From positions 319 to 64,318 of the forward strand of contig JAUSCZ010000012.1 in the NCBI GenBank assembly GCA_030674475.1: a DNA stretch of 64,000 nucleotides. The letters are read 5' to 3'. The notes below the pieces were generated by a model. That model was not told where the DNA came from and searched no databases. It saw only the letters and a program-made list of their open reading frames with translations. Origin of the DNA: Candidatus Omnitrophota bacterium. Its GTDB lineage: Bacteria; Omnitrophota; Gorgyraeia; Gygaellales; UBA12090. Positions within the stretch are counted from its first letter, which is position 1. Each line of letters opens with the position of its first letter. Shown here one piece after another: positions 1-64,000 of the stretch. A program made the position numbers and the translations under genes.

Positions 1-953
1 TCCATAAATACAGAAACTGGAAGAATTATTTAAAGGGCGAATACGATAAATATAAGGATAAATTCAGCATAGTGGTAACCGGAAGCGCCCGGCTGGATAT
101 ATATAGAAAAGGCGGAGATTCTCTCTTGGGCCGGTATCGCTCTTATTGCCTTCATCCTCTCTCGCTGGCGGAATTGCTGGGGGAGAACGCGGATTTTTCT
201 CAACTGAAAGGGCTTGTTTTTTCAGATAAAAAAAAGGAGTGCGCGGAATTGTGCGCGTCCCTGTTTAAGTTTGGGGGTTTCCCCGAGGTTTTTAGCCGGC
301 AGGAGGAGAGGGCGCTAAGGCGTTGGCACAATGAGAGGCTGGATCGGTTGATAAAAGAGGATGTCCGGGATATTGAAAATCTAAGGGACATTTCGGCCCT
401 GCAGGTATTAGCCGAGCTCCTCCCGGAGAAGGCGGGTTCGCTCTTTTCTCTTAATTCCTTGCGCGAAGATTTAAAGGTTACCCATAAAACCGTTTCTTCT
501 TGGGTAGAGATATTGGAGAGGTTTTATTACCATTTTCGGGTGTATCCTTTCCAAAACAGCAGGATAAAATCATTAAGAAAAGAGCCGAAGCTGTATTTGT
601 GGGATTGGTCGGAGATCAAGGATGAGGGGGTAAGGTTTGAGAATATGATGGCTTCCCATCTCTTGAAATTCTGCGGCTTTCTTTCCGACGCGCAAGGATA
701 TAAAGCGAAACTTTATTATCTCAGGGATAAGGAACAGCGAGAAGTTGATTTCCTGGTCAGTATTGATAATAAACCCTGGTTTTGCGTGGAGGTAAAATTA
801 TCCTCTAAGGAGTTACCTTCTTCGTTAAGGTATTTCGCGGATAGGCTAAAAGACCTCCTGGCTTTTGAGGTAGTAAAGGAAGAAGGAGTTGATTTTATCC
901 GGGACAACATCCGGGTGATCAGCGCGAGCAAGTTTCTAAGCGCGCTGGTATGA
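1..953 (+). CDS. AAA-family ATPase (COG1373/DUF4143-type), 5'-truncated by the window edge
   Basis: The reading frame is open from nt 3; the translation '...FSIVVTGSARLDIYRKGGDSLLGRYRS...CVEVK' resembles the C-terminal part of DUF4143 ATPases. A paralogue of the 45861..47054 gene. Confidence 0.55.
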   Translation, partial: HKYRNWKNYLKGEYDKYKDKFSIVVTGSARLDIYRKGGDSLLGRYRSYCLHPLSLAELLGENADFSQLKGLVFSDKKKECAELCASLFKFGGFPEVFSRQEERALRRWHNERLDRLIKEDVRDIENLRDISALQVLAELLPEKAGSLFSLNSLREDLKVTHKTVSSWVEILERFYYHFRVYPFQNSRIKSLRKEPKLYLWDWSEIKDEGVRFENMMASHLLKFCGFLSDAQGYKAKLYYLRDKEQREVDFLVSIDNKPWFCVEVKLSSKELPSSLRYFADRLKDLLAFEVVKEEGVDFIRDNIRVISASKFLSALV

Positions 954-1053
954 TCTCGTATGTGTGCATAAACTTCAAGCCGCGAAGTTTTTATTTCTGA
1001 AGCTTGACAATGCGTACGCTATATGATACGCTTTAGGTAAGGAGGTGAGGCTA

Positions 1054-1296
1054 ATGACAACCTTAACTGCCACCCAGGCGCGCGGACGGCTATATAGATT
1101 GCTGGATTCTATCGCGCAATCCCATGAGCCGGTGCAGATTACCGGCAAGCGCCACAACGCGGTATTAATATCCGATGAAGACTGGCGTTCCATAAAAGAG
1201 ACGCTCTATTTACTTTCCGTTCCGGGAATGCGCGAGTCCATTCAGGAGGGCCTGAAAATCCCGATTTCAGAGTGCGGTAAGACGCCTAAATGGTAA
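1054..1296 (+). CDS. yefM: YefM/Phd-family antitoxin
   Basis: 'MTTLTATQARGRLYRLLDSIAQSHEPVQITGKRHNAVLISDEDWRSIKETLYL' is a typical Phd/YefM fold. AGGAGG lies 9 nt upstream of the ATG. The stop overlaps the start of the next gene. Confidence 0.8.
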   Translation: MTTLTATQARGRLYRLLDSIAQSHEPVQITGKRHNAVLISDEDWRSIKETLYLLSVPGMRESIQEGLKIPISECGKTPKW

Positions 1297-1556
1297 ACTG
1301 GCAGGTAGTTTACACAAGGCAGGCGCAAAAAGACGCGAAAAAACTTTCCGCTTCAGGATTGCGGCCCAAAGCGGAAAGCCTGTTGAAAACCCTGCAAGGA
1401 AATCCTCTCCAAAACCCTCCGCCTTTTGAAAAACTGGTTGGCGATTTAGCAGGCGCTTACTCGCGCAGAATAAATATCCAGCATCGCCTGGTGTATCAGG
1501 TTATTAAAGAATCGCGGACAATAAAAATTATCAGGATGTGGACGCATTATGAATAA
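1290..1556 (+). CDS. yoeB: YoeB/Txe-family mRNA interferase toxin
   Basis: 'VVYTRQAQKDAKKL...QHRLVYQV...IKIIRMWTHYE' matches the YoeB/Txe family. It overlaps yefM, the typical TA gene arrangement. Confidence 0.8.
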   Translation: MVNWQVVYTRQAQKDAKKLSASGLRPKAESLLKTLQGNPLQNPPPFEKLVGDLAGAYSRRINIQHRLVYQVIKESRTIKIIRMWTHYE

Positions 1557-1620
1557 TTTTAGCAGCGAAAACTAGTTGCGCGTCAGGGGAATGCAGGGTG
1601 TAAAATGACGGATAGATAAT

Positions 1621-2124
1621 ATGTATTACGAAAAGTTATTTAGCGCGCTTAATAAAAAAAAGGTTAAATACGCGGTAGTTGGCGGCGTCGCGGTCAATCT
1701 CTACGGGATAGAAAGGGCTACCCATGATTTAGATTTATTGCTGGCAATGGATGAGGAAAATCTGCTTAAAACCATTCTGGTTTTTAAAAAATTAGGCTAT
1801 AGGCCGAAAGTTCCGGTAAGGCCCGAAGATTTTGCCAATAAACAAATAAGAGAAAGATGGATAAAAGAAAAAAATATGATAGTATTTTCGTATATTGATT
1901 TTAAAAATCCTTATATTTTAATTGATATAGTTATAAGTTCTTTTTTGAAATTTGAAGACGCGGCAAAAAATATAAATATCCTAACCGCGCGGGATAAAAA
2001 AATAAAGGTGCCGGTCATCTCTATAGATGATTTGATAAAGATGAAAAAACAAGCCAGGAGGGCGCGGGATATATCCGATATAGAAATGCTTAAAAAAGCC
2101 AGGAAGATCATCGCGCAAAAATAG
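1621..2124 (+). CDS. Minimal nucleotidyltransferase-fold protein
   Basis: NTase signature 'VVGGVAVNLYGIERATHDLDLLL' (hG[GS]...DhDh). Confidence 0.5.
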   Translation: MYYEKLFSALNKKKVKYAVVGGVAVNLYGIERATHDLDLLLAMDEENLLKTILVFKKLGYRPKVPVRPEDFANKQIRERWIKEKNMIVFSYIDFKNPYILIDIVISSFLKFEDAAKNINILTARDKKIKVPVISIDDLIKMKKQARRARDISDIEMLKKARKIIAQK

Positions 2125-2125
2125 A

Positions 2126-2299
2126 TATGAAATCTAAGGGGATAAAGTATACGCGTTCAGACGAAGAAATCAGAGAATATATGAAGATGCCCTTAGAAAG
2201 TAAATTGGCCTGGCTGGAGAACTTTAATACCTTTACCCGTAAGATGCTCAGGGGTAAGAGGTTGAAGGTTTGGAAGAAGTTTATAAAAGGAGAGTTGTA
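2126..2299 (+). CDS. Small hypothetical protein (57 aa), possible partner of the upstream nucleotidyltransferase
   Basis: An ORF 'MKSKGIKYTRSDEEIREYMKMPLESKLAWLENFNTFTRKMLRGKRLKVWKKFIKGEL' begins 2 nt after the stop of the preceding gene. It is below the ORF-track cutoff. Confidence 0.25.
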
Positions 2300-2415
2300 A
2301 AAAATTAGAGCAATTATGGCAATTATGCAATTATGGGGACACGGTACTTAATTCATAAATGACTACGGATGGAAAAAGGTAATCTTCCCATTCCCAGCCA
2401 GACCGGAAAATTGCC

Positions 2416-2443
2416 TTGACTGAACAGTAAAAGATGGTATAAT
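2416..2443 (+). promoter_or_regulatory. Sigma70-like promoter of the pyr operon (TTGACT-16-TATAAT)
   Basis: -35 TTGACT at 2416-2421 and -10 TATAAT at 2438-2443. Confidence 0.55.
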
Positions 2444-2461
2444 AATTAAACCTTTAAACTC

Positions 2462-2486
2462 GGCCCTTGAGAGGCGGGAAAGGATT
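2462..2486 (+). promoter_or_regulatory. PyrR-binding RNA motif (pyr attenuator binding loop)
   Basis: 'GGCCCTTGAGAGGCGGGAAAGGATT' matches the Bacillus PyrR binding-loop consensus '..UCCAGAGAGGCUGAGAAGGAU'. It lies upstream of pyrR in the leader. Confidence 0.7.
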
Positions 2487-2526
2487 AAAATGAATTATTT
2501 TATCAGCCAAAGAAGATTAAATCTAA

Positions 2527-2560
2527 CCCTTGACGCGTAAAACGTGCCAGGGGTTTTTTA
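2527..2560 (+). terminator. Intrinsic attenuator terminator in the pyr leader
   Basis: Hairpin CCCTTGACGCG/CGTGCCAGGGG followed by TTTTTT, immediately before the pyrR start. Confidence 0.6.
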
Positions 2561-2566
2561 TTATCT

Positions 2567-3100
2567 ATGGAAAAAGCCAAAATCTTGGATTCAGAAGCTA
2601 TCGCCCGAACCCTGACCCGGGTTGCCCATCAGATTTTAGAACATAATAAAGGAAGCCAGGGCCTGGTTATTGTGGGCATCAGGAGCCGCGGGGTCTATCT
2701 GGCTCAGAGATTAGCTGAGTGCATCCGGAAAATAGACCATACTGAAATCCCGGTGGGCGCGCTGGATATTACCTTATACCGGGATGATTTGACCCTGGTG
2801 GCGAACCAGCCGGTAGTGCGTAAAACTGAAATAAATTTTGACCTCCAGGACAAGAAGATTATTCTGGTTGACGATGTTTTATATACCGGCAGAACGGTCC
2901 GCTGCGCGCTTTCCGAGTTGATTGACTTCGGCCGGCCTCAATGTATCCAGCTGGCGGTATTAGTTGACCGGGGGCATAGGGAACTGCCGATACGGGCGGA
3001 TTATGTAGGCAAAAATATCCCCACAGCCCAGGATGAAACGGTAGAGGTACGTCTGGTTGAGGTTGATGGTAGAGATGAAGTGGTGATTGTGGAAAAATAG
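2567..3100 (+). CDS. pyrR: Bifunctional pyr operon regulator / uracil phosphoribosyltransferase PyrR
   Basis: PRTase motif '[18 protein letters not shown]' and overall PyrR similarity. First gene of the pyr cluster. Confidence 0.9.
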
Positions 3101-3176
3101 AAAATAGTTTTGGCTTTCAGCTTTCAGCCGTCAGCTTTCAGCTGATAGCCGAAAACTGATAGCCAAAGCTGATAGA

Positions 3177-4124
3177 ATGATTTGGACTAAAAAAGATTTG
3201 TTGGGGTTGGAATATTTATCTCTGGAAGAAATTAGCCTTATTTTAGAGACTGCTGAGTCTTTTAAGGAGGTTTCCAGCCGGGACATCAAAAAGGTTCCGG
3301 CCCTGCGGGGTAAGACCGTGGTGAATTTATTCTATGAACCTTCCACCCGCACCCGGGTTTCTTTTGAAGTAGCCGCCAAGCGCCTTTCCGCGGATGTAAT
3401 CAATATCGCCAGCGAAACCTCCAGCGTCAGGAAAGGCGAAACCCTGATTGATACCGGGAAAAACATTGAGGCCCTGAAGGCGGATATCCTGGTTATCCGC
3501 CACAATTATTCCGGCGCGGCCAATATGCTGGCGGAGCATCTTAATATCAGCGTGGTCAATGCCGGAGACGGCTGGCACGAACATCCCACCCAGGCCCTTT
3601 TAGACATCTTTACCTTAAAAGAAAAATTAGGCCGGATAGACGGCCTGGAGGTGGTAATTGTCGGGGATATTTCCCATTCCCGGGTAGCCCGTTCAAATAT
3701 CTGGGGCCTGAATAAATTGGGGGCCAAGGTTACGGTCTGCGCCCCTAAGATGCTGATACCTCCCGGGATAGAGCGGATGGGGGCTAAGGTTTCCCATAAT
3801 ATTGACCAGGCCTTAGAAAACGCGGACGCGGTCAATGTGCTGCGGATGCAATTTGAGCGCGATAATGAAGAGGCCTTTCCTAAACAGCTGGAATATTTTA
3901 AGGATTTCGGGATTACCCGGGAAAGATTAAAAAGAGCGAAAAAGAACATTCTGGTAATGCATCCCGGGCCGATAAACCGGGGGATAGAGCTGTCCAGCGA
4001 AGTTGCCGACGGGTCGAATTCGGTGATTCTGGAGCAGGTAACTAACGGCATCGCGGTCCGGATGGCGGTATTATTTCTGACCGCCCAGGCCAATGAGAGA
4101 AAGAATGAACCCCGCCCTTCCTAA
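3177..4124 (+). CDS. pyrB: Aspartate carbamoyltransferase catalytic subunit
   Basis: 'STRTRVSFE' carbamoyl-phosphate binding motif and 'HPGP' motif. Confidence 0.9.
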   Translation: MIWTKKDLLGLEYLSLEEISLILETAESFKEVSSRDIKKVPALRGKTVVNLFYEPSTRTRVSFEVAAKRLSADVINIASETSSVRKGETLIDTGKNIEALKADILVIRHNYSGAANMLAEHLNISVVNAGDGWHEHPTQALLDIFTLKEKLGRIDGLEVVIVGDISHSRVARSNIWGLNKLGAKVTVCAPKMLIPPGIERMGAKVSHNIDQALENADAVNVLRMQFERDNEEAFPKQLEYFKDFGITRERLKRAKKNILVMHPGPINRGIELSSEVADGSNSVILEQVTNGIAVRMAVLFLTAQANERKNEPRPS

Positions 4125-4154
4125 AGGCGGGAATAATTTGAAAGGAAGGGCGGG

Positions 4155-5429
4155 GTGAAACTTCTAATTAGGGGCGGACGGGTGGTTGACCCGGCAAATA
4201 ACCTGGATGAAGTATTGGATGTTTTGATTGAGGATGACCGGATAGCCAAAATAGCTAAAAATATCAAAGCCGAAGTTGATAAAATAATTGATGCCGCCGG
4301 AAAAATAGTAATGCCAGGGGCGGTGGATATGCATACGCATTTGAGAGAACCGGGCCGGGAAGATAAGGAAACGGTTTTAAGCGCCACCCGGGCCGCTTTA
4401 GCCGGCGGGGTAACTTCTCTTTTGGCGATGCCCAATACCTCCCCGGCAATGGATTGCGTGGATAATGTCCGGCGGCTAAAAGAAATTATCAGGAATACTT
4501 CAGCCGCCAATGTCTTTATTTGCGGGGCGATTACCCATGCCCGTCAGGGTAAGGATTTGACTGATATCGCCGGCCTAAAAAGAGAAGGAGTTTTGGCTAT
4601 TTCCGATGACGGCTGTTCCGTGGACAATGAAGAGCTTTTTTTACAGGCGTTAAAAGAAGCCCAAGAAAATAACCTTCTGGTTATTTCTCATTGCGAGGAT
4701 AAAAAGCTCTCCAATGGCGGGGTGGTGAATTTAGGATGGACCTCTACTCGCCTCGGACTAAGAGGCATCTCCAAGGAATCGGAATATAAACGGGTGGAAA
4801 GGGATATTCAGCTCACCCAGAGCTCGGGCGCGCCTATTCACATTGCCCATGTCAGCTGTAAAGAGTCAGTTGAAATTATTGCCCAAGCCAAAAAAAAAGG
4901 CCTTAAGGTAACTGCCGAAACCGCGCCGCATTATTTTTCCTTGACTGAAGAGGCGGTTTTGAATTACGATACTAATAAGAAAATGAATCCTCCCCTGCGC
5001 ACCCGGGAGGATGTCTTGGCCCTGAAGCAGGCCTTAAAAGACGGCACCATAGACGCGATTGCCTCAGACCATGCCCCGCATACCGAAAACGAAAAAGAGA
5101 TTGAATTTGAGCGGGCCGAATTTGGGGTAATTGGTTTAGAGACGGAATTGGCGGTAAGCATCAGCGAACTGATTTCTCCGGGTTTATTGGATTGGAGCGG
5201 GTTGGTGAGAAAAATATCCCTTAATCCGGCCAGGATACTGGGACTGGGTAAAGGCACTTTAAGTATAGGCACCGACGCGGATCTTGCGGTGATTGACCCG
5301 GACAAAGAATGGGTGGTGGAAAAAAATGGCCTGGTTTCTAAGTCTAAGAACTCTGCCTTTTTGGTCCGGAGGTTAAAAGGGGTTGTGGAATATACGATTT
5401 GTAATGGCAAGATAGGATATCCTTTTTAG
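4155..5429 (+). CDS. pyrC: Dihydroorotase
   Basis: Amidohydrolase motifs 'DMHTHLREPG' and 'DHAPH'. It sits in the pyr context. Confidence 0.85.
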   Translation: MKLLIRGGRVVDPANNLDEVLDVLIEDDRIAKIAKNIKAEVDKIIDAAGKIVMPGAVDMHTHLREPGREDKETVLSATRAALAGGVTSLLAMPNTSPAMDCVDNVRRLKEIIRNTSAANVFICGAITHARQGKDLTDIAGLKREGVLAISDDGCSVDNEELFLQALKEAQENNLLVISHCEDKKLSNGGVVNLGWTSTRLGLRGISKESEYKRVERDIQLTQSSGAPIHIAHVSCKESVEIIAQAKKKGLKVTAETAPHYFSLTEEAVLNYDTNKKMNPPLRTREDVLALKQALKDGTIDAIASDHAPHTENEKEIEFERAEFGVIGLETELAVSISELISPGLLDWSGLVRKISLNPARILGLGKGTLSIGTDADLAVIDPDKEWVVEKNGLVSKSKNSAFLVRRLKGVVEYTICNGKIGYPF

Positions 5430-5447
5430 AAATCGCGGTATTTAAAG

Positions 5448-6686
5448 ATGGAATTTGTCGCCGATTTTCATATACATTCTAAGTATTCAAGAGCCACCAG
5501 TAAGGATATGGATGTGGAGCATTTGGCTTACTGGGCCAAGCTCAAAGGCATCCAGCTCATCGGCACCGGGGATTTCACCCACCACTTATGGCTGGAGGAG
5601 CTCCGGAGCAAATTAGAGGATAAGGGAAACGGTTTATATGAGTATAAAGGTATTAATTTTATCTTATCCAGCGAGATAAGCAGTATCTATTCTAAAAATA
5701 ACCGGGGCCATCGTATCCATAACATCATCTTTGCCCCTTCATTTAAAACCGTGGATAAGATCAACGCCCACTTGGCCGGCATAGGCAACCTGGCTTCGGA
5801 CGGACGGCCGATTCTGGGCCTGGACGCCGCGGAATTAGCCCGGATAATTTTTGATATTGATGAGAACTGCGTATTGGTGCCCGGGCATATCTGGACTCCC
5901 TGGTTTAGTTTGTTTGGCTCAATGTCCGGGTTTAATAAAATTGAGGATTGCTTTGAGGAGCAGACCCCTAAAATATTCGCCTTAGAAACCGGACTTTCCA
6001 GCGACCCGGCAATGAACTGGCGCTTGAGCGCCCTGGATAGGTATTCCCTGATTTCTAATTCCGATTCCCACTCGCCGCAGAAAATCGGCCGGGAGGCCAA
6101 TGTTTTTAATTGTGAGCTTTCTTATCCGGCAATAATGGAGGCCTTAAGGACCAAAGATAAAAGCAAGTTTTTATACACTATAGAGTTTTATCCCGAGGAA
6201 GGCAAATACCATTACGACGGCCACCGCCTCTGCGAGGTGCGCTTTTCGCCCCAGGAAAGCAGGGCCCATAAAAACCTCTGCCCAAAATGCGGTAAGCCTT
6301 TAACCATTGGGGTGATGAACCGGGTAGACCAGCTTGCCGATCGGCCCGAGGGCTTTAAGCCGGATAACGCTATACCTTTTAAAAACCTGATTCCTTTGGA
6401 TGAGATTATTGCCGATGTTAAGGGAATGGGTAAGGCCTCTAAGGCCGTGGAACAGGAATACCGGGGTATTCTTTCCAAGTTCGGCACCGAATTTGAGGTT
6501 TTAGGCAAAGTCCCGGAAGAATATTTACGCAAAGGAATGGACTCGCGCATCGCCGAGGCAATTATCCGGGCTCGCCAGGGAAAGGTAACTATCGCCGCCG
6601 GCTATGACGGCGAATACGGCAAGGTTTCCATCTTTGGCGATGACGATAAGCCCAAAAAACACGAAGAACAGCTAAGTTTTTTCTAA
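5448..6686 (+). CDS. PHP-domain protein, endonuclease Q-like (TIGR00375 family)
   Basis: N-terminal PHP motif 'DFHIHSKYSRATS' plus a C-terminal zinc ribbon 'CEVRF...CPKCGKPL', as in EndoQ-type enzymes. Confidence 0.55.
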   Translation: MEFVADFHIHSKYSRATSKDMDVEHLAYWAKLKGIQLIGTGDFTHHLWLEELRSKLEDKGNGLYEYKGINFILSSEISSIYSKNNRGHRIHNIIFAPSFKTVDKINAHLAGIGNLASDGRPILGLDAAELARIIFDIDENCVLVPGHIWTPWFSLFGSMSGFNKIEDCFEEQTPKIFALETGLSSDPAMNWRLSALDRYSLISNSDSHSPQKIGREANVFNCELSYPAIMEALRTKDKSKFLYTIEFYPEEGKYHYDGHRLCEVRFSPQESRAHKNLCPKCGKPLTIGVMNRVDQLADRPEGFKPDNAIPFKNLIPLDEIIADVKGMGKASKAVEQEYRGILSKFGTEFEVLGKVPEEYLRKGMDSRIAEAIIRARQGKVTIAAGYDGEYGKVSIFGDDDKPKKHEEQLSFF

Positions 6687-6728
6687 TTGTGATATCAAGT
6701 TAAGCAGTAGAGATAAAGAGGAATAGTC

Positions 6729-7250
6729 ATGAGCTTAGTTCCAGTGGAAAGAATAGAGAGCAAGATTTTTTTGATTAGCGGCAAAAAGGTAATGTTGGAC
6801 AGGGATCTGGCAGAGCTTTATGGGGTAGAGACTAAGTATCTAAAGCGACAGGTGCGTAGAAATCTCAATAGATTCCCGCCCGATTTTATGTTTAAATTAT
6901 CAAAGCCGGAGTTTAAAAATTGGAGGTGCCAATTTGTTACCTCCAATTCTGCTGATAAAATGGGGTTGCGTTATCCGCCTTATGCCTTTAGTGAACCTGG
7001 AGTGGCTATGCTTTCTTCAGTTCTCAATAGCAACAGAGCTATTCATGTTAATATCCAGATTATCAGAACATTCATAAAATTACGACAGCTGCTTTTAACG
7101 CACGTAGAGCTTAAGCGAAAAATTGAGGATATGGAAGGGAAATACGACCAGCAGTTTAAGATTGTTTTTGAGGCGATAAGAAAGTTGTTGGAATCACCAA
7201 AGCCAGAACCGATGAAAAGGATAACGGGTTTTAGTACCAAAAGAGTTTGA
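6729..7250 (+). CDS. ORF6N-domain (KilA-N/antirepressor-like) DNA-binding protein
   Basis: 'IFLISGKKVMLDRDLAELYGVETKYLKRQVRRNLNRFPPDFMFKL' matches the ORF6N domain. Confidence 0.6.
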   Translation: MSLVPVERIESKIFLISGKKVMLDRDLAELYGVETKYLKRQVRRNLNRFPPDFMFKLSKPEFKNWRCQFVTSNSADKMGLRYPPYAFSEPGVAMLSSVLNSNRAIHVNIQIIRTFIKLRQLLLTHVELKRKIEDMEGKYDQQFKIVFEAIRKLLESPKPEPMKRITGFSTKRV

Positions 7251-7379
7251 GTTGGTCGCAAAATAGCTGTATTAAAACATTGAGGTCGGTATTATGTGGG
7301 CGTGTTTCCGGAAGATTTAGAGGAAACGGCAGAGATGCTGGCGCAGAAGCAACTTAATCTTTACAAGGAAAAACAACTT

Positions 7380-8594
7380 ATGAGAAAACATTTTTTGATC
7401 GTAAAAATCGCCTCTTTATTTATTATTTTTTTCTCATTTATGCGTTTTGCGGGAGCAGATACAATTTATTTGAAAAACGGCAAGAAATACAACTGCAGAA
7501 TAATTGATAAAACAGACAAATATATAAAAATAGATTTTTTAGGTGTGGTTTTGACCTATCAGATAGATGAGTTAGAACGAATTGAGTCTGCGAAAGAAGA
7601 GATTTCAGACTCAAAACAAGCTATGATAAAAAACCCTGTTTTTCAAAAAAATAGCATAGAAGCGAATTTTAAAAAAGGAACAGATTATTTAAAAGAGGGA
7701 AAATGGCAAGAGGCAGTAAAAGAATTTGAAAGAGTGATTTCTGTGGATACGTATCATGTTGGCGCGCATTTTAATTTGGGTTGTGCGTTTGCGTTGATGG
7801 AAGAGTATGAGAAGGCAAAAGAGGAATTTGAAAAAGTTTTGCCATTGGAAATGTTCCCTTTCAACGCCTTTTGTTATTTTAATATGGGGGGTCTTTATGC
7901 AAAAAAAGGAATTCTAAACAAAAGTTCAGGATATTTAAAAGAAGCGGCAGAATATTTTAAAAAAGCTGCTCAAGTGTTTCCGGGTTTTAACTTGGCAAGA
8001 GATTATGCCGCGCATTCGCAATTAATAATGGCTGTATTTGATACGGGCGGAGATATCGAACATATAGCGTTTAGCGTAGCAGAAACAGGAACTCCTCCAG
8101 ATTCAGCAATATTTCTATCAAAAGCTGATAGTATGGGAGACAAGGAAAATTTGGTATATCTTTTTGGTGCGGATAGCCCTCCGATGGTGTATTTCCATAG
8201 AAGTCCATCTTGTTATTACTTGACCTGTTCTTCAAAAATAGATGTTCAGAATCTTGCAAACATTGCTCAAGAAGAATTTACTTGTTTAGAAAATATAATA
8301 GATTTGGTAGAAAAAGAGGATAGATTTAACAAAATGATTAAGTGGAATTCATTTATAATATTATCTGCTTCTTATCGCGACAAAAATGATTTTAACAAAG
8401 CTGTTGAATTTGGAGAAAAAGCGATAGCGTTGGGCTTGCGCCTTTCTTCAGAATACATACATTTAGCAAACCTCTATTTTTACAAAAAAGATTATATAAA
8501 GGCTAAACAATTAGCAGAAGAGGCATTAAAGATTAATCCTGATAACACACAATTACGTAAAACAGCCGAGGAAATTATACAGGCAGTTTCTTAA
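7380..8594 (+). CDS. Membrane-anchored TPR-repeat protein
   Basis: N-terminal hydrophobic segment 'IVKIASLFIIFFSF', then TPR-like repeats (WQEAVKEFERVI..., YIKAKQLAEEALKINPDN). The start was chosen at the Met preceding the TM segment. Confidence 0.5.
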   Translation: MRKHFLIVKIASLFIIFFSFMRFAGADTIYLKNGKKYNCRIIDKTDKYIKIDFLGVVLTYQIDELERIESAKEEISDSKQAMIKNPVFQKNSIEANFKKGTDYLKEGKWQEAVKEFERVISVDTYHVGAHFNLGCAFALMEEYEKAKEEFEKVLPLEMFPFNAFCYFNMGGLYAKKGILNKSSGYLKEAAEYFKKAAQVFPGFNLARDYAAHSQLIMAVFDTGGDIEHIAFSVAETGTPPDSAIFLSKADSMGDKENLVYLFGADSPPMVYFHRSPSCYYLTCSSKIDVQNLANIAQEEFTCLENIIDLVEKEDRFNKMIKWNSFIILSASYRDKNDFNKAVEFGEKAIALGLRLSSEYIHLANLYFYKKDYIKAKQLAEEALKINPDNTQLRKTAEEIIQAVS

Positions 8595-8623
8595 TGCCAA
8601 GAGTATTAATAATTTATTCTTAC

Positions 8624-8695
8624 GCGCCTGTGGCCCAACGGATAGGGCAGCAGCCTCCGAAGCTGCTGGTGCAGGTTCAATTCCTGCCAGGCGCA
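8624..8695 (+). tRNA. tRNA-Arg (anticodon CCG)
   Basis: Manual cloverleaf fold: acceptor GCGCCTG/CAGGCGC, anticodon loop CTCCGAA, T-arm GCAGG-TTCAATT-CCTGC. No CCA is encoded. Confidence 0.8.
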
Positions 8696-8708
8696 ATACT
8701 TATAAAAA

Positions 8709-8875
8709 GGAATTGAACAAAAGGGGAGTTTGAGGGGAAAAGGTGATTTTCACCTCAAGAATCGCTTCTTTGTTTACGCTGCGGGGTGACAGCGAACCGC
8801 CGTAGGCGGTGAGCGTCATTAGGGGCAGGAGGCCCATATGATAAGTTCAATTCCTGCCAGGCGCAGTAATACAGA
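8709..8875 (+). ncRNA. tRNA-linked structured element, copy 1 (T-arm complement ... conserved core ... duplicated tRNA-Arg 3' end)
   Basis: It begins GGAATTGAAC, the reverse complement of the tRNA-Arg T-loop region. A ~120-nt core is ~90% identical to 18091..18249. It ends with the 21-nt copy GTTCAATTCCTGCCAGGCGCA of the tRNA 3' end. Confidence 0.5.
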
Positions 8876-9011
8876 ACTAAGAGTTAAAAATTAAGAGCTA
8901 AGATCGGGCTTGGTAGCAGTTTTTGAAAAAAGTGGAGTGATTTACCCATATAATCGGTAAAATTAAGGTAAAAGTGGGGCTAACATTAGTTTTTTACGGT
9001 TTAGGGGAGCG

Positions 9012-10148
9012 ATGAAGGCATTTTTGGTTTTGGAAGACGGGACGGTTTTTGAAGGGGAGGGATTTGGTTGTCAGGGTGAAGCCTTTGGGGAGGTGGTTTT
9101 TAATACCTCAATCACCGGCTATCAGGAAATCATTACCGACCCCTCCTATAAGGGCCAGATTGTGATGATGACCTATCCTTTGATTGGCAACTATGGAGTT
9201 AATGAAGAGGATGTGGAATCGGCTAAACCTTGGTTAGAGGGCTTTGTGGTGAAAGAGTTAAGTTTTATTCGCTCCAACTGGCGCTCAACAATGAGTTTGG
9301 ATGAGTATCTGAAAAAACATAAGGTTCTCGGGATTCAGGGCATAGATACCCGGGCCTTAACCCGGCTTTTACGGGCCAAAGGGGCGATGAAAGGAGTTAT
9401 TTCTACCAATGATAGTGACATAAAAAGCCTGTTAGAAAAGCTCAAGAAAGCCCCTTCATTAGTGGGAGTGGATTTGGTCAAAGAGGTTACTTGTAAGGAG
9501 CCTTATGGATGGAGTGAGAAGTTAGGAGTTGTACATCATAAGTTAAAACATAAGGTAGTGGTCTTAGACTGTGGGGTGAAATTCAATATTTTGCGTAATC
9601 TAGTAAGCGCCGGATGTAAGGTAAAAGTAGTTCCGGCCCAAACCTCTGCCGAACAGATACTAAAACTCAAGCCTGACGGCCTCTTGTTTTCCAACGGTCC
9701 CGGAGACCCGGAGGCGGTTACCTACGTGATTGAAACCGCGCGGAAGCTTTTAGGTCAGCTTCCTATATTCGGGATTTGTCTGGGGCATCAGATGTTGGGC
9801 CTGGCCTTGGGAGGAAAAACCTATAAACTTAAATTCGGCCACCACGGCGGAAACCATCCGGTTAAGGATTTAAAGACCGGCAAAATCTCCATCACCAGCC
9901 AAAACCACGGTTTTAATGTGGATATGCAGTCAATTCCCGACAAAAAAGCAGTGATGACCCACATCAATTTATACGATAATACCGCTGAAGGCCTAGAGCA
10001 TAAGAAGCTGAAACTATTCAGCGTGCAATATCATCCCGAGGCCGGCCCCGGTCCGCACGACGCGCAGTATTTGTTTGAGAGATTTGTAAGATTAATGCAA
10101 AAGTCAAAAGGAAAAAGTCAAAATCTCAATTCAAAAGCCAAAATTTAA
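9012..10148 (+). CDS. carA: Carbamoyl-phosphate synthase small (glutaminase) subunit
   Basis: GATase catalytic motifs 'GICLGHQ' and 'QYHPE'. Confidence 0.9.
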   Translation: MKAFLVLEDGTVFEGEGFGCQGEAFGEVVFNTSITGYQEIITDPSYKGQIVMMTYPLIGNYGVNEEDVESAKPWLEGFVVKELSFIRSNWRSTMSLDEYLKKHKVLGIQGIDTRALTRLLRAKGAMKGVISTNDSDIKSLLEKLKKAPSLVGVDLVKEVTCKEPYGWSEKLGVVHHKLKHKVVVLDCGVKFNILRNLVSAGCKVKVVPAQTSAEQILKLKPDGLLFSNGPGDPEAVTYVIETARKLLGQLPIFGICLGHQMLGLALGGKTYKLKFGHHGGNHPVKDLKTGKISITSQNHGFNVDMQSIPDKKAVMTHINLYDNTAEGLEHKKLKLFSVQYHPEAGPGPHDAQYLFERFVRLMQKSKGKSQNLNSKAKI

Positions 10149-10234
10149 GGTATTAAAAGAATTATATGGTTTTTAACGGTTTTAACTTTTTAGTTGTAGT
10201 TTTGCGTTTTTATTTTTTACTTTTGAGTTAAAAA

Positions 10235-13200
10235 ATGCCAAAAAGAACTGACATCAAGAAGATTCTGATCATCGGTTCCGGGCCGATTATTATCGGCCAG
10301 GCTTGCGAGTTTGATTATTCCGGGACCCAGGCCTGTAAGGCCTTGAGAGAAGAGGGTTTTAAGGTTATTCTGGTAAACTCTAACCCGGCAACCATTATGA
10401 CTGATCCGGAAACCGCGGACAGGACCTATATTGAGCCGATAACCGTGGAGATGTTAGAGAAGATTATCCAGAAAGAAAAACCCGATGCCCTGCTTCCTAC
10501 TTTAGGCGGGCAGACCGGTTTAAATATCAGCATTCAATTGGCGGATAAGGGAATTTTGGATAAATATAAGGTTCAGATGATCGGCGCCGACCGCAAGGCG
10601 ATCAAAAAAGCTGAAGATCGCCAGCTCTTTAAGCAGGCAATGCAAAAAATCGGTTTAGATCTGCCCCGCAGCGGACAGGCCGGCAATATAAAAGAAGCCC
10701 GGAAGATTGCCGCCAAAATCGGCTTTCCTCTGATTATCCGGCCTTCTTTTACCCTGGGAGGCACCGGAGGCGGAATTGCCACTACCCAGGAGCAGTTTGA
10801 GGAAATCGCCAGGCGGGGCCTGGAATCTAGCATGATTTCCGAGATCCTGGTTGAGGAATCTATCATCGGCTGGAAGGAATATGAGCTGGAGGTAATGCGG
10901 GATAAAAAGGATAATGTGGTGATTATCTGTTCTATTGAGAACTTTGACCCGATGGGGGTGCATACCGGAGATTCTATCACTGTGGCTCCTGCCCAGACCT
11001 TAAGCGACCGGGAATACCAGAAGATGCGCGACGCGGCAATTGCCTGTATCCGGGAAATCGGGGTGGAGACCGGCGGCTCCAACATTCAGTTCGCGGTCAA
11101 TCCGGATAACGGCCGGATGGTGGTGATTGAGATGAATCCCCGGGTTTCCCGCTCCTCGGCCCTGGCCTCCAAGGCCACCGGCTTTCCTATTGCCAAGATT
11201 GCCGCCAAATTAGCCATCGGGTATACCTTAGATGAAATCCCTAACGATATTACCAAAAATACCCCGGCCTCTTTTGAGCCGACTATAGACTATTGCGTGG
11301 TTAAGATCCCCCGCTTTGCCTTTGAGAAATTCCCCGCGGCTGACTCGACGCTTACTATCCAGATGAAGTCCGTGGGCGAGGTAATGGCTATCGGCCGGAC
11401 TTTTAAAGAGGCCTTGCAAAAGGGAATCCGCGGCCTGGAGATTAAGCGCGACGGCTTAAGTGGAATAAAATATAAGAATAAAATCGAACTGGAAGAACAG
11501 CTAAAAAGGCCGAACGCGGAAAGATTATTTTATCTCTATGAGGCGCTTAAAGAAAATTATTCCTTGGATAGGCTTTATGAACTGACCAAAATAGACCGTT
11601 GGTTTTTACAGAATTTAAAAGAAATCGTAGAGTTTGAGGCAAACATCAGCGCTGATAATCTTCTCGCGGCCAAGCAATTAGGTTTTAGCGACCAACAGAT
11701 TGCCCGGGCGCTGAACAGTGATGAAGATAAAGTTCGAGCTTTAAGAAAGGCCCAAGGCATTGAGCCGGTATATAAATTAGTAGATACCTGCTCCGCGGAA
11801 TTTGAGGCTTTTACCCCGTATTATTATTCTACATATGAGACGCCGTTTTCATCAGGTGTTAGTCATCAGGTGTTTCCGTCGCAAGCGGGTATGTATATGG
11901 CGCAAGCCGTCAGCACCGAGGATGAAACCAGAAAAAGCAAAAAGAAAAAGATTATGATTTTGGGTGGCGGGCCGAACCGGATTGGCCAGGGGATAGAGTT
12001 TGATTACTGCTGTGTGCATGCCGCTTTTGCCCTTAAGGAATTAGGTTATGAGACTATTATGGTTAATTCCAATCCCGAGACTGTCTCTACTGATTACGAC
12101 ACCTCGGATAAATTATATTTTGAGCCTTTAACCAAAGAAGATGTTTTAAATATCATTGATAAAGAAAGGCCGGAAGGGGTAATAGTGCAGTTAGGCGGCC
12201 AGACCCCTTTGAATTTGGCGGTGCCGCTTAAAGAGGCTGGGGTAAAGATTTTAGGCACTTCGGCTGATGCTATTGACCGGGCTGAGGACCGCAAACGTTT
12301 TTCCCAGCTGGTGGAAAAATTAGGCCTGGTTCAGCCGGCTAACGGCAACGCGGTTACCTTTGCTGAGGCCAAAGTCATCGCTCGAAAAATCGGCTATCCG
12401 GTTTTAGTCCGGCCTTCGTATGTGCTTGGCGGCCGGGCCATGGAGATCATCTATGATGACCAGGCCCTGGAATATTATATTCAGCGCGCGGTCTGGGCCT
12501 CACCAGAGCGGCCGATTTTGGTGGATAAATTTATTGAGGATGCTATTGAAGTGGATGTGGATATGGTTGGCGACGGCGAAACCTTCTGCATCGGCGGAAT
12601 TATGGAACATATTGAAGAGGCCGGGGTGCATTCGGGAGACGCGGCCATGGTTTTGCCGGCGCATACCTTAACCCCGGAGACTTTAGCTAAGGTCCGTGAT
12701 TACACTTATCGGCTGGCCAAGGAGCTCAATATTATCGGCTTGATGAATGTGCAATACGCGGTCAAAAATGGCACCGTTTACATTTTAGAGGTCAACCCCC
12801 GGGCCAGCCGCACCGCGCCTTTTGTTTCCAAGGCCATTGGTGTGCCATTGGCCAAGTTAGCGGCCAAGGTAATGGCGGGTAAAACTCTCAAAGAGCTTGG
12901 TTTTACTCAAGAAATTATTCCAAAACACATTTCAGTCAAGGAATCAGTGTTGCCTTTTGTGAAATTCCCCGGAGTGGACATAACTTTAGGCCCGGAGATG
13001 AAATCAACCGGCGAGGTGATGGGGATTGATACCGATTTTGGCCGGGCTTACGCCAAAAGCCAGCTGGCCGCTTATCAGAATTTGCCCGCGGTCAAAGGCA
13101 CGGTTTTCATCAGCATCAAAGACAAAGACAAAAAAGCACAGATGGCCAAGGTTGCCAAGAAGCTAAAGGACTTGAAATTTGAAATTATCTCTACCCTGGG

Positions 13201-13525
13201 AACGGCTAAGTTCTTGGAGGAAAACGGAATTATTGCCCGGACCATCCAGAGGGTTAGCGACGGAAAACCCAATGTCTTGGATTTAATGAAAGAGGGCAAA
13301 ATCAAACTGATAATTAACACCGTTTCCGGAAAAATCCCCCGTCAGGATGAGCTAAAAATCCGCACCAGCGCGATTGCCTTAGGCATTCCGGTGATTACTA
13401 CCTTGCCCGGGGCAGAGGCCTGCGCTCGGGGAATCGAGGCCTTGATGAAACATAAACTAGGAGTCAAGCCGATACAGGAATACCATAAAAAGTTAAAAGT
13501 AAAAAGTCAAAAGGCAAAAAGATAA
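10235..13525 (+). CDS. carB: Carbamoyl-phosphate synthase large subunit
   Basis: Duplicated ATP-grasp halves and a C-terminal MGS-like domain; 1096 aa. Confidence 0.95.
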
Positions 13526-13606
13526 AGTAAAGTGTAAAATTTAAAGAAACACTTTTGACTTTTGCGTTTTTATTTTTGAATTCCGAGCGACGAAAGGAGC
13601 GAGGAG

Positions 13607-14407
13607 ATGCCGGAACTGCCGGAAGTAGAGACCATAAAAAGGGATTTAGAGAAAGTGCTCTTAGGTAAGCAGATAGTGGATATCTGTATCCATAATCCTA
13701 AGGTTATTCGTCAGCCCTCAGCTGATAAATTCAAAAAGGGCCTTATGGGCGCGGTTATTAAAAGTATCCTGCGCAAGGCCAAGGTTTTGATAATAGAATT
13801 TTCCAATGGAAAATTTCTGGCAGTGCATTTGAAAATGACCGGCCAATTAGTTTATCCGGGAGACGGCACCCGAAGCCGGGTAAGTTTTCATCTCTCTGAC
13901 GGGAAGAATCTGGATTTTAACGACCAGCGGCTGTTTGGGGAACTGCATTTGCTTGATGATTGGCGCCATTTAAAATTTATCCAGAGCTTGGGTCCGGAGC
14001 CGCTGGAGGTAAATTCAGGGCAGTTTAAAGAAATGTTTTCTTCCAAGAAAACCAAAATCAAGCCGCTGTTGATGGATCAGACTTTTATTTCCGGTATTGG
14101 CAACATTTATGCCGCGGAAATTCTGTTCCGGGCCCGGATTCATCCGGAAAGGCCGGCCAACCGGCTTTCGGATCAAGAAAAAGAACTGCTTTTAAAGGAA
14201 ATTAAAGACACTCTAAAAGAAGCCATCCACTGCGGCGGCTCATCCATTGACGATTATATCCGGCTCTCGGGTGAACCGGGAAGCTATGTTAAACACCATA
14301 AGGTTTACGGACGAGGAGGCAAGCCTTGTCTGATCTGCAAAACTCTAATTAAGCGGATCGCCTTAGGCGGTCGAGGCACCTTTTTCTGCCCCAAATGCCA
14401 AAAATAA
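13607..14407 (+). CDS. mutM: Formamidopyrimidine-DNA glycosylase (Fpg/MutM)
   Basis: N-terminal 'MPELPEVETI' and a C-terminal zinc finger 'CLICKTLIKRIALGGRGTFFCPKCQ'. Confidence 0.85.
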   Translation: MPELPEVETIKRDLEKVLLGKQIVDICIHNPKVIRQPSADKFKKGLMGAVIKSILRKAKVLIIEFSNGKFLAVHLKMTGQLVYPGDGTRSRVSFHLSDGKNLDFNDQRLFGELHLLDDWRHLKFIQSLGPEPLEVNSGQFKEMFSSKKTKIKPLLMDQTFISGIGNIYAAEILFRARIHPERPANRLSDQEKELLLKEIKDTLKEAIHCGGSSIDDYIRLSGEPGSYVKHHKVYGRGGKPCLICKTLIKRIALGGRGTFFCPKCQK

Positions 14408-15324
14408 AGTCAAAAGTCAAAAGTCAAAAGTCAAAAGTTATTTCTAATAGAAATATTAAGGATAACTATTTTGAAATTATTATTGAAGCTCCGGAAATCG
14501 CCAAATCCGCCCAGCCGGGGCAGTTTGTGAATATTAAGGTGAGCGATGGCATTGAGCCGCTTTTAAGAAGGCCGTTGAGTATACATAGAATTAGCTATCA
14601 GCCGCCAGCTATCAGCCGCCAGCAAAGAATAAAAAACAGCATAGTGCTGTTGTATGAAGCGGTGGGGAAAGGGACAGAAATTTTATCACAAAGACGGCCG
14701 GGTGAGTTTTTGGATGTTATTGGTCCCTCAGGCAATGGCTTTAATATAGACCGTAGACCGTTGACCGTTGACTATCGACCGATATTGATTGCCGGCGGAA
14801 TGGGCACGGCGCCCTTAGTTTTTCTTGCCGAAAAACTAAGGGAAGTAAAAAGTAAAAAGGCTCCCGCAAAAGCGGGATCCCGCCAAATATTAAGCAATGG
14901 GCGGGAAAAAGGCAAAATGTTGGTTTTAATCGGCGCGAGAACCAGGAAAGATATTCTTTGCGAAGAAGAATTCAAAAATCTCGGCTGCGAAGTAAAGATT
15001 TCCACCGATGACGGAAGCCGCGGCTTTAAAGGTTACGTCAGCGATTTATTAGCCAAAGAGCTCTCAGCTTTCAGTTATCAGCCTTCAGCTATTTATGCGT
15101 GCGGGCCAAAACTTCTGCTCAAAGAAATCAGCCGTATATCTTGCGAGCGGAATATTCCAGCTCAGCTTTCTTTAGAGTCGCATATGGCCTGCGGCATCGG
15201 GGTGTGTATGGGGTGCGTGATAAAAGTCAAAAGTAAAAACGCAAAAGGTAAAACGGACGACAAATATAGCCGGGTTTGCAAGGAAGGGCCGGTGTTTGTG
15301 GCGAATCAGATTCTATGGGAATAA
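14395..15324 (+). CDS. pyrK: Dihydroorotate dehydrogenase electron-transfer (FAD/2Fe-2S) subunit
   Basis: 'CGIGVCMGCV' 2Fe-2S motif; overlaps both fpg and pyrD. It contains Lys-rich insertions encoded by AAAGTCAAAAG-type repeats. Confidence 0.8.
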   Translation: MPKIKSKVKSQKSKVISNRNIKDNYFEIIIEAPEIAKSAQPGQFVNIKVSDGIEPLLRRPLSIHRISYQPPAISRQQRIKNSIVLLYEAVGKGTEILSQRRPGEFLDVIGPSGNGFNIDRRPLTVDYRPILIAGGMGTAPLVFLAEKLREVKSKKAPAKAGSRQILSNGREKGKMLVLIGARTRKDILCEEEFKNLGCEVKISTDDGSRGFKGYVSDLLAKELSAFSYQPSAIYACGPKLLLKEISRISCERNIPAQLSLESHMACGIGVCMGCVIKVKSKNAKGKTDDKYSRVCKEGPVFVANQILWE

Positions 15325-16259
15325 ATCTAAAAGTTAAAATCGGTAAACTTCAGTTAAATAATCCGGTCATGGTTGCCTCGGGAACTTTTGGCTATGCCGA
15401 GGAGTTTAAGGATTTTATAGATTTAAAGAAGTTAGGGGCGATAGTTACCAAGACTATTACCTTAAAGCCCCGGATGGGCAATCCTCCCCCGCGCACCTGC
15501 GAGACTCCGGCCGGTCTGCTTAATTCCATCGGTTTAGAAAATCCCGGGATAGATAAGTTTATTCAGGAAAAACTACCCTTTTTAAGAAAGATTGGCGTGC
15601 CGCTCATTGTCAGCATTGCCTCGGAAGGAGATAGTGAAGAATTTGTCAGTTTGGCCCGGCGCTTAGATAAAATCCCGGAGGTTTCGGCGATAGAATTGAA
15701 CATTTCCTGTCCAAATATTAAAAGTAACCAGAAACCAGAAACCAGTAACCAGAGTTATAAACTAATTTCCCAAGATCCCAATTCAACCTACGAGGTTGTT
15801 AAGGCAGTGCGCGGGGTTACCAAAAAGGCCTTGATTACCAAGCTCTCGCCCAATGTTACGGATATTACAGAAATTGCTCAAGCCGCCGAAGCCGCGGGAA
15901 CAGATGCCGTAGCATTGATAAATACACTTATGGGAATGAGTATTGAGGTAAAGGCGGGAAGGCCTAAGATAGCGATGGGAACAGCCGGCCTCAGCGGCCC
16001 GGCAATCCGGCCGGTGGCGGTCAGGATGGTCTGGGAGGTTTACAAAAAAGTGAAAATTCCCATAATCGGAATGGGGGGAATTATGGATACTTCAAGCGCT
16101 CTGGAATTTTTTATTGCCGGCTCAAGCGCGATTGCCGTGGGCACGGCTAATTTTATTAATCCCCGGACGACGATTGAAATCATTTCCGGTTTAGAGAAAT
16201 ATTTAGCCCGGAATAAAATCAAGGACATCAAAGAGTTGATAGGAAGTCTAAAGATATGA
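15315..16259 (+). CDS. pyrD: Dihydroorotate dehydrogenase catalytic subunit (class 1B)
   Basis: 'MGINLKVKIGKLQLNNPVMVASGTFGY'. The start ATG overlaps the pyrK stop (ATGGGAATAA). Confidence 0.85.
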   Translation: MGINLKVKIGKLQLNNPVMVASGTFGYAEEFKDFIDLKKLGAIVTKTITLKPRMGNPPPRTCETPAGLLNSIGLENPGIDKFIQEKLPFLRKIGVPLIVSIASEGDSEEFVSLARRLDKIPEVSAIELNISCPNIKSNQKPETSNQSYKLISQDPNSTYEVVKAVRGVTKKALITKLSPNVTDITEIAQAAEAAGTDAVALINTLMGMSIEVKAGRPKIAMGTAGLSGPAIRPVAVRMVWEVYKKVKIPIIGMGGIMDTSSALEFFIAGSSAIAVGTANFINPRTTIEIISGLEKYLARNKIKDIKELIGSLKI

Positions 16260-16912
16260 ACGAACGAAAATTAATCTTGGCTTTAGATGTGGATAGCCCG
16301 GAAAAAGCCAGGAATTTTGTGAATCTCCTGTATCCTAAAGTAAGGGTTTTTAAGATAGGCTCCCAGCTTTTTACCGGATGCGGGCCGAAGATTATAGAGT
16401 TTATCCATAAAAAAGGAGGAGAAGTCTTCTTGGACCTTAAGTTTCACGATATCCCTAATACCGTGGCCAATGCCGTGGCCCAGGCCGCGCGGCTTAAGGT
16501 GAAGATGCTGACTTTGCATATTTCCGGCGGGAAGGAGATGCTGGAGGCGGCTGTTAAAGCGGCTAAAACCATTAAACATAACCATCCTCTTTTAATTGGG
16601 GTTACAGTCTTGACCAGTCAGGAGTCAGGCCGAGATGAGGTCTTGCGTTTAGCCAGGATAGGTTTAGAGTGCGGCTTAGACGGGGTGGTCTGTTCTGTCC
16701 AGGAAGTGAGGTTCTTGCGGGGTGAACTGGGCAAAGATTTTGTAATAGTAACCCCGGGGATTAGGCCCAAGAAGACAGGAGTTGATGATCAAAAAAGGAT
16801 AGCCACGGCCAGCCAGGCTATTGCCGCCGGAAGCGATTTTCTGGTGGTGGGCCGGCCGATTTTAGAGGCCAAAGACCCGGTAGAGGCATTAACCGGCATA
16901 TTGAATGAATAA
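16256..16912 (+). CDS. pyrF: Orotidine-5'-phosphate decarboxylase
   Basis: 'LILALDV' and 'FLDLKFHDIPNTV' motifs. ATGA start/stop overlap with pyrD. Confidence 0.85.
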   Translation: MNERKLILALDVDSPEKARNFVNLLYPKVRVFKIGSQLFTGCGPKIIEFIHKKGGEVFLDLKFHDIPNTVANAVAQAARLKVKMLTLHISGGKEMLEAAVKAAKTIKHNHPLLIGVTVLTSQESGRDEVLRLARIGLECGLDGVVCSVQEVRFLRGELGKDFVIVTPGIRPKKTGVDDQKRIATASQAIAAGSDFLVVGRPILEAKDPVEALTGILNE

Positions 16913-17303
16913 ACAGCCTAAGGATCAGACGCTTTTACATCTTCAAAAAAAGGTGCGGGAGTTTGTCCGGGAGCGGGATTGGCTGAAATTTCACTCCCCA
17001 AAAAACATCAGTATGTCTATCGCCATTGAGTCCGCCGAATTAATGGAGCATTTTCAGTGGCTGAGTGAGAATGAATCTAAGGAATTGCTCCGGGATAAAA
17101 ATAAGCGTGGGGAAATCGAGGATGAATTAGCCGATATCGCCATCTATATCCTGGATTTCTGCGAGCATTTCGGAGTTGATCTGGAAAAAAGCATCCTGAG
17201 TAAGCTGGATAAAACCGCCAAAAAGTATCCGGTGCGCTTAGTGAAAGGCAAAGCTCATAAATATACCTATTATGCAAAGAAAGGGAGGATGAAGGCTTTA
17301 TAG
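16905..17303 (+). CDS. MazG-like nucleoside triphosphate pyrophosphohydrolase
   Basis: 'REFVRERDWLKFHSPKNISMSIAIESAELME' matches the MazG/NTP-PPase helix motif. Confidence 0.7.
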   Translation: MNKQPKDQTLLHLQKKVREFVRERDWLKFHSPKNISMSIAIESAELMEHFQWLSENESKELLRDKNKRGEIEDELADIAIYILDFCEHFGVDLEKSILSKLDKTAKKYPVRLVKGKAHKYTYYAKKGRMKAL

Positions 17304-17365
17304 TTGACAGATTGAGGATTGCAGGGTAGTATTTAACGGTATCAAAAGCATAGCCAGGAGGCGTT

Positions 17366-17776
17366 ATGAAAAAAGCAATCGCGGGAATTATCTTTTTAGG
17401 GTGTATGTTCGCGTTCGGTCAATCGCTTTCTTATTCCGAGGGTGAGGGCGCGAAAGCCAAGGAATGTAATTTCGAGAAGCATCAAAAAAAAGTCAAAGGA
17501 GCTAAGGCGGATAAAATTAAAGCCAGGCTTGATAAATGGACTAAGGTGTTAAGTCTAACCGCCGAACAGCAGGCCGGGACTAAAGAAATTCTCACCAAAG
17601 CCAAAGAAGACATCAAGGTTATCTGGAAAGACACCAAAGCCAAGGCCAAAGAAATCCGCGTCAGCGCGCATGACCAAATAGCCGGCATTTTGACAGATGA
17701 GCAAAAAGCCAAATTCCAAGACCTGCGCAACGAATGTGAAGAATCCCCCGATGCCCATAGCGAGGGCAAGGAATAA
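17366..17776 (+). CDS. Secreted Spy/CpxP-like (LTxxQ motif) periplasmic protein
   Basis: Signal peptide, 'LTAEQQAGTKEIL', Lys-rich. Confidence 0.5.
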   Translation: MKKAIAGIIFLGCMFAFGQSLSYSEGEGAKAKECNFEKHQKKVKGAKADKIKARLDKWTKVLSLTAEQQAGTKEILTKAKEDIKVIWKDTKAKAKEIRVSAHDQIAGILTDEQKAKFQDLRNECEESPDAHSEGKE

Positions 17777-17783
17777 GACATCC

Positions 17784-17857
17784 GGGCGGTTAGTTCAGCT
17801 GGTTAGAATGCATGATTTACATTCATGAGGTCACAGGTTCAAGTCCTGTACCGCCCA
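17784..17857 (+). tRNA. tRNA-Val (anticodon TAC)
   Basis: Manual fold: acceptor GGGCGGT/ACCGCCC, anticodon loop TTTACAT, T-arm ACAGG-TTCAAGT-CCTGT. Confidence 0.8.
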
Positions 17858-17999
17858 TTAATACAGAACTAAGATTTAAGAATTAAAAAGGCTGAACTGG
17901 CAGAAAAAAAAAGAAAACATTGAAGTTATTAAAATTTTGAGTACAATAATAACATCTCTTTCGCAGTTCTTAGCTCTAAATTCTTAGTTCTGCTTTATT

Positions 18000-18075
18000 G
18001 GGGTCGTGGTGTAGCCTGGTTTAACACATCGCCCTGTCACGGCGAAGACCGCGGGTTCAAATCCCGTCGACCCCG
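18000..18075 (+). tRNA. tRNA-Asp (anticodon GTC)
   Basis: Manual fold: acceptor GGGGTCG/CGACCCC, anticodon loop CTGTCAC, T-arm GCGGG-TTCAAAT-CCCGT. Confidence 0.8.
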
Positions 18076-18090
18076 TTAAACCTAAATTAA

Positions 18091-18249
18091 GGGATTTGAA
18101 CAAAAGGGGAGTTTGGGGGGAAAAGGTGATTTTCCCCCCAAGAATCGCTTCTTTGTTTACGCCACGGGGTGACAGCGAACCGCCGCAGGCGGTGAGCGTC
18201 ATTAGGGGCAAGGAGCCCCTATGAAAAGTTCAAATCCCGTCGACCCCAC
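18091..18249 (+). ncRNA. tRNA-linked structured element, copy 2 (T-arm complement ... conserved core ... duplicated tRNA-Asp 3' end)
   Basis: It begins GGGATTTGAAC, the reverse complement of the tRNA-Asp T-loop. The core is ~90% identical to copy 1, with a compensatory change in the GGGGGG/CCCCCC hairpin. It ends GTTCAAATCCCGTCGACCCC, a copy of the tRNA-Asp 3' end. Confidence 0.5.
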
Positions 18250-18336
18250 TATAAACAACATAACCGCGAATTCTCTCGCGGTTTTTTGTTTTGATAAAAC
18301 ATGAAAATGGTGTATAATAATTAAAATAGGCTAAAT

Positions 18337-18996
18337 ATGAAAAAACAAGAGAGAACGAAAATGAGTATTATTAAAAAAATCTTGAGTGTAAGTGCGGTGT
18401 CAGTGTTATTTTTTGTTTTTATGTTTTCCGCTTTTGCTCAAGGGACAGAGGAATTGGTTTTAGATGATTTTGAGGGGGTGATTTCCGGCGGCGAGCACGG
18501 GACGGTGGATTTTGGCTCCGGCGGCGGCTCAACGGTTGAAGTAGCGGCATCCCAGGAAACAAAACAGCACGGTGAACAGTCTTTGGAGGCAAAATTTGAG
18601 GCGGTAGCCGGCGGATATATGTGGATTGCCCGCGGATATGATTTGACGGTCAAAGGCGCGGGCTGCTGGCAGGTTAAGCCAGAAGAAATTGATTTTAGCA
18701 AATATAACGCTTTTTCGGTGTATGTGCATGGCGCCAATACCGGAACACAAATAGCCATAGATTTGGTGGATGGCGGATTTGAATACTGGCGTTATTTTAT
18801 AAATGATGATTTTACCGGCTGGAAGGAAATTGTAATACCTTTTGGCGATTTCTTCGCCCGGGGCGATTGGCAGCCGGAGAAGGCGGATAAAAACGGAGCA
18901 ATGGATTTTCCGCTCAAAGTATTTCAGTTTGAGCCCCGCCCCGAGGCCAAAGGGACGTTGTATTTTGATTATGTTCGGTTGGTGAAGAAACAATAG
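18337..18996 (+). CDS. Secreted hypothetical protein
   Basis: Signal peptide 'ILSVSAVSVLFFVFMFSAFAQG'; no recognisable motif. Confidence 0.4.
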   Translation: MKKQERTKMSIIKKILSVSAVSVLFFVFMFSAFAQGTEELVLDDFEGVISGGEHGTVDFGSGGGSTVEVAASQETKQHGEQSLEAKFEAVAGGYMWIARGYDLTVKGAGCWQVKPEEIDFSKYNAFSVYVHGANTGTQIAIDLVDGGFEYWRYFINDDFTGWKEIVIPFGDFFARGDWQPEKADKNGAMDFPLKVFQFEPRPEAKGTLYFDYVRLVKKQ

Positions 18997-19177
18997 ATGG
19001 TCTTACGCCCTAATACACGGCGGTTTTTCAGAAATAGTGTATGGTGACCCCGCCTCGTAAGCTGAGGTAAAATTCTCTGCGACAATTTTACCTCACTCGG
19101 TGGGGTTAATTCGCACTTATAACTTACTCTCCGCCTACGGCGGATCGTAAGTTATGTGCTCATTAAGGAGGTGCAGT

Positions 19178-19258
19178 ATGGGTTGTGGAACCTGTGCCCC
19201 AAAAAAGAAAAAGTCAACGGCAAAGCCAAAGGCAAAAGCAAAGGCCAAGAAGAGATAG
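19178..19258 (+). CDS. Putative 26-aa Cys/Lys-rich peptide (MGCGTCAPKKKKSTAKPKAKAKAKKR)
   Basis: AGGAGG lies 7 nt upstream of the ATG, and a structured leader precedes it. The Lys-rich part is encoded by the AAAGTCAA-type motif seen elsewhere, so it may not be a genuine gene. Confidence 0.25.
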   Translation: MGCGTCAPKKKKSTAKPKAKAKAKKR

Positions 19259-19332
19259 CCGCTTTTTCTGGAATTTGTAAAAGAGATACCTGCATAATAA
19301 TGTGCAGGTATCTCTTTTAGTGGAGATAAAAT

Positions 19333-20052
19333 ATGCTGGAGATTGCTTTTAGAAGAGTTGAATCGGTCGCGGTTTTGGACTTGACCGGTAATATTAATAT
19401 AGATTCAGCCAATCTTATTGAGAAGATCGGCTGGTGTTTAGAAAACGGCTATCCGGACATCCTCTGCAATTTTGAAAACATCAATCTGGTGGATTACGCC
19501 GGATTGTCGGTGCTGGCGATTGCCTTTAAAAATGTGGAAAACCATAAAGGCAGGATAAAGCTGTCGGGTGTGGCCGGACATATTAAAAATATTTTCTCTT
19601 TGATGTGCTTAGACCGGATTGTTGAGATGTGCGATGAGGAAAAACAGGCGGTCAGCAGTTTTAAAGAAGACCAGATTATTTCTGAGATTAAAAAGAAGAA
19701 GTTAAGAAGAAGATTCCGGCGCCTGCCTTTAGATATTAAGGTGGAATTTAAAGCTAAGGATAAGAATGAGGAATTCAGCCGCGGGAAAGTGGCGAATCTC
19801 AGCGGGGTGGGCTTATTGGTTGTGGCTGATAAACTGTATCCGCTTAATGAAATGCTGGAGGTTAAGCTGCTACTCTCGCAGAAAACCGGGGTATTGGAAA
19901 TTCAGGCCAAGGTAGCCTGGTTGGTGCGGATGGAATTACAGCCGCAGTTTTATCCCGGGATGGGTTTGGAGTTTTATCAGCTTGAACCCAGCCTGCAGAA
20001 AAAGATTGTGGAGTTTGTGGAAAGGAATCTGCCTTCTGGTTGTAATATATAA
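19333..20052 (+). CDS. STAS-domain (anti-sigma-factor antagonist-like) - PilZ-domain fusion protein
   Basis: N-terminal STAS ('VLDLTGNIN...YAGLSVL'). C-terminal PilZ motifs 'RRFRRLPL' (RxxxR) and 'ANLSGVGLLV' (D/NxSxGG). Confidence 0.65.
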   Translation: MLEIAFRRVESVAVLDLTGNINIDSANLIEKIGWCLENGYPDILCNFENINLVDYAGLSVLAIAFKNVENHKGRIKLSGVAGHIKNIFSLMCLDRIVEMCDEEKQAVSSFKEDQIISEIKKKKLRRRFRRLPLDIKVEFKAKDKNEEFSRGKVANLSGVGLLVVADKLYPLNEMLEVKLLLSQKTGVLEIQAKVAWLVRMELQPQFYPGMGLEFYQLEPSLQKKIVEFVERNLPSGCNI

Positions 20053-20054
20053 AA

Positions 20055-21983
20055 TTACCCCGCGCGCAGCTGCCTTTCGGCATCCACAATGTCCCGGTTG
20101 ATTTTGGGGATAAGAGAGGTAATTTTTTCTTTAAGGGTGTCCGAACTGAGGCGGTTAGAAAGCATTTCCCTTAAAAGCTGGTTAGACATCCTCAAATATC
20201 TGACTAATTCCCCCTCGTCAGTTGAGGTATTCAGGATAGCCTTATGAAAGGGTTCTCCCCGGACCCAGGCTTCAACGGTATTGGCCAGATGGTAATGGGG
20301 AATTTTACTGGCCGGGTGTATCTTAAACCTGTCCTCCTGCCTTAAGATCTGGCGCATTATGTTCTCGGTAAGATTTTTGAGGTTTTTCCCCTGGTGGGAT
20401 AATTTGGGTAACTCATCGTGCCGGCGCGGCTCAAAGACCACCGCGGCCATCAGTATCGCCAGCTCCATTTCATTGAAATTTTCTAAGTATCCCTCCATAA
20501 ACAGTTCGGATAAAATAATTTCATAGCCGTATATCCCGGAGGCGAATTTGCCCTTGGTGGTGAGCTCGTTATTCTTGATGTAACCGGCTGACTTCAGGAA
20601 ATTTATTTTCTGGCGCATGAGGCCTAAGGCTTCTTCCTTTTTGCGCGCGCCCGCTTGATAGAAGTGATAGGAGAGGGGATATATTTCCAGAAACCGCTCT
20701 TTATATTTTTCATACAAATGCAGCAAGGTGGCGTAAGAGCTGTTAAACTGGGAATTGACCTTTTCCGGCTGGCCGTAGATTATCCGTTTGAGCTCATCGG
20801 GGGTTATTTTACTCGGGTTGATTCGGGAATAGACAAAGCCCTCGGTATCAATTCCCCGCCTTCCGGCGCGTCCGGCCATCTGGTAGAAGTCCCGCGTTTT
20901 TAAACTGCATACATAATTTCCGTAGAATTTTCTTAAATCATCAAAGGCCACCGAGCGCGCCGGCATATTTATCCCTAAGGCAAAGGTTTCAGTGGTAAAG
21001 ATTACCTTTAAGAGGCGCGAGGTAAAAAGCTGTTCTACTACTTCTTTTAAGGTAGGCAGCATCCCGGCGTGATGATAGGCAATTCCCCGGCTGACCAAAG
21101 GATACATCCGGGAGGTGCTGGGTTCGCGCTCAAGGTCATAGCGCTTGATCAGTTCGTTGAATAATTTAAGTATGTCTTCGCGCTCGTCTTCCTTCAGAAA
21201 GTCAAAGTTGTATAATTCCTCAGCCAGTTCCTCGCATCTGCGGCGGGAGAAACAGAAATAGATGCAGGGTAGTTCCTCATTCTGGCGGATATGCCCAATG
21301 AGCGCGGAAAGGCGGTTGGGATGGGCTTCTTTATGGAATTCAGAGCGCCGCCCGCGATAAGCATAGCTGATAGTTTTAAGACTTATCTCTCTGAGTTTCT
21401 TAAAATCATCTAAGATTTTATTCTGGCACTGAAAGCGAAAATGCAGCGGCACCGGGCGGGTTTCTTCAATAATAATTTTAAGCGGCATATTGTGCACGGA
21501 TTCCAGCCACAGGCTAAATTCCTCGATATTGGGGACGGTCGCGCTGAGCCCCAGGATACGGATATGGCTGGGCAAAAGCATTAAGGACTCTTCCCAGACC
21601 GTGCCCCGTTCATAGTTGTCAATGTAGTGGATTTCATCGTAAATCACCCAGGAGAATTTCTTCAGTGAACGCGGCTCATCCAGGATCTTATTGCGGAAGA
21701 TTTCAGTAGTCATTATCAGGACCGGGGCATCCGGATTGATCGAGACATCGCCGGTGAGGATGCCGATTTTATCCCGGTAGGCCTTACTGAAGTCGCGAAA
21801 TTTCTGATTGGAGAGGGCTTTGATCGGGGCGGTATAGATTACCCCTTGATTAGATTCTATGCACCTTTCAATCACATACTCGGCGATAGCGGTTTTTCCC
21901 GCGCCGGTAGGGGCGGAAACTATCACCGAATGGCCTTTTTTAATATAATCTATGGCCTCCTGCTGGAAACGGTCATATTGCAT
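20055..21983 (-). CDS. Ski2-like DEAD/DEAH-box SF2 helicase
   Basis: Walker A 'APTGAGKTAIAEY' and 'VIYDEIHYI' (DEIH). The start is placed at 'MQYDRFQQEAIDYI' rather than the upstream in-frame Met. Confidence 0.75.
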   Translation of the reverse strand: MQYDRFQQEAIDYIKKGHSVIVSAPTGAGKTAIAEYVIERCIESNQGVIYTAPIKALSNQKFRDFSKAYRDKIGILTGDVSINPDAPVLIMTTEIFRNKILDEPRSLKKFSWVIYDEIHYIDNYERGTVWEESLMLLPSHIRILGLSATVPNIEEFSLWLESVHNMPLKIIIEETRPVPLHFRFQCQNKILDDFKKLREISLKTISYAYRGRRSEFHKEAHPNRLSALIGHIRQNEELPCIYFCFSRRRCEELAEELYNFDFLKEDEREDILKLFNELIKRYDLEREPSTSRMYPLVSRGIAYHHAGMLPTLKEVVEQLFTSRLLKVIFTTETFALGINMPARSVAFDDLRKFYGNYVCSLKTRDFYQMAGRAGRRGIDTEGFVYSRINPSKITPDELKRIIYGQPEKVNSQFNSSYATLLHLYEKYKERFLEIYPLSYHFYQAGARKKEEALGLMRQKINFLKSAGYIKNNELTTKGKFASGIYGYEIILSELFMEGYLENFNEMELAILMAAVVFEPRRHDELPKLSHQGKNLKNLTENIMRQILRQEDRFKIHPASKIPHYHLANTVEAWVRGEPFHKAILNTSTDEGELVRYLRMSNQLLREMLSNRLSSDTLKEKITSLIPKINRDIVDAERQLRAG

Positions 21984-22118
21984 AGATTTATTATAACACA
22001 AATTTGTTTTGGCGCATTTGATTAATACAATATCGCTTACAGGAGGCCCAAAAAGTGGTATAATATTTTGTTTTCTTATGTTGATTACCAAATTTATTAA
22101 CTGAAGGAGGTTTTCAGA

Positions 22119-24299
22119 ATGGATATCAAGAACAATCAGGTAGAGGCATATTTATCTCAACTCCAGCAGGAAAAGTTTAATGAACAGCTAAACAGCGCTT
22201 ACGGGATTTCTAAGGATGCCGCCAACCCTAAGATAGCCCGGATAGGCTTTGACGCCCAGGAGAACCGCTTAGGTTGGACTTTGGCCAACCTGAATTGGAT
22301 TTTGGGGAATTACCGGGTTGTGGAAGGCCTGCTTGAGGATGCTCAAAAGATCCGCGATAATTTTAAATACGCGGTTTTCTGCGGCATGGGGGGTTCGGGA
22401 TTAACCGTGCAGTTAGTCAAAGATACCTTTGGTGAGGGCGGGGTAATTATATACAGCTTAAGGACTACCGACCCTAAGGCAATCAAGGATATCCTGGATG
22501 AGATAACCGCGATAGAAGGCTCCTTGGAGAAAGTGCTGGAGAAGACATTAGTGATCGCGGTAAGTAAATCCGGGACTACCATAGAGACGGTTTCTCATAA
22601 AAAATATTTTGAAGAGCTTTACCATAAATTCGAAATAGACATTAAAAGGCATCTCTGGGTAATTACCGATAAAGGCTCGCCAATGGATACCGGGGACTAC
22701 CAGCAGAAAGAAATCCAGCTTAACGGTAAAGGCGATATCGGAGGCAGGTTTACCGCCCCGGCCACCAATATCTTTTTACTGCCTCTGGCCATAGCCGCTG
22801 CGGAAAAAGTTCGGACAGTTTTAGAGACGGCTAAAGCTATGAATGATACCGGGGATGTCCAGCAAGACACATTCTTAAGGTTGGGGGCTTATTTATATTA
22901 TATGGCCTTTAATGAGAGAAAAGATAAGCTTACTATGCTGATGCCGGATGAATTAAAAGATATACCGATGTGGGCGGAGCAGTTGATTGAGGAGTCTTTG
23001 GGTAAAGACGGCAAAGGCATAAGCCTTTTTTACGCGGAGAAACTCTCGCCCCGGGAATTAAGGCCTGTTCCACAGAATGACCGGGTATTCTTTCGGATAA
23101 ATATAGGCGGCAAGAAGACCAGCCCGGAGCTTTGGAACTACCTGGCGGTAAATAAATATCCGGTGTTTGAGATAGATATAAAAGATATTTACTCCGTCGG
23201 CGGGATTATGCTGGGATTGCAAAGGGCGGTGGCCGCTATCGGTTATCTCTGGGATATTTGTTTTGTGGATCAGCCGGCAGTGGAAGGTTATAAGAAGGCA
23301 ACCAAAGAGGTGATGCAGACGCCAGGGGAAGTTAAGGTCCCCGCGCAATGGCGTTTTGCCGCCTATAAAGGGCTGAAACTATATTATAGCCCTTTGCTTG
23401 AGGCTGGAGCCTTTAGCGACAGCCAATTGCGAGAAGAAGTAAAAGAGATGATAAAAAATCCTCCCCTTACCAAGGGGAGGTGGGGAGGGGTAAGAAATCC
23501 AGATGACCCGGCCGAGATATACGCGGCAATAATCAGACTGCTTGTTCAAAAGACAAAATTAGAGGCGATTGAATTTACCTCTTACGGCAAGATGTCCCCG
23601 GCTTTTAAAAATATTCTGGATGAGGCCAGGTATAATCTGTTTACCCAAGGATTAAAACTGCCGGCGAAATTAGGAGAAGGCCCGGATAAGAATCATTCTT
23701 ACCACCAGAATATTGAGGCCGGAAAAGATATGTGGTTTTCCACTTATTTCCTGGCCGATAAAATTGAACAGCCTGGATCTTTAGCATTTGACCCCAATCT
23801 GCTTAAGGCCCAGGCCATCGGAACAGTCCAATCGCTCATCAACAATAAGCGCAAGGTGGTCCTGATTACCTTTTCCGGCACCGCTCAAGACGCCCAGGGG
23901 GAGCTGAAGGAATTCTGGGATAAGGTTTTAGGGATTCTTATTGCCGCGAAGATAATAAAGAGTCCCGAGGCAAGTCAGATGGTTACTTATGATGAATTCC
24001 GGAAATTAGAGATAAAAATAGCGCGGATACAAGAGGTTAGCCCGCATCCCAATGCCGATAGGCTTTATGTGCTCAAGATTGATTTAGGCGATTCCCAGCG
24101 CCAGATTGTAGCCGGAATCCGCAATTCCTATAAACCCGAGGAATTAACCGGGAAACAGATCGCGGTGATAGTCAATTTAGAGCCGGCAGTTATCCGGGGG
24201 GTGGAGAGCCAGGGGATGTTGTTAGCCGCTTCCGATGAGAACGGAATCGCGATACTCACTCCGCAAAGGGAAGTCAAGCCGGGGAGCGTGGTAAAGTAG
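22119..24299 (+). CDS. Glucose-6-phosphate isomerase-like (SIS) domain fused to a C-terminal Myf/EMAP-type tRNA-binding domain
   Basis: PGI signature 'GDIGGRFTAPATNIF' and SIS 'FCGMGGSG'. The C-terminal ~110 aa 'EVSPHPNADRLYVLKIDLG...QIVAGIRN...GVESQGMLLA' match the tRNA_bind (CsaA/MetRS C-term) fold. Confidence 0.6.
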   Translation: MDIKNNQVEAYLSQLQQEKFNEQLNSAYGISKDAANPKIARIGFDAQENRLGWTLANLNWILGNYRVVEGLLEDAQKIRDNFKYAVFCGMGGSGLTVQLVKDTFGEGGVIIYSLRTTDPKAIKDILDEITAIEGSLEKVLEKTLVIAVSKSGTTIETVSHKKYFEELYHKFEIDIKRHLWVITDKGSPMDTGDYQQKEIQLNGKGDIGGRFTAPATNIFLLPLAIAAAEKVRTVLETAKAMNDTGDVQQDTFLRLGAYLYYMAFNERKDKLTMLMPDELKDIPMWAEQLIEESLGKDGKGISLFYAEKLSPRELRPVPQNDRVFFRINIGGKKTSPELWNYLAVNKYPVFEIDIKDIYSVGGIMLGLQRAVAAIGYLWDICFVDQPAVEGYKKATKEVMQTPGEVKVPAQWRFAAYKGLKLYYSPLLEAGAFSDSQLREEVKEMIKNPPLTKGRWGGVRNPDDPAEIYAAIIRLLVQKTKLEAIEFTSYGKMSPAFKNILDEARYNLFTQGLKLPAKLGEGPDKNHSYHQNIEAGKDMWFSTYFLADKIEQPGSLAFDPNLLKAQAIGTVQSLINNKRKVVLITFSGTAQDAQGELKEFWDKVLGILIAAKIIKSPEASQMVTYDEFRKLEIKIARIQEVSPHPNADRLYVLKIDLGDSQRQIVAGIRNSYKPEELTGKQIAVIVNLEPAVIRGVESQGMLLAASDENGIAILTPQREVKPGSVVK
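23457..23500. repeat. REP-like palindromic repeat (CCTCCCCTTACCAAGGGGAGG + G-rich tail), copy inside a CDS
   Basis: Near-identical to the 25777, 27410 and 24332 copies. It encodes the in-frame segment 'KNPPLTKGRWGGVRNPDD'. Confidence 0.6.
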
Positions 24300-24331
24300 C
24301 GTTCCATGACAGTAGTTATTATTAACTACTT

Positions 24332-24369
24332 CCTTCTCCCCTCGTGGGAGAAGGTTAGGATGAGGGGGA
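24332..24369. repeat. REP-like palindromic repeat variant (CTCCCCTCGTGGGAGAAGG...)
   Basis: Intergenic, after the 22119..24299 gene. Related to the CCTCCCCTT..AAGGGGAGG family. Confidence 0.45.
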
Positions 24370-24387
24370 ATTGATTGACAATAATTA

Positions 24388-25761
24388 ATGTCACAGAGTA
24401 ATGATATGTTAAAACAGTTTATTCCTTCTGAGTTTTGCCTGAGGTGTTTTGGCTGTTGTAGATTTAACCAGAACCCCAGCATTTGGGCTCCGGCAGGATT
24501 TAAATTAGTTAAAGATAACGACGGCTATGCCTGTGAAAAGCTCGATGTCAAAAATAACACCTGCCGGATTTATGAAAAACGTCCCTTAGACTGCCGGTTG
24601 TATCCTTTTTTATTAGTCAAAAACGACAGCCACCTTCAATTAGGCCTGCATAAAAGCTGTTGTTTTATTGAAGAGAAACAGCCTGCCCCGGCCGATATTC
24701 AAACTTACGCCCAATATCTCAAGAATAGACTCAATACCGCTTCATGTATTTCCGCAATCCGTAAAAATCCGGAAGTCTCTGCCGATTATCAGGAAAATGT
24801 AGAATTAATCACAGATTTAAAAGATGTATTTGCCAAAGCCTATCTTCCTAAACTCAATATACTTACCCTCAAAGATAAACCCCGGATAGAGGGTTACCTT
24901 TTAAAATCTAAAACTAGCCTTTCGGCGCGCCATTTTGTGGATATCTTTATTTGGAAAGACCTGTTTCAGATTTTTTGGGTAATCATCGAAGATGAGCTTG
25001 GTATCTTTTATCAGGATAAAATCGGGATGTTTATGATGTTACCGCCATTAGGAAAGTTTAAGCCAACGGTGGTTAAAAAGTGTTTTGAGATTATGAATGT
25101 TTATAACCAGAATAGCGCGGTGAGCCGGATTGAGAATGTAGCTCAGGAAGATATTGCTAAATATTCACGCTTAGGATTAAGCTCCAAGCTTAAAGATATC
25201 GAATACCTTTGCCTAAGAAAGGATTTGATTGAATTAGCCGGCAAAGGCTTTAAGTCTAAGCGCTCAAGTTGTAATTATTTTGTTAAAAATTATCGCGCCG
25301 ATTTTTTAGAATATAAAGACAGCTATTACCGGGATTGCCTTAAGCTTTATCAGTCCTGGAGCCGTCAACGTAAAGGTAGACACCAGGATATTATCTATCA
25401 GCAGATGCTGGAGGACAGTTTCTTAAGTTTCCAAACCGCTTTGCGGTATTATAAAAAGTTAGGCTTAAGCGGTTATGTGGTTCGACTACGCTCACCACAG
25501 GTGGTGAAGATTGCTGAAAGAATAAAATCCTGCACGTTCGGCTATCCTTTAAACAAAGAGACCTTTTGCGTTTTGTTTGAAATCTGCGATTTAAATTTTA
25601 AAGGAATAGCCCAATATGTCTTCCGGGAGTTTTGCAAAAAATTATCCGGGTATAAGTATATAAATATTATGGGCGCCTCAGATTTAGAGAACCTAAAAAC
25701 AGTAAAACTTTCCTACCGGCCGAAGAGAGAAATCGGAGTTTACAATATCTATCAAAAATAA
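24388..25761 (+). CDS. YkgJ-type (CxxCxxCC) Fe/Zn-binding domain fused to a DUF2156/MprF-C-terminal-like (FemAB/GNAT fold) domain
   Basis: N-term 'CLRCFGCCRF...CRIYEKRPLDCRLYPF'. The C-terminal domain assignment is by sequence recollection only. Confidence 0.4.
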   Translation: MSQSNDMLKQFIPSEFCLRCFGCCRFNQNPSIWAPAGFKLVKDNDGYACEKLDVKNNTCRIYEKRPLDCRLYPFLLVKNDSHLQLGLHKSCCFIEEKQPAPADIQTYAQYLKNRLNTASCISAIRKNPEVSADYQENVELITDLKDVFAKAYLPKLNILTLKDKPRIEGYLLKSKTSLSARHFVDIFIWKDLFQIFWVIIEDELGIFYQDKIGMFMMLPPLGKFKPTVVKKCFEIMNVYNQNSAVSRIENVAQEDIAKYSRLGLSSKLKDIEYLCLRKDLIELAGKGFKSKRSSCNYFVKNYRADFLEYKDSYYRDCLKLYQSWSRQRKGRHQDIIYQQMLEDSFLSFQTALRYYKKLGLSGYVVRLRSPQVVKIAERIKSCTFGYPLNKETFCVLFEICDLNFKGIAQYVFREFCKKLSGYKYINIMGASDLENLKTVKLSYRPKREIGVYNIYQK

Positions 25762-25776
25762 ATTATGGTTATATTA

Positions 25777-25818
25777 GAAATCCTCCCCTTACCAAGGGGA
25801 GGCGGGGTGGGGTTAAAA
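25777..25818. repeat. REP-like palindromic repeat
   Basis: 'AATCCTCCCCTTACCAAGGGGAGGCGGGGTGGGGTTAAA', immediately upstream of pabB. Confidence 0.6.
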
Positions 25819-27302
25819 TGCCATACTTGACCTGGAAATCGTTTGACTGGAAGCAGGACGCCTGGGGAATTTTTGAGGCAATTAAGGATAAGCAAAATGT
25901 CTTTTTTTTGGACAGTTCTCTGCGCCGTCCGGACTTAGGCCGGTATTCCTTTTTAGGCTTTGAGCCGTTTTGTATCTTTAAAGCCAAAGGCCAAAAAGAT
26001 TCGCTTAATCAGTTAAGAACTCTGCTTGGGCGCTACAGGTTAACAAATACGAAATTTCCTTTTTTAGGCGGGGCAGTCGGCTATCTGGCGTATGATTTCG
26101 GCTTAAGCTTAGAGAACATTGAGGAAAAAACCAAGGATGATATTGGCCTTCCGGATGTATTCTTTGGCTTTTACGATGTGGTAATCGCCATTGACCATTG
26201 GCAGAAAAAGCTGACTATTTTTTCCACCGGTTTTCCCGAAAAAAGCTCTTTCTTAGCCAAAAAACGCTCAGAGCAGAGATTAAAACAGTTTATTCAGGAG
26301 TTGTCTAAGCAGGGCCGTCATTCAGGTTGTGTCACGATGTCATTGCGAGCCCCGTTAGAAAACTTTAGCAATGTTAAAAGAGTTTTTCTAACGGGGCGAG
26401 GAGCCGCAGGCGACGCGGCAATCTCAAAAACGAGTTTGCTTCACCCCTTCGGGGTTCGCAATGACAAATTAGCAATTAAGCCTGTATCTAATTTCACCAA
26501 AGAGAAATATTTAAAAGCAGTTACCAAAGCCAAGGATTACATTAAAAAAGGCGACATCTATCAGGTTAATCTCTCCCAAAGATTCAGCGCGCAAACCTCT
26601 TTAAGCAGTTTTGACTTATATCAGAAACTACGCCAGGTTTCACCCAGCGACTTCTCGGCTTACCTTGCCTGCGGAGATTTTCAGATTATCAGCTCTTCTC
26701 CGGAGAGATTCCTTAGTTTTGACGGGAAAAAGGTTTCCACCCGGCCGATGAAGGGGACCCGGCCGCGAGGAACAAATCCCCGGGCGGACGCGCGCCATAA
26801 GCGGGATTTACTGCAAAGCCCCAAAGATAAGGCCGAATTGCTGATGATTGTGGATTTACTGCGTAATGACCTGGGCCGGGTCTGTAAATATGGCTCAATC
26901 AAAGTCAGCTCAATGCGCGCCCTGGAGGCCTATTCCACGGTTTATCAGACCACCGCCTCTATTGAAGGAGTTTTGCATCCGGAAAAAGACCGCCTTGACC
27001 TGCTCAAAGCCTGCTTTCCCGGCGGCTCAATAACCGGATGCCCCAAAATCCGCTCAATGGAGATAATTGAAGAACTTGAGCCGACTAAGCGGGCAATTTA
27101 TACCGGTTCGCTGGGCTATTTTGGATTCAATAATACCATGGACCTGAATATCTTAATCCGCACAATTTTGAAAAAAAGTGATAAAATATACTTTCAGACC
27201 GGCGGCGGAATCGTATCCGATTCCCAAGCCGAAAACGAATACCAGGAAACCCTCACCAAAGCCCAGGGTATCTTTAAGACGTTAAAGCGCGGTTGCCTGT
27301 AG
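25818..27302 (+). CDS. pabB: Aminodeoxychorismate synthase component I (chorismate-binding enzyme family)
   Basis: 'SSSPERFL', 'PKIRSMEIIEELE', 'RAIYTGSLGY', 'GGGIVSDSQAENEYQET' motifs. A PabC-like gene lies 11 kb downstream. Confidence 0.75.
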   Translation: MPYLTWKSFDWKQDAWGIFEAIKDKQNVFFLDSSLRRPDLGRYSFLGFEPFCIFKAKGQKDSLNQLRTLLGRYRLTNTKFPFLGGAVGYLAYDFGLSLENIEEKTKDDIGLPDVFFGFYDVVIAIDHWQKKLTIFSTGFPEKSSFLAKKRSEQRLKQFIQELSKQGRHSGCVTMSLRAPLENFSNVKRVFLTGRGAAGDAAISKTSLLHPFGVRNDKLAIKPVSNFTKEKYLKAVTKAKDYIKKGDIYQVNLSQRFSAQTSLSSFDLYQKLRQVSPSDFSAYLACGDFQIISSSPERFLSFDGKKVSTRPMKGTRPRGTNPRADARHKRDLLQSPKDKAELLMIVDLLRNDLGRVCKYGSIKVSSMRALEAYSTVYQTTASIEGVLHPEKDRLDLLKACFPGGSITGCPKIRSMEIIEELEPTKRAIYTGSLGYFGFNNTMDLNILIRTILKKSDKIYFQTGGGIVSDSQAENEYQETLTKAQGIFKTLKRGCL

Positions 27303-27385
27303 ATAGATAAATGTGCAGGGGGAGAATGAGGGGGTTTTCCTGATTGTAATCGGTCAGAATGGAGACAAAATATTTTCCCTCTATT

Positions 27386-27457
27386 CCTCTCCCCTTGTGG
27401 GAGAGGTAAGAAATCCTCCCCTTACCAAGGGGAGGCGGGGAGGGGTTAGGTGAGGGG
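27386..27457. repeat. Tandem pair of REP-like palindromic repeats at the island boundary
   Basis: CCTCTCCCCTTGTGGGAGAGG followed by CCTCCCCTTACCAAGGGGAGGCGGGGAGGGG. Confidence 0.55.
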
Positions 27458-27515
27458 TACAAACTGTGAGTTTTCCCCTGAGAACTTACCGATTACTTAT
27501 AACAGAAAAAATGGC

Positions 27516-27554
27516 TTGACAATATGTCGCAAAAAGCATATACTTTTTGCGACA
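27516..27554 (+). promoter_or_regulatory. abiE promoter (TTGACA-17-TATACT) with an overlapping perfect 30-bp palindrome (putative AbiEi operator)
   Basis: TGTCGCAAAAAGCATATACTTTTTGCGACA spans the -10. AbiEi proteins are known to autoregulate via inverted repeats. Confidence 0.55.
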
Positions 27555-27571
27555 AGCGATAGGTTATAGAA

Positions 27572-28171
27572 ATGACACAAAGTATTTATAATAAAGTAGT
27601 TAGCATGATATACGGAATGAAGAGGGGTTGGGTATTTACTACAACTAATTTTCTTGATCTTGGAAGTCGCACGGCCGTGGCTAAAACCCTAGAGCGTTTA
27701 GCGGACTCCGGTACTATTCGCCGACTCGCGCGTGGCCTGTATGATTACCCGGAGAAACATCCTGTGTTGGGAGAGTTACCCGCGAATTATGAGCGCATCG
27801 CTCAAGCATTGGCAGGAAGGGATAGTTTGAAAATTCAACCTTCCGGGGCATATGCCGCTAATCTGCTTGGTTTAACCGAACAGGTGCCGGCAAGAATTGT
27901 TTTTTTGACAGATGGCTCCAATAGAAAAGTGCAGGTCAAAAATCAGCAGATCATTTTGAAAAGAACAACCCCCAAGAATATGGCAACCGCCGGGAATGTG
28001 AGCGGTTTGGTCATTCAGGCTTTGCGGTATTTAGGTAAAGATCACGTAGATGCTAAAACAGTAGGAATACTTAATAAGAGATTAACGGGAGATGATAAGC
28101 GCCAGCTTATGCGCGATCTTCGCTATGCCCCCGCGTGGATAGGATCAATATTTAGACAACTACAGAGATAA
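27572..28171 (+). CDS. abiEi: AbiEi-family type IV toxin-antitoxin antitoxin / transcriptional regulator
   Basis: 'TAVAKTLERLADSGTIRRLARGLYDY' matches the AbiEi N-terminal wHTH. Paired with a downstream AbiEii gene. Confidence 0.7.
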   Translation: MTQSIYNKVVSMIYGMKRGWVFTTTNFLDLGSRTAVAKTLERLADSGTIRRLARGLYDYPEKHPVLGELPANYERIAQALAGRDSLKIQPSGAYAANLLGLTEQVPARIVFLTDGSNRKVQVKNQQIILKRTTPKNMATAGNVSGLVIQALRYLGKDHVDAKTVGILNKRLTGDDKRQLMRDLRYAPAWIGSIFRQLQR

Positions 28172-28178
28172 GAAGATT

Positions 28179-29204
28179 ATGGATAAATTCGTATTGTTGA
28201 CGCGTAAAGATAAACGCGCGTACTTTGAAGTGGCCGCGGCTAACTTGAACATAATGCCGCAACTGATTGAAAAGGATTTTTGGGTATGCTGGATACTAAA
28301 AATTATTTTTTCATTACCGAAGGTCGGCGCGCATTTAACCTTTAAAGGGGGAACATCCCTCTCAAAATGTTATAACGTTATTAAACGCTTTTCGGAAGAT
28401 ATCGATATTTCAATAGAAAGGCCTTTTTTATCAAAGACCCATGCTATCGAACCGGATAAAGAAAAAAGCAATAAGGAAAATCAGAAAAGACTCAAGGAAT
28501 TGCAATTGGTTTGTAAAACAAAAATTGATGAAATGATCATCCCCAGCTTAAAACAATCAATCGCGGCAGTTCTTTCCGATACCGGGGAATGGAAAATTGA
28601 ACCGGATTCCGGGGATGAGGACGGACAAACTGTTTTATTTATCTTTCCTCATGCTATGACGAGTACCGCGGAAAGTTACGTAAGATCCTCAGTCAAAATT
28701 GAATTTGGCGCTCGATCTGATCATTGGCCGGTTGAAACCGCGACAATTGTCCCCTATGTCGCGAATGTTTCCGGGGAGCGGGTTATTGAAGGGGCTTCCG
28801 CGCGCGTTTTAGCCGCGGAACGGACTTTTTGGGAGAAAGCGACGATCCTGCATATGATATATCATTATCCGTCTGAAAAAAACATACCGCCGCGAATGTC
28901 GCGGCATTATTACGATATATACGCGATGGCAGATTCGCCCATATATAAAAAAGCATTAAAGAGTATTTCGTTGTTAAAACATGTATCTGACCATAAATCT
29001 CTATTTTTTAAAGCGAATTGGGCGCATTATGATACAGCCAAGTCGGGTACCTTGCGGTTAGTGCCTCGTGATAATCTGGTGAGCCAACTGAAAAATGATT
29101 ACCGTCAAATGCAGCAAATGTTTTTTGAAGAGCCTCCGTCATTTGAGCAAATTATAGAAAAACTCCGGGCCATAGAAGAACAGATTAATAGGATCTCCTT
29201 ATGA
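28179..29204 (+). CDS. abiEii: AbiEii/AbiGii-family nucleotidyltransferase toxin (DUF1814)
   Basis: 'FKGGTSLSKCY...SEDIDIS' NTase motif typical of AbiEii. Confidence 0.75.
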   Translation: MDKFVLLTRKDKRAYFEVAAANLNIMPQLIEKDFWVCWILKIIFSLPKVGAHLTFKGGTSLSKCYNVIKRFSEDIDISIERPFLSKTHAIEPDKEKSNKENQKRLKELQLVCKTKIDEMIIPSLKQSIAAVLSDTGEWKIEPDSGDEDGQTVLFIFPHAMTSTAESYVRSSVKIEFGARSDHWPVETATIVPYVANVSGERVIEGASARVLAAERTFWEKATILHMIYHYPSEKNIPPRMSRHYYDIYAMADSPIYKKALKSISLLKHVSDHKSLFFKANWAHYDTAKSGTLRLVPRDNLVSQLKNDYRQMQQMFFEEPPSFEQIIEKLRAIEEQINRISL

Positions 29205-29349
29205 ATTACTACTGCACCTCAGATTATCACTTTTCGCGTTGCGTAAAAAAGAAGGCCCTGGCCTTATCCAATCCCGAACTGCATCGCCTTGCGCGAAAAC
29301 TATTAGAAGTTTAAAGGGAAAAAAGGAAAAATGGGGTCAGGGAATAATA

Positions 29350-29453
29350 GGGTCAGCGACCATTTTATTGAAAGATGGAGGAAATTTTGGGAAGCGTTAA
29401 CTATAATGAAAAAGGACAGACCACGAAAATGACAATAAATGGTCGCTGTCCTT
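29350..29453. repeat. Small TIR element (GGGTCAGCGACCAT ... ATGGTCGCTGTCC), GGGGTCAG-family relative
   Basis: A 12-nt inverted repeat with one mismatch flanks ~76 nt. It is preceded by a partial GGGGTCAG at 29333. Confidence 0.4.
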
Positions 29454-29530
29454 ATTTTCCGATTGTTCGCCTGGGCAAGGATTTTTGCAAAAAGACTAAA
29501 CCAAGGTGTGAAATATGCCCGATAAAGTAA
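29452..29530 (+). pseudogene. Fragment homologous to the 3' end of the endonuclease III-like gene at 45146..45787
   Basis: It translates to '..PIVRLGKDFCKKTKPRCEICPIK*', versus 'ALIVRLGKDFCKKTNPKCEICPIK*' at 45723..45787. The helicase start codon (29515) lies inside it. Confidence 0.6.
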
Positions 29531-32500
29531 AGAAACAATCCGAAGTGCAAAACAAAGCAATCAGGCTTTTTACTTATCTCGAAAAAGCCCTTTCTCTCGA
29601 TGACACTATCGTGAGAGATTTTCGGTCTACTATCACTGCACCTTCTCCTTGGTGGCTGGCAGATTTACCTGATGATGTTGAAAATCTTCAAGTTAGGCAG
29701 TTTGAAACTAATCAGACTGGGGATGAGGAGAATGCGACTCAAGATGAGGTTTGGCTTCGTGTGGAGAAAAAGAGTATCAAATCTGCTCCGCCGATGCCGG
29801 ATGCTCTGAACGAATGGATTGATGAAGTGAATCCCATTGAGACCCCAAAAGCAAAGGAAAAAATTGACCGGAAGATAAAGTTTGATCAAGACGAAACTCG
29901 CGCTCGGGAATTCAAAAAATTCAGAAAAGAATTTGCTCAAGGAAACAAGCCGCCGAAACTTCTTGAGGAATGGGTTGTTTTGAGCCCAAATAAATTTCCC
30001 GAGGTTATAGAAGAAAGATATATTGAGGAATACTTTAACGATCACCCCGAACTCCAAAGTCTTCTTAATGACTACATTGAGAACGAATGGAAGCCGTGGG
30101 CGCAAAAAGTGGTAAAAATCTACAAGGCAAATTTGCTTTATGACCAACTCTATGCCTTACGCTTTCTTTTGAAAAACGAGGGGGATAGTTATGAGTTGTT
30201 ATGGGGACACGGTTTACTCACATGGAAGCACGGTGGCATAGGGACAATTTATGCACCGATCTTTTTAACTCCTTTAACGCTGGGTTTTGACGCTTCAAAG
30301 AGAGTAATTGAGATTTATCCCGATCCAATGTTTCGGGGTTTTGCGGAAATTTCATCCCTGTACGAAATGGATAATCCCGCAGAAATGGACTTGATAACAT
30401 GGTCGGACAAAATCAATTCAAATCCATTCAACTTTTGGCATTTTGAAACACTCAAAACGCAGACGCGGTTTATGATAAACACACTCTCAACCTCAAGTGA
30501 AGACTATTTTGACGAAAAACTTGTTTCTGCTCCCAATTCTACCGTAACGCCGAGTATTTGGAACGCGCCAGTGATATTTGCGCGGAAACGGACAAATGAC
30601 CTTTGGTCAAAATACGCGGGTATTATTCGGCGCGATATCGAGCAGAACAACATAGAACCGACAGAGTTTATTGCCGATCTTGTTGGCAACTATCAAGAGA
30701 CGGAGCAAATAGAAAGCGAGAATGGCGGCGAAAAAGAAGGCGAAACGATACTAAAAGAATCAGAATTGTTTTTCCCGTTGCCATGGAATGATGAGCAAAA
30801 AAGAATCGCGGAACGGCTTGATGCGCATTATGGGGTCGTAGTAAAAGGTCCGCCGGGCACCGGAAAAACTCACACTATCGCCAATCTTATTTCTCGCTTT
30901 CTGTCACAAGGAAAGACTGTTTTGGTTACATCACAAACGAGTAAGGCATTGGAAGTTTTAAGAGATAAATTACCAGAAAATATTCGAAGCCTTGCCGTCT
31001 CGCAACTCCATCAAACCGCGAGACAGGACGATGTATTACAACAATCAATTACTGAGATTAGCTCTAACCTGGGAGAGCGGCATACAAAATTCAGCGAGCA
31101 AAAAGCGGAAATTAAAAGAAAGGAACTTCAGGGCGTCAGGGAAGAGAGAGCACCTCTCGCAAATCAAATAAGGAAGTACATTCTTACGGACTCAAGCGTA
31201 AAAATTGAAATAGACGGAGAGGAAATCAATCCTATTGACGCGGCGAAGTTGGTTAGCAGGTACAAAGATGATCCAACGCTTGAATGGTTTACGGATAAAA
31301 TTCACTTTGAGACAAAACTCAATTTCAAAGACGAAGATTTAGAAGAAATCTACATGTTACTTACAGAACTTAATTCCGAAGAGCGGCAACTACATAAATT
31401 TGAGTTACCAATGACCTTCAGTCTACCAAGCGAAGATGCGGCAACGGGAGTTTTTTCCTCATACCGAGATCTAAGTGATAGGGTGAAAACATCAAATAAA
31501 GTTTTTGGCGACTCCAATCCAAACCTCCAGCAGGAGAAACTCACAACCCTATGGGAACAACTATCAAGCGCTAAAAAGGTTTTATTTTCCATAAACAAGG
31601 ATTATGAAAAAGAGATTTTTGGATTGTGTATAGTCAGCCAAAGCGAGCGAGAAAAATGGCGCGTCGTCCTTTCAAAAATTGGCGAGAAAATCTATTTGAT
31701 CGGCAAAAGTAGTACAAGCATTCTCGGCCACGAAATTATCGGTAACCAAAACATCCCGCTCACTGATCTTTTGGAGGCAATATCTGTTCTGAAGGAAAAG
31801 GCGAGAGGTAGAACAAAGATAGGGACTTTTGCGAAGTTGCTTTTGTCGTCTCATGGGAAAAAGGTTTTGGAGAGCTACAAAGTAGACGGCCGCGTTCCCG
31901 AAGATGCAGAACGCTTGGAAATTCTGCACCAAAGCGTTCTTATCAAGCAAGCACAGAAAGAAATTAAAACTTTATTGGGACAAAGTTTTTCTCACCTGAA
32001 GTCGCCTTTTGATTCGCAGGATCAAGAGGTTGATGTGGTACAACTTGAGGTATTGATCTCAAGTCTTGAAAGGATAATCAATTACTACGAAAACTTTGTT
32101 ACCATAGACAAATTTTGCAAAGCAATAAGACAACTTTCCGATTTTGCGTTTACTAAAATCGAGGATATCGAAAAACTTACTGAAATCATTTCGTCCCATG
32201 TAGCGAAATTTGAGATCGTGAATTTAGAAACTTTATTGTCCGGCTGGACTCAATCAATTGAGACATCTATAAACGGCGAAAGACACTCAATCATAGAAAA
32301 ATTACTATCGGCGATAAACAAACGGAATACAACCGCATGGAGAAACGCCCTTGATGAACTCGGGTTGCTTCTTGATAAAAAGCAAAGGGCGATCCGCTTG
32401 AATGAATTATCTCAAAAAGTTAAAGAACTCTCTCCGAATCTCTATCAGGATATTGGTGGACTTGCCGATCAGAAAAAAAAGCTTTTGTGCCCTAAAAATC

Positions 32501-34113
32501 TCGGTCTTGCATGGAAAATAGCGCGACTCGAATCGTGGCTCGATCATATCCATAATCATATTGATATTGATAGTTTGCAAAATCAATTAGAGCGGCTAAC
32601 CAAAAAAGAATATCAACTGAATTCCGATCTCGTAACTATTCTCGCTTGGCAGAGACAGATTGATAAGGTTACGAAAAAACAACGTGATGCGCTGATGGCG
32701 TGGTCGCACGAGATGAAAAAGTATGGAAAGGGTACCGGCAAGTGGGCGATTACGCATCTCCGTGCGGCACAAGAGGCATTGAAAGAGGCGAAAAATGCCG
32801 TGCCTGTTTGGATTATGCCGCTCCATCGTGCCGCTCAAATGTTTTCGGATCCGAAGGCGGGAATGTTCGATATTGTTATTTTTGACGAAGCGAGCCAGTG
32901 CGATATACGAGGAATTACAATAGGATATCTCGGTAAAAAACTTCTCGTTGTCGGCGACCCAGAACAGATTAGCCCCGCCGGTATATTCCAAGATCAAGAG
33001 AAAATATTTGAACTCATTTCTCGATTTCTGTTTGATATTCCTTTCAAAGAAAGTTTCTCAATAACATCGAGCTTGTTTGATCTCGCAAAAATAAGATTAT
33101 CCAATATAATTCAGTTAAACGAACATTTTAGGTGCGTGCCGGAAATCATCGCATTCAGCAATCACCATATATACGAAGGAAAACTTAAACCTCTACGGTA
33201 TCCTCACCCTAAAGGATTATTGAAGCCCGCACTTGTTCCGATTTTTATAGAAACGGGCTATCAAAATACAAACAACAAAGTCAACGTGCCAGAAGCAGAA
33301 GCGATTGTTGAAAAGTTAGTTGAATGCCTAAATGACCCAAATTATCAAAAACGCCCGGATAATGTAGGTAGCCACATATGTACATTCGGGATCGTGTCTC
33401 TGCTTGCCGAAGATCAAGCGAAATATATCAAAGAGTTAATTTTAAGACGTATTGACGAGAGAACAATAGAGGAAAGGCGTATTGTTTGTGGAGATGCGTA
33501 TGCGTTTCAAGGAGATGAAAGGGATGTGATGTTTCTTTCTGTGGTGAAAGCACTCGATTCAAATGATCCGGAAGATGTAGTTAGATCTCTGACGGACGAG
33601 GGTACGAAACGAAGGTTTAACGTTGCCGCGTCTCGTGCCCGCGATCAGATGTTTTTATTTCATTCAATCCCCCTTGAAGAATTTAGAAACCCTAACGATT
33701 GGAGATATAAACTTCTCAACTGGTTTTACAATCCAAGGACCGAGGAATTGAATGCTGGGCGAGATGCCCTAAAGCGAGAGTTTAATTCTGGCAGGGCATC
33801 GCAGTTCTCTTTTGATGTTGGAAATATCCTGATCGATCGTGGCTATCAGGTTTTGCCGGAATATCCAGTCATTGGGTATCGAATTGACCTTGTTGTGCAG
33901 GGTGCAGAGGCTCGTCTTGCTGTGGAGTGCGATGGAGATCAATATCATACACTAGAAAATTGGGAAGAGGATCAAGTGCGAGAGAGACAGCTGAGAAGGG
34001 CTGGATGGGAATTTTGGAGAGTTACCGGAAGTGCGTTTTATCGAAACAAAGAAAAAGCTCTCGAAAGTTTATGGAAGAAACTAAACGAATTAGGCGTTAA
34101 ACCGATTATTTAA
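29515..34113 (+). CDS. 1532-aa SF1 (Upf1/DNA2-like) helicase with a DUF4011-like N-terminal region and a C-terminal Vsr/DUF559-type PD-(D/E)xK nuclease domain
   Basis: Walker A 'GPPGTGKTHTIANL', Walker B 'VIFDEASQ', 'VVGDPEQISP', 'CGDAYAFQGDERDVMFLSVV' and 'RRFNVAASRARDQMFLF' motifs. C-term 'YRIDLVVQGAEARLAVECDGDQYHTLENWEEDQVRERQLRRAGWEFWRV' matches DUF559. Confidence 0.8.
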   Translation: MPDKVKKQSEVQNKAIRLFTYLEKALSLDDTIVRDFRSTITAPSPWWLADLPDDVENLQVRQFETNQTGDEENATQDEVWLRVEKKSIKSAPPMPDALNEWIDEVNPIETPKAKEKIDRKIKFDQDETRAREFKKFRKEFAQGNKPPKLLEEWVVLSPNKFPEVIEERYIEEYFNDHPELQSLLNDYIENEWKPWAQKVVKIYKANLLYDQLYALRFLLKNEGDSYELLWGHGLLTWKHGGIGTIYAPIFLTPLTLGFDASKRVIEIYPDPMFRGFAEISSLYEMDNPAEMDLITWSDKINSNPFNFWHFETLKTQTRFMINTLSTSSEDYFDEKLVSAPNSTVTPSIWNAPVIFARKRTNDLWSKYAGIIRRDIEQNNIEPTEFIADLVGNYQETEQIESENGGEKEGETILKESELFFPLPWNDEQKRIAERLDAHYGVVVKGPPGTGKTHTIANLISRFLSQGKTVLVTSQTSKALEVLRDKLPENIRSLAVSQLHQTARQDDVLQQSITEISSNLGERHTKFSEQKAEIKRKELQGVREERAPLANQIRKYILTDSSVKIEIDGEEINPIDAAKLVSRYKDDPTLEWFTDKIHFETKLNFKDEDLEEIYMLLTELNSEERQLHKFELPMTFSLPSEDAATGVFSSYRDLSDRVKTSNKVFGDSNPNLQQEKLTTLWEQLSSAKKVLFSINKDYEKEIFGLCIVSQSEREKWRVVLSKIGEKIYLIGKSSTSILGHEIIGNQNIPLTDLLEAISVLKEKARGRTKIGTFAKLLLSSHGKKVLESYKVDGRVPEDAERLEILHQSVLIKQAQKEIKTLLGQSFSHLKSPFDSQDQEVDVVQLEVLISSLERIINYYENFVTIDKFCKAIRQLSDFAFTKIEDIEKLTEIISSHVAKFEIVNLETLLSGWTQSIETSINGERHSIIEKLLSAINKRNTTAWRNALDELGLLLDKKQRAIRLNELSQKVKELSPNLYQDIGGLADQKKKLLCPKNLGLAWKIARLESWLDHIHNHIDIDSLQNQLERLTKKEYQLNSDLVTILAWQRQIDKVTKKQRDALMAWSHEMKKYGKGTGKWAITHLRAAQEALKEAKNAVPVWIMPLHRAAQMFSDPKAGMFDIVIFDEASQCDIRGITIGYLGKKLLVVGDPEQISPAGIFQDQEKIFELISRFLFDIPFKESFSITSSLFDLAKIRLSNIIQLNEHFRCVPEIIAFSNHHIYEGKLKPLRYPHPKGLLKPALVPIFIETGYQNTNNKVNVPEAEAIVEKLVECLNDPNYQKRPDNVGSHICTFGIVSLLAEDQAKYIKELILRRIDERTIEERRIVCGDAYAFQGDERDVMFLSVVKALDSNDPEDVVRSLTDEGTKRRFNVAASRARDQMFLFHSIPLEEFRNPNDWRYKLLNWFYNPRTEELNAGRDALKREFNSGRASQFSFDVGNILIDRGYQVLPEYPVIGYRIDLVVQGAEARLAVECDGDQYHTLENWEEDQVRERQLRRAGWEFWRVTGSAFYRNKEKALESLWKKLNELGVKPII

Positions 34114-34155
34114 AAAACCATTAGAGTAAGCCAAAGTTGAAGAATACAGAAAAAT

Positions 34156-34229
34156 GGGGTCAGAGTGAATTTATGATGGCAGAATCGTGAGGGGAATAGA
34201 GAGAATGCTTAAAAAATAGACCTGACCCC
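34156..34229. mobile_element. 74-nt MITE, GGGGTCAG...CTGACCCC family, copy A
   Basis: Terminal inverted repeats GGGGTCAG/CTGACCCC. Identical, including short flanks, to copy C at 35536. Confidence 0.7.
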
Positions 34230-34249
34230 TATATTTGGCTGAAAATAAA

Positions 34250-34322
34250 GGGGTCAGAGCGGATTTAGGATGGTAGAATCGTGAGGGGATGGAGGGAATA
34301 CTTTAAAAGTAGACCTGACCCC
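34250..34322. mobile_element. 73-nt MITE, same family, copy B (diverged)
   Basis: GGGGTCAGAGCGGATTTAGGATGGTAGAATCGTGAGGGG...AGACCTGACCCC. Confidence 0.65.
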
Positions 34323-34431
34323 GACTCCTATGTGCGTTGAAGTAGCGAAAGCAAAATTTGCAATGAAACAGGCATGTAAGAGGTTAGTTTTCGCTATGAG
34401 CTTTATTACGGCTTAAATCTATGATTCTAAT

Positions 34432-35379
34432 ATGAAGAAATATGCAGATTCAATAACACAATATTTACAAAATGAATTAAAGAATTCTGCAGTTAGTTAT
34501 TTAAAGGCAGGGTTGGAGATTTTTCATAAGACAAATAAAGCAGGAAGTTGGAGCAGTCAACCTGCTTTGGGAAATTTGGGGATAGCGGTAGAATTGATGT
34601 TAAAGGCGTTTATCGTAAAAAATAATCCCCTTCTCCTTTTTAAAGGGTTGCCTATAGAACTTCAGGTGTTATTTACTTGCCCTGATTCTTTGCCCCGAGA
34701 TTTTAATTGGAGACTATTTGATATCGATTTACGATCATTTAAGTATGAAACCAAAGAATTAAATGAGTGTATCTCAGCATTTTATGTATTATTACCAGAG
34801 CATAAACAAGAGCTTAATCCGTACATGCAATTATTATCACGGTATAGAAATGCTAGTGTTCATTCTGCTTTGCCTTCATTTCAGGCCTATGAGATTCAAA
34901 GAGTGGCGTTTCTATCGTTGCGTTTGTTATCAATTCTCCAGTCTCGAAAAATAATCTCTGAGTATGCGCACATCACTACAAAAGATGACAAGTATTTCCT
35001 TTCTGCATTTAAACTTGACCGAATCGACCGTGTTAAGAAGAAAATCGATGATGCTAAGGAAAAGTCAAAACGTATTCCAGCGGGGCAAGCTTCATTGAGC
35101 GTAGATGGTTGGGAGAACTATGTGACACAATGTCCAATATGCGAATCTGACGGGATGCTTTCTGGCTATACAGATATACATGTTGAAGGGTCAGCAGAAG
35201 ATGTTGATCTATCGCTAGACTTTCTCGCAGATGGATTCATATGTGAAGAGTGTGGATTAGAGTTAAATGATACTGAAGAACTCAGGTTGGCAGGGATAGA
35301 GTTGTATTATGATCGTTCTAGTGAATTAGATGCATGGCATAGGGATCAGTATGAGCCTGATCCAAGTGAATATCTATAA
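34432..35379 (+). CDS. Hypothetical 315-aa protein with an Rx4H (HEPN-like) motif and a C-terminal zinc ribbon
   Basis: 'LLSRYRNASVHSALP' (R-x4-H) at aa ~139-144; 'CPICESDGM...CEECGLEL' Cys pairs. No other recognisable motif. Confidence 0.4.
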   Translation: MKKYADSITQYLQNELKNSAVSYLKAGLEIFHKTNKAGSWSSQPALGNLGIAVELMLKAFIVKNNPLLLFKGLPIELQVLFTCPDSLPRDFNWRLFDIDLRSFKYETKELNECISAFYVLLPEHKQELNPYMQLLSRYRNASVHSALPSFQAYEIQRVAFLSLRLLSILQSRKIISEYAHITTKDDKYFLSAFKLDRIDRVKKKIDDAKEKSKRIPAGQASLSVDGWENYVTQCPICESDGMLSGYTDIHVEGSAEDVDLSLDFLADGFICEECGLELNDTEELRLAGIELYYDRSSELDAWHRDQYEPDPSEYL

Positions 35380-35535
35380 CTATTTGCTTTTATGAACGAA
35401 GCCTATCCCCTTAAAATTCCGTCAGTTTTTTTGAAAAAAGAGGGAGAAGGATAGCGGGGTAAATAGGGTTAGCTTAGGTTGTCCCTATTTTTTCAAAGAG
35501 GAGCAATTTGGAAAAATTATTGCAGAGGGAATAAT

Positions 35536-35609
35536 GGGGTCAGAGTGAATTTATGATGGCAGAATCGTGAGGGGAATAGAGAGAATGCTTAAAAAATAGA
35601 CCTGACCCC
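35536..35609. mobile_element. 74-nt MITE, same family, copy C
   Basis: Identical to copy A. Confidence 0.7.
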
Positions 35610-35639
35610 TATATTTCCTATATTTACGCGGAACATCTG

Positions 35640-36412
35640 GAAGTATGGTATGGGCAGAAAAAAACAGAGACTATCAGCCGGCTAAGAGGAGAATACAAAC
35701 ACAGGATAAATTACCGGCATATCATAGATTGGCTGGTAAGGAAGCCCGGCGCATTCCAACAATACCGGTATCGGCAGGATATGTTCCCCACGACAATATT
35801 CCGCCTGGCATATGACAATTTAATAGCGCATAGCCCTGCCAAAGGGCATAAGGATTATCTGGAGATATTATATTTAGCTTCAAAAGAGAGCGAAACAGGG
35901 GTTGGACAGGCATTGGAGAGCCTTTTAGAGAATCAGCAGGCTATAAATATGGACGCGGTCAGGAAAATCTTAGAAGTGGATACAGAAAAAACATCAGTTG
36001 CGGATATACGAATCGACAGTATTAACTTATATGATTACGATGAATTCCTGACGGTTAAGGAGGCAGCCTGATGATAAAGACAGCAATCAATATTAAGTCG
36101 CGCCTCAAGGAAATGTTAAAAGAACTGCATTTATCAGCAATCAGGGAATCGTATGAAGAGCTGGCAAAAGACGCGCAAGCGAATTCGTTATCTCCTGAAG
36201 AATTTTTATTAGGATTGACTGAGCGGGAATGTGAATACCGGCGGTTAAGACGAACAGATCGGTTATTACGGGAATCGCGGCTGCCGCTGGAGAAAACGAT
36301 GGAGTTATTTAATTTAAAACGGCTGCCGGCGATAGTAATCCAGAAGGTAAAAAGCCTGCTTGATGGTGAATTCCTTAACCCCTCCGAAAATGGGGTCAGC
36401 CCCGGACAGTAG
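35640..36412 (+). mobile_element. IS21-family remnant: istA C-terminal fragment and 3'-truncated istB (N-terminal 113 aa only)
   Basis: 'MLKELHLSAIRESYEELAKDAQANSLSPEEFLLGLTERECEYRRLRRTDRLLRESRLPLEKTMELFNLKRLP' matches the IstB N-terminal domain. It stops before the Walker A box, exactly where repeat E1 begins. The upstream ORF 'DMFPTTIFRLAYDNLIAHSPAKGHKDYLEIL...' abuts it as istA does. Confidence 0.65.
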
Positions 36413-36470
36413 ACATTAATTGATAAAAGATTAATTGAATGACTATAATCGCGTTTTGTCCACACAACGC
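36392..36470 (+). repeat. Repeat E1: GGGGTCAG-initiated ~78-nt element end carrying an inward sigma70 promoter (TTGATA-18-TATAAT)
   Basis: ~90% identical to E2 (37480..37548). It truncates istB and sits 170 nt upstream of the DUF3800 gene. Confidence 0.6.
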
Positions 36471-36642
36471 TTAATTCATCGAATTCGATGGGGAGATAAA
36501 AAATGGACATCCTTTGTAACATGTTGAAATCTTTAACAGGATAGATAAATATTGTGACAAAGTTAATCTTGTTAAAAAGATTGGGCTAATCGTTTTTATC
36601 CGCGAAGTAGAGTAAAACGTGGCTGTGCAGAAGGCAGGGTAA

Positions 36643-37295
36643 GGTGTTTTATTTATATCTAGACGAAAGCGGTGATTTGGGGGTTTGATTTTGTTACTAA
36701 GAAACCCTCAAAATTCTTCACTATCATGGTGCTCGTGCTGAAAGGACAGGATAAGAACCGCGCGCTTATTAATGCGGTAAAGCATACATTAAGGCGCAAG
36801 TTAGGGAAAAGGAAGCTGTTCAAGAGCATTGGCTGCGAATTAAAGGCAAGCAGGGTGTCTATTGAAATTAAAAAGTATTTCTACGACCAGGTCAAGGGGT
36901 TGGATTTCAAATTGTATACGTTGACTCTCAACAAGAAAAGGGTGTATCAAAGCTTAATGCAAGAAAAGGAGAGAATTTATAATTACCTCGCCCGCTTAGT
37001 GTTGGATAAGATAAGTTTTGATAATGCTGAAGTCAGGGTTACGCTGATAGTGGACAAAAGCAAGGGTAAGCCTGAAATTTCCGAATTCAATTCATATATC
37101 TTTAGGCAGATTCAGGCAAAAATTGATCCCAAGATACCATTAGATATTGAGCATGCGTTATCGCATGAGAACTTGGGTTTGCAAGCAGTGGATATGTTTA
37201 CTTGGGGGATATTCAGAAAATATGAGAGGAAAGACTTTGGGTGGTTCAGGGTATTTGAGAGCAAGATGGCTTACGATGATGTTTATCTACCATAA
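36643..37295 (+). pseudogene. DUF3800-family gene with a +/-1 frameshift in a G5 tract
   Basis: GTG-initiated 'VFYLYLDESGDLGV*' (the N-terminal DUF3800 DESGD motif) stops at 36686. The rest continues in another frame as 'GFDFVTKKPSKFFTIMVLVLKG...GLQAVDMFTWGIFR'. A single-base change in GGGGG would fuse them. Confidence 0.6.
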
Positions 37296-37626
37296 AATAA
37301 AAATGAGCGCGCCTTACAGGTTCGTTAAGTTTAGGCTTTTGCCCACCATACGGAGGGGAACACCTAAACAACCCGTAACGGTCTTACCGCTCACTTATAA
37401 GTATACCCTATGAGAAGGTTTTGTCAAGATGAAAATTTGGATAAATAGTCGTTTCTGTGCAAAACGACGGGAAAACGACGGGGTCAGACCCGGACAGTAG
37501 ACATTAATTGGTAAAAGATTAATCGAATGACTATAATCGCGTTATGTCCAACTATGGGATAGTAGAAACATATTGACAATGTAACTACATTGTAGTATTA
37601 TTGTAATAGAATAAGAAAATGAACCA

Positions 37627-37902
37627 TTGATGCATATTCATAGTTTTGACTGGGATGAGAAAAATGAAAACCATATAGCCGAACATGGAGTCGCGATCTT
37701 TGAGGTTGAGGAGGCAGTTCTATTTAGTAGGCCTTTCTATCAGAGAAGCAGGGAGGGTAAATATATTGCTTATTCTCTCACCGAGGAAGAGAGGTATCTC
37801 TTTATAGTTTTTGTGATCAAAGATAGTGGCCGGATAAGGGTGATTAGCGCCAGAGATATGAATGAGAAAGAGAAGCGTTATTATAAAAAGAAGAAGAGGT
37901 AA
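37627..37902 (+). CDS. brnT: BrnT-family ribonuclease toxin (DUF497)
   Basis: 'FDWDEKNENHIAEHGVAIFEVEEAV...RVISARDMNEKEKRYY' matches BrnT. Confidence 0.75.
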   Translation: MMHIHSFDWDEKNENHIAEHGVAIFEVEEAVLFSRPFYQRSREGKYIAYSLTEEERYLFIVFVIKDSGRIRVISARDMNEKEKRYYKKKKR

Positions 37903-37909
37903 AATAAAC

Positions 37910-38239
37910 ATGAAGAAACTGCCCAAATTCAAAACGGAAAAAGAAGAGGCCAGTTTTTGGGATACGCACAGCCCATTGGATTATCCAGGTGAGTTCAGTG
38001 AGGTAAAGAATCCGTTTGAATTCGCTCCCGGTCTTTTAAAAAAAGCCGCCCGAAGCCGCGAAGAAAGAAAACGCCAGCTTACCTTAAGGATGGGGCAGCG
38101 TCAAATTGATCTCGCCAAGGTTATTGCTAAATATAAAGGATTGGGCTATCAAACTCTAATGAGAATATGGGTTATTGAAGGAATCCGTCAAGAGATTAAG
38201 ACGCATCCAGAGATAGAAAAACTCCTTACCAAAATATAG
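37910..38239 (+). CDS. brnA: BrnA-family antitoxin
   Basis: 'KKLPKFKTEKEEASFWDTHSPLDY' matches the BrnA N-terminus. C-terminal RHH-like region. It overlaps brnT. Confidence 0.7.
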   Translation: MKKLPKFKTEKEEASFWDTHSPLDYPGEFSEVKNPFEFAPGLLKKAARSREERKRQLTLRMGQRQIDLAKVIAKYKGLGYQTLMRIWVIEGIRQEIKTHPEIEKLLTKI

Positions 38240-38337
38240 CTAAATAAAAAGCTGGAGAGAATGGGTTAAGCTCAAGCAATAGAAATTAACTTCTAAAGTT
38301 GAGGTCTGACCCCAGAAAGTGCAGCGGTACCATTTAG

Positions 38338-39150
38338 ATGAAAATTTGGCTTAATGGGAAATTTGTAAAAGAGGAAGAAGCGAAGGTTGACATTACCTCA
38401 AGCGGTTTTTTATACGGCCAGGGGGTTTTTGAGACGATGCGGGCTTATAATGAGCGGGTTTTTCGTTTGGACAGCCATCTGGAGCGCCTGTTTAAGGCCC
38501 TGCCTATTCTTAACCTGGAATTATCCGTAGGACCTGAGGTTTTGAAAAAGGCGCTTAAGCAGGCTTTAAAAGAAAATAATCTTAAAGACGCCTATTTACG
38601 GATAACGGTCTGGCAGGGGAAAGATAAGGTTGAGGCCGCGGTTTTTGCCCGGGCGTATAATTTTTTAACCAAAGAGGATTACCATAAAGGCTTTAAGGCG
38701 ATAGTTTCCAGTTTTCGCCAGAATGAATTTTCCATCTTTTCCGGAATTAAGTCCGCTAACTATTTGCCTTTACTCCTGGCTTATCAGGAGGCAAAAAAGA
38801 AAAATGCCGATGAGGCCATACTTTTAAATACCCGGGATTTTCTGGTTGAGGCCTCCCGGGCTAATCTCTTTTTAGTTAAAGATAATTGTTTATTGACCCC
38901 ATCGTTAGACTGCGGATGCCTTCCCGGAATTACCCGGGATACGGTTTTAGGCCTGGCGGCTAAGGAAAAGATAAAGGTAATTGAGACTAAGCTTAAACCG
39001 GAGGATGTCCAGAGAGCCGAGGAGGCCTTTTTGACTAATTCCTTGATTGAGGTGATGCCGCTGGTCGCGGTTGAAGGAAGGCCGATTAAAAAAGGAGTTC
39101 CCGGTAAGATTGCCGAGCGTATTTTAAAACGTTACAAGGGATTGACTTAA
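38338..39150 (+). CDS. pabC: Class IV aminotransferase-fold protein, probable aminodeoxychorismate lyase
   Basis: Fold-type IV PLP enzyme ('GQGVFETMRAY', 'EAFLTNSLIEVMPLV'). It is the only nearby partner for pabB. Confidence 0.6.
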   Translation: MKIWLNGKFVKEEEAKVDITSSGFLYGQGVFETMRAYNERVFRLDSHLERLFKALPILNLELSVGPEVLKKALKQALKENNLKDAYLRITVWQGKDKVEAAVFARAYNFLTKEDYHKGFKAIVSSFRQNEFSIFSGIKSANYLPLLLAYQEAKKKNADEAILLNTRDFLVEASRANLFLVKDNCLLTPSLDCGCLPGITRDTVLGLAAKEKIKVIETKLKPEDVQRAEEAFLTNSLIEVMPLVAVEGRPIKKGVPGKIAERILKRYKGLT

Positions 39151-39160
39151 GAAGTTATAA

Positions 39161-39370
39161 ATGATAAAACATATATTTAGAATAAGTTTTGGGGTGGTTT
39201 TGATACTCTTAGGCGTTGTTGGGATATTCCTGCCGATTATGCCCGGGCTGTTATTGATTCTTCTGGGTAGCGCGGTGATAGTAGAGAAAAACCCTAAGGT
39301 TTTATTCGGTGAAATCGCCGAAAAAGTAAAAAGAAAGATGAGGACTAAACAAAATGAAAAAGCCGGTTAA
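39161..39370 (+). CDS. DUF454/YbaN-like small inner-membrane protein
   Basis: 'LGVVGIFLPIMPGLLLILLGS' with two TM helices. Confidence 0.5.
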   Translation: MIKHIFRISFGVVLILLGVVGIFLPIMPGLLLILLGSAVIVEKNPKVLFGEIAEKVKRKMRTKQNEKAG

Positions 39371-41702
39371 GCTGTTTTTTATTGTTTTAATTTTTCTTTC
39401 CGGCTGTTCCGCGGATTTGGAGAACGCCAAATATTTGGTGGGAAAATCCCAGGCCGCGTATACCCGGGCGGTGGCAAGTTATCAAAGGCTCTTAACTAAA
39501 AATAAGAAAAACGATGCCTTGCGTCTGGAATTGGCCAGACTTTATTCTGGCCGCGGGGACTACGACAGCGCCATAGCTACCCTTAAAGACTCTGAAAGCC
39601 CAAAATCCAAAATGTTTTTGGCTATTGCTCTGTATAAATCCGGGGACTATACCCAGGCCTTAGGCATTTTCGAGAAATTGGGCAAGATTCAGGACGGCGA
39701 GTATTTGTATTATTACGCCCTGACCTGCAAAAAACACAATCTCTACGAGCAGGCCTTAGAGAGCTTGACCCGGATAAAAGATAAAGAATACGCCCCCAAA
39801 GCCCAAGAGCTGATTAAGTCCATCCAGGGCTCAACCCAGGAATATTTGCAAAATACCGCCCCCGAGTTTAAAGAGGCGATGCTTAACGCTACCCAGGAGA
39901 AATATCCTCTGGCCGGAGCGGTAATAATTTTGGCGGACGAGGATATCCGGCTTTTAAAAGATGATACCGTGGTTTCGGAGTCGCGTTTTATTATTAAGAT
40001 ACTAAACGAGCGGGGAAAAAATGATTTCTCCGAGATAGTTATCGGTTACGATTCTACTTATGAAAAGGTGGAAATTGAATATGCCCGGACTATTCTGCCG
40101 GACGGCCAGGTGATTACGGTGGGGGAAAAAGATACGCGGGACGTTTCTCTATATCTGAATTTTCCGCTCTATTCCAATGCCCGGGCCAGGATAATTTCTA
40201 TGCCGGGGATTGTCGAGGGCTCAATTGTGGAATATAAGATAAGACATCTGGAGAACCTGGGTTTGAGCAAAAAAGGCTTTAATTTAGCTTATAGCCTGAA
40301 GGAAGGCCAGCCAATAGCTTACGCCAACTTTAAATTAACTGTCCCCAAGAATAAAAATCTAAAAACCAAGATATTAAATCCTGAATACAATACAGAGAAA
40401 TTTGATTTATCTCCCCTGATTACTCAAGCCCGGGATGAAAAAACTTATACCTGGGCTTTTAGAAATATTTCCCAGATAGAAGTAGAACCGAATATGCCGC
40501 CGGAGGCCGAAATAAATCCGATAATTCTTGTTTCAACTTATCAATCCTGGGATGAGATTTATAAATGGTGGCAGGAATTAGCCAAAGACCGGATGTTCGC
40601 GGATAAGGCTATCAGTGAAAAGGTTACCCAGCTTATCCAGGGTAAAAACAATAAAGAGGAAATTATCCGGGCTATCTATAACTACTGCGCCCAAGACATC
40701 CGTTATGTGGGCATAGAATACGGCCAGGCCGGATACCAGCCGCATTATGCCGGGGAGATATTCAAAAACAAATACGGCGACTGCAAGGATAAGGCCATAC
40801 TTTTTATTGCTATGCTCAAATCCGCCGGATTGAGCGCTTATCCGGTTTTAATCGGCACCCGGGGCAATCCAGCACTACAGGAGGATGTTCCCGCGGATAT
40901 CTTTAATCATTGTATTGCCGCGGTAGAGTTAGACGGCAGATTGATTTTCTTAGACATAACTGCTGAGGTTTGTTCTTTTGGAGATCTGCCGGCAGGGGAT
41001 CAACAAAGGCGGACTTTGGTCTTTCGGGAGGATAGATATGAAATAGTCGAAACTCCTTTATTAAATACTCAGCAGAATAGAATTAAATATATTACCCGGA
41101 TGAATATTGCCAAAGATGAGTCTGTTTCTGCCCAAAGGCAGGTTGACGGCCGGGGGGAGTTTGACCAGGCCCAGCGCTATTGGCTTAGATATACCCAGCC
41201 GGATTTGATTGAGCAGGGTTTAAAAGAAAGGGTTCAGTCTATGGTGGTTTCCGGGGATTTAATTAAGTATAATTATGAAAACGCCGATGACTTGAACACT
41301 CCCATCAGGCTGACCTATGAATTCCAGGGAAAGAATTTTCTCTGGCGCTCTGGACGGGCCAGGATAATTCCGCCTCTGGCCGCGATGGATGCCTCTATAG
41401 CGGCTAAAGGCGCGCGGGCGTATCCTTTGGAATTGGGCCAGCCGCACAGTAAGGAATCTGTTTTTGAGATTAAGTTAGAGAAGAATTTTATTCTCAAGTA
41501 TCTTCCGGAAAAAGTGGATGCTCAGAGTCCCTGGTTAGATTATTTAGTCAATTATGAGTTTAAGGGTCAGGTTTTAAAAGTCTCTCAAAAGGAAACCTTA
41601 AAATTAAGGGAGGTCAGCCGGCAAGAGTATCCGGAGTTTAAAAGGTTTTTAGAGGATTTGGCCGGTAAATTAAAAGAGTATATAATTTTAGAGAAAAAAT
41701 AA
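39354..41702 (+). CDS. Lipoprotein with N-terminal TPR repeats and a DUF3857/transglutaminase-like cysteine protease core
   Basis: Lipobox 'FLSGCSA'. Transglutaminase motif 'KYGDCKDKAILFIAMLKSAG'. Confidence 0.65.
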   Translation: MKKPVKLFFIVLIFLSGCSADLENAKYLVGKSQAAYTRAVASYQRLLTKNKKNDALRLELARLYSGRGDYDSAIATLKDSESPKSKMFLAIALYKSGDYTQALGIFEKLGKIQDGEYLYYYALTCKKHNLYEQALESLTRIKDKEYAPKAQELIKSIQGSTQEYLQNTAPEFKEAMLNATQEKYPLAGAVIILADEDIRLLKDDTVVSESRFIIKILNERGKNDFSEIVIGYDSTYEKVEIEYARTILPDGQVITVGEKDTRDVSLYLNFPLYSNARARIISMPGIVEGSIVEYKIRHLENLGLSKKGFNLAYSLKEGQPIAYANFKLTVPKNKNLKTKILNPEYNTEKFDLSPLITQARDEKTYTWAFRNISQIEVEPNMPPEAEINPIILVSTYQSWDEIYKWWQELAKDRMFADKAISEKVTQLIQGKNNKEEIIRAIYNYCAQDIRYVGIEYGQAGYQPHYAGEIFKNKYGDCKDKAILFIAMLKSAGLSAYPVLIGTRGNPALQEDVPADIFNHCIAAVELDGRLIFLDITAEVCSFGDLPAGDQQRRTLVFREDRYEIVETPLLNTQQNRIKYITRMNIAKDESVSAQRQVDGRGEFDQAQRYWLRYTQPDLIEQGLKERVQSMVVSGDLIKYNYENADDLNTPIRLTYEFQGKNFLWRSGRARIIPPLAAMDASIAAKGARAYPLELGQPHSKESVFEIKLEKNFILKYLPEKVDAQSPWLDYLVNYEFKGQVLKVSQKETLKLREVSRQEYPEFKRFLEDLAGKLKEYIILEKK

Positions 41703-42100
41703 TGCCCAGAAAAAAAGAAGACAAGGAAAAAAAGGATTTGGATTTTGAGATTGATTTTTTTGAGCAACTGCTTAAGAAGAAGCCGGATTTTATCCTGGCC
41801 TTAACCGCCTTGGGAAATGCCTATACCCAGCGGGGAGATTATAAGAAAGGCTTGGAAATTGACCTGCATTTGAGCCGCTTGCGTCAGGATGATTCCACGG
41901 TGCATTATAATCTGGCCTGTAGTTATTCCCTCCTGGGCGAGCTGGATTTGGCCTTTTCTACCCTAAAAAAGGCCTTTGACTTAGGTTATGAGGATTTTGA
42001 ACATCTTAAGTATGACCCGGACTTAGAGAACTTAAGAAAAGATGAGCGTTTTCAACTTATCTTAAAAAATAGGCCAGCCCCTTATGCGGACAAGCCCTGA
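41702..42100 (+). CDS. TPR-repeat protein
   Basis: 'ALTALGNAYTQRGDYKKGLE...YNLACSYSLLGELDLAF'. Confidence 0.5.
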   Translation: MPRKKEDKEKKDLDFEIDFFEQLLKKKPDFILALTALGNAYTQRGDYKKGLEIDLHLSRLRQDDSTVHYNLACSYSLLGELDLAFSTLKKAFDLGYEDFEHLKYDPDLENLRKDERFQLILKNRPAPYADKP

Positions 42101-43193
42101 AGCAAAAAATTATCACCGGATAAAAAATAGCTTATTCGTAATTAACCTGTTATTTTCTTTGGCAGTGCTTCTGGCAGTTATTTTCAGCGGTTTTTCAATC
42201 CGGCTTAAAGTGGTTGTTGAGAACTACGCCCACAATCTTCTTTTTTTAAACGGCTTATACATAGCCGCGTTTTCGGTATTTCTCTATGTGTTAGGCCTCC
42301 CCCTGGAACTCTATGAAGGCTACTTCTTAGAGCACCGCTTTAAGCTTTCCAATCAAAGTTTAGTTGGATATCTTAAAGATAACCTGAAGAAATCCCTCCT
42401 CTCATTAGTTATTGCCCTGATTGCTGTCGAGGTTCTCTATTTATTTTTGGGAAGGTTTGCTCAAATCTGGTGGATTTTGGCGGCGCTGGCCTGGTTTTTC
42501 CTGACCATAATTCTGGCCAAGATAACCCCGAATATTTTTGTCCCGCTTTTTTATAAATACCTGCCCTTGAAAGATATTGAGTTGAGAAATAAGATTATGG
42601 AGATGTTTAAGAATTCCGGCACCAAACTTAAAGATGTGTATATGATTGATTTTTCCTCCAAGACCAAGAAATTAAACGCCGCCGTGGCCGGATTTGGGAA
42701 TAACCGCCGGGTGATTTTGACCGATAACCTCTTAAACGAATTATCCCATGATGAAATATTGGCTATTGTTGCCCATGAACTCGGCCACTATAAAAATAAA
42801 GATACTATTAAGATAATCGCCTTTAGCTCAGCGGTTACCCTGGCCCTTTTTTTCTTAAGCGACCTAGCCTTAAGAAAAAGCTTTTCCCTCTTTGGCTACT
42901 CTTCAATAGCGGATATAGCCGGTTTTCCTTTATTCGCCCTGGTTATGCTTATCCTGGGCCTTTTCAGCCTGCCTCTACAGAATGGTTTTATCCGCTTTTT
43001 GGAGACCCGGGCCGACCTTTATAGCCTTAAGTCAAGTAAGGCGGATGTTTTTATTTCTATGATGGAGAAATTAGCCGCTAAGAATCTGGCGGAGTTGAAT
43101 CCTTCTAAATTTATTGAGCTTATGCTTTATGACCATCCGCCGGTAGGTAAACGGATTGAATTTGCCCAGAGCTTTAAAAAAAATGAAAACTAA
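42084..43193 (+). CDS. M48-family (Ste24/HtpX-like) zinc metallopeptidase
   Basis: Multiple TM segments followed by 'HELGHYKNKD' (HExxH). Confidence 0.7.
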   Translation: MRTSPEAKNYHRIKNSLFVINLLFSLAVLLAVIFSGFSIRLKVVVENYAHNLLFLNGLYIAAFSVFLYVLGLPLELYEGYFLEHRFKLSNQSLVGYLKDNLKKSLLSLVIALIAVEVLYLFLGRFAQIWWILAALAWFFLTIILAKITPNIFVPLFYKYLPLKDIELRNKIMEMFKNSGTKLKDVYMIDFSSKTKKLNAAVAGFGNNRRVILTDNLLNELSHDEILAIVAHELGHYKNKDTIKIIAFSSAVTLALFFLSDLALRKSFSLFGYSSIADIAGFPLFALVMLILGLFSLPLQNGFIRFLETRADLYSLKSSKADVFISMMEKLAAKNLAELNPSKFIELMLYDHPPVGKRIEFAQSFKKNEN

Positions 43194-45141
43194 ATCCGCG
43201 GAAAAAAGAGGATACCTGCGTCTTAATTCGGTGTTTCCGGTAAAATACCAGCTGATCAAAGCCCCCCACAGCGAGAGCGTATGGCATCAGGGTTTTACCG
43301 GCAATGTCAGCGATGGCGGGATATGCCTGGAATTCTCCGATGTGGATAAAGAGATCTTGGTTCTTTTGAACAGTCCTCAAGAGGTCCGGCTGAATTTAAG
43401 AATCAACATCCCGGCCTTTGGCCATCCGGTTTCCGCCAGCGCTAAGGTAAGCTGGTTTAAAAAAGAGCAGGATAGGTTTGGCCACTACGCGGTGGGCCTC
43501 AGATACGACCATATAGCTGAGAAAGACCGTCGAAAGATTATGCGCTTTGCTTACGGCAAGGTAATTTTGCCGCGGCTGGCCTTAGGGGCTATTATTATCT
43601 TGTCTTTGGCCGCCGGGATCACCCTGTATAATAATTTTCGCCTTTCTTCGGATAATAAAAAATTAGTTAAGGATATGGTAAATATCGTCGAGGATTCCCG
43701 CGTAAACAAGGACGAGCTGGAAAACATTCAGCAAGAAAAGGCCCAATTAGACGCGAAACTCCGGGAGTCTGAATCTAAGATTAAGGCCTTTGACGCCCAG
43801 CTGAAAAATAAAGAAGAGGAATTTAAGATGATAGAAGAGGATAACACTGAGATGCTCAGCGAAAAGGAATCCGAAATCCAGAAATTGAAATTAAGGATTA
43901 TTGAACAGGCCAGAGAAAAGACCGGAATTTTGGAAAAGATAGGAGATTTAGGCAAAAGGGAAGAGACGGTGAGTATTAAGTTGAACGAAATCAGGGATAA
44001 AAAAAGTATCCTGGAGAAGGCCAGTTTTGAGCAGATGTATCAATGGATTAAACTTCATCAAAATCCGCGCACCGGTTTAATTATCAGCTTTGAGGGCGAC
44101 GGCGGGCTAAGCGATCAGGCCTTTACTTATGACCAGGCGCTTTCGGTGATTGTGTTTAGTTATTTTAAGGACTATGAACCGGCTAAGAAAATCCTGGATT
44201 TTTATGTAAGCCGGCCGGAGCAAAAAAGCGGTTTTTACAACGGTTATTATGTCTCAACCGGCGAAGCCTCCGAATTTACCGTGCATAGCGGGCCGAACCT
44301 TTGGCTGGGGATAGCGGTTTTGCAGTATACCAGGCTTTCCCAGGACAGTAGTTATCTTTCTATCGCCAGAAATATTGCCAGGTGGATTACCAAGATGCAG
44401 AATGAGGATTCAGGAAAAGGCCTGCGCGGCGGCCCAAACACCCTGTGGTATTCTACCGAACACAACCTGGACGGATTCGCCTTTTTCAATATGCTTTATA
44501 AAATCACCCAGGATAATTCCTATCACGATGCCGGGTTAAATATCTTATCCTGGCTTAAGACTAATGCCTACGATAACCTGGATATTCCGATTAAGCGGGG
44601 AAAAGGCGATGCCACTATTGCCACCGATACCTATGCCTGGTCAATTGCCAGCTTAGGCCCCCAAAGGCTGATTGACCTGGGGATGGACCCGGAGGCGATA
44701 ATGCAATTTGCCCAGGATAATTGCGGTGTCGAGGTAGAGTTTCAGCGTCCGGATAACGGTAGTGTTTTGGTCAAAGGCTTTGATTTTGCCCGGGCCCGGC
44801 ATATTGCCCGAGGCGGGGTAATATCTACGGAATGGACTGCCCAGATGGCGCTTTCCTACAAGCTTTTAAGCCGCTATTTTGCCTTAAAAGAAGATATCGA
44901 AAAAGAATTGATTTATAAAAACAAAGCCGAGGAATATCTGGAGGAATTAAGCAAGATGATTATTTCTAGTCCCTCCCGCACCGGCCAGGGCCAGGGCTGT
45001 CTGCCTTATGCCTCCAGCGACTCGGTAGATACCGGACACGGCTGGACTACCCCCAAGGGTAAAAACACCGGTTCACTTTCAGCTACGATTTACGCCATCC
45101 TGGCCTACTACGGCTTTAACCCCTTAGAATTATCTAAGTAG
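43156..45141 (+). CDS. PilZ-domain membrane protein with a coiled-coil segment and a large C-terminal domain of unknown function
   Basis: N-terminal PilZ motifs 'EKRGYLRL' (RxxxR) and 'GNVSDGGICLEF' (DxSxGG). TM helix 'LALGAIIILSLAAGITLY'. Coiled-coil (EKAQLDAKLRESESKIK...). Confidence 0.6.
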   Translation: MNLPRALKKMKTKSAEKRGYLRLNSVFPVKYQLIKAPHSESVWHQGFTGNVSDGGICLEFSDVDKEILVLLNSPQEVRLNLRINIPAFGHPVSASAKVSWFKKEQDRFGHYAVGLRYDHIAEKDRRKIMRFAYGKVILPRLALGAIIILSLAAGITLYNNFRLSSDNKKLVKDMVNIVEDSRVNKDELENIQQEKAQLDAKLRESESKIKAFDAQLKNKEEEFKMIEEDNTEMLSEKESEIQKLKLRIIEQAREKTGILEKIGDLGKREETVSIKLNEIRDKKSILEKASFEQMYQWIKLHQNPRTGLIISFEGDGGLSDQAFTYDQALSVIVFSYFKDYEPAKKILDFYVSRPEQKSGFYNGYYVSTGEASEFTVHSGPNLWLGIAVLQYTRLSQDSSYLSIARNIARWITKMQNEDSGKGLRGGPNTLWYSTEHNLDGFAFFNMLYKITQDNSYHDAGLNILSWLKTNAYDNLDIPIKRGKGDATIATDTYAWSIASLGPQRLIDLGMDPEAIMQFAQDNCGVEVEFQRPDNGSVLVKGFDFARARHIARGGVISTEWTAQMALSYKLLSRYFALKEDIEKELIYKNKAEEYLEELSKMIISSPSRTGQGQGCLPYASSDSVDTGHGWTTPKGKNTGSLSATIYAILAYYGFNPLELSK

Positions 45142-45145
45142 GAAG

Positions 45146-45787
45146 ATGAGTTCAAAAGTTTACCAACTGGAAGCTATCTATGATAAACTCTACCGCCATT
45201 TTGGCCCCCAGTCCTGGTGGCCGGGAGAGACTCCTTTTGAGGTTATCGTAGGGGCTATTCTCACCCAGAGCACCAATTGGCAGAATGTTTCCAAGGCGAT
45301 AGATAATCTAAAAAAGTCCAAGGTGTTGACTCCTAAGAAACTTCATGCCTTGCCCCAACCGCGCCTGGCTGAACTTATCCGGCCTTCGGGTTATTTTAAC
45401 GTTAAGGCCAAACGGTTGAAGGAATTCCTGAATTTCTTATTTAAGAATTACGGTGGAAGCCTGAAAAAAATGTTCAGCCGCCCCTTAGAAGACCTAAGAA
45501 AGGAAATCTTAGCTGTCCGCGGAATCGGCCCGGAAACCGCCGACTCCATCCTGCTTTATGCCGGAGGCCTTCCGGTATTTGTGGTGGATGCCTATACCAA
45601 GAGGATTTTTTCCCGTCAGAAGCTTTTAAGCGAGGACGCGGAGTATTATCAAGTCCAGGAATTATTTACCCGAAGCCTTAAAAAAGATGTCCAATTATAC
45701 AACGAATACCACGCCCTGATCGTGCGCCTGGGAAAAGACTTTTGCAAGAAAACCAACCCCAAATGCGAAATCTGCCCGATAAAATAA
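45146..45787 (+). CDS. Endonuclease III-like HhH-GPD DNA glycosylase family protein
   Basis: HhH-GPD region 'VGAILTQSTNWQNV...RGIGPETADSILLY'. C-terminal Cys cluster 'CKKTNPKCEICP' (three Cys only). Confidence 0.6.
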   Translation: MSSKVYQLEAIYDKLYRHFGPQSWWPGETPFEVIVGAILTQSTNWQNVSKAIDNLKKSKVLTPKKLHALPQPRLAELIRPSGYFNVKAKRLKEFLNFLFKNYGGSLKKMFSRPLEDLRKEILAVRGIGPETADSILLYAGGLPVFVVDAYTKRIFSRQKLLSEDAEYYQVQELFTRSLKKDVQLYNEYHALIVRLGKDFCKKTNPKCEICPIK

Positions 45788-45860
45788 AAGCAAAAGGCTT
45801 GACAATCTCCGAATTCTCTAGTAAGATTATGGAGTTACTTATTCCAAAAAAGGACTTATT

Positions 45861-47054
45861 GTGGAAACAATAATACCAAGATTATTTACGCCGCCTAAAC
45901 AAAGTTTTTTTCTTTTCGGGCCCCGCGGAACGGGGAAATCAACATGGCTCAAAGCACATATGCCGGATGCCATCTGGATTGATTTATTGGAAGCTGACCA
46001 GTTTCGCTCATACAGCGCCAGGCCGGAACGGCTTAAAGAGCTTGTGCTTGCTGAAACCGGGAAGAAAATCGTAGTCATTGATGAAATTCAAAAAGTTCCC
46101 GATTTATTAAGCGTAGTGCATTCTCTTATTGAAAAAAAACTTGGGTTTAGGTTTATCCTTACAGGTTCAAGCCCGCGAAAATTGAAGAAAACGGGAGCGG
46201 ATTTGCTCGCGGGAAGAGTGATTAAGCAGGCGTTTCATCCTTTTATGGCGGTTGAGCTTGGCAGGAAATTTAATCTTAATTCAGCGTTAAAACAAGGGCT
46301 TCTGCCGCTGGTGTTTTCTGCTGCCGCTCCTGAGGCGGTATTAAGGACTTACGCTTCGTTATATGTCAGAGAAGAAGTTCAAGCGGAAGGGCTGACGCGT
46401 AACATCGGCAATTTTTCAAGATTTCTTGAAGCGGTCAGTTTTTCTCACGGTTCATTGCTTAATACGAGTAATGTTGCCAGAGATTGTGAAGTTGAAAGGA
46501 AAACAGTAGAAACATATATAACAATTCTTGAGGATTTTCTTTTGGCTTATCGTATACCTGTTTTTTCAAAGAAAGCTAAAAGGGCAACGATAACTCATCC
46601 TAAGTTCTACTATTTTGACGCGGGGGTTTACCGCTCGCTTAGGCCTTGCGGGCCTTTGGATAGGCCTGAGGAAATAGAAGGAGCGGCGCTTGAAGGGCTG
46701 GTTGCCCAGCATTTGACGGCCTGGAGTTCTTATCGAGGCGAAAAAAATAAAGTTTATTTTTGGAGGACCGCGGCCGGGTCCGAAGTGGATTTTGTGGTAT
46801 ATGGAGAAGAGGTGTTTTGGGCTATAGAAGTTAAAAATACTTCAAAGATAAGGCCGGAAGATCTTCGCTCCCTAAGAAGTTTTAAATCCGAGTATCCGCA
46901 AAGCAGCGCGTTTTTATTGTATCGCGGTAAAGAACGCTTGAAAAAAGACAATGTGCTCTGTATCCCTTGCGATGAATTCCTGTTAAACTTGAACCCTGAA
47001 AAAATACAAATAAACTACGGGCCGGACCCGGACGGGAAAGTGAGGTCAGAATGA
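45861..47054 (+). CDS. AAA-family ATPase (COG1373, DUF4143)
   Basis: Walker A 'GPRGTGKST'; 'IDEIQKVPDL'; the C-terminal DUF4143 region parallels the 1..953 gene. Confidence 0.65.
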   Translation: METIIPRLFTPPKQSFFLFGPRGTGKSTWLKAHMPDAIWIDLLEADQFRSYSARPERLKELVLAETGKKIVVIDEIQKVPDLLSVVHSLIEKKLGFRFILTGSSPRKLKKTGADLLAGRVIKQAFHPFMAVELGRKFNLNSALKQGLLPLVFSAAAPEAVLRTYASLYVREEVQAEGLTRNIGNFSRFLEAVSFSHGSLLNTSNVARDCEVERKTVETYITILEDFLLAYRIPVFSKKAKRATITHPKFYYFDAGVYRSLRPCGPLDRPEEIEGAALEGLVAQHLTAWSSYRGEKNKVYFWRTAAGSEVDFVVYGEEVFWAIEVKNTSKIRPEDLRSLRSFKSEYPQSSAFLLYRGKERLKKDNVLCIPCDEFLLNLNPEKIQINYGPDPDGKVRSE

Positions 47055-47117
47055 ATTTAGGATGACAGAATTATAAGGGGAATAGAGAGAATGCTTAAAA
47101 AATAGACCTGACCCTGT
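47042..47117. mobile_element. MITE, GGGGTCAG-family, copy D (5' end degenerate), overlapping the ATPase stop codon
   Basis: 'GAGGTCAGAATGAATTTAGGATGACAGAATTATAAGGGGAATAGAGAGAATGCTTAAAAAATAGACCTGACCC', followed by a duplicated CTGACCCTGTAAAC. Confidence 0.6.
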
Positions 47118-47143
47118 AAACTGACCCTGTAAACCCCGTTTCT

Positions 47144-47569
47144 GTGATAAAAAAGCAGGATCATAAGGAAAAATATGGTATATTCGCGGAGAATCCTTAC
47201 GATTTAGCAATGATGTTTTGTATGGAGAGACTCTTGCCATTACTCGAGGAGAAGAATCAAGGCGGAGTGCAACTTATCGCGGAGAGTCGTGGAAAGAAAG
47301 AAGACGATGAGTTGATGTTAAGTTTTTTACGGATTGCTAATCAGGGTACCAGCTACATACCTGCTGTTCGATTTAAAAAGATAAATTTCAAGCTGAAATT
47401 TGTTCCTAAAATGATGAATGTGGTAGGCACGCAGTTAGCGGATTTGGCAGCTTATCCGGTTGCTCGGTATATACATAATCCTAATAAGCAAAATTCAGCA
47501 TACGATATTGTTAAGACAAAATTTTACAAGGGCGAAGGATGGATACAGGGATTGAAAATATTTCCATAA
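47144..47569 (+). pseudogene. 5'-truncated DUF3800-family gene (C-terminal ~140 aa only)
   Basis: 'VVGTQLADLAAYPVARYI' parallels 'GLQAVDMFTWGIFR' of the 36643 copy. The N-terminal DESGD part is absent, and a MITE lies immediately upstream. Confidence 0.5.
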
Positions 47570-47751
47570 AAACAAAAAGCCCCGATTCGCATCAGAGCTT
47601 TTTGCCGACCGGGAATCCCCAGTCCCTTAATTCAATTTCTATATAAAATATACCTCGGAAATAGTTGTTTGTCAAGATATTTCATAGTATAGTAAGATTT
47701 TGGAATTGCTGATTCCAAAAATGGACTTAAAATGGAAATGCGGAAAAAGCT

Positions 47752-50568
47752 ATGAGAGGACATAATAAAGTATATAGTACATTATTTTTTCTGATGAGCC
47801 TCACTTATTTGGCTTCTGGGGGTGTTTGCGCTTACCAGAATTCCAAATACGAGATAGAGGCCAGGGTGGATAATGCCGGCCACTTTATCCGGGCCAAGCA
47901 AAAAGTAACTTTGGTGAATAATTCGGATAGGGCCGTAAAGGAAGCTTATTTTCATATTTATCCTAACCGTAACTACACTGAAAAGGAAAAAAGGTTTATT
48001 TCCCGCTATGCCGCCTACTTTAAGGTGAATCTGTTCCCCGAGGGTTTTCAATCGGGAAGCCTAAAAATAAATTCGGTTTCTTCTTCAGGCCAAAGCCTTA
48101 AATACCAAATTGAAGGAGAAGACCAGACCATATTGAAGGTTGAGTTGGAAAAAGAGGTTGCCGCCGGCTCCTCCGAGGTAGTAGAGTTAGAGTATCAGGT
48201 AGAGATACCTCATGGTTATGGAAGATTCGGCTGGAATAAAAGTATCACCAGTTTACTGCGCTGGTATCCGATGCTTTCGGTATTAGATAAAGAGGGTTGG
48301 CATAATTATCCTTTTTATCCTTATCATCAGCCTTATTTTTCTGAGGCTGCCGATTATTCGGTTAAACTTACTGTGGCTAAGGAGGAGACCGCTATCCATA
48401 GCGGGATATTAAAAGAGGAAAAACAAAACCCGGATGGCAGTAAAACCCTTTTTATTGAGTCCGAGCTTCCTTTGCGGGATTTCGGCCTGGCCTTAAGCCC
48501 GGATTATAAAGTCCAATCCCTGGATGCCGGAGGAATAAAGATAAATTCTTATTATTTGGAAGGCGATGATTTCTACGCTCAAAAAGCGGCGGAATTTGCC
48601 CGGGATTTAATGGAATATTATTCTCAAAAATTAGGCCCCTATCCTTATAAGGAATTTAACATCGCCCCGGTGTATCTGGCCTACGGAGGGACCCAATCCT
48701 CTAATCTTATCCTTATTGATACCCGGGCCTACCGCCTGCCGAAATTTTTAATCCGCTATTTTGACTTTTTGGTTGCCCATGAAACCGGCCACCAGTGGTT
48801 TTACAACTTAGCCGGATCGGATGAATACCAGGAGATGGTGATTGACGAGGGCCTTAATTCCTATTTTATCCTTAAACATCTGGAGAATAAATACGCCCCT
48901 GACGCCCAGGTGATGGTTTTGCCCAAAACTCTAAGCTGGCTTATTCCTAATTTTTCCTTTCACCGGGCCCAGACCGACCGCTACAGCTTCACCGCTGAAA
49001 ACGGCTTGGATTCACCAGCCTTAAATAAGCTTTCCAGCTTCCAGGAGCCCAGCTCTATATTTTCCATCACCTACGGCAAAGGTTCTAAAATATGGGATAT
49101 GCTCAACTATGTGGTCGGCGATGAAATATTTAATAAGATTACGCGGAGGATTTTCGCGGAATACAAATTCAGGAATATTTCCATGCGGGATATTCAAGCC
49201 TTGGCTCAAGAAGAATCCGGACAGGATTTAGACTGGTTTTTCCAGGAGTGGTTTAAGACCTCTAAAAAGTGCGATTATGCCGTCAAAGAGGTTCGAAAAA
49301 ATAAAGTTATTCTGGAAAATCGGGGCGAAATCCGGATGCCGGTTGAACTCTTAGTAGAATTTGAAGATGGGACAAAGCAAAAATTATCCTGGGATGGCCT
49401 GGGAAAAGAAAAAGAATTCTTGCTTGAATATCCGCGAAAAATAAAATCCGTCCAACTGGATCCGGAAAAAAGGCTTTTGGATTTAGACCGGATTAATAAT
49501 AATTGGAAACGCAAAATCGTCCTCAAGCCGGTTCCTTTATATTATCCGATATACGAAATTCCGGTCTTTCTTAAAGACGATGCCTACAGTTTGGTTTTTG
49601 GGCCGCAGATAGGCAGTGATTTAGGGATAAGGGCATCCTTACAAAAGCCCCAGGATAATATCTTATATCTTTCCAGCGGTTATAATTTCGGTGAGCAAAG
49701 GATAAAAAATGTTTTGGGTTTTGAACAGCGCCATTTGGGCGGCCGGCTGCTTAAATGGGGAATCGAGGCCTTTGATTATAATGATACCCACGGCAAAGAC
49801 GACCAGGATGGCTTTAAGCTGTATTTACGTAAAGAACTTTGGCCGGCCAGCTACGGCCTTGCGGACGAGAACGACCACATCAGTCTGTATCTTTTAAAGA
49901 ACCGGGATTTTAAAAGCGCTTTGACCTCCGGGGGATTAGAAGACATCCGCAATTTATATTACCGCAAAGAGGATGAGACCATAGCCGGCCTGAATCTGAA
50001 ATTAGGCCGCTACGGCACTTATCCTGACCCCCGGGAAGGCTGGAAATTTATCTCTACCTTAGAAAACGCCGGGCATTTCCTGGGCGGGGATAATTACTTT
50101 TGGCGCTTAAGCCCGGAGCTAACCCGCTATTTTTCTCTCAATCAAAATCAGATTATAGCCGCCAGGGCCAAGCTGGGCCTGGGTTATCCGGATGACAAAG
50201 GCTTGTTTCAATTAGGCGGAGAAAAAGCCTTAAGAGGCTTTGCGTATAAAACCATCAACGGCTCCCAGGCCGCGATGTTAAATTTGGAATACCGCCGGGA
50301 TATAATTGATAACCTGGATTTGAGGTTTTTTGACAATATTATTTCTTTAGAAAAAATTCAGGGAGTGGGTTTTTTTGATATCGGCAAAAGCTGGTTTAAT
50401 AGTTTTAATCAGCGCGGTTTCAAAAAGGATGTTGGGTTAGGGTTGCGCCTGCATTTTACCTTAGGCTCATTTCTGGAGAAGTTTATCCTGCGCTTAGACG
50501 CCGCCCAACCCCTGAATCAGCCCAAATCCCCGCGCCGCTATTGGTTTGGCCTGGGTCATTCATTTTAG
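47752..50568 (+). CDS. Secreted M1-family (gluzincin) peptidase-like domain fused to a C-terminal Omp85/surface-antigen-like beta-barrel region
   Basis: Signal peptide. 'LVAHETGHQWFYNLAGSDEYQEMVIDEGLNSYF' (HExxH-x18-E). The C-terminal 'LRGFAYKTINGSQAAMLNLEYRR...GVGFFDIGKSW...GLGLRLHFTLG' resembles a D15/Omp85 barrel. Confidence 0.5.
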   Translation: MRGHNKVYSTLFFLMSLTYLASGGVCAYQNSKYEIEARVDNAGHFIRAKQKVTLVNNSDRAVKEAYFHIYPNRNYTEKEKRFISRYAAYFKVNLFPEGFQSGSLKINSVSSSGQSLKYQIEGEDQTILKVELEKEVAAGSSEVVELEYQVEIPHGYGRFGWNKSITSLLRWYPMLSVLDKEGWHNYPFYPYHQPYFSEAADYSVKLTVAKEETAIHSGILKEEKQNPDGSKTLFIESELPLRDFGLALSPDYKVQSLDAGGIKINSYYLEGDDFYAQKAAEFARDLMEYYSQKLGPYPYKEFNIAPVYLAYGGTQSSNLILIDTRAYRLPKFLIRYFDFLVAHETGHQWFYNLAGSDEYQEMVIDEGLNSYFILKHLENKYAPDAQVMVLPKTLSWLIPNFSFHRAQTDRYSFTAENGLDSPALNKLSSFQEPSSIFSITYGKGSKIWDMLNYVVGDEIFNKITRRIFAEYKFRNISMRDIQALAQEESGQDLDWFFQEWFKTSKKCDYAVKEVRKNKVILENRGEIRMPVELLVEFEDGTKQKLSWDGLGKEKEFLLEYPRKIKSVQLDPEKRLLDLDRINNNWKRKIVLKPVPLYYPIYEIPVFLKDDAYSLVFGPQIGSDLGIRASLQKPQDNILYLSSGYNFGEQRIKNVLGFEQRHLGGRLLKWGIEAFDYNDTHGKDDQDGFKLYLRKELWPASYGLADENDHISLYLLKNRDFKSALTSGGLEDIRNLYYRKEDETIAGLNLKLGRYGTYPDPREGWKFISTLENAGHFLGGDNYFWRLSPELTRYFSLNQNQIIAARAKLGLGYPDDKGLFQLGGEKALRGFAYKTINGSQAAMLNLEYRRDIIDNLDLRFFDNIISLEKIQGVGFFDIGKSWFNSFNQRGFKKDVGLGLRLHFTLGSFLEKFILRLDAAQPLNQPKSPRRYWFGLGHSF

Positions 50569-50571
50569 CTT

Positions 50572-51564
50572 ATGATGGATAAAAGGTTATCCAAAGTTTT
50601 TATTTCTTTTCTGGCGGCTGCCTCTTTTTTGTTTCTGAGTGAGATGGGCTTGAGGTTGTTTTGGGAAATGGCTCCTTCGGTGCGCCGGCCGTTTTATCAA
50701 AGAAGCAAGAATCCCTTTATCCGCTACGAGCTTATTCCTAATGCCGAATCCGGAAGTGTCAAAATAAATTCCGCCGGTTTCCGCGGCCCGGAAATAAAAA
50801 TTAAAAAACCCAAGGATACAATACGTATCCTGATGTTGGGCGATTCAGAGTTGTTTTCAATATTACTGCCTGAAAATGACAACCTTAGCCGTCAGCTGGA
50901 GAGGCTCTTAAATGAAAAATCCAGCGGATTAAAATTTGAGGTGATTAATACCGGGGTGGAAGGCTATAATACTTATCAGGAGTTTGAGGTTTTAAAGGAT
51001 AATGGCCTCAAATATACTCCGGATTTGGTAGTCTTGAATTATGTCTTGAATGACCCGGAGCCTGGTGAGTATTATTTCGGGAATAATTTTCTTTCCCGAA
51101 ACAGCGCCTTATACCGTTATAGTATTTACCGGGTTAAAAAAGGCCTGATAAAAAGAGAGCGCAAAAGGCTCAAGATCAAGACCGAACCGGATCATTTTAA
51201 TTATCTGCACAGCGGTGAATCTTTCCTCCATTTAAAAAATACAATCCTGGAAATGGCTTCTAGGCTTGAGGAACGCCGGATAAGGCTGGTGGTCCATATT
51301 TTTCCCGTCTCCAGCCTGGCAGTCAAGGATTTTAAGGAGAATTATCCTTATGGCCATCTACATCAGATGATAAAAGACATAACGCATAAGAATATTATCT
51401 GTGTGGACGCGATAGAGGAGTTTAACCGTTTAGGAATGACGCCGCAAGAGGTTTCCATTAATTACCAATATAACGAGTCCCACAAGAACGCCTTGGCCCT
51501 GGGGGTCATGGCTGAGCTTTTATGCCGGGTATTCAGGGAGAATAAGCTCATTTCCGGCATCTAA
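50572..51564 (+). CDS. SGNH/GDSL-family hydrolase with an N-terminal membrane anchor
   Basis: 'IRILMLGDSELFS' (GDS block). N-terminal TM. Confidence 0.55.
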   Translation: MMDKRLSKVFISFLAAASFLFLSEMGLRLFWEMAPSVRRPFYQRSKNPFIRYELIPNAESGSVKINSAGFRGPEIKIKKPKDTIRILMLGDSELFSILLPENDNLSRQLERLLNEKSSGLKFEVINTGVEGYNTYQEFEVLKDNGLKYTPDLVVLNYVLNDPEPGEYYFGNNFLSRNSALYRYSIYRVKKGLIKRERKRLKIKTEPDHFNYLHSGESFLHLKNTILEMASRLEERRIRLVVHIFPVSSLAVKDFKENYPYGHLHQMIKDITHKNIICVDAIEEFNRLGMTPQEVSINYQYNESHKNALALGVMAELLCRVFRENKLISGI

Positions 51565-51753
51565 AAGCAACAAGAAAAGGAGAAAAAATGATAGAAAAGA
51601 GCGAATACAAAGGAAACCCGATTATCGTGATTAAAAGAACCGAGGATGATAAATATCCTTTTTCTTTCGGGGTAAGTAAGGCCAAGCTGATTCTGGAAAA
51701 TATTGAGGAGATTAAGAAATTCGTGGAAGAAAATCCAGGGAAATAGCCCAAAT

Positions 51754-52191
51754 ATGAAATATACCAAAGGAAAAATCAAGCAGGTATTCTTAGTTAAATT
51801 TGAGAATGAGGATATACTCGCCAAAGAGCTGGAAAAGTTAATCCGTAAGGAGCGTATCCGGTGCGCGGTTTTTGTTTTCTTAGGCGCGCTTAAGCAGGGG
51901 AATCTGGTAACCGGCCCCAAAAAAGCAGTCATTCCGCCTGAACCTAACTGGGTGGCTTTTAAAGACGGCTGGGAGGTTTTGGGTCTGGGCACGGTCTTTA
52001 GCAATAAGTCCGGGCCGCAGATACATATCCATAGCGCGATGGGCAAGAAAAACAAGACCTTAACCGGATGTGTGCGTAAGGATTCTAAGGTATTCATAGT
52101 TATTGAGGCGGTTATCTTTGAGCTGGAGGGCATAAGAGCCCAAAAAGATATTGACCCCCAGACTGGATTAAATATGTTAAAGATATTATAG
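51754..52191 (+). CDS. PPC-domain (DUF296) protein
   Basis: '...GPQIHIHSAMGKKNKTLTGCVRKDSKVFIVIEAVIFEL' fits the PPC fold. The start is placed at MKYTKGK. Confidence 0.5.
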   Translation: MKYTKGKIKQVFLVKFENEDILAKELEKLIRKERIRCAVFVFLGALKQGNLVTGPKKAVIPPEPNWVAFKDGWEVLGLGTVFSNKSGPQIHIHSAMGKKNKTLTGCVRKDSKVFIVIEAVIFELEGIRAQKDIDPQTGLNMLKIL

Positions 52192-52198
52192 GAGAATA

Positions 52199-52855
52199 AT
52201 GAGTACTTATAAGACTAAATCCCTGGATGATCTTGAGCAAAGGATGCGGGAAACTGACCCGGATTCTTTTCGTCAGCATGTCTTAAAGAGCGCCAAGGAT
52301 TTTAAGACTTCTTGGATAGAATTAGGCCGGGCCTTATATACGGTATGGAAGGACAAGTTGTATAAAGAATGGGGTTACAGCACCATAGATACCTACGCGG
52401 CCAAGGAAATCGGTATCCGTAAACAAACGGCAATGAAGCTCTTAAGGAGCTATTCTTTTCTGGAAAAGGAGGAGCCGCAGTATTTAAAAAGCGATTATGC
52501 TGATTCCCAGGACGCGGCTTTGGTGCCCGGATATGAGTCCATTGATGTCTTGCGCCAGGCCAAGAATAAAAAAGATTTGGATAGCCAAGACTATGCGGGC
52601 CTGAAGAAAGCGGTATTTGAAAAAGGCAAAGACGTTCAGGAAGTCAAAAAGGATTTAACCAATTTTATCCGCCAGCGCAGAGAGCTGGAGCCCGAGGAGG
52701 CGCGTCAGGAAAAGCGGCTTTCGGTATTAAAAAGATTTTTGGGTAGTCTAAAAGCCATAACCCGGGAATTAGAAACCGCGAAGCTGGGTTCAGCTTCCTT
52801 GGTTAAGGAAGCGGACAGCTTAATCAAGAAAATAGAAGCTGAGATAAATTTATGA
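52199..52855 (+). CDS. Hypothetical protein
   Basis: ORF with a good start context; no recognisable motif. Confidence 0.35.
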   Translation: MSTYKTKSLDDLEQRMRETDPDSFRQHVLKSAKDFKTSWIELGRALYTVWKDKLYKEWGYSTIDTYAAKEIGIRKQTAMKLLRSYSFLEKEEPQYLKSDYADSQDAALVPGYESIDVLRQAKNKKDLDSQDYAGLKKAVFEKGKDVQEVKKDLTNFIRQRRELEPEEARQEKRLSVLKRFLGSLKAITRELETAKLGSASLVKEADSLIKKIEAEINL

Positions 52856-53142
52856 TGAAGTGTCTAAAGATTAAAATAGGCGGGAAATATATAGAAGCGT
52901 TTTTAATAAGTTTGCAGAGTAAAAATCTTATTCTCTTAAGAGGAGCCCGCGGCTATGTAATGTGCGGATATTTAAATATGAAGGCCGCGGAAAAATTTAA
53001 GGATGTCGCGATAAAAATTACCGGAATATCTACTATTGAAGAGGCATTAAAAACCTCGGTTCATTCCTGCACCAGTTACGCCAAGAAATTAGGCATCACC
53101 AAAGGCCAGCCTATACAAAATGTTTTAAAGATTATTGCGTAA
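52852..53142 (+). CDS. DUF1805 (YunC-like) protein
   Basis: 'IEAFLISLQSKNLILLRGARGYVMCGYLNMKAAEKF' matches DUF1805. Confidence 0.5.
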   Translation: MMKCLKIKIGGKYIEAFLISLQSKNLILLRGARGYVMCGYLNMKAAEKFKDVAIKITGISTIEEALKTSVHSCTSYAKKLGITKGQPIQNVLKIIA

Positions 53143-54266
53143 TGGCGCCATCTCTTTATATCCACATCCCTTTCTGTGAAAAGAAATGTCTGTATTGCGA
53201 TTTTTACAGCCTAGCCTCTCAGGAAAAGCTGGCCGCGGATTATGTCCGGGTGCTGATTAAGCAGATCAGGCGGATAGACGCGCCGGTTTCCAGCATTTAT
53301 ATCGGGGGAGGGACGCCTTCGGTGCTGGGAATAAATTTGTTGGGTCAATTACTCAAAAGCCTCAAGAAAATCATTACTCCGGGAATTGAATTTACTATTG
53401 AGGTTAATCCGGAAAGCTTTAGTAAAAAATCAGCGGAGTTGTTTTTAGAAAATGGGGTAAATCGTTTAAGCATAGGCCTGCAATCTTTTGACGATCAAAA
53501 GCTAAGAAAGTTAGGCCGGATTCATGATTGCCGCAAAGCCCAAGAGGCAGTGGACCTGGCCCAAAAAAGCGGATTTAAGAATATAAGCATTGATTTGATT
53601 TTTGGAGTCTGGGATGAAAAATTTCCGGATTGGAAAAATGAATTACAGAAAGCAGTCAGTCTGCCGGTTAAGCATATATCAGTCTATTCTTTAACCTATG
53701 AGAAAAGCACGCCTTTATCTAAAATGCTCAAGAATGGTTTGATTAAACCTTTAGAAGACGAGGCGGTGGCCGGGATGTATGAATACGCGGTTGATTTTCT
53801 GGAAGGCCGCGGATTTAAACGTTATGAGGTATCCAATTTTGCCCGGGACGGTTATATCTGCCGGCATAATTGCGGTTATTGGCAAAATGAGTCTTATGCC
53901 GGTATAGGCCCTTCGGCGGTTTCCTATCTTGACGGCGTAAGAAAGAAGAATATTCCCGATGTCAAAGAGTATATCGCGAGAATTAAAAAGGGAAGCAGTG
54001 TTATTAAGTCTCAGGAAAAACTTTCTGTTGTCCAGAAAGCCAAAGAAACAGCCGCGCTTAAAATCAGGACTAAGGAAGGGATAAGCCTTGAGTGGTTTAA
54101 AGAGAAGACAGGATTTGATTTCTTAAGGTTAGAAAAATCTTCAATAACCGGCTTGCGGGAAAAGGAACTCATTGACTACGAGAAAAAAGACGGTAAAATA
54201 AAAAGAGTTTCACTTACTAAGAAGGGATTTCTGTTCTGCGATATTGTTTCGAGTGAATTGCTATAA
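53142..54266 (+). CDS. hemW: Radical SAM heme chaperone HemW (HemN-like)
   Basis: 'LYIHIPFCEKKCLYCDF' CxxxCxxC radical SAM motif plus the HemW architecture. Confidence 0.8.
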   Translation: MAPSLYIHIPFCEKKCLYCDFYSLASQEKLAADYVRVLIKQIRRIDAPVSSIYIGGGTPSVLGINLLGQLLKSLKKIITPGIEFTIEVNPESFSKKSAELFLENGVNRLSIGLQSFDDQKLRKLGRIHDCRKAQEAVDLAQKSGFKNISIDLIFGVWDEKFPDWKNELQKAVSLPVKHISVYSLTYEKSTPLSKMLKNGLIKPLEDEAVAGMYEYAVDFLEGRGFKRYEVSNFARDGYICRHNCGYWQNESYAGIGPSAVSYLDGVRKKNIPDVKEYIARIKKGSSVIKSQEKLSVVQKAKETAALKIRTKEGISLEWFKEKTGFDFLRLEKSSITGLREKELIDYEKKDGKIKRVSLTKKGFLFCDIVSSELL

Positions 54267-54284
54267 AAGAGGGAGCTTAGAAGA

Positions 54285-56906
54285 ATGATTTACCGCTTTA
54301 TTGACAACCAGGGGACGTTTAGAGTTAAAGACCCCCACAAATATAATCTTTATTTTCCGCTGACTAACCGGGATGGCAGCCTTTTGAGTTCAATCAGCCC
54401 GAATCTGTCCGGGGATATCAAGAAAGATAACGAACATTTTTTAATGGCTCCGGTAAGTATTGAAGACTTAAGGAGCAATCTCCTCTGCCGGCGGGAATTT
54501 TTTCTTAAAACCGGAGGCCGCTCCCTAAGGCTGTCTTGCGCTTACCAGGATACTTTAGAGGCCGGGCTTCTGTATCATAAAATTATCAAGAGGATAGGTG
54601 CCTTAGAAATAGAAATCCTTACCTTTATCCCTTATGATTGCGCGACGGAGATTACCCGAATCAGCGTCAGGAATAAGGGGAATAAAGAGATAAAGATTAC
54701 GCCGACTTCTTTTATTCCGCTGTATGGCCGTTCGGAAAAATGCCTGCGGGACCACCGCCATGTCAGCTCTTTATTGAACCGGGTCTATCTGGATACCTAC
54801 GGCATCCTGCTGAAGCCGACCATGGTTTTTGATGAAAAAGGGCATAAGGTCAATGAGGTTATTTATTATGCCTTGGGCTTTGAAGGCCAAAAAATAGCGC
54901 CCGTCGGGCAATTTCCCACTCTGGATTATTTTTTCGGAGAGTCGGATGTAACCGCTCCGGACGCCATAGAAAAAAAGGTTAAGCCTGCCTCTAAAAAGCT
55001 TCCCGAATTTGACGGTAAAGAATCCTGCGCGGCCTTTCGCTTTAAGGAAAAAACCTTAAGAAAGAATGATACCGCGGAATATTTTCTCTTTATCGGCATA
55101 GATACCGCTCAGGAAAATATCCAAAATACCTTTAGTAGATTTGATAGCCCTGAGAAAATTCAAAAAAGCCTGGAGGAGACTAAAAAGTATTGGTTGAAGC
55201 ATCTTTCGGCTTTAGAGTTTGATTTTAAGGATAAAAATTACAATAACTGGCTGTTCTGGGTAAAACTCCAACCTACCTTAAGAAAGCTGTTCGGCTGTTC
55301 CTTCCTGCCTCATTTTGATTACGGTAAAGGCGGCCGGGGCTGGCGCGACCTCTGGCAGGACGCCTTAACCTTGCTTCTGACTGAAGCCGGACCAGGGGCC
55401 AGAAGTTTTATCCTGAATAATTTTAAAGGAGTGCGCGTTGACGGCTCTAACGCCACTATTATCACCAAAGACGGAGAATTCATCTCGGACCGCAACCGCA
55501 TCAGCCGGGTGTGGATGGATCACGGAATCTGGCCCTATCTGACCTTACGGCTGTATCTGAATAAGACCGCGGATATAGATATCCTTTTGGAAGAGGATGT
55601 CTATTTCCAGGACCATCAGCTAAGGAGGGCCCGGGAGGTAAACCGGGATTTTCATCACCAGAGCTATATCTTACATACCAAAGATGGCGAGGTTTACCGC
55701 GGGAGCATCTTAGAACATATTCTGGTCCAGAACTTAGTGCAGTTTTTTAACGTGGGCCGGCACAATATTATCCGCTTAGAGAATGCCGACTGGAATGACG
55801 GTTTGGATATGGCCCCGGACCACGGGGAGAGCGTAACCTTTAGCTTTATGTATGCCCATAACTTAGCTGATCTTTGCGGATTCCTGGAAAGGCTGAAGGA
55901 AAAGGTTGAAAAAGTAAATATTTTAGCGGAGTTGACTTTTCTTCTGGATGCCGCGGGAAACTCAACCCAATATAACGATTATTCCTATAAGCACAAAAGA
56001 TTAGATGAGTATCTGAGCCGGGTAAAAAACGTAAGTGGAGATAAAAAAGAAATCATCCTGGAAGATTTGATCGCGGATTTAAAGGCAAAATCAGGGCATT
56101 TATTTAAATGGCTGAGAGAAAAAGAATGGCTTAAGGAGGGTTTTTTTAACGGTTATTATGATAATAAGGGAAACCGGGTAGAGGGAAAGACCGCCGGGCA
56201 GAATATCCGGATGCTTCTTCCTTCCCAGGTCTTTGCCATAATGAGCGGGGGAGCGGATAGCCGGCAGATTAAGCAGGCCTGGACCTCAATAAAAAAATAT
56301 CTCCAAGATAAACAACTAGGAGGATTTCGCCTGAATACCAATTTTAACTCTCACCATAATCTGGATTTAGGAAGGGCCTTTGGTTTTTCTTATGGCGACA
56401 AAGAAAATGGGGCTTTTTTTAGTCATATGGTAGTAATGTTAGCTAATGCTTTATATAGTAGAGGCTTTATTAGTGAAGGCTTTGAGGCCTTTGATTCCAT
56501 TTACAAGATGGCACTAAACGATAGAGGAAAGATTTATCCGCTTATCCCGGAATATTTTAATAATGAGGGAAGAGGACTTTATCTGTATCTTACCGGCTCA
56601 GCCAGTTGGTATATCTATACCTTATTAGAGGAGGTTTTGGGGATAAAGTTCAATTTCGGTAATATCTGTTTAGAGCCCAAGCTTACCCGGAGTAGTTTCA
56701 TTAGTAAGGAAATCAGGGTAAAATTAAGCCTGCGGGATAATCCGGTAGAGGTTGTCTTTACCAGAGAAGTTTCTAAAGATGTTTACCGCGTCCAAGATGT
56801 CTATGTGGGAGATAAAAAACAAATTCTCTCTAAGAATAACCGCTATATCCTTAAAAGAGAAGATTTGAATAATAAAGAAAATCTGATCAAGGTGCGTTTA
56901 GGCTAA
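54285..56906 (+). CDS. Glycoside hydrolase family 94-like (cellobiose/chitobiose phosphorylase-like) protein
   Basis: 'ENADWNDGLDMA' is the catalytic-region hallmark of GH94 (GT36) phosphorylases; ~870 aa. Confidence 0.5.
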   Translation: MIYRFIDNQGTFRVKDPHKYNLYFPLTNRDGSLLSSISPNLSGDIKKDNEHFLMAPVSIEDLRSNLLCRREFFLKTGGRSLRLSCAYQDTLEAGLLYHKIIKRIGALEIEILTFIPYDCATEITRISVRNKGNKEIKITPTSFIPLYGRSEKCLRDHRHVSSLLNRVYLDTYGILLKPTMVFDEKGHKVNEVIYYALGFEGQKIAPVGQFPTLDYFFGESDVTAPDAIEKKVKPASKKLPEFDGKESCAAFRFKEKTLRKNDTAEYFLFIGIDTAQENIQNTFSRFDSPEKIQKSLEETKKYWLKHLSALEFDFKDKNYNNWLFWVKLQPTLRKLFGCSFLPHFDYGKGGRGWRDLWQDALTLLLTEAGPGARSFILNNFKGVRVDGSNATIITKDGEFISDRNRISRVWMDHGIWPYLTLRLYLNKTADIDILLEEDVYFQDHQLRRAREVNRDFHHQSYILHTKDGEVYRGSILEHILVQNLVQFFNVGRHNIIRLENADWNDGLDMAPDHGESVTFSFMYAHNLADLCGFLERLKEKVEKVNILAELTFLLDAAGNSTQYNDYSYKHKRLDEYLSRVKNVSGDKKEIILEDLIADLKAKSGHLFKWLREKEWLKEGFFNGYYDNKGNRVEGKTAGQNIRMLLPSQVFAIMSGGADSRQIKQAWTSIKKYLQDKQLGGFRLNTNFNSHHNLDLGRAFGFSYGDKENGAFFSHMVVMLANALYSRGFISEGFEAFDSIYKMALNDRGKIYPLIPEYFNNEGRGLYLYLTGSASWYIYTLLEEVLGIKFNFGNICLEPKLTRSSFISKEIRVKLSLRDNPVEVVFTREVSKDVYRVQDVYVGDKKQILSKNNRYILKREDLNNKENLIKVRLG

Positions 56907-59558
56907 GGCGTTAAGCTCCATAACCTTCTCTCTTAATCCAACCGCGATTGCCTCGTATTCATCCCCATCCGTTTTTTTCGCCCCTGTTTCTTTTAGCTCT
57001 TCCCGGGCGCAAGGCTTTCCAAAGATAATTTTAATGGGATATGGTCTGGGAAAGGTTTTTCCCCTGGGCCAGCTATGGTGTGAACCCTGGATATAGCAGG
57101 GAACTACCAGGGCGGAAGTTTCTTTGATCAATATGCCGGCGCCTTTTTTGAAAGGTTTAACCTGGTCGTCTATGGAGCGCTCGCCCTCAGGAAATACGCA
57201 CAGGGATTTGTTGTTACGCAAGACATAAGAAGACGCCTGCATTGCCTCAGTAAGATTAACCGCCGGGTCAACGGCGATTAATCTGGCGATTTTTACCGCC
57301 CATCTCACCAAAGGGTGTTGGAAATACACGCTGTAGCCTAAAAAAAATAGATTCAATTCCCGCCTTATCCCCACACTGGCCGCCGCCACAAAGCCGTCTA
57401 AGTAGCTGGCGTGATTAGGACAGAGGATAAAGGGTTTATCCAGGGGTAAATTTTCCCGGCCCTTTATTTTTAGTTTCCAGAATATCTTTAAGGCTAAAAG
57501 CGTTAAATTGAGCAGGAGGAAGGAAATTATCTTATCCGCGATACCGGGATGAAGGACGATTTTATCTAAGATTTCCTGTTTCGGCTCCTTTTGGATAATC
57601 TGGCTCCAGACAGGCTGAAGATTAGGCTTAAGCTTTTCTTGGCCGGTATTTAAAAGAGAGCCTATTTTGGCGATCAATTCTTTCACGGTGAAGATTTCCG
57701 AGAAATCCGCGTCGGGTATATTGATATTGAATTTTTTCTCAAAGGCAATGGCTAATTCTACCCGGCTTAAGGAATCAATCCCTAAATCCAGCTCTAAATG
57801 GTCGTTGAGATTAACCTTAGCCTTTAACTGCTGAGAGACTAATTCTAAGATCTTTGCGGTCAGCGGTTCCCGGGGCGCGAAACCCTCATCAGAAACGGCA
57901 TCTTTTTTTACCTGCCCTATTTCGGTTCCAGGAGCTCTGCCGGCGGGTAAATATCCGGCCTTAATTTCGTATCTTTTCAGTTTTCCCAAACGGGTTTTAG
58001 GCAATTCTTCCTTGGCGACTGTAAAACCCATAATTCGTTTATAAGAAGGAAGCTCTTTAGAAAGGTTTTCTAAAATCCAGCGGATCTTACCCTGGATGTT
58101 TATCTCCCGGGTTTTACGAAAATAATCAACATTGGGAAATACTACCGCGTATAAGGAAGACAGCCCGGAGGAGGTTGTTTCTAAAACGCAAATCTCTTTG
58201 ATATAGGGGCTTTTCAGGTAATGGTTTTCGATTTCCTCAGGATAGATATTTTTACCGCTGGATAACACAATTATTTCTTTGGATCGTCCGGTAAGATGGA
58301 GGTATCCTTTTTTATCAATGAACCCTAAGTCTCCGGAATAAAACCATCCTTCTTTTAAAACCTCCAGCGTTTCTTTAGGTTTTTTATAATAGCCTTTCAT
58401 TACATTGGGGCCCTGGATGAGGACCTCACCGACATTTTCGCGGTTGGGGTTATTTATTTTTATCTTTACCTTAGGTATGGGTGGCCCTACTGAGCCAATT
58501 CGGACCCGCTTTAGGGGATTAAAGGTAACTACGGGTGAGGTTTCAGTCAGGCCGTAGCCCTCCAAAATAGTAAAGCCCAGCAGGGTTAATTCCTGGCCGA
58601 CCTTGGGGTCTAAGCGGGCCCCGCCTGAGGCAAAAAAGCGCAAGGAGGAACCGAATTTTTGATGTAGTTTTTTAAGCAGGATTTTGTTGAGGTTCAGACG
58701 CAGGGCCTTACGCGCCAGATTTCCGGCTTTAAGGATAGGCAGTAGAATTAAAGGGTTAGGGATTTTCTCAAAAATAGCCTTATGCAGGAGGTGATAGAGC
58801 TGGGGCACGCCCACTAAGATAGTGGCGTTGGTTTCTTCCAGACACTTAAGCAGGTCTTCGGACTTCAGACTGTTTAAAAAGGTGATTTTCGCGCCGGTAA
58901 AAAGCGGGGTGAGCAGGGTAACCATAAAGGGGTAAGAATGATGCAAAGGAAGGAGCGCGATAATATTGTCTTGGGGCAGGATTATTTTAAGCCCAAAGAT
59001 ACTCTCAAAATCAGAAGAGAAGTTTTTATGAGTAAGCATTACCCCTTTAGGAGAGGCGGTGGTGCCGGAGGTATAAAGGATAGAGGCGATGTCCCAGGGA
59101 TTATTTTCAAGCGATATTTCTTCAGGCCTTAGGGTGTCTATTTCCCTGAAGGGATAAAGGAGCGCTTTTTTAAAAGAAAGTATGTTTTTTAGCCTGGCTT
59201 CCAGCGGTTCATAAAGCTCAGCTGAGCTAAAGAGTATCCTGGCCCCGGAATCCCGGAGGACGTTATTGACTTCGTAAGGGGTGAGTTTGGGGTCTATGGG
59301 AACAGCGGTGGCGCCGCTGGCCATGATCCCAAAATATATTGCCGGCCATAGGTGCGAATTTTCCAGCAGTATGGCCGCGCGCTCGCCTTTGGCCAGGCCT
59401 TCTTGTTTTAGGAGATTAGCGAATTTTAAGCTTAATTCGTAAAGCCGGGCGTAGGTAAAGGTTTGGTAAACATTACCTTCTTTTGTCTGGCAGGCAATAG
59501 CATCAGGATGAGCTTTAGCCGATTCTCGAAACCGGCTAAACAAGCAACATTTCTCCAT
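56898..59558 (-). CDS. Tri-domain acyl-ACP synthetase (AMP-binding) - acyl carrier protein - lysophospholipid acyltransferase (PlsC) fusion, Aas-like
   Basis: AMP-binding 'YTSGTTASPKGV'; ACP 'LGIDSLSRVEL'; acyltransferase 'CPNHASYLDGF' (HxxxxD). Confidence 0.75.
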   Translation of the reverse strand: MEKCCLFSRFRESAKAHPDAIACQTKEGNVYQTFTYARLYELSLKFANLLKQEGLAKGERAAILLENSHLWPAIYFGIMASGATAVPIDPKLTPYEVNNVLRDSGARILFSSAELYEPLEARLKNILSFKKALLYPFREIDTLRPEEISLENNPWDIASILYTSGTTASPKGVMLTHKNFSSDFESIFGLKIILPQDNIIALLPLHHSYPFMVTLLTPLFTGAKITFLNSLKSEDLLKCLEETNATILVGVPQLYHLLHKAIFEKIPNPLILLPILKAGNLARKALRLNLNKILLKKLHQKFGSSLRFFASGGARLDPKVGQELTLLGFTILEGYGLTETSPVVTFNPLKRVRIGSVGPPIPKVKIKINNPNRENVGEVLIQGPNVMKGYYKKPKETLEVLKEGWFYSGDLGFIDKKGYLHLTGRSKEIIVLSSGKNIYPEEIENHYLKSPYIKEICVLETTSSGLSSLYAVVFPNVDYFRKTREINIQGKIRWILENLSKELPSYKRIMGFTVAKEELPKTRLGKLKRYEIKAGYLPAGRAPGTEIGQVKKDAVSDEGFAPREPLTAKILELVSQQLKAKVNLNDHLELDLGIDSLSRVELAIAFEKKFNINIPDADFSEIFTVKELIAKIGSLLNTGQEKLKPNLQPVWSQIIQKEPKQEILDKIVLHPGIADKIISFLLLNLTLLALKIFWKLKIKGRENLPLDKPFILCPNHASYLDGFVAAASVGIRRELNLFFLGYSVYFQHPLVRWAVKIARLIAVDPAVNLTEAMQASSYVLRNNKSLCVFPEGERSIDDQVKPFKKGAGILIKETSALVVPCYIQGSHHSWPRGKTFPRPYPIKIIFGKPCAREELKETGAKKTDGDEYEAIAVGLREKVMELNALA

Positions 59559-59659
59559 AAGGTGTATTATACTTAAGTTTTAGTGGTAAGCCAAGGGAAT
59601 TAAGATATAATAATAAAGCAGAATTAAGAATTAAGAGTTAAGAACTGAGAAAATAAATC

Positions 59660-60577
59660 ATGGATAATAAACATTGCGGCATCGCGGCGATTATCGGCCG
59701 GACTAATACGGGAAAGTCAACTCTGCTTAATGCTCTCTTGGGTCAAAAGGTCTCCATTGTCTCAAAAATTCCCCAAACTACCCGTAATATCATCCGCGGG
59801 ATCCTGACTGAAGAGAGGGGACAGATTATTTTTGTGGATACCCCGGGCCTGCATAAGCCCAAGCACCATTTGGGAAAGTATATGAATATCCTGGCTGAGG
59901 ACTCGGCTAAGGGCGCGGATGTAGTTTTACATTTGGTGGATTCATCGGAAAATGTGGGTGAGGAAGAGACGATGATTGTTGGTTTTTTAAGCCGGCAATT
60001 AGGAAAGCTTCCCATAATCCTGGTTTTAAACAAGATAGATTTAGGGGGGAAATTTATTCAGGAATACCTGAAGCTTTGGGAGGCCAAAAGCGGAAAACTC
60101 ATCAATGAGCTCAACGATAAGCTGATTGTAATTCCAGTTTCCGCTTTAAAGGGAACCAGCTTAGATAAGCTTTTAGAGGTTTTGTTTTCCTATATGCCTA
60201 AGGGCCCACAGCTATATCCTGAGGATATGGTTTCGGATTTTCCGGATAATTTGGCTTACGCTGATATAATCCGCCAAAAGCTTTTTGAACGGATGCGCCA
60301 GGAAATTCCTTATTCTATCGGAGTGTTGATTGATGAGGTTATTGAGCGCACCAAAGAGCTGACCTTTATAAAAGCCGTAATTCTGGTAGAAAGGGATTCC
60401 CAGAAGGCAATGGTAATCGGAGATAAAGGCAGGATTATAAAAGAAGTAGGCAGCGCCTCCCGTAAGGAATTGGAAGGAATGCTGGACAAAAATGTTTATC
60501 TGGAGCTGACCGTAAAAACTAATCCCGATTGGCGCGAAGATAAAGAAATCCTCCAGCGAATGGGGATAATCCTATAG
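59660..60577 (+). CDS. era: GTPase Era
   Basis: G1 'GRTNTGKST', G3 'DTPG', 'NKID', C-terminal KH domain. Confidence 0.9.
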   Translation: MDNKHCGIAAIIGRTNTGKSTLLNALLGQKVSIVSKIPQTTRNIIRGILTEERGQIIFVDTPGLHKPKHHLGKYMNILAEDSAKGADVVLHLVDSSENVGEEETMIVGFLSRQLGKLPIILVLNKIDLGGKFIQEYLKLWEAKSGKLINELNDKLIVIPVSALKGTSLDKLLEVLFSYMPKGPQLYPEDMVSDFPDNLAYADIIRQKLFERMRQEIPYSIGVLIDEVIERTKELTFIKAVILVERDSQKAMVIGDKGRIIKEVGSASRKELEGMLDKNVYLELTVKTNPDWREDKEILQRMGIIL

Positions 60578-60603
60578 TTCCAAAATTTTTTACCCTGCCC
60601 CCC

Positions 60604-60631
60604 TTGACAAATGAAAATTTTGTGTTATACT
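60604..60631 (+). promoter_or_regulatory. Sigma70-like promoter (TTGACA-16-TATACT) driving the riboswitch leader
   Basis: Consensus -35 and near-consensus -10 hexamers. Confidence 0.55.
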
Positions 60632-60720
60632 TTAATTAGAAATTTGCACTTTGACAATTAAACAAGAAATACCATTTGTCCCAATGAAATCGGGATCCCG
60701 CTAAAGTGTTAAAATACTAA

Positions 60721-60819
60721 GGCGGGAAAAAAAGGCAAACCATCCGTAAGGATGGGGCGCAAAGCTTCCGGTCCTAGAACGAATGAAGTGAATCGTAGGA
60801 TAGCGGAGCCGCCAAGGGG
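60721..60819 (+). promoter_or_regulatory. c-di-GMP-I (GEMM) riboswitch aptamer
   Basis: 'GGCAAACCAUCCGUAAGGAUGGGGCGCAAAGCUUCCGGUCCUAGAAC...UAGGAUAGCGGAGCCGCC' is near-identical in its conserved blocks to the Vibrio Vc2 aptamer ('GGCAAACCAUUCGAAAGAGUGGGACGCAAAGCCUCCGGCCUAAACC...UAGGUAGCGGGG'). P1 closes by GGCGG/CCGCC. Confidence 0.75.
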
Positions 60820-60835
60820 TAAAAGTAGTCCTTAA

Positions 60836-60869
60836 CCCTAAAGAAGATGCCTTTAGGGTTTTTTATTTT
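60836..60869 (+). terminator. Riboswitch expression-platform intrinsic terminator
   Basis: CCCTAAAG-loop-CTTTAGGG followed by TTTTTTATTTT. Confidence 0.65.
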
Positions 60870-60959
60870 CTATGGCGTCATTGCAACTCCGCCAAGGGCG
60901 GAGGAAGCCTGCCTACCCTGCCTGCCGGCAGGGTAGGCAGGCAATCTTAAAAAGGAAGA

Positions 60960-61946
60960 ATGAAAAACATAACCAATATTTTACTGATTTTGCTGGTAGT
61001 TCTGGTATTAGGATTTAGCGTTATAGTTATCTTAAATATCTTTACTCCCCCTCCCCCCAAACCGCAAATTTCGGCAGTCAGCCAACCAATAGAAGAGACT
61101 GCTATCCCAGAATCAGAAACAACAGCCCAGCCCAAAACCGAAACCCCAGAGGCATTACCTATTTCCGCGCCGCAACCCAAAGCTGAGGCTCCGCAAGCGG
61201 ATTTAGCCAAGCCCACAGAAGACCAAGCGCTTAAAGTTAAAATAGACTCCTTAATTGCTAAGATTAATTCTAATAATGCGGAGGAATCCTTAAAGGCCGA
61301 AGATGAGCTGGTCGAGTTGGGTAAGCCCGCGCTTAAGGAATTAGTCAACGTCTTAAATAATCTTGAGCCTTCAGAAGACATCTTGCGCCCGGAGATAGCC
61401 TTTATTTTAGGCAGGTTTGAGGATGCAGAGGCAGTTTCGGCATTGACACCTCTATTAGAGAATGAGAACTCCTATATCCGCAGAAATGCCATTAATTCTC
61501 TGAAAAGAATAAGAAGCCAGGAGGCAGTGTTTTCATTGACAGCGAGACTTTCCGATAAAGACGACTTAGTTCGAGAATCAGCCGTATCCGCCCTGGGAGA
61601 GATTAGCGGTTACGAAGCAACCGAGGACCTGATTAACCGGCTCAAGGATGAGAATGAAACTGAAGGGATAAAACTGGCGGCGGTGAAGGCCTTGGGTCAG
61701 ATTAAGGATGCCCGGGCTGTCAATGAGCTATCGGAACAGTTAAAAAACGAGTCCGATCCATTCTATAAAGATGAGGTAGTAGATTCTTTAGCTAATATAG
61801 GGGAGATGCGGGCGGTTTCAGGACTAAATGAATATCTTGACCAGCTTAAAAATAATAAACCAGAAAATGCCGGGGATTTATTCTTCTGGCAGAACAGCGT
61901 AGAGATAACTGAACAAGCTATCCAAAGATTGACCAGCGGCTCTTAA
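60960..61946 (+). CDS. Membrane-anchored HEAT-repeat (PBS-lyase HEAT-like) protein
   Basis: N-terminal TM, Pro/Glu-rich linker, then repeated 'EDILRPEIAFILGRFEDAEAVSALTPLLENENSYIRRNAINSL'-type HEAT units. Confidence 0.6.
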   Translation: MKNITNILLILLVVLVLGFSVIVILNIFTPPPPKPQISAVSQPIEETAIPESETTAQPKTETPEALPISAPQPKAEAPQADLAKPTEDQALKVKIDSLIAKINSNNAEESLKAEDELVELGKPALKELVNVLNNLEPSEDILRPEIAFILGRFEDAEAVSALTPLLENENSYIRRNAINSLKRIRSQEAVFSLTARLSDKDDLVRESAVSALGEISGYEATEDLINRLKDENETEGIKLAAVKALGQIKDARAVNELSEQLKNESDPFYKDEVVDSLANIGEMRAVSGLNEYLDQLKNNKPENAGDLFFWQNSVEITEQAIQRLTSGS

Positions 61947-62064
61947 AAGGAAGCGCTTTCTCAAAAACGCGGTTTTAGCCTTGAAAATGGGAAAAGATGT
62001 GGTAAGCTTTAAGCATAAGGGTCTTAAGCATAAGGGTCAGAAAATAAAAAACGGAGGTAGAGAA

Positions 62065-64000
62065 ATGAAAAAGACGCTTTACAATCTAATCAAAACCGGA
62101 ATAACAGTTGTAAGTTTGACCTTAGTCTTGACTGCCTCAGCCTGGGCGGGGTATGTGCAGATTTACCAATCCGATAAAGAAACAAAATCCGACGGCACAA
62201 CCCAAAGAGATAAGATCCTGGTGGTAGTGAATAAGGGCATCTATAGTTCCATTTCCGCCTCCATTACTACTTATAAAAATGATTTGGAATCCGAAGATTA
62301 CTATGTCATTGTAGCTACTGACGAGGAAACAGAGACCGAAACACCCGAGCAATTAAAGGATTTTATTAAAAAATATTACGACGGCACCTTAACCAGCGGG
62401 CTGACAGGAGTAGTTTTGATAGGTGATTTGCCGAAAGGAACTCCTATTTACCCTAGAAAGTATAAGAAGTTTCCTGATGATGTATTTTATAGGGATATTA
62501 ATGGCGACGGAATGACAAAACCTGATATCTGGCTCGGCCGTATTGATGCCTCTAAGCTTACCAAGACAGGAAAGAGCGAAAAAACATCTCTGGAGGATTA
62601 TTTTAGACGGAATCATAACTATCGTATTGGCAAGGCAGACTTACCTAGTCATCGAGGACTGGCTTATATTAGTACAGGAAGAGCTTCTTTTAATTCCCTT
62701 GAGAAAGCCGGGTATGATAGTGTTACTGAAGTATTACCGAAGGATTCCTCGACTAGTGATTTCAAAGCAAAGCTAAATGATACCAATGGTTATGAATGGA
62801 TTTATCTTGCTGGCACTCACCCAGGTTATTCTGGTCATAGTGGAGTTGCATCATCCCGGGTTACCTATTTCTATTTTCGCAAGAATAAAGATGACAAAGG
62901 AACAAAGCTATATAATACCTCTTTTTATGGTAGTGACAAGATTAATCCTAAAGCTCTGTTTTATTATCTTAGTGGCGTTTATAGCGGGATGTATACTTAC
63001 AATGACTATATAGCAGGATACTGTGTTATTGGTAACGACTACGGACTGGCAGCTATTGTCCCGACTGGCAATGCCGCATTCCTTGCAGAAGCATTTGCTC
63101 GTAGCAATAAATATTTTTATGATAAATTAGGCCGGGACAAAAACCGTAAAAACATTGGAGAGGCATTCTTATCCCAATCTCAGTATCTGTTTGAGCAAAA
63201 TGAAAATTCTCAAGCTGTTATGAGCAGTTTTACGACTATTTTAGGCGACCCCACTTTAACCATTGACCCTCCAATAGCCGATATCTCTGAACCGATAATA
63301 GGTGCCATAAACGGCTCGGAGCACCCTGTTACCCTTAGCGGCTCAGGCCATCTTAATAATGACACCTCCGCCACTATAACAGGATACGCCTGGCGCTCTA
63401 AAGACGACAAAGTAAGCTTTAGCGATTCCTCATCTTCTGGGCCAACAGCAAGCCTTTCTGCCGGAGAATATACGGTATATTTCAAGGTGAAAGACAGCTA
63501 CGGCAGATGGTCATCTGAAGCGGAAAAGACTTTTACCATAGGTAGCAACAACACCGAAGGACCCAGCGGCACAATCAACATCAACAGTGATGCCGCCTAT
63601 ACTGCTTCAACCGCGGTTACTCTTACTCTCACCGCCACCCATGACACCGGAGTAACCGGATATTATGTCTCAAACAGCGCAACTGCGCCTTTAGCTACAG
63701 ACTCAGGTTGGACCATCGTAACCTCAACCACCAGTTATAGCGGGAGTGTATCTCATACCTTATCTACAGGCGACGGTTCAAAGACCGTCTATGCCTGGTA
63801 TAAGACCGCCGCCAGCAATGTTTCAAGCGCGGCCAGCGCCACAATCACTCTGGATACTGCCGTACCCACAGTTACTATCACCAGCCCTACTTCAGACGCG
63901 ACTTCTTCCACCGATAAAAAGAAGCTGTCCATAGGAGGATCCGCCTCGGATAGCACATCAGGGATAAAAAGTGTAGCCTGGTCTAATAATAAAGGAGGAG
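62065..64000 (+). CDS. Large secreted/surface protein, 3'-truncated by the window edge; possible clan-CD (C25/C11-like) peptidase region followed by Ig-like repeats
   Basis: GGAGGT lies 7 nt upstream of the ATG. Signal peptide 'VVSLTLVLTASAWA'. The frame is open to the window end (absent from the ORF track because it lacks a stop). 'GTHPGYSGH' and 'AGYCVIG' may be His/Cys catalytic dyad candidates. The C-terminal region is Thr/Ser-rich. Confidence 0.5.
   Translation, partial: MKKTLYNLIKTGITVVSLTLVLTASAWAGYVQIYQSDKETKSDGTTQRDKILVVVNKGIYSSISASITTYKNDLESEDYYVIVATDEETETETPEQLKDFIKKYYDGTLTSGLTGVVLIGDLPKGTPIYPRKYKKFPDDVFYRDINGDGMTKPDIWLGRIDASKLTKTGKSEKTSLEDYFRRNHNYRIGKADLPSHRGLAYISTGRASFNSLEKAGYDSVTEVLPKDSSTSDFKAKLNDTNGYEWIYLAGTHPGYSGHSGVASSRVTYFYFRKNKDDKGTKLYNTSFYGSDKINPKALFYYLSGVYSGMYTYNDYIAGYCVIGNDYGLAAIVPTGNAAFLAEAFARSNKYFYDKLGRDKNRKNIGEAFLSQSQYLFEQNENSQAVMSSFTTILGDPTLTIDPPIADISEPIIGAINGSEHPVTLSGSGHLNNDTSATITGYAWRSKDDKVSFSDSSSSGPTASLSAGEYTVYFKVKDSYGRWSSEAEKTFTIGSNNTEGPSGTININSDAAYTASTAVTLTLTATHDTGVTGYYVSNSATAPLATDSGWTIVTSTTSYSGSVSHTLSTGDGSKTVYAWYKTAASNVSSAASATITLDTAVPTVTITSPTSDATSSTDKKKLSIGGSASDSTSGIKSVAWSNNKGG

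Follow-up and report, generated by a model that had tools for sequence, protein, structure and literature searches.

Att-type duplications, associated with integrases at the 3' ends of genes or tRNAs, are known from prophages, ICEs and genomic islands. Integron arrays combine IntI with attC imperfect palindromes (RYYYAAC ... GTTRRRY) after each cassette. In Rhs, CDI and T6SS effector-immunity arrays, orphan 3' gene fragments have been attributed to homologous or homology-facilitated illegitimate recombination (PMC5361080), the latter also reported in E. coli (PMC3240628). Variable defence genes occupy fixed, core-flanked positions, often with no mobility gene, in the cDHS of Pseudomonas aeruginosa (PMC10250203) and at the integration hotspots of E. 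coli (PMC10121019). In translationally coupled overlapping gene pairs and in start capture, the ATG lies in the last codons of the upstream gene and host-derived initiation signals are used.

We analysed a stretch of 64,000 nt from a Candidatus Omnitrophota bacterium (the window), in which a first-pass annotation had noticed a partial copy of the 3' end of an endonuclease III-like gene (nth). This copy, here called nth', is unexceptional as a scar but informative: it adds one more case to a known kind of recombination scar, and its twist is the capture of the start codon of a displaced host gene. On balance, we consider it a recombination scar and not an integration site. As in the Rhs, CDI and T6SS arrays, incoming modules are joined at one end with little or no homology, stray ends of neighbouring genes are left behind and no element-borne recombinase is needed; in contrast to those arrays, nth' derives from a housekeeping repair gene, was moved to another locus and was co-opted as a translation start. 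The surroundings resemble the Pseudomonas and E. coli hotspots in the features listed above, and differ from them in belonging to Omnitrophota, in the natively overlapping gene pairs, in the occurrence of one cassette at either hotspot and in the border repeats (D1, D8 and a hairpin). Coupled pairs share with the locus the position of the ATG and the use of host signals, whereas here 71 nt of the upstream gene are left, and full-ORF coupling is lost unless a 51-codon ORF (29375-29530) is translated. The fragment defines no new mechanism; its value is that of a dated, directional tracer. The fragment and the genes that it concerns are as follows.

29461 to 29531, + strand: nth', relic of a diverged endonuclease-III-like allele end, with an ATG in its +2 frame that is the native M1/Omp85 start in relatives
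29503 to 29532, + strand: putative captured translation start, with an SD-like AAGGTG (29503-29508), an ATG (29515-29517) and the codons MPDKVK from nth'/M1-start sequence
29515 to 34113, + strand: 1532-aa SF1 helicase (AAA_11/AAA_12) with a C-terminal MTES_1575/DUF559 nuclease (Pfam), resembling the PADLOC candidate defence gene PDC-S37
45146 to 45787, + strand: resident nth-like gene, intact, 213 aa, HhH-GPD by Pfam, whose end reads ATC TGC without an internal ATG
47752 to 50568, + strand: M1-peptidase/Omp85 fusion gene (Pfam), whose start codon falls within the nth 3' end where relatives have an empty hotspot 2

The first-pass annotation had placed the duplicate at 29452..29530 with about 70% DNA identity; the duplicate is real, but both figures required correction. 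Window positions 29461-29531 (+ strand) formed an ungapped 71-nt match to the resident nth end at 45718-45788, identical at 56 positions (79%), and the two peptides (IVRLGKDFCKKTKPRCEICPIK in nth' vs IVRLGKDFCKKTNPKCEICPIK in the resident gene) were identical at 20 of 22 amino acids (tblastn with nth residues 192-213, E = 2.3e-10). The fragment holds the last 22 codons of the gene, the TAA stop and one further base, so that the HhH-GPD domain is not complete in it. At the left edge of the homology, ...YHAL-IVRLG in nth faces ...PYFP-IVRLG in the fragment, the 'P' before IVRLG being non-homologous; bases 29452-29460 showed no homology to nth, and the frame upstream of the fragment (MEEILGSVNYNEKGQTTKMTINGRCPYFP) is unrelated to it. 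The longest exact run common to both copies is 11 nt (TGCCCGATAAA), located at the extreme 3' end; at such a length, and given its conservation among all orthologues, it weighs neither for nor against a crossover core.

The first-pass annotation had itself named two findings that would undo the match, similarity no better than chance and a common low-complexity peptide, and neither was borne out. Blastn of the island against the window recovered the match with E = 3.5e-10, and in a six-frame search of the window and 64 fetched loci the motif G[KR][DE].C.{6}C..C matched full nth genes and nth' only. Convergence on an Fe-S cluster loop or a chimeric assembly might be suspected, as the region encodes a Cys-rich motif, the assembly is metagenomic and the Logan contigs break at D1 repeats. 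Against this, the homology holds at the nucleotide level (E about 1e-10) and takes in the stop codon and flank, and no further instance of the motif is present in any of the six window frames; chance and motif convergence were rejected on these grounds. Furthermore, the AbiEii-palindrome-nth'-helicase join lies in unique sequence and is spanned by a Logan contig assembled separately from the same run (L002, equal to window 29000-34182). An artefact is scarcely credible.

We compared the codon positions of the two copies. The 15 differences in 69 coding nt fell on first, second and third positions as 0/1/14 (probability of at least 14 of 15 at third positions, 2.2e-6), and only 2 of the 15 change an amino acid. 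This signature of purifying selection, with almost all differences at third positions, indicates that both copies diverged as functional coding sequence. The nth' peptide is identical to the C-termini of two orthologues (P0137 and P0142) that are themselves 85-89% identical to the nth of the window. At the nucleotide level, 18 nth 3' ends were compared: nth' matched best the nth end of L065/L066 (62/71, 87%), with all nine differences synonymous, compared with 49-60/71 for the other orthologues and 56/71 for the resident gene. Divergence was similar between the orthologous ends and the resident nth (47-61/71). With L065 closer to it than the resident gene is, and only synonymous differences from L065, nth' looks like one more allele of the clade rather than a recent copy of the resident nth. 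It would have been cut fairly recently from a functional nth of a related lineage and would not yet have decayed. No donor allele more than 90% identical to nth' was found among the 18 ends; a donor arrangement, with a full nth followed directly by this helicase, was likewise absent from the nth loci (about 20) and the 6 helicase contexts.

The relatives revealed what the ATG within the fragment originally was. In these genomes the M1/Omp85 gene overlaps nth, and its ATG lies within ...ATATGCCCGATAAAGTAA. Where hotspot 2 is empty, the nth end reads ...ATA TGC CCG ATA AAG TAA, which one base later reads ATG CCC GAT AAA GTA A.., and the M1/Omp85 frame extends without a stop into the nth end; upstream of the signal peptide it has no second start that could be used. 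Independent gene calls place the M1/Omp85 start likewise: at 779 in L076, exactly on the embedded ATG of an nth that ends at 794, and at 779 in L072 and L074, where nth ends at 803. The M1/Omp85 N-termini MPDKVKEKGK (L037) and MPDKIRVSS (L032) can be set beside MPDKVKKQSEV of the window helicase. The window and other genomes with an occupied hotspot 2 have ATC TGC, with no ATG, at the nth end, and the M1/Omp85 gene of the window starts elsewhere, behind a second promoter/5'UTR copy of the cassette (47669-47738). By origin, the ATG in nth' is the start codon of M1/Omp85, the usual downstream neighbour of nth, which marks nth' as a relocated gene junction. More than a mere gene end, it appears to comprise the native nth/M1 junction in full, and with it the left edge of hotspot 2. 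The suggestion of an older or rearranged event in the first-pass annotation thus agrees with our results, in the form of an nth/M1 junction relocated into another hotspot. That other hotspot lies between pabB and pabC and contains the following features.

25818 to 27302, strand not given: pabB-like gene (Pfam)
27303 to 38337, unstranded: hotspot 1, an 11-kb accessory/defence island between pabB and pabC (Pfam, PADLOC)
27572 to 29204, strand not given: AbiEi/AbiEii (Pfam, PADLOC)
29326 to 29340, + strand: 15-nt remnant of a D1 left end (GAAAAATGGGGTCAG), a 100% match to 34149-34163
29341 to 29460, unstranded: 120-nt palindromic element with arms of 28-30 nt (29341-29370 vs 29433-29460, 87%, self-blast)
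34149 to 34330, + strand: two tandem D1 repeats (34149-34236 and 34243-34330) directly after the helicase
34432 to 35379, strand not given: unknown 315-aa gene between D1 repeats
35529 to 35616, + strand: third D1 repeat, after the 315-aa gene, 99% identical to 34149-34236
36071 to 36412, strand not given: IstB fragment (Pfam), the sole mobility-related match
36672 to 37295, strand not given: DUF3800 gene (Pfam, PADLOC)
37416 to 37446, + strand: eroded pabC 5'-end copy (…GGTTTTGTCAAGATGAAAATTTGGATAAAT) immediately 5' of a D8-type repeat, counterpart of a 91-nt pabC' fragment in L007
37480 to 38313, unstranded: CopG-like unit with inverted repeats (GGGGTCAGACC... / ...GGTCTGACCCC), 91% identical to L031 1-332, its right end 24 nt before the pabC ATG
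37862 to 38239, strand not given: CopG-like gene (Pfam)
38338 to 39150, strand not given: pabC-like gene (Pfam)
39161 to 45141, strand not given: core genes from pabC to nth, comprising a short DUF454-like ORF, then TPR/transglutaminase, M48 peptidase and PilZ

The order of the cargo in hotspot 1 is AbiEi/AbiEii, nth'-helicase, the unknown gene, the IstB fragment, DUF3800 with a DUF3800-V RNA and the CopG-like unit. In L008 and L036, pabB and pabC are adjacent or overlapping (an empty site), which identifies window 27303-38337 as an 11-kb insertion; the site is occupied in the window, L007 and L031, the latter two being the only relatives in which occupied hotspot 1 was sampled, and partly. 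From nth' to nth the window runs through the rest of the island and 7.5 kb of core genes that are syntenic with L007, L008, L009 and L036. The second hotspot, beyond nth, contains the following.

45788 to 47751, unstranded: hotspot 2, an insertion between nth and M1/Omp85
45792 to 47054, strand not given: DUF4143/AAA_14 ATPase cassette (PDC-S01), with its gene at 45861-47054 (Pfam, PADLOC)
47035 to 47122, strand not given: D1 repeat (sequence comparison)
47144 to 47569, strand not given: DUF3800 fragment (Pfam)

Hotspot 2 was empty in five lineages (L009, L010, L032, L036 and L037), in which M1/Omp85 follows directly after nth or overlaps it, so that window 45788-47751 is a second insertion. 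Its content varied widely: DUF4143 and the DUF3800 fragment in the window, three DUF4143-type ATPases in L033, DUF4143, GmrSD and DUF4143 in L065, and DUF4143, ORF6N and NTase/HEPN in L067/68. L035 was also occupied, and L007 and L031 retained a scar composed of a promoter remnant and one D1 repeat. Conserved flanks, variable content and empty sites thus characterise both positions as core-flanked defence hotspots, and the cargo is rich in defence and toxin-antitoxin genes (AbiEi/AbiEii, PDC-S37, PDC-S01 and DUF3800 by PADLOC; GmrSD and HEPN/NTase in relatives).

One cassette was found at both positions. The DUF4143 cassette, which has 92-96% nucleotide identity and the common left boundary AAARRGGCTTGACAAT, follows nth in three loci (the window, L033 and L065) but precedes pabC in L007. 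These results demonstrate that cassettes move between the two hotspots. In addition, L007 carries a 91-nt copy of the pabC 5' end upstream of intact pabC, cut off exactly by a D8-type repeat. With the pabC 5' remnant of the window, this indicates that stray ends of flanking core genes are a recurrent by-product at these loci; apart from nth', that weak remnant at about 37416-37446 was the only stray core-gene piece found in the islands of the window. The helicase block itself is flanked on the left by the nth/M1 junction of hotspot 2 and on the right by D1 repeats of the hotspot 2 type, D1 being confined in relatives to hotspot 2 (L007, L031, L033, L065 and L067/68). D1 could be independently mobile, which would weaken it as evidence for hotspot 2. 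Together, these findings indicate that defence genes in uncultivated Omnitrophota are exchanged between two nearby core-flanked hotspots, and between lineages, without a local integrase.

The same geometry could have arisen within one genome, if unequal crossover between D1/D8 repeats had duplicated the block from pabC to nth together with the cassette, a deletion had left 71 nt and the nth/core block had later been replaced by another allele. The order nth'-helicase-D1-...-pabC...nth fits this course, with all parts in the same orientation, the fragment just 5' of the block taken to be duplicated and D1 where the join would be expected; repeats common to both hotspots exist, and the pabC 5' duplicates in L007 and the window are equally compatible with it. 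However, the differences in the 69 coding nt are nearly all synonymous and nth' is closer to L065, so an extra step of allelic replacement is required. No relative carries an intermediate with two core blocks, and the identity of the window nth to relatives is no outlier against that of the neighbouring genes. We regard this intragenomic course as unlikely, if still a serious candidate. With some confidence, we favour the reading that nth' is the left junction of the nth|M1 hotspot from a related Omnitrophota lineage and was carried with the helicase into pabB|pabC.

We then weighed the model of the first-pass annotation, in which an integrase-driven element entered the nth 3' end with its own copy of that end, in the manner of an attL/attR pair, and was later rearranged. 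A diverged copy of a gene 3' end beside accessory genes is the classic pattern, and the association of such a copy with accessory DNA was confirmed here, at 56/71 nt and within a defence island. The 11-nt exact core lies at the very end of both copies, and a real tRNA-3'-end duplication elsewhere in the window (8675-8695 / 8845-8865) suggests that such elements may exist in this genome. The copy had also been read as marking the border of an accessory segment, which does not hold, as nth' lies 2.2 kb inside the 11-kb pabB|pabC island. The annotation had rightly noted that this is not a current attL/attR pair: nth' is 16 kb upstream of the intact nth, in another hotspot and with conserved core genes between. 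The Pfam search for a recombinase that it had proposed covered the small ORFs of the island and window ORFs of at least 100 aa, a few nested within longer annotated genes excepted, and detected no tyrosine or serine recombinase or transposase, the IstB fragment being the only related match; nor was any integrase, recombinase or transposase among the called genes of the L065 and L067-L069 hotspot loci.

The relatives that bear cargo speak against the same model. In these genomes the insertion lies after the nth stop codon, and no second nth end was present in the complete nth-M1 interval of L033 or in the parts sampled to the contig ends in L035, L065 and L067/68. With no recombinase detected and no second nth end in such relatives, an integrating element with its own copy of the target end is most improbable. 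Att-type duplications and nth' are alike in being a partial, diverged gene 3' end beside acquired genes. They differ in that no recombinase is present here, nth' and nth flank no single element, there is no long identical core and the copy does not recur in occupied relatives. As three of the four defining features (recombinase, flanking geometry and recurrence) are missing, nth' is not a member of the att-duplication class.

To return to the helicase-nuclease, the observation in the first-pass annotation that its ATG (29515) and ribosome-binding site lie within the fragment was correct. The SD-like AAGGTG is 6 nt upstream of the ATG, both are inside nth', and an independent gene call on the Logan contig (516-5114) used the same start as in the window. 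By blastn, the helicase DNA was 95% identical to L003/L004 over 29513-34074 only, with nothing upstream. The N-termini of the homologues (MTEKKETTEV, MAQQEEKTEF, MTEQGKTEV and others) differ from MPDKVKKQSEV of the window, and the conserved core begins at TEVQNK.[VI]RLFTYLEKAL; only the variable N-terminal tail appears to have been replaced. In L003/L004 the helicase sits in a defence island that also encodes DarT/Macro and an Eco57I-type enzyme and is in other respects unrelated to the window.

The nth-type homology ends at 29531 (29541 with L035) and the helicase homology begins at 29513, the two overlapping in an A-rich stretch. The join can be placed within about 29516-29540, a limit of about 25 nt, with microhomology ATG...AAAGAAACA-CC. 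This overlap of the homologies has the look of a short-homology, illegitimate join. Consistently, nth' is a truncated gene piece without a start that abuts unrelated sequence with microhomology at the join, as in a gene remnant. In several other genomes a small HTH_17 gene lies directly 5' of the helicase, and it is absent in the window. A promoter scan upstream of the helicase yielded a single weak site (29429-29458), which is not above chance expectation. The helicase-nuclease was acquired recently by horizontal transfer. At present nth' could plausibly serve the helicase in one way only, by supplying its leader, ribosome-binding site and start codon along with its first six codons.

The fragment might instead be a functional part of a mobile helicase-nuclease unit that homes to the nth terminus and carries flanking homology. 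The helicase has a nuclease domain and is unusually mobile. A distant homologue (P0011, 71% identity) starts with MPNKV, which is the +2 frame of an nth end reading ...ATA TGC CCA ATA AAG TAA, and this hints at a second helicase that begins within an nth end. However, the P0011 junction is at a different distance from the conserved core and is not the same junction. The first-pass annotation had proposed a search for helicase homologues preceded by nth 3'-end fragments; we found no nth sequence upstream of the helicase in 6 other genomic contexts (L003/4, L005, L006, L078-81 and L082-84), which cover close and distant homologues including the three closest (82-94% identity). No relatives of P0011 were found in IMG/VR. 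We consider a homing unit highly unlikely.

For the favoured reading, a junction carried over from the nth|M1 hotspot of a related lineage, we infer the order of events, the foreign source of the allele and the recombination route as follows. The starting state would have been an empty hotspot 2, with M1/Omp85 starting at the ATG inside the nth end. Short-homology (illegitimate) recombination would then have fused a horizontally acquired helicase-nuclease, at a point in the first ~5-9 codons of that gene, to the nth/M1 junction. This step would have cost the helicase its native start as well as any partner gene upstream, and given it the nth-embedded SD-like sequence and ATG. The block nth'-helicase-D1 would later have reached the pabB|pabC hotspot of the same neighbourhood, by horizontal transfer with illegitimate joining, by repeat-mediated unequal crossover or by some recombinase. 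The rest of nth would have been cut off, at a point marked by the 120-nt palindromic element. An incoming gene of 4.6 kb would thereby lose its own 5' end and become expressible through the start codon of a displaced host gene.

The border repeat families are the part of the locus that might hide something new. The palindromic element ends exactly where nth' begins (29460/29461), which is the truncation point of nth'; its DNA fold has -17.2 kcal/mol (z = -2.8). It may be either the cause of the truncation, through insertion and adjacent deletion, or a mere marker of the join. Further copies of the 120-nt element were looked for and none was found; D1, D8 and the palindrome matched no known RNA family, and D1 and D8 had no exact matches in IMG/VR. 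D1 repeats are also the points at which the Logan contigs break. An integron cassette array was considered and set aside: no IntI was found, D1 lacks attC core sites, and the interior of D1, not its stem, is conserved. The GGGG... ends might allow a Tn3-like reading. It is also conceivable that the scar is a by-product of an unrecognised form of cassette shuffling in Omnitrophota, in which short GGGGTCAG-terminated repeats (D1, D8 and the hairpin) would delimit the defence cassettes and a trans-acting recombinase would move these between overlapping core-gene junctions (pabB/pabC and nth/M1), or that the helicase-nuclease itself lands repeatedly on the nth terminus (the 'MPNKV' of P0011); we think this decidedly unlikely. 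In the hairpin element, CCTCAAC...GTTGAGG is embedded in a perfect stem that extends beyond it; the likeness to attC was judged by eye. The arms of the palindromic element resemble the sequence just upstream of pabC in L007.

The helicase-nuclease family, represented by the window gene (29515-34113) and by members at loci L003-L006 and L078-L084, fetched from relatives or homologue-bearing contigs, showed unusual conservation and mobility. The 120 best matches, from Omnitrophota, CPR and other groups, had 64-94% identity over ~1530 aa, and an otherwise unrelated defence island held a family member with 95% nucleotide identity to the window gene. Many members carried a ~70-aa Cys-rich N-terminal extension, and the gene directly upstream was often a small HTH_17 gene. 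One homologue, P0011, encoded on a Logan contig of 16,419 nt, had the N-terminus MPNKVQVNIK.... Because MPNKV is what the +2 frame of an nth end of the form ...ATA TGC CCA ATA AAG TAA would encode, P0011 may, judging from sequence, be a second helicase with its start inside an nth 3′ end.

Upstream of the window M1/Omp85, the core gene after nth, we found a second copy of the promoter/5′UTR of the DUF4143 cassette, the ATPase cassette inserted between nth and M1/Omp85 (47669-47738 vs 45799-45867). The promoter is TTGTCA-18-TAAGAT, and the two copies were identical at 41/49 positions. Displaced from its nth-embedded start, M1/Omp85 apparently picked up a cassette-type leader.

At the pabB|pabC accessory/defence island (hotspot 1), the 5′ end of pabC was duplicated over 91 nt in the relative locus L007 (1320-1410 vs 2963-3053); the duplicate was ~96% identical to L007's own pabC and was followed by a 1.5-kb insert and then the intact gene. 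An eroded counterpart lay at ~37416-37446 of the window. This duplicate mirrors the case of nth′ at the other hotspot, nth′ being the diverged nth 3′-end fragment that holds the helicase-nuclease ATG. The pabC 5′ fragment in L007 was cut off by a copy of the D8-type repeat (GATGGGGTCAGMCCCGGACAGTAGACATTAAT...), which is matched by a hairpin/right end (...GTTGAGGTCTGACCCC). Copies of the two were as follows:

Window, D8-type repeat/hairpin: 36392-36462, 37480-37550, 38284-38313
Relatives, D8-type repeat/hairpin: L007 135-221 and 1413-1502; L033 3493-3529; L035 from 1293; L065 4604-4641

The repeat and the matching hairpin/right end bordered an 834-nt CopG-like unit (37480-38313), and the L035 copy lay 28 nt past the nth stop.

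A further family, D1 (~74-88 nt), had the ends GGGGTCAG...CTGACCCC and a strongly conserved interior, with no match in Rfam and none in IMG/VR:

Window, D1 repeats: 34149-34236, 34243-34330, 35529-35616, 47035-47122
Relatives, D1 repeats: L007 10395-10478; L031 10682-10765; L033 2063-2278; L065 2364-2438; L067 1914-1994

Defence cassettes carried D1 on their 3′ side, the M1/Omp85 N-terminus was encoded by D1 in L007 and L031, and breakpoints of Logan contigs fell within D1.

The gene for tRNA-Arg(ccg) had the 3′-end sequence GTTCAATTCCTGCCAGGCGCA (8675-8695), and this sequence was repeated 170 nt downstream at 8845-8865. The ~149-nt intervening stretch (8706-8854) had a second copy with 91% identity directly after tRNA-Asp (18089-18237), which also terminated in tRNA-3′-like sequence. 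This repeat, att-like or tRNA-linked, is genuine and involves two regions:

8624-8865, tRNA-linked repeat region
17999-18237, tRNA-linked repeat region

The window also contained the following features:

37300-37398, minus strand: DUF3800-V RNA motif (RF02964, 76.5 bits)
60725-60817, plus strand: c-di-GMP-I-GGC riboswitch (RF03167, 59.7 bits vs gathering score 59)
72-953 and 1621-2124, window left end: further DUF4143 gene and AbiEii-like nucleotidyltransferase
23451-23501, 25773-25823 and 27406-27456: 51-nt GC-rich palindromic repeat, ATCCTCCCCTTACCAAGGGGAGGCGGGG...

The DUF3800-V RNA adjoined the DUF3800 gene of the hotspot 1 island. The DUF4143/AbiEii-like pair, which adjoined pyrimidine-biosynthesis genes, may form a third accessory patch. 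The 51-nt repeat is REP- or terminator-like; the copy at 25773 occupied the spacer before pabB, and that at 27406 lay just within the left edge of hotspot 1.

Follow-up and report, generated by a model that had tools for sequence, protein, structure and literature searches.

A stand-alone helicase–nuclease next to AbiE in a variable Omnitrophota island as a candidate defence enzyme

Can a single protein that combines a helicase motor with a nuclease act as a self-contained defence enzyme? A 1532-aa open reading frame in a Candidatus Omnitrophota MAG raises this question. In the window, that is the whole analysed stretch of 64,000 nucleotides, the gene lies directly downstream of AbiEi/AbiEii, and the first-pass annotation had read it as a possible single-protein anti-phage helicase–nuclease. 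The GenBank entry (MDO8747800.1) is labelled solely "AAA domain-containing protein".

Domain layout of the protein

The claimed gene at positions 29515–34113 of the plus strand could be confirmed with an ATG start and a translation of 1532 amino acids, and all motifs quoted in the first-pass annotation are found: GPPGTGKT at residues 445–452, DEAS at 1124–1127, QGDERD at 1332–1337 and RRFNVAASRA at 1366–1375 in the helicase, ECDGDQYH at 1471–1478 and GWEFWRV at 1497–1503 in the nuclease. Pfam matches the protein with AAA_11 (8e-18) and AAA_12 (7e-15), and motifs I, II, III, V and VI of the AAA_11/AAA_12 type are present. Judged from these motifs and from the closest solved relatives, which are among Upf1, Sen1 and Dna2, the helicase core is an intact Upf1/Sen1-type SF1 (SF1B) core, in agreement with the complete Upf1/DNA2-type core claimed before. 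The Walker A motif (motif I, K451, 30847–30870, plus strand) is near-invariant, being kept in 29 of 30 divergent relatives, and the Walker B motif (motif II, D1124 and E1125, 32884–32895, plus strand) is recognized both as a motif and in the alignment of the relatives. The RecA2 domain (Pfam AAA_12) with motifs V and VI follows at 33067–33657 (plus strand).

Between the two Walker motifs the RecA1 domain is interrupted by an all-helical insertion of ∼570 amino acids, which lies between motifs I/Ia and II (aa ∼530–1100, 31102–32814, plus strand). The AF2 model of the insert has a pLDDT of mostly 80–90 and DSSP assigns nearly all of it to helix. Conservation within the protein is lowest here, family identity being 0.41–0.62 compared with 0.9 in the motifs. 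The model of the helicase core is poor (pLDDT <50 over aa ∼1125–1238) and therefore uninformative on the arrangement of the domains.

The C-terminal nuclease domain is encoded at 33805–34083 (plus strand). It scores 97.7 bits with Pfam MTES_1575 (4e-28, cut-off 38.2) and 24.5 bits with DUF559 (cut-off 20.6), which bears out the DUF559/Vsr-type endonuclease of the first-pass annotation. Both scores exceed the gathering threshold, and with its Vsr fold and conserved catalytic set of acidic and histidine residues the domain is a Vsr-like PD-(D/E)xK nuclease. The nearest solved folds are the DNA endonucleases I-Bth0305I and Vsr; searching the PDB sequences with only this domain as query gave nothing significant. 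The earlier reading had been made to depend on the presence of the catalytic D/E-K residues. In the alignment the putative catalytic set D1458, E1471, D1473, D1475 and H1478 (nucleotides 33886–33948) is invariant among the close family and retained by most distant relatives; D1458, E1471, D1473 and H1478 are conserved.

The N-terminal part consists of two regions. Residues 1–170 (29515–30024, plus strand) form a clade-specific module without a Pfam match and with a fold that has no solved neighbour. Only a narrow set of hits covers it, as most hits in a search of 1.84 billion representatives begin at aa ∼145–190. Residues 171–430 (30025–30804, plus strand) form a domain that is common to many helicase–nucleases of 1400–1900 amino acids and is composed of a long helix and a subsequent long beta-hairpin (ELLWGHGLLTWK...IYAPIFLTPLTLGFD); the N-terminal family numbers at least 827 representatives. 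It is possibly a very divergent DUF4011, the domain that had been proposed for the N-terminus. Of the domains expected from Pfam, AAA_11, AAA_12 and DUF559 were matched but DUF4011 was not: the model PF13195 finds no match in aa 1–430 even at E≤10. A profile–profile alignment (hhalign) of the same region with three DUF4011/Hhe N-termini gave a weak similarity (P=9e-4 compared with 0.37 for the reversed control, probability 23%), so that a very remote relationship to DUF4011 is possible rather than established.

A variable island and a gene that moves on its own

The gene is located in an 11.0 kb variable island (27287–38332), which was delimited by blastn against the syntenic locus L025 of a related Omnitrophota genome. 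The island is flanked by a pabB-like gene (25818–27302) and a class-IV aminotransferase gene (38338–39150). Both flanks match L025 with 85–89% nucleotide identity, and the island is replaced there by 2.0 kb with different genes, whose products are AAA_14/DUF4143 and Y1 transposase proteins. The accessory nature of the region, as assumed before, is thus confirmed. Directly upstream of the helicase–nuclease gene, also as described earlier, lie AbiEi (27572–28171) and AbiEii (28179–29204) on the plus strand, identified with Pfam (DUF6088/AbiEi_4 and AbiEii) and with PADLOC (3.7e-70 and 1.3e-104). These form an abortive-infection toxin–antitoxin pair, that is, a system separate from the helicase–nuclease. 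Two type II toxin–antitoxin modules had been claimed for the island; we find one, BrnT (37627–37902) and BrnA (37862–38239). A second pair could not be found, and the region 35781–36412 consists of IS21 remnants.

Close relatives (64–94% identity) come from MAGs that were classified as Omnitrophota, CPR lineages, Planctomycetales or Bacteriovoracaceae; these are MAG bins, some of them with short contigs. The clade, with at least 64% identity over 1500 residues, comprises more than 100 near-full-length sequences. The homologues are found in variable contexts, rich in defence genes or mobile elements, and a single conserved housekeeping context does not emerge. A copy with 94% identity adjoins DarT and a Macro-domain protein (a DarTG-like pair) as well as a PLD-SNF2 protein with an Eco57I-type methyltransferase. 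Another homologue has AbiEii, an SNase, a RecB-like nuclease and a small resolvase as neighbours, and a further one an MNT-type nucleotidyltransferase and DUF1016. Among the distant relatives, one on a Sphingobium plasmid adjoins a restriction–modification system and AbiE, and one on the A. baumannii plasmid p3ABAYE directly follows BREX pglZ-brxL. Still others are part of elements that encode large serine recombinases and ParB-methyltransferases: in 5 of ∼11 close-family contexts a large serine recombinase is found within 7 kb, often together with a ParB-methyltransferase and with small HTH regulators abutting the gene. Several homologues are surrounded mainly by housekeeping genes.

None of the neighbouring genes is conserved across the homologue loci, which points to an autonomous gene. 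The neighbours of seven homologues are unlike each other and unlike the 315-aa gene of the window, so that a conserved partner gene had to be rejected. The downstream gene at 34432–35379 is no conserved partner, and none of the island proteins of the window recurs at 60 other loci. The nucleotide identity with two other copies (95% with L021 and 92% with L008) is confined to the open reading frame, and the flanks differ. Compared with a 95%-identical copy in another island dN/dS is 0.16, with values of at most 0.22 in every segment, and the synonymous divergence is mosaic along the gene. The whole 1532-aa protein is under purifying selection, and the helicase–nuclease travels alone, as one gene, between islands and lineages that are not related.

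Relation to Hhe, ProA, PDC-S37 and other helicase–nucleases

The first-pass annotation could not tie the protein to a named system. Profile searches now supply named relatives, as the defence-specific libraries of both PADLOC and NCBIfam match the protein. With PADLOC the best match is PDC-S37 (2.8e-63), followed by Hhe (1.3e-32), MkoC (2.9e-31) and MkoA (2.2e-30), and with NCBIfam it is "anti-phage protein ProA" (4.4e-70), followed by "anti-phage protein Hhe" (4.4e-38). Hhe is a single-gene anti-phage helicase–nuclease that was reportedly validated by Gao et al. in 2020 in Science. The Hhe model (NF042953) is an equivalog with a cut-off of 2000 bits, whereas our protein scores 130.5 bits and is aligned only over aa 1024–1527. 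We compared it with the Hhe example of 1911 aa from the K. pneumoniae plasmid pM941-a (WP_032441900). Both proteins have an N-terminal domain of ∼430 aa, Walker A at ∼445, a very long insert, Walker B, RecA2 and an MTES_1575 Vsr-like nuclease, and both are encoded by a single gene without a fixed partner. A profile alignment over the full length with three DUF4011/Hhe-type proteins shows collinearity (probability 100%, E=5.5e-60), aa 6–1530 corresponding to Hhe 22–1787. However, BLASTP aligns only aa 1097–1526 (28% identity) and the surroundings of Walker A (40%). In addition, Hhe is 380 aa longer, with a C-terminal tail, and the Hhe example contains Pfam DUF4011 (1.6e-37), for which our protein has no match. 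The helical inserts are not detectably homologous (hhalign P=0.034), and a common origin of the two inserts is therefore unsupported.

The ProA model (NF058533, equivalog, cut-off 1500 bits) gives 236.6 bits, aa 376–1526 matching profile positions 600–1706 of 1903. The match spans helicase, insert and nuclease. The first ∼600 and the last ∼200 positions of the model find no counterpart, so our protein has a different N-terminal region and lacks a C-terminal tail. Thirty diverse proteins related to its N-terminal domain likewise all stay below the ProA cut-off (best 8.7e-97), and a literature search for a primary report on ProA found none. PDC-S37 (PADLOC-DB v2, model PDLC05009) matches with 212 bits over aa 376–1525, corresponding to profile positions 248–1340 of 1550. 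This amounts to ∼70% of the profile and ∼75% of the protein and leaves ∼250 N-terminal and ∼210 C-terminal profile positions unmatched. The C-terminal profile part aligns, up to position 1533, in the Sphingobium relative that bears DUF3320. All 30 divergent relatives match the model, the best with 1e-123. PDC-S37 is a single-gene defence candidate of which, to our knowledge, no validation exists; our literature search on it found nothing, and one on the clade of our protein found no publication. Taken from these profile matches, the protein appears to share the Hhe/ProA/PDC-S37 architecture; it is a member of neither of the two named families Hhe and ProA. As a divergent relative of the known single-protein systems Hhe and ProA it is a good defence candidate and not a new kind of system.

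Mokosh and Nhi resemble the protein in parts. The second half of our helicase gives matches of ∼1e-30 with the helicase models for MkoA and MkoC, and MkoC and Nhi likewise carry helicase and nuclease in one protein. Mokosh uses a PLD-family nuclease, either fused (MkoC) or encoded by a separate gene (MkoB). Pfam finds no PLD domain in our protein or its neighbours, which sets it apart from Mokosh. The Nhi model of PADLOC does not match at E≤0.01, and the nuclease of Nhi is N-terminal, whereas that of our protein is C-terminal.

The closest architecture by direct alignment is that of the giant DUF3320-type proteins, in which an SF1 helicase is combined with an MTES_1575 Vsr-type nuclease and a wHTH domain (DUF3320) (Anantharaman et al. 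2013, PMC3710099). The protein WP_081570538 of this type from Sphingobium pMSHV (1937 aa) is collinear at 29% identity in an alignment that starts at aa 180 and runs to the C-terminus, covering the shared N-terminal domain, the helicase, the insert and the nuclease; it also adjoins a restriction–modification system and AbiEi/AbiEii. In contrast, our protein lacks the DUF3320/wHTH tail of ∼350 aa as well as the HEPN and transglutaminase domains of the MTES_1575 prototype, and has its own module of aa 1–170. A further likeness concerns CnuH of the CoCoNuT systems, an SF1 helicase of UPF1 type in which a large helical insertion follows Walker A and for which RNA targeting is predicted; in Type III-B a Vsr-like PD-(D/E)xK nuclease is fused directly, without the wHTH domain (PMC10542128). 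By this description, helicase, insert and fused nuclease would be shared. CoCoNuTs are defined by the McrB/McrC partners CnuB/CnuC, to which Type III-B adds the coiled-coil protein CnuA (PMC10542128), and among the scanned island open reading frames there is no McrB-type GTPase, McrC-type gene or CnuA.

Possible mode of action and alternative explanations

The catalytic residues, the contexts of the homologues and the matches to defence libraries favour the single-protein anti-phage reading. We suggest that the protein is rather probably a self-contained defence enzyme of the Hhe/ProA/PDC-S37 architectural group, directed against phages or other mobile DNA. For the trigger, the substrate (DNA or RNA), the polarity and the outcome we infer the following picture. 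The N-terminal domain (aa 171–430), the module of aa 1–170 and the variable helical insert would form the sensing or auto-inhibitory part. The most likely cue would be a nucleic-acid intermediate that arises while phage DNA is replicated or recombined, and not a particular phage protein. Upon infection the motor would load on a single strand and, as expected from the helicase type, travel 5′–3′, the polarity of SF1B helicases of the Upf1/Sen1/Dna2 type. ATP-driven translocation would bring the C-terminal Mg-dependent Vsr-type endonuclease to the invading DNA, which would be nicked or cut. Host DNA might be cut too, leading to abortive infection. For Hhe, screens in which phage genes were knocked out indicated the DNA-metabolism cluster of T7 as a trigger and toxicity with g40 of Bas63 (10.1101/2024.10.10.617714).

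The frequent mobile-element contexts would also fit a different role, namely that the gene is cargo of integrative or conjugative elements and serves the element by attacking competing plasmids or elements or by stabilising or processing its own DNA, so that an anti-phage effect would be incidental. Besides the large serine recombinases near close relatives, distant relatives are found in 472 plasmid records, of which 207 are conjugative plasmids, and full-length ones on ∼15 IMG/VR contigs that may be prophages. Nevertheless, no integrase is found in the window, the island sits at a chromosomal hotspot, and the position of the gene relative to recombinase or replication genes is not fixed. Mobile elements commonly carry defence genes, so this context cannot separate cargo from defence, and we consider the cargo role unlikely. 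The gene is not phage-encoded: among 50,697 phage genomes there is no full-length relative and a single partial match of 25.6% identity. The helicase itself, being of the Upf1/Sen1/IGHMBP2 type, would also be compatible with RNA-directed surveillance, in which the motor tracks phage or aberrant RNA, a role proposed for CnuH and the Mokosh helicases, and the Vsr-like domain cuts RNA, or DNA at the transcribed locus. The Mokosh matches and the likeness to CnuH fit this idea. Against it stand the nearest solved nuclease folds, which are DNA endonucleases, the lack of an OB-fold or other RNA-binding domain in Pfam and the AF2 model, and the absence of a McrB or McrC partner; in addition, Upf1-like helicases also act on single-stranded DNA (PMC10542128). 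An RNA-directed enzyme thus seems quite unlikely.

A housekeeping helicase–nuclease of DNA repair or recombination, like Dna2, AddAB or Vsr-type mismatch processing, would agree with those homologues that lie among dnaX, recR, recQ or ligase genes. Moreover, the DUF4011 gene that flanks core defence hotspot 1 of P. aeruginosa is a core gene present in every isolate (PMC10250203), and hence a gene of the DUF4011 family need not be mobile. However, a closely related genome lacks our gene at the corresponding locus, the gene is distributed patchily across phyla at 64–94% identity and has neighbourhoods that are never alike, and the cytosine methyltransferase partner to be expected with Vsr-type repair is missing from the island, which makes a housekeeping role very unlikely. 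The sharing of the open reading frame alone between copies of 92–95% identity and the mosaic synonymous divergence could also result from a selfish homing-type gene whose nuclease drives its own spread. Yet no host gene, intron or intein is interrupted by the gene, known homing endonucleases do not resemble a protein of 1532 aa with a conserved helicase motor, and the nuclease fold is common to Vsr and DUF559 proteins; we regard homing as extremely improbable.

If the protein is a defence enzyme, it would enlarge the so far poorly characterised immune repertoires of Omnitrophota and CPR bacteria by a defence gene. Single-protein helicase–nuclease defences such as Hhe and ProA have validated phenotypes and a poorly understood mechanism, and our literature search found neither a solved structure nor a defined trigger for them. 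As the clade is compact (without the wHTH tail), highly conserved and rich in near-full-length sequences, it could be a tractable model for the coupling of a Upf1-type motor to a Vsr-type nuclease. Should the protein prove inactive against phages, this would call for caution in passing "anti-phage" labels across a very broad superfamily via sub-threshold model matches.

A wider reading, which we consider tentative and rather doubtful, would be that of a functionally distinct helicase–Vsr defence branch circulating in groundwater and sediment lineages (Omnitrophota, CPR/Patescibacteria, Planctomycetales, Bacteriovoracaceae). Its aa 1–170 module and variable insert could sense a trigger unlike that of Hhe or ProA, maybe RNA, and the gene would pass between islands as a recombining cassette cut precisely to the ORF, with short GGGGTCAG-ended repeats marking each module junction here. 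The first-pass annotation had described the gene as bracketed by MITE-type elements. Repeats are indeed present on both sides, but only the downstream ones are copies of a 74-nt element. Two tandem copies of this GGGGTCAG...CTGACCCC repeat follow directly downstream of the gene (34156–34322), and further copies are found at 35536–35609 and 47044–47114; the element gives 3 matches compared with 0 expected by chance. The upstream element (29333–29456) is palindromic, with 20-nt inverted arms at 29346–29365 and 29437–29456, and shares only the GGGGTCAG end. Pairing within the 74-nt repeats is limited to their 8–10-nt ends, so they form no attC-like hairpin and are not integron attC sites. Promoter and terminator scans gave counts not above those of shuffled sequences (20 vs 17.4 and 10 vs 7.5). 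Of the 11 GGGGTCAG copies in the window, 10 fall between positions 29333 and 38313.

Domain organization of the helicase–nuclease

Nucleotides 29515–34113 of the forward strand form a single open reading frame with an ATG start, coding for a protein of 1532 aa (MDO8747800.1) whose sole annotation in GenBank is "AAA domain-containing protein". Every motif quoted in the first-pass annotation, which had described a giant SF1 helicase fused to a Vsr-like nuclease, is present in this protein: GPPGTGKT (Walker A, aa 445–452), DEAS (Walker B, aa 1124–1127), QGDERD (aa 1332–1337), RRFNVAASRA (aa 1366–1375), ECDGDQYH (aa 1471–1478), and GWEFWRV (aa 1497–1503). The motif VVGDPEQ is found at aa 1145–1151. 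The signatures of both the helicase and the nuclease are intact. The Pfam families expected by the same annotation were recovered in part: AAA_11 (8e-18) and AAA_12 (7e-15) match and DUF559 scores slightly over its cut-off, whereas the expected DUF4011 is not detected in aa 1–430 even at E<=10. The strongest match is to another family, the Vsr-type nuclease MTES_1575 (4e-28, 97.7 bits vs a cut-off of 38.2). Walker A and Walker B are separated by ∼670 residues, and AlphaFold2 predicts for aa ∼530–1100 an all-helical insertion, in which several helices measure 30–36 residues (pLDDT mostly 80–90); the RecA core is poorly modeled.

When aa 1–430 were searched against 1.84 billion representative proteins (E<=1e-3), 827 relatives were found, nearly all of them being the N-terminus of proteins of 1400–1900 aa. 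Only aa ∼170–430 are common to most of these relatives, and aa 1–170 are limited to a narrow clade. Among 30 diverse full-length members, all contain AAA_11 and AAA_12, 29 MTES_1575, two DUF3320, and none the Pfam family DUF4011. A profile–profile comparison of the N-terminal domains with those of proteins of the type of Hhe, a named anti-phage helicase–nuclease, yielded P=9e-4 vs 0.37 for the reversed control, with the signal centered on a common G-x-G-[LF]-L-x-W ... A-P-[IL]-F ... P motif. Thus, the designation "DUF4011-like" for the N-terminal region is possible, if weakly supported.

Relationship to named anti-phage proteins

In the first-pass annotation the protein had no link to any named defence system. 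PADLOC and NCBIfam do link it to PDC-S37, ProA, and Hhe. The PADLOC candidate PDC-S37 matches aa 376–1525 (2.8e-63), the PADLOC model of Hhe matches the second half only (1.3e-32), and the Mokosh helicases MkoC and MkoA match at about 1e-30. In NCBIfam the protein reaches 236.6 bits for "anti-phage protein ProA" (cut-off 1500) and 130.5 bits for "DUF4011 domain-containing anti-phage protein Hhe" (cut-off 2000). By these scores it is homologous to proteins termed anti-phage in curated libraries; since it matches both Hhe and ProA and scores below both cut-offs, we regard it as a relative of the two which lies outside either curated family. It does not qualify as a member of Hhe, ProA, CoCoNuT Type III-B, Mokosh, or Nhi.

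A Hhe named as such by PGAP is encoded on the Klebsiella pneumoniae plasmid pM941-a (1911 aa) and comprises DUF4011 (30–308), Walker A (447), an insert of ∼900 aa, motif II at about 1380, AAA_12, and MTES_1575 (1683–1780). Both proteins share this plan, and the whole-protein profile–profile alignment is collinear from one end to the other (E=5.5e-60). However, apart from the region of Walker A, BLASTP aligns only aa 1097–1526, at 28% identity, and region by region the profile signal is weaker, with P=0.034 for the inserts. By direct alignment the closest relative is a "DUF3320 domain-containing protein" of 1937 aa from the Sphingobium plasmid pMSHV, which is collinear from aa 180 to the end (29% identity) but has an additional tail of ∼350 aa.

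The MTES_1575 nuclease of such giant proteins was defined by Anantharaman et al. 2013 (PMC3710099), who read DUF3320 as winged-helix (wHTH) domains. The DUF3320/wHTH tail is missing from our protein, which has an N-terminal module of its own. The CnuH proteins of the CoCoNuT systems are UPF1-like helicases in which Walker A is followed by a large helical insert; those of Type III-B have a Vsr-like nuclease as a direct fusion, always with McrB/McrC partners alongside (PMC10542128). Pfam and PADLOC scans of the island surrounding our gene detected no such partners. A single protein joining an SF1 helicase to a Vsr-type nuclease is an already known kind, represented by Hhe, ProA, PDC-S37, and comparative-genomics descriptions of 2013 and 2023. 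As a candidate the present protein is sensible but not surprising; its value is that it is compact and well conserved and represents lineages which have been little studied.

Distribution, mobility, and possible function

A word-indexed search (E<=1e-5) returned 3350 matches. All of the best 120 are nearly full-length, 64–94% identical, and of identical Pfam architecture. The named sources include Levybacteria, Woesebacteria, Saccharibacteria, Omnitrophota, Planctomycetales, and a Bacteriovoracaceae bin; these are MAG assignments, some of them on short contigs. No full-length relative occurs among 50,697 phage genomes, and IMG/VR contigs contain about 15 distant relatives.

No two among eleven close relatives have the same neighborhood. 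The homologue P0001 (94% identity) lies near a DarTG-like pair of DarT and a Macro-domain protein and near a PLD-SNF2 protein with an Eco57I-type methyltransferase; P0103 near AbiEii, SNase, a RecB-like nuclease, and a resolvase; P0008 near an MNT-type nucleotidyltransferase and DUF1016; and P0013 near a ParB-methyltransferase and an RNase_H_2-SF1 helicase. P0060, P0092, and P0084 have a serine recombinase with DUF2779 or DUF2130 nearby, and P0075 has two such recombinases, a MazG-like protein, and a ParB-methyltransferase. The neighbors of P0006 and P0072 are mostly housekeeping genes, but homologues do not sit predominantly in such contexts. Distant relatives adjoin a restriction–modification system and AbiE on a Sphingobium plasmid and directly follow BREX pglZ-brxL on p3ABAYE of A. 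baumannii. No conserved neighbor was found at the homologue loci compared, which indicates a protein without an obligatory partner. In CPR-type contigs we observed that the next gene often codes for a DUF2779 or RNase_H_2/PDDEXK_1 protein (L027, L028, L019) or for one with DUF2130 (L018, L029), and that in front there is often a small HTH_3 regulator, its stop codon adjoining the start of the helicase–nuclease gene (L020, L029). The loci concerned (L018–L020, L027–L029) are located in elements with large serine recombinases and ParB-methyltransferases, and the associations are recurrent, not universal.

With moderate confidence we suggest that the helicase–nuclease is a defence enzyme. An infection cue might be sensed, or the enzyme held off, by the variable helical insert together with the N-terminal domains; the motor would load on single-stranded nucleic acid and move 5′–3′, as is a family property of Upf1/Sen1/Dna2-type helicases; and the Vsr-type nuclease would then cut invading DNA, perhaps host DNA too. 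In the case of Hhe, screening of phage knock-outs implicated the DNA-metabolism gene cluster of T7 as trigger and pointed to toxicity of Bas63 g40 in hhe cells (10.1101/2024.10.10.617714). This fits with the sensing of a process, not of one protein.

Other roles are conceivable. That the protein is cargo serving its carrier element appears unlikely. Still less probable is RNA-directed surveillance. Housekeeping repair is quite improbable. Least credible, and hardly to be expected, is a homing-type selfish gene.

The gene is mobile at the gene level, as copies at L021/L022 (95% nucleotide identity) and L008 (92%) match the ORF only (29513–34074) and have flanks unrelated to those in the window. 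Comparison of 29515–34113 with L021 9684–14279 gave a dN/dS of 0.16 overall (0–0.22 by segment), which indicates purifying selection. The dS values are strongly mosaic, with 0.36 for aa 1–170, 0.15–0.26 for aa 171–1000, 0.02–0.04 for aa 1001–1400, and 0.28 for the nuclease, and therefore suggest recent recombination between alleles inside the gene.

The surrounding island

In a related Omnitrophota genome the syntenic locus L025 is 85–89% identical to the window on both sides (19328–27286 and 38333–45132). The gap between the pabB-like gene (25818–27302) and the class-IV aminotransferase gene (38338–39150) is 2.0 kb there vs 11.0 kb in the window (27287–38332), and an AAA_14/DUF4143 ATPase and an IS200-type Y1 transposase (L025 8223–9921) replace the island. 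Since the related genome carries other genes at the same site, this site behaves as a hotspot of recurrent insertion. From left to right, the island comprises AbiEi and AbiEii, the helicase–nuclease, a gene for a 315-aa protein, IS21 remnants, a DUF3800 gene, and BrnT/BrnA. The helicase–nuclease thus lies in a variable island with AbiE adjoining, as had been proposed; of the two type II toxin–antitoxin modules also proposed, only one pair was found in the island, the BrnT toxin (PF04365, 2.1e-13) overlapping a CopG/BrnA-type antitoxin (PF12441, 4.9e-08) at 37627–38239. The IS21 remnants (35781–36412) represent a decayed insertion sequence, in which the match of a 113-aa ORF to IstB is limited to the first 94 positions of the latter (1.2e-11) and the preceding 96-aa ORF has no significant match. 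The DUF3800 gene at 36672–37295 is full.

Repeats of 74 nt with 8-nt terminal inverted repeats, GGGGTCAG...CTGACCCC, are located at 34156–34229, 34250–34322, 35536–35609, and 47044–47114, and related repeat ends at 29333, 36392, 37480, and 38306. Every module junction of the island has a repeat ending in GGGGTCAG, the island holds ten of the eleven copies of GGGGTCAG in the window, and the 74-nt repeats are confined to gene-module junctions of the two regions differing from L025. They may be MITE-like elements which mark or mediate cassette exchange. A reading as attC-like hairpins was rejected, as on folding only the ends pair.

Such repeats lie on both sides of the 315-aa gene (34432–35379, forward strand), which has no Pfam, NCBIfam, or PADLOC match and is not beside the helicase–nuclease at the other homologue loci compared. 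Its family of 56 clusters has an invariant R139-N140-x3-H144 (RNASVH), fitting the Rx4-6H motif of HEPN RNases, and invariant CPxC...CxxC cysteines (234/237/271/274) resembling a zinc ribbon. Fusions to S1 RNA-binding domains occur in two homologues. We consider the product a candidate HEPN-type RNase.

A second small variable region (45867–47694) is missing from L025 and contains a 397-aa ORF (45861–47054), one of the 74-nt repeats, and a DUF3800 gene that is truncated (47144–47569). In addition, 72 nt comprising the 5′ leader and the start of the helicase gene (29461–29532) are 85% identical to L025 17901–17972, the end of an HhH-GPD gene which adjoins this second variable site.

Follow-up and report, generated by a model that had tools for sequence, protein, structure and literature searches.

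HEPN domains are recognised by an E-x3-[KR] motif in helix 2, an insert between helices 2 and 3, and an Rx4-6H motif that ends helix 3 and in which a polar residue follows the arginine (Anantharaman et al. 2013, PMC3710099). The same survey described the EC042_2821/DUF3644 clade of HEPN proteins, with a conserved Rx4-6H, zinc-ribbon (ZnR) fusions and restriction-modification (R-M) neighbourhoods. Three more recently described systems are relevant to the locus presented here. HEC-08, with the representative WP_001313577.1 of E. coli ECOR52, depends on its catalytic histidine for phage defence (Payne et al., bioRxiv 10.1101/2024.01.29.577857). RAZR/PD-T7-4 detects phage ring proteins by means of a Cys4 zinc-finger domain, which then activates its HEPN RNase, and abortive infection follows from non-specific RNA cleavage (Zhang et al., Nature 2026, PMC13017515). 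Ishtar is an anti-plasmid system made up of a single gene, whose N-terminal HEPN domain is of the DUF4145 or DUF3644 type and which often resides in defence neighbourhoods (bioRxiv 10.64898/2026.07.06.735840).

We analysed a 64,000-nt stretch of DNA from a Candidatus Omnitrophota bacterium (hereafter the window), and in particular a gene encoding a 315-aa protein (table 1). The first-pass annotation had located this ORF together with its RYRNASVHS stretch, and both are confirmed, R139 being encoded at nt 34846-48 and H144 at nt 34861-63; the start codon is consistent with the alignment of homologues. We consider it probable that the product is a stand-alone, infection-triggered HEPN RNase with a zinc-finger sensor, that is, a single-gene defence carried in a repeat-ended cassette and working without the adjacent helicase-nuclease. 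Other genes found near it in the window encode AbiEi/AbiEii, DUF3800 and CopG proteins.

Table 1. Features of the 315-aa protein gene and its surroundings (positions are those of the window)
Feature	Position	Strand	Basis
Upstream 1532-aa ORF	29515..34113	same strand as the 315-aa gene	SF1 helicase + C-terminal REase_MTES_1575 nuclease
Repeat copy A, 74-nt palindromic element with GGGGTCAG...CTGACCCC termini	34156..34229	+	sequence comparison
Repeat copy B, diverged, 73 nt; left boundary of the block common to the sister strain	34250..34322	+	
Gene for the 315-aa HEPN + zinc-ribbon protein	34432..35379 (including stop codon)	+	ORF call
Predicted HEPN domain, about aa 1-175	34432..34956	+	AlphaFold, Foldseek, DUF3644 matches, hhalign against HEC-08
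E54-L-M-L-K58, E-x3-[KR] motif in HEPN helix 2	34591..34605	+	alignment and model
R139-N-A-S-V-H144, predicted Rx4H catalytic motif at end of helix 3	34846..34863	+	alignment and model
Predicted long connecting helix, aa 184-212, HEPN domain to zinc ribbon	34981..35067	+	AlphaFold
Predicted Cys4 zinc ribbon, aa 229-294	35116..35313	+	conserved cysteines and modelled strands
Imperfect inverted repeat, 3' UTR of the 315-aa gene	35430..35497	+	conserved in sister strain
Repeat copy C; right boundary of the block common to the sister strain	35536..35609	+	

The annotation had proposed a HEPN-like nature for this protein on the basis of the R-x4-H spacing. Such a spacing may occur by chance in a single protein, but its conservation across the family shows that here it does not. 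Among 158 full-length relatives, R139 is kept in 154, N140 in 149 and H144 in 155, and the helix 2 residues E54 and K58 are kept in 157 and 155, respectively. AlphaFold models (pLDDT 89-90) display a canonical HEPN topology, with helices at residues 2-37, 43-64, 122-144 and 152-171 and an insert at 65-121 between the second and the third. In the model (pLDDT 89) R139 and H144 lie at the end of helix 3 of a HEPN-like bundle, with the polar N140 following the arginine and the acidic E54 placed in helix 2. The best PDB matches retrieved by Foldseek are HEPN proteins, namely 4nqf (probability 0.99, TM 0.58), TT1696, Csm6 and SO_3166, these matches being weak (E only about 0.1); a profile search of PDB sequences returned spurious zinc-finger matches only.

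Profile comparisons point in the same direction. The hhalign comparison with the HEC-08 family gave a probability of 94.1% (E 1.3e-7); the alignment spans 174 columns at 18% identity and brings the motifs of the two families into register. The window protein itself has no match among the Pfam, PADLOC (2023), NCBIfam and PHROG models, DUF3644 included at E<=1. Nevertheless, 18 of the 38 relatives that were scanned against Pfam match DUF3644 at E<=1, and one of them alone (P0036, 29.6 bits) passes the gathering threshold of the model (PF12358, 27.6 bits). Judged by these scores, the 315-aa family lies at the margin of the DUF3644 model, as an outlier. The motifs, the model topology, the borderline DUF3644 matches and the remote HEC-08 homology bear out the HEPN reading, and support the assignment of the N-terminal ~175 residues to a HEPN-type domain.

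The C-terminal CxxC...CxxC ribbon noticed in the first-pass annotation also stands, as a single zinc ribbon with four near-invariant cysteines (kept in 156-158 of the 158 full-length relatives). In the model its knuckles, C234-x2-C237 and C271-x2-C274, sit on a three-stranded sheet, and the Lar_restr_allev zinc ribbon is matched by 27 of the 38 scanned relatives. The helical stretch that leads to it also aligns with the HEC-08 family. Two relatives have C-terminal S1 RNA-binding domains.

The closest likeness is with HEC-08, likewise a single-gene system, which has in common with the window protein an N-terminal DUF3644-type HEPN domain, a long helix and a CxxC...CxxC zinc ribbon, as well as the motifs AVE(I/L)(L/M)LK and RN-x3-H. 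The two differ in the extent of the C-terminal part: HEC-08 has several ribbons with about seven CxxC pairs in 366 aa, whereas the window protein has two pairs and one Cys4 ribbon in 315 aa. Correspondingly, about 14 cysteines in CxxC pairs are invariant among HEC-08 relatives and four in the window family. Furthermore, HEC-08 is enterobacterial and embedded in Hma or RM loci, in contrast to a family that derives from uncultured environmental phyla. The latter also differs from the EC042_2821/DUF3644 clade by having neither wHTH nor REase fusions. RAZR similarly combines a Cys4 zinc ribbon and a HEPN domain in one polypeptide, but in the reverse order, with the zinc finger N-terminal, and its HEPN domain is of the DUF4145 type and belongs to another clade. 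We detected no sequence relationship of the window family to RAZR, and DUF4145 was not among the first 25 of the 59 Pfam families listed for the relatives. By analogy, RAZR may still offer the best available mechanistic model for a zinc ribbon that gates a HEPN domain, activation by a ring scaffold being a feature of RAZR. Ishtar has a small, beta-rich C-terminal domain without cysteines, unlike the zinc ribbon described here, and membership of the window protein in Ishtar was rejected (hhalign probability 0.3%; no motif match in the Ishtar homologue Table S3).

At 90% identity the family falls into 56 clusters, and at 50% identity it has ~240 representatives; its distribution over Omnitrophota, Anaerolineales (Chloroflexota) and Bipolaricaulota is patchy. 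No homologue was found in the phage, plasmid and IMG/VR collections. In addition to the window we inspected about 12 genomic contexts of homologues, and these show an enrichment in defence islands, which make up about half of them; the other half are ordinary housekeeping neighbourhoods. Neighbours include type I RM, GmrSD, TIR, MvaI/SRA/OLD, AIPR, SIR2-HerA, PD-(D/E)xK and UvrD genes. No gene recurs beside the homologues in these contexts, and hence no partner emerges from them. MNT or another conserved antitoxin gene, of the kind known from HepT-MntA and other HEPN toxin-antitoxin (TA) modules, is absent from the window and from the same set of loci.

The gene is set between short palindromic repeats. 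Copies A and C, which the annotation had described as identical including their flanks, agree at 87 of 88 nt (34149-34236 and 35529-35616, flanks included), while B has diverged. The repeat pattern gives 3 matches, against 0 in shuffled sequence, and its inverted termini can be extended to about 13 nt and qualify as terminal inverted repeats. Of the 8-mers GGGGTCAG and CTGACCCC in the 64 kb, 10 of 11 fall inside a 9-kb island, all of them intergenic. Sub-types of the repeat differ internally (a 74-nt type, a 52-nt type and promoter-bearing modules), and repeats of this family also bound unrelated genes, namely an ATPase and other cassettes, and occur at gene junctions in other metagenome contigs. 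A scan of one genome per GTDB species yielded chance-level matches only, so the repeat family is narrow. The repeats are lineage-specific and sit where genes adjoin in a variable defence island extending from pabB to a pabC-like gene.

REP/BIME sequences, MITE-like repeats and attC sites resemble these elements, which are short, imperfect, intergenic palindromes with conserved termini, lie all in one orientation and coincide with cassette boundaries. They differ from REP/BIME, MITEs and attC in several respects. The ORFs annotated within the island and next to it include no RAYT, transposase or integrase gene, and intI is not among the annotated neighbours. The search for a cognate transposase met only an IS21 remnant, the sole transposase trace in the window annotation, and an IS66 trace in the sister strain (L022). 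The attC-like RYYYAAC/GTTRRRY cores are absent from the repeat sequence, and neither the individual copies A, B and C nor the A..C block are flanked by a visible target-site duplication. The repeats have no match in Rfam, and a covariation test found one compensatory pair only. We also considered whether the tandem upstream copies might act as an RNA antitoxin in the manner of type III TA modules, and rejected this role: upstream of the gene the sister strain carries just one copy, unrelated homologues lack the repeats altogether, and other genes are bordered by them too. The imperfect inverted repeat downstream of the ORF probably does not serve as a terminator, since its folding does not exceed that of shuffled sequence and a search for terminator-like sites found none there.

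Comparison with the sister strain provides additional clues. The ORFs of the two strains are 99.1% identical, against only 93% for pabB. Homology with L022 begins within copy B (78% over B, then 97-99% downstream) and, as with a further locus (L021), ends within 2-3 nt past copy C; on both sides the flanks differ between the window and L022, where the gene sits behind an AAA_14/DUF4143 ATPase. In sequence terms, the repeat-ORF-repeat block behaves as a discrete, exchanged module of roughly 1.3 kb. As it occupies one slot on the chromosome in the two strains alike, the pattern could be explained by ordinary homologous recombination. Neither an "empty site" nor other copies of the helicase locus were found, the only other contig ending inside repeat A.

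These boundaries bear on the earlier description of the locus as a composite-transposon-like unit. The part of that description which survives is the discrete, exchanged repeat-ORF-repeat module; the transposon proper does not, given the lack of a transposase and of a target-site duplication, the shared chromosomal slot and the repeats bounding unrelated genes. The locus is better described as a cassette with recombinogenic intergenic repeats at its ends than as a composite transposon or a classical MITE. The block might instead be a true mobile element, either a MITE-flanked composite or a cassette served by a dedicated recombinase, with the protein as passenger cargo whose function is secondary to mobility. 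The near-identity of A and C with their common flanks would agree with this, as would a block bounded exactly by repeats and more alike between strains than the core gene, the occurrence of the repeat family at junctions in other metagenome contigs, and the A-B-ORF-C layout, which would be expected if a circular cassette had entered a resident repeat through a single crossover. We nonetheless judge it improbable: neither target-site duplications nor an adjacent transposase or integrase accompany the block, the two insertion sequence traces aside; no GTTRRRY core of the attC kind is present; both strains use one slot; the repeat family is narrow; and all of its copies in the window are confined to one 9-kb island. 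A more specific version, which we put forward as a speculative and doubtful scenario, is that the GGGGTCAG...CTGACCCC palindromes are recombination sites of an undescribed, integron-like system of an Omnitrophota lineage by which single-gene defence cassettes are inserted, excised and swapped in a fixed pabB-pabC slot, with no recognisable integron integrase, and that the A-B-ORF-C layout was left behind when a circular HEPN cassette integrated through a single crossover.

The first-pass annotation had also suggested that the protein is an accessory effector paired with the upstream helicase-nuclease, in effect a two-gene system. The gene does lie on the same strand, 318 nt downstream, and one relative (L014) follows a UvrD-type helicase. 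However, two repeat copies separate the genes, and an SF1 helicase with an MTES_1575 nuclease is found in none of the about 12 other contexts; in the sister strain the 99%-identical cassette has a different upstream gene, the ATPase, and no such helicase. The 1532-aa protein, moreover, matches PDC-S37 of PADLOC (E 2.8e-63), and the PADLOC S-series consists of single-gene candidates. The proposed pairing is therefore close to refuted. Rather unlikely, though with some points in its favour, is the explanation that the protein is a toxin acting alone, or an RNase with a housekeeping or regulatory task such as RNA turnover or stress-induced growth arrest, restrained by an unrecognised antitoxin (protein or RNA) or by its own zinc ribbon and with no dedicated anti-phage or anti-plasmid role. 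Several homologues stand alone among housekeeping genes, HEPN toxins occur commonly in TA modules (PMC3710099), a BrnT/BrnA TA pair adjoins the homologue in one locus (L003), and small unannotated ORFs lie upstream in some loci. Against it stand the lack of MNT or any other conserved neighbour in about 12 contexts, the patchy distribution, the recent cassette exchange and the defence islands that account for about half of the loci. The repeats, moreover, are not specific to the 315-aa gene, bounding an ATPase and other cassettes as well, which argues against an RNA antitoxin array.

In the stand-alone defence that we favour, two copies of the HEPN domain would pair, and R139, N140 and H144 together with E54 and K58 would form a metal-independent RNA-cleaving site, by analogy with other HEPN RNases. 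The long helix would link this domain to the single Cys4 zinc ribbon, a putative recognition or regulatory module that may bind a phage or plasmid product, or the RNA substrate; its role as a sensor is carried over from RAZR. The enzyme would be kept inactive in the uninfected cell. Upon infection, it would cut RNA, translation would stop and the infection would be aborted, the gene acting alone, without the neighbouring helicase-nuclease. The GGGGTCAG...CTGACCCC repeats appear to be the points at which cassettes are swapped among related strains, by recombination.

The biology extends known systems in an expected direction and is not surprising. HEPN RNases that consist of a single protein and are gated by zinc-finger domains are a recently recognised immune design, represented by HEC-08, RAZR and, more loosely, Ishtar. 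Annotation with the Pfam, NCBIfam, PHROG and PADLOC (2023) models used here would leave the window protein nameless. The repeat-bounded cassette, more alike between strains than the adjacent core gene, is a small, concrete case of the rebuilding of a defence island. Finally, the family carries the combination of HEPN and zinc finger into the uncultured phyla Omnitrophota, Chloroflexota and Bipolaricaulota, and does so in a minimal form (a HEPN domain, a helix and a zinc ribbon, one of each), which offers a compact setting for asking in what way a ribbon controls a HEPN active site.

In the window, the ORF of unassigned family that the first-pass annotation had singled out, with its RYRNASVHS motif, two cysteine pairs and flanking repeats, is present as described. 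The encoded protein (hereafter the HEPN protein) matches none of the Pfam, PADLOC (2023), NCBIfam and PHROG models. Clustering at 90% gives 56 relatives and clustering at 50% gives 240 representatives, nearly all 300-330 aa long. Those with a named source fall in three uncultured groups, Candidatus Omnitrophota, Anaerolineales and Bipolaricaulota, the first represented by the window protein itself (100% identity to the MAG protein Q7J72_01645). Across 158 aligned full-length relatives, with identity down to ~26%, R139 is conserved in 154, N140 in 149 and H144 in 155, E54 in 157 and K58 in 155, and each of the four cysteines in 156-158.

Positions of the features discussed (nucleotides of the window unless another contig is named; aa, residues of the HEPN protein)
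Feature	Position	Strand	Remarks
pabB-like gene	25818-27302		left of island
Island	27.5-38.3 kb		~11 kb, between pabB-like and pabC-like genes
AbiEi/AbiEii	27572-29204		left island edge; complete pair, DUF6088 + nucleotidyltransferase
GGGGTCAG stub, then GGACAG...CTGTCC inverted repeat	29333-29470		AbiEii/helicase-nuclease gap; GGGGTCAG site at 29333
Helicase-nuclease	29515-34113		upstream of HEPN gene; 1532 aa, SF1 helicase + C-terminal REase_MTES_1575 nuclease
Repeat A	34156-34229		73-74-nt element, inverted termini GGGGTCAG...CTGACCCC
Repeat B	34250-34322		same element, diverged copy
HEPN ORF	34432-35379	+	ATG start, 315 aa
RYRNASVHS motif	R139, 34846-48; H144, 34861-63	+	
Repeat C	35536-35609		same element
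IS21 remnant	~35650-36412		IstA C-terminal fragment + truncated IstB
~70-nt module	36392-36460		GGGGTCAG site at 36392
DUF3800 ORF	36672-37295	+	
DUF3800-V RNA (Rfam)	37300-37398	-	
~70-nt module	37480-37548		GGGGTCAG site at 37480
Degenerate 52-nt palindrome	38262-38313		GGGGTCAG site, just before pabC
pabC-like gene	38338-39150		class IV aminotransferase, right of island
c-di-GMP-I-GGC riboswitch match	60725-60817	+	
~70-nt module, related metagenome contig L020	7599-7670		
HEPN gene, sister-strain contig L022	2661-3608		
S1-fused relative P0038, contig L023	149-1708		
Model helix	aa 2-37		
Model helix	aa 43-64		bears E54-x3-K58
Model insert			57 residues, short helices + strands, between helices 43-64 and 122-144
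Model helix	aa 122-144		ends in R139-N-A-S-V-H144
Model helix	aa 152-171		preceded by a loop
Model long helix	aa 184-212		
Cysteine pairs	C234-x2-C237, C271-x2-C274		on two knuckles of a three-stranded sheet
Small terminal helices			

The AlphaFold2 model built with the family alignment (full-length pLDDT 89.2, pTM 0.87; pLDDT 90.4 for residues 1-215) upholds the HEPN reading of the Rx4H spacing, as it predicts a HEPN-type bundle in which R139 and H144 close the third helix, with the motif near-invariant in relatives. The definition of HEPN domains (Anantharaman et al., PMC3710099) calls for a bundle of four helices in which an insert parts the second from the third, an Rx4-6H motif where helix 3 ends and runs into a loop, N, D or H as a polar residue directly following the R, and E-x3-[KR] within helix 2; all four features are found in the window protein, between its sequence motifs and predicted model. 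Two relatives (P0038 and P0042) carry two ribosomal-protein-S1-like S1 domains after the zinc ribbon, the whole forming one uninterrupted 519-aa ORF, and these added RNA-binding domains fit RNA as the substrate of the family.

Weak Pfam DUF3644 matches occur in 18 of 38 relatives, with a single one (P0036, 29.6 bits) above the gathering score of 27.6, while 27 of the 38 match a Lar-type zinc ribbon. DUF3644 corresponds to the HEPN family EC042_2821, fused to ZnR domains and found in R-M operons (PMC3710099). HEC-08, which joins a DUF3644 HEPN to C-terminal zinc ribbons, guards E. coli from phages and loses protection when the motif histidine is mutated (Payne et al., bioRxiv 10.1101/2024.01.29.577857). 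We collected the HEC-08 family from the sequence in Table S2 of that study and aligned 32 members. Profile-profile comparison of the two families gives 94.1% probability (E 1.3e-7, 174 columns, identity 18%; 84% against the single HEC-08 sequence), pairing AVELMLK with AVEILLK and RNASVH with RNRVVH. HEC-08 relatives, however, conserve ~7 CxxC pairs and the window's family two. The latter is a remote sister family with a simpler C-terminus rather than an orthologue. The mechanistically best-understood analogue is RAZR (PD-T7-4), in which ring-shaped phage proteins are recognised by a Cys4 zinc-finger domain that activates a HEPN RNase with non-specific ssRNA cleavage (PMC13017515). RAZR has the opposite domain order and a DUF4145-type HEPN. 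Ishtar anti-plasmid proteins likewise join a HEPN to a small domain at the C-terminus but lack cysteines; membership was rejected on a profile comparison of 0.3% and on the absence of the family's motifs from the Ishtar homologue table.

The first-pass annotation had also suggested pairing with the upstream helicase-nuclease, which resembles the PADLOC candidate PDC-S37 and matches NCBIfam ProA and Hhe below family cut-offs. That pairing falls away: an SF1 helicase with an MTES_1575 nuclease is absent from the 11 homologue neighbourhoods and the sister-strain loci surveyed, and a role for the HEPN protein as its accessory is very improbable. The same survey found neither a recurrent neighbour nor an MNT-type antitoxin. 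Roughly half of the loci lie in clear defence surroundings, with type I RM, GmrSD, TIR, PD-(D/E)xK and AbiE (L001), MvaI/BcnI, SRA-McrA and an OLD ATPase (L006), AIPR (L011), SIR2 with HerA and PD-(D/E)xK (L013) or a UvrD helicase (L014). In the remainder the gene is inserted singly amid housekeeping genes, and two related genomes (L003 and L010) hold it in the same variable spot, between a carbohydrate-kinase operon and the MoxR/BatA operon. No homologues were found by tblastn in phage collections, plasmid collections or IMG/VR. The family thus has no partner gene in these loci, is enriched in defence islands and fits a self-sufficient single-gene system; a solitary toxin or a housekeeping RNase seems rather unlikely. 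We consider that the HEPN protein is probably an infection-activated RNase acting alone. For its activity, oligomeric state, trigger and outcome we infer that HEPN domains would dimerise, with R139/N140/H144 and E54/K58 making up the active site, that the zinc ribbon, positioned by the long helix, may sense an invader-derived molecule or hold RNA, and that RNA cleavage would arrest translation, ending in abortive infection or in the invading element being lost.

The gene resides in an island whose AbiEi/AbiEii pair matches PADLOC strongly (E 3.7e-70 and 1.3e-104) and which also holds the helicase-nuclease, an IS21 remnant, a DUF3800 gene with its DUF3800-V RNA, and a CopG-like gene. The IS21 remnant, whose truncated IstB has 113 aa (profile positions 2-94 of 238), lacks a 5' part that ends near repeat C. 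The DUF3800-V RNA (76.5 bits, gathering score 37.4) lies directly downstream of and antisense to the DUF3800 ORF; a riboswitch match elsewhere in the window is right at gathering score (59.7 vs 59 bits). Repeats A and C are identical at 87 of 88 nt, including 7 flanking bases either side, and the pattern has no matches in shuffled sequence. Against an expectation of ~0.8 per strand, the 64 kb contain 11 copies of the 8-mer GGGGTCAG, its complement included; ten sit within the island, all intergenic and in a single orientation. Six contigs of a JGI metagenome scan carry the 74-nt element; across GTDB, sampled at one genome for each species, only chance-level matches appeared. The ~70-nt modules beginning with GGGGTCAG contain a near-consensus promoter (TTGATA, 18 nt, TATAAT) and stand, in the window, ahead of the DUF3800 and CopG-like genes; CATTTTATTGAAAGATG, from the AbiEii/helicase-nuclease gap, recurs in L022 upstream of the repeat.

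The cargo after pabB differs among related strains. The sister strain (L021/L022) reads pabB, a 388-aa AAA_14/DUF4143 ATPase, repeat, HEPN gene, repeat, DUF6788 and an IS66 transposase. Between window and L022, identity is 93% in pabB, 78% in repeat B, 97% from there to the ATG, 99.1% in the HEPN ORF, 95.5% from the ORF to repeat C and 94.6% in repeat C, with no alignable sequence upstream of repeat B or beyond ~2 nt past repeat C. The block from repeat through ORF to repeat thus forms a module of its own, exchanged after the surrounding chromosomes diverged, with breakpoints in or at the repeats. The two HEPN genes differ at 9 nt, five of them non-synonymous (R172Q, Y188H, Y230H, E272G, L315Q); two of the five changes fall in the zinc ribbon, counts too small to call selection. 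A third strain (L017/L018) has other genes in the same slot behind pabB and the ATPase, namely a 210-aa unknown, another AAA_14/DUF4143 ATPase and DUF3800, with 74-nt and 52-nt elements of the repeat family between them, and hence the repeats are not specific to the HEPN gene. The composite-transposon-like unit suggested earlier survives as this discrete module, but the repeats show no target-site duplication, and no cognate transposase or integrase was seen among the ORFs annotated in and beside the island, so that composite transposon and classical MITE are poor labels; neither an attC-like core nor an Rfam match was found in them, and a covariation test gave one compensatory pair only. They are best described as lineage-specific intergenic palindromes serving as cassette junctions. 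The A/C near-identity, TATATTT flank included, and the A-B tandem would be the expected footprint if a circular B-ORF-C cassette had integrated at a resident repeat by one crossover; the helicase occurs on only one further contig, which breaks off inside repeat A. A truly mobile cassette with the HEPN protein as passenger, compatible with an RNase acting alone, is unlikely, and we equally doubt that the exchange reflects a new cassette-recombination system.

Single-gene HEPN and zinc-ribbon defences are a known kind: the HEPN-ZnR fusion was already noted in 2013 (PMC3710099), and HEC-08 and RAZR have been tested since. The exchange of a cassette bounded by repeats is a worthwhile secondary finding. 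The window's family, whose member here is recognised by none of the Pfam, PADLOC (2023), NCBIfam and PHROG models, has a minimal one-ribbon architecture and comes from uncultured phyla.
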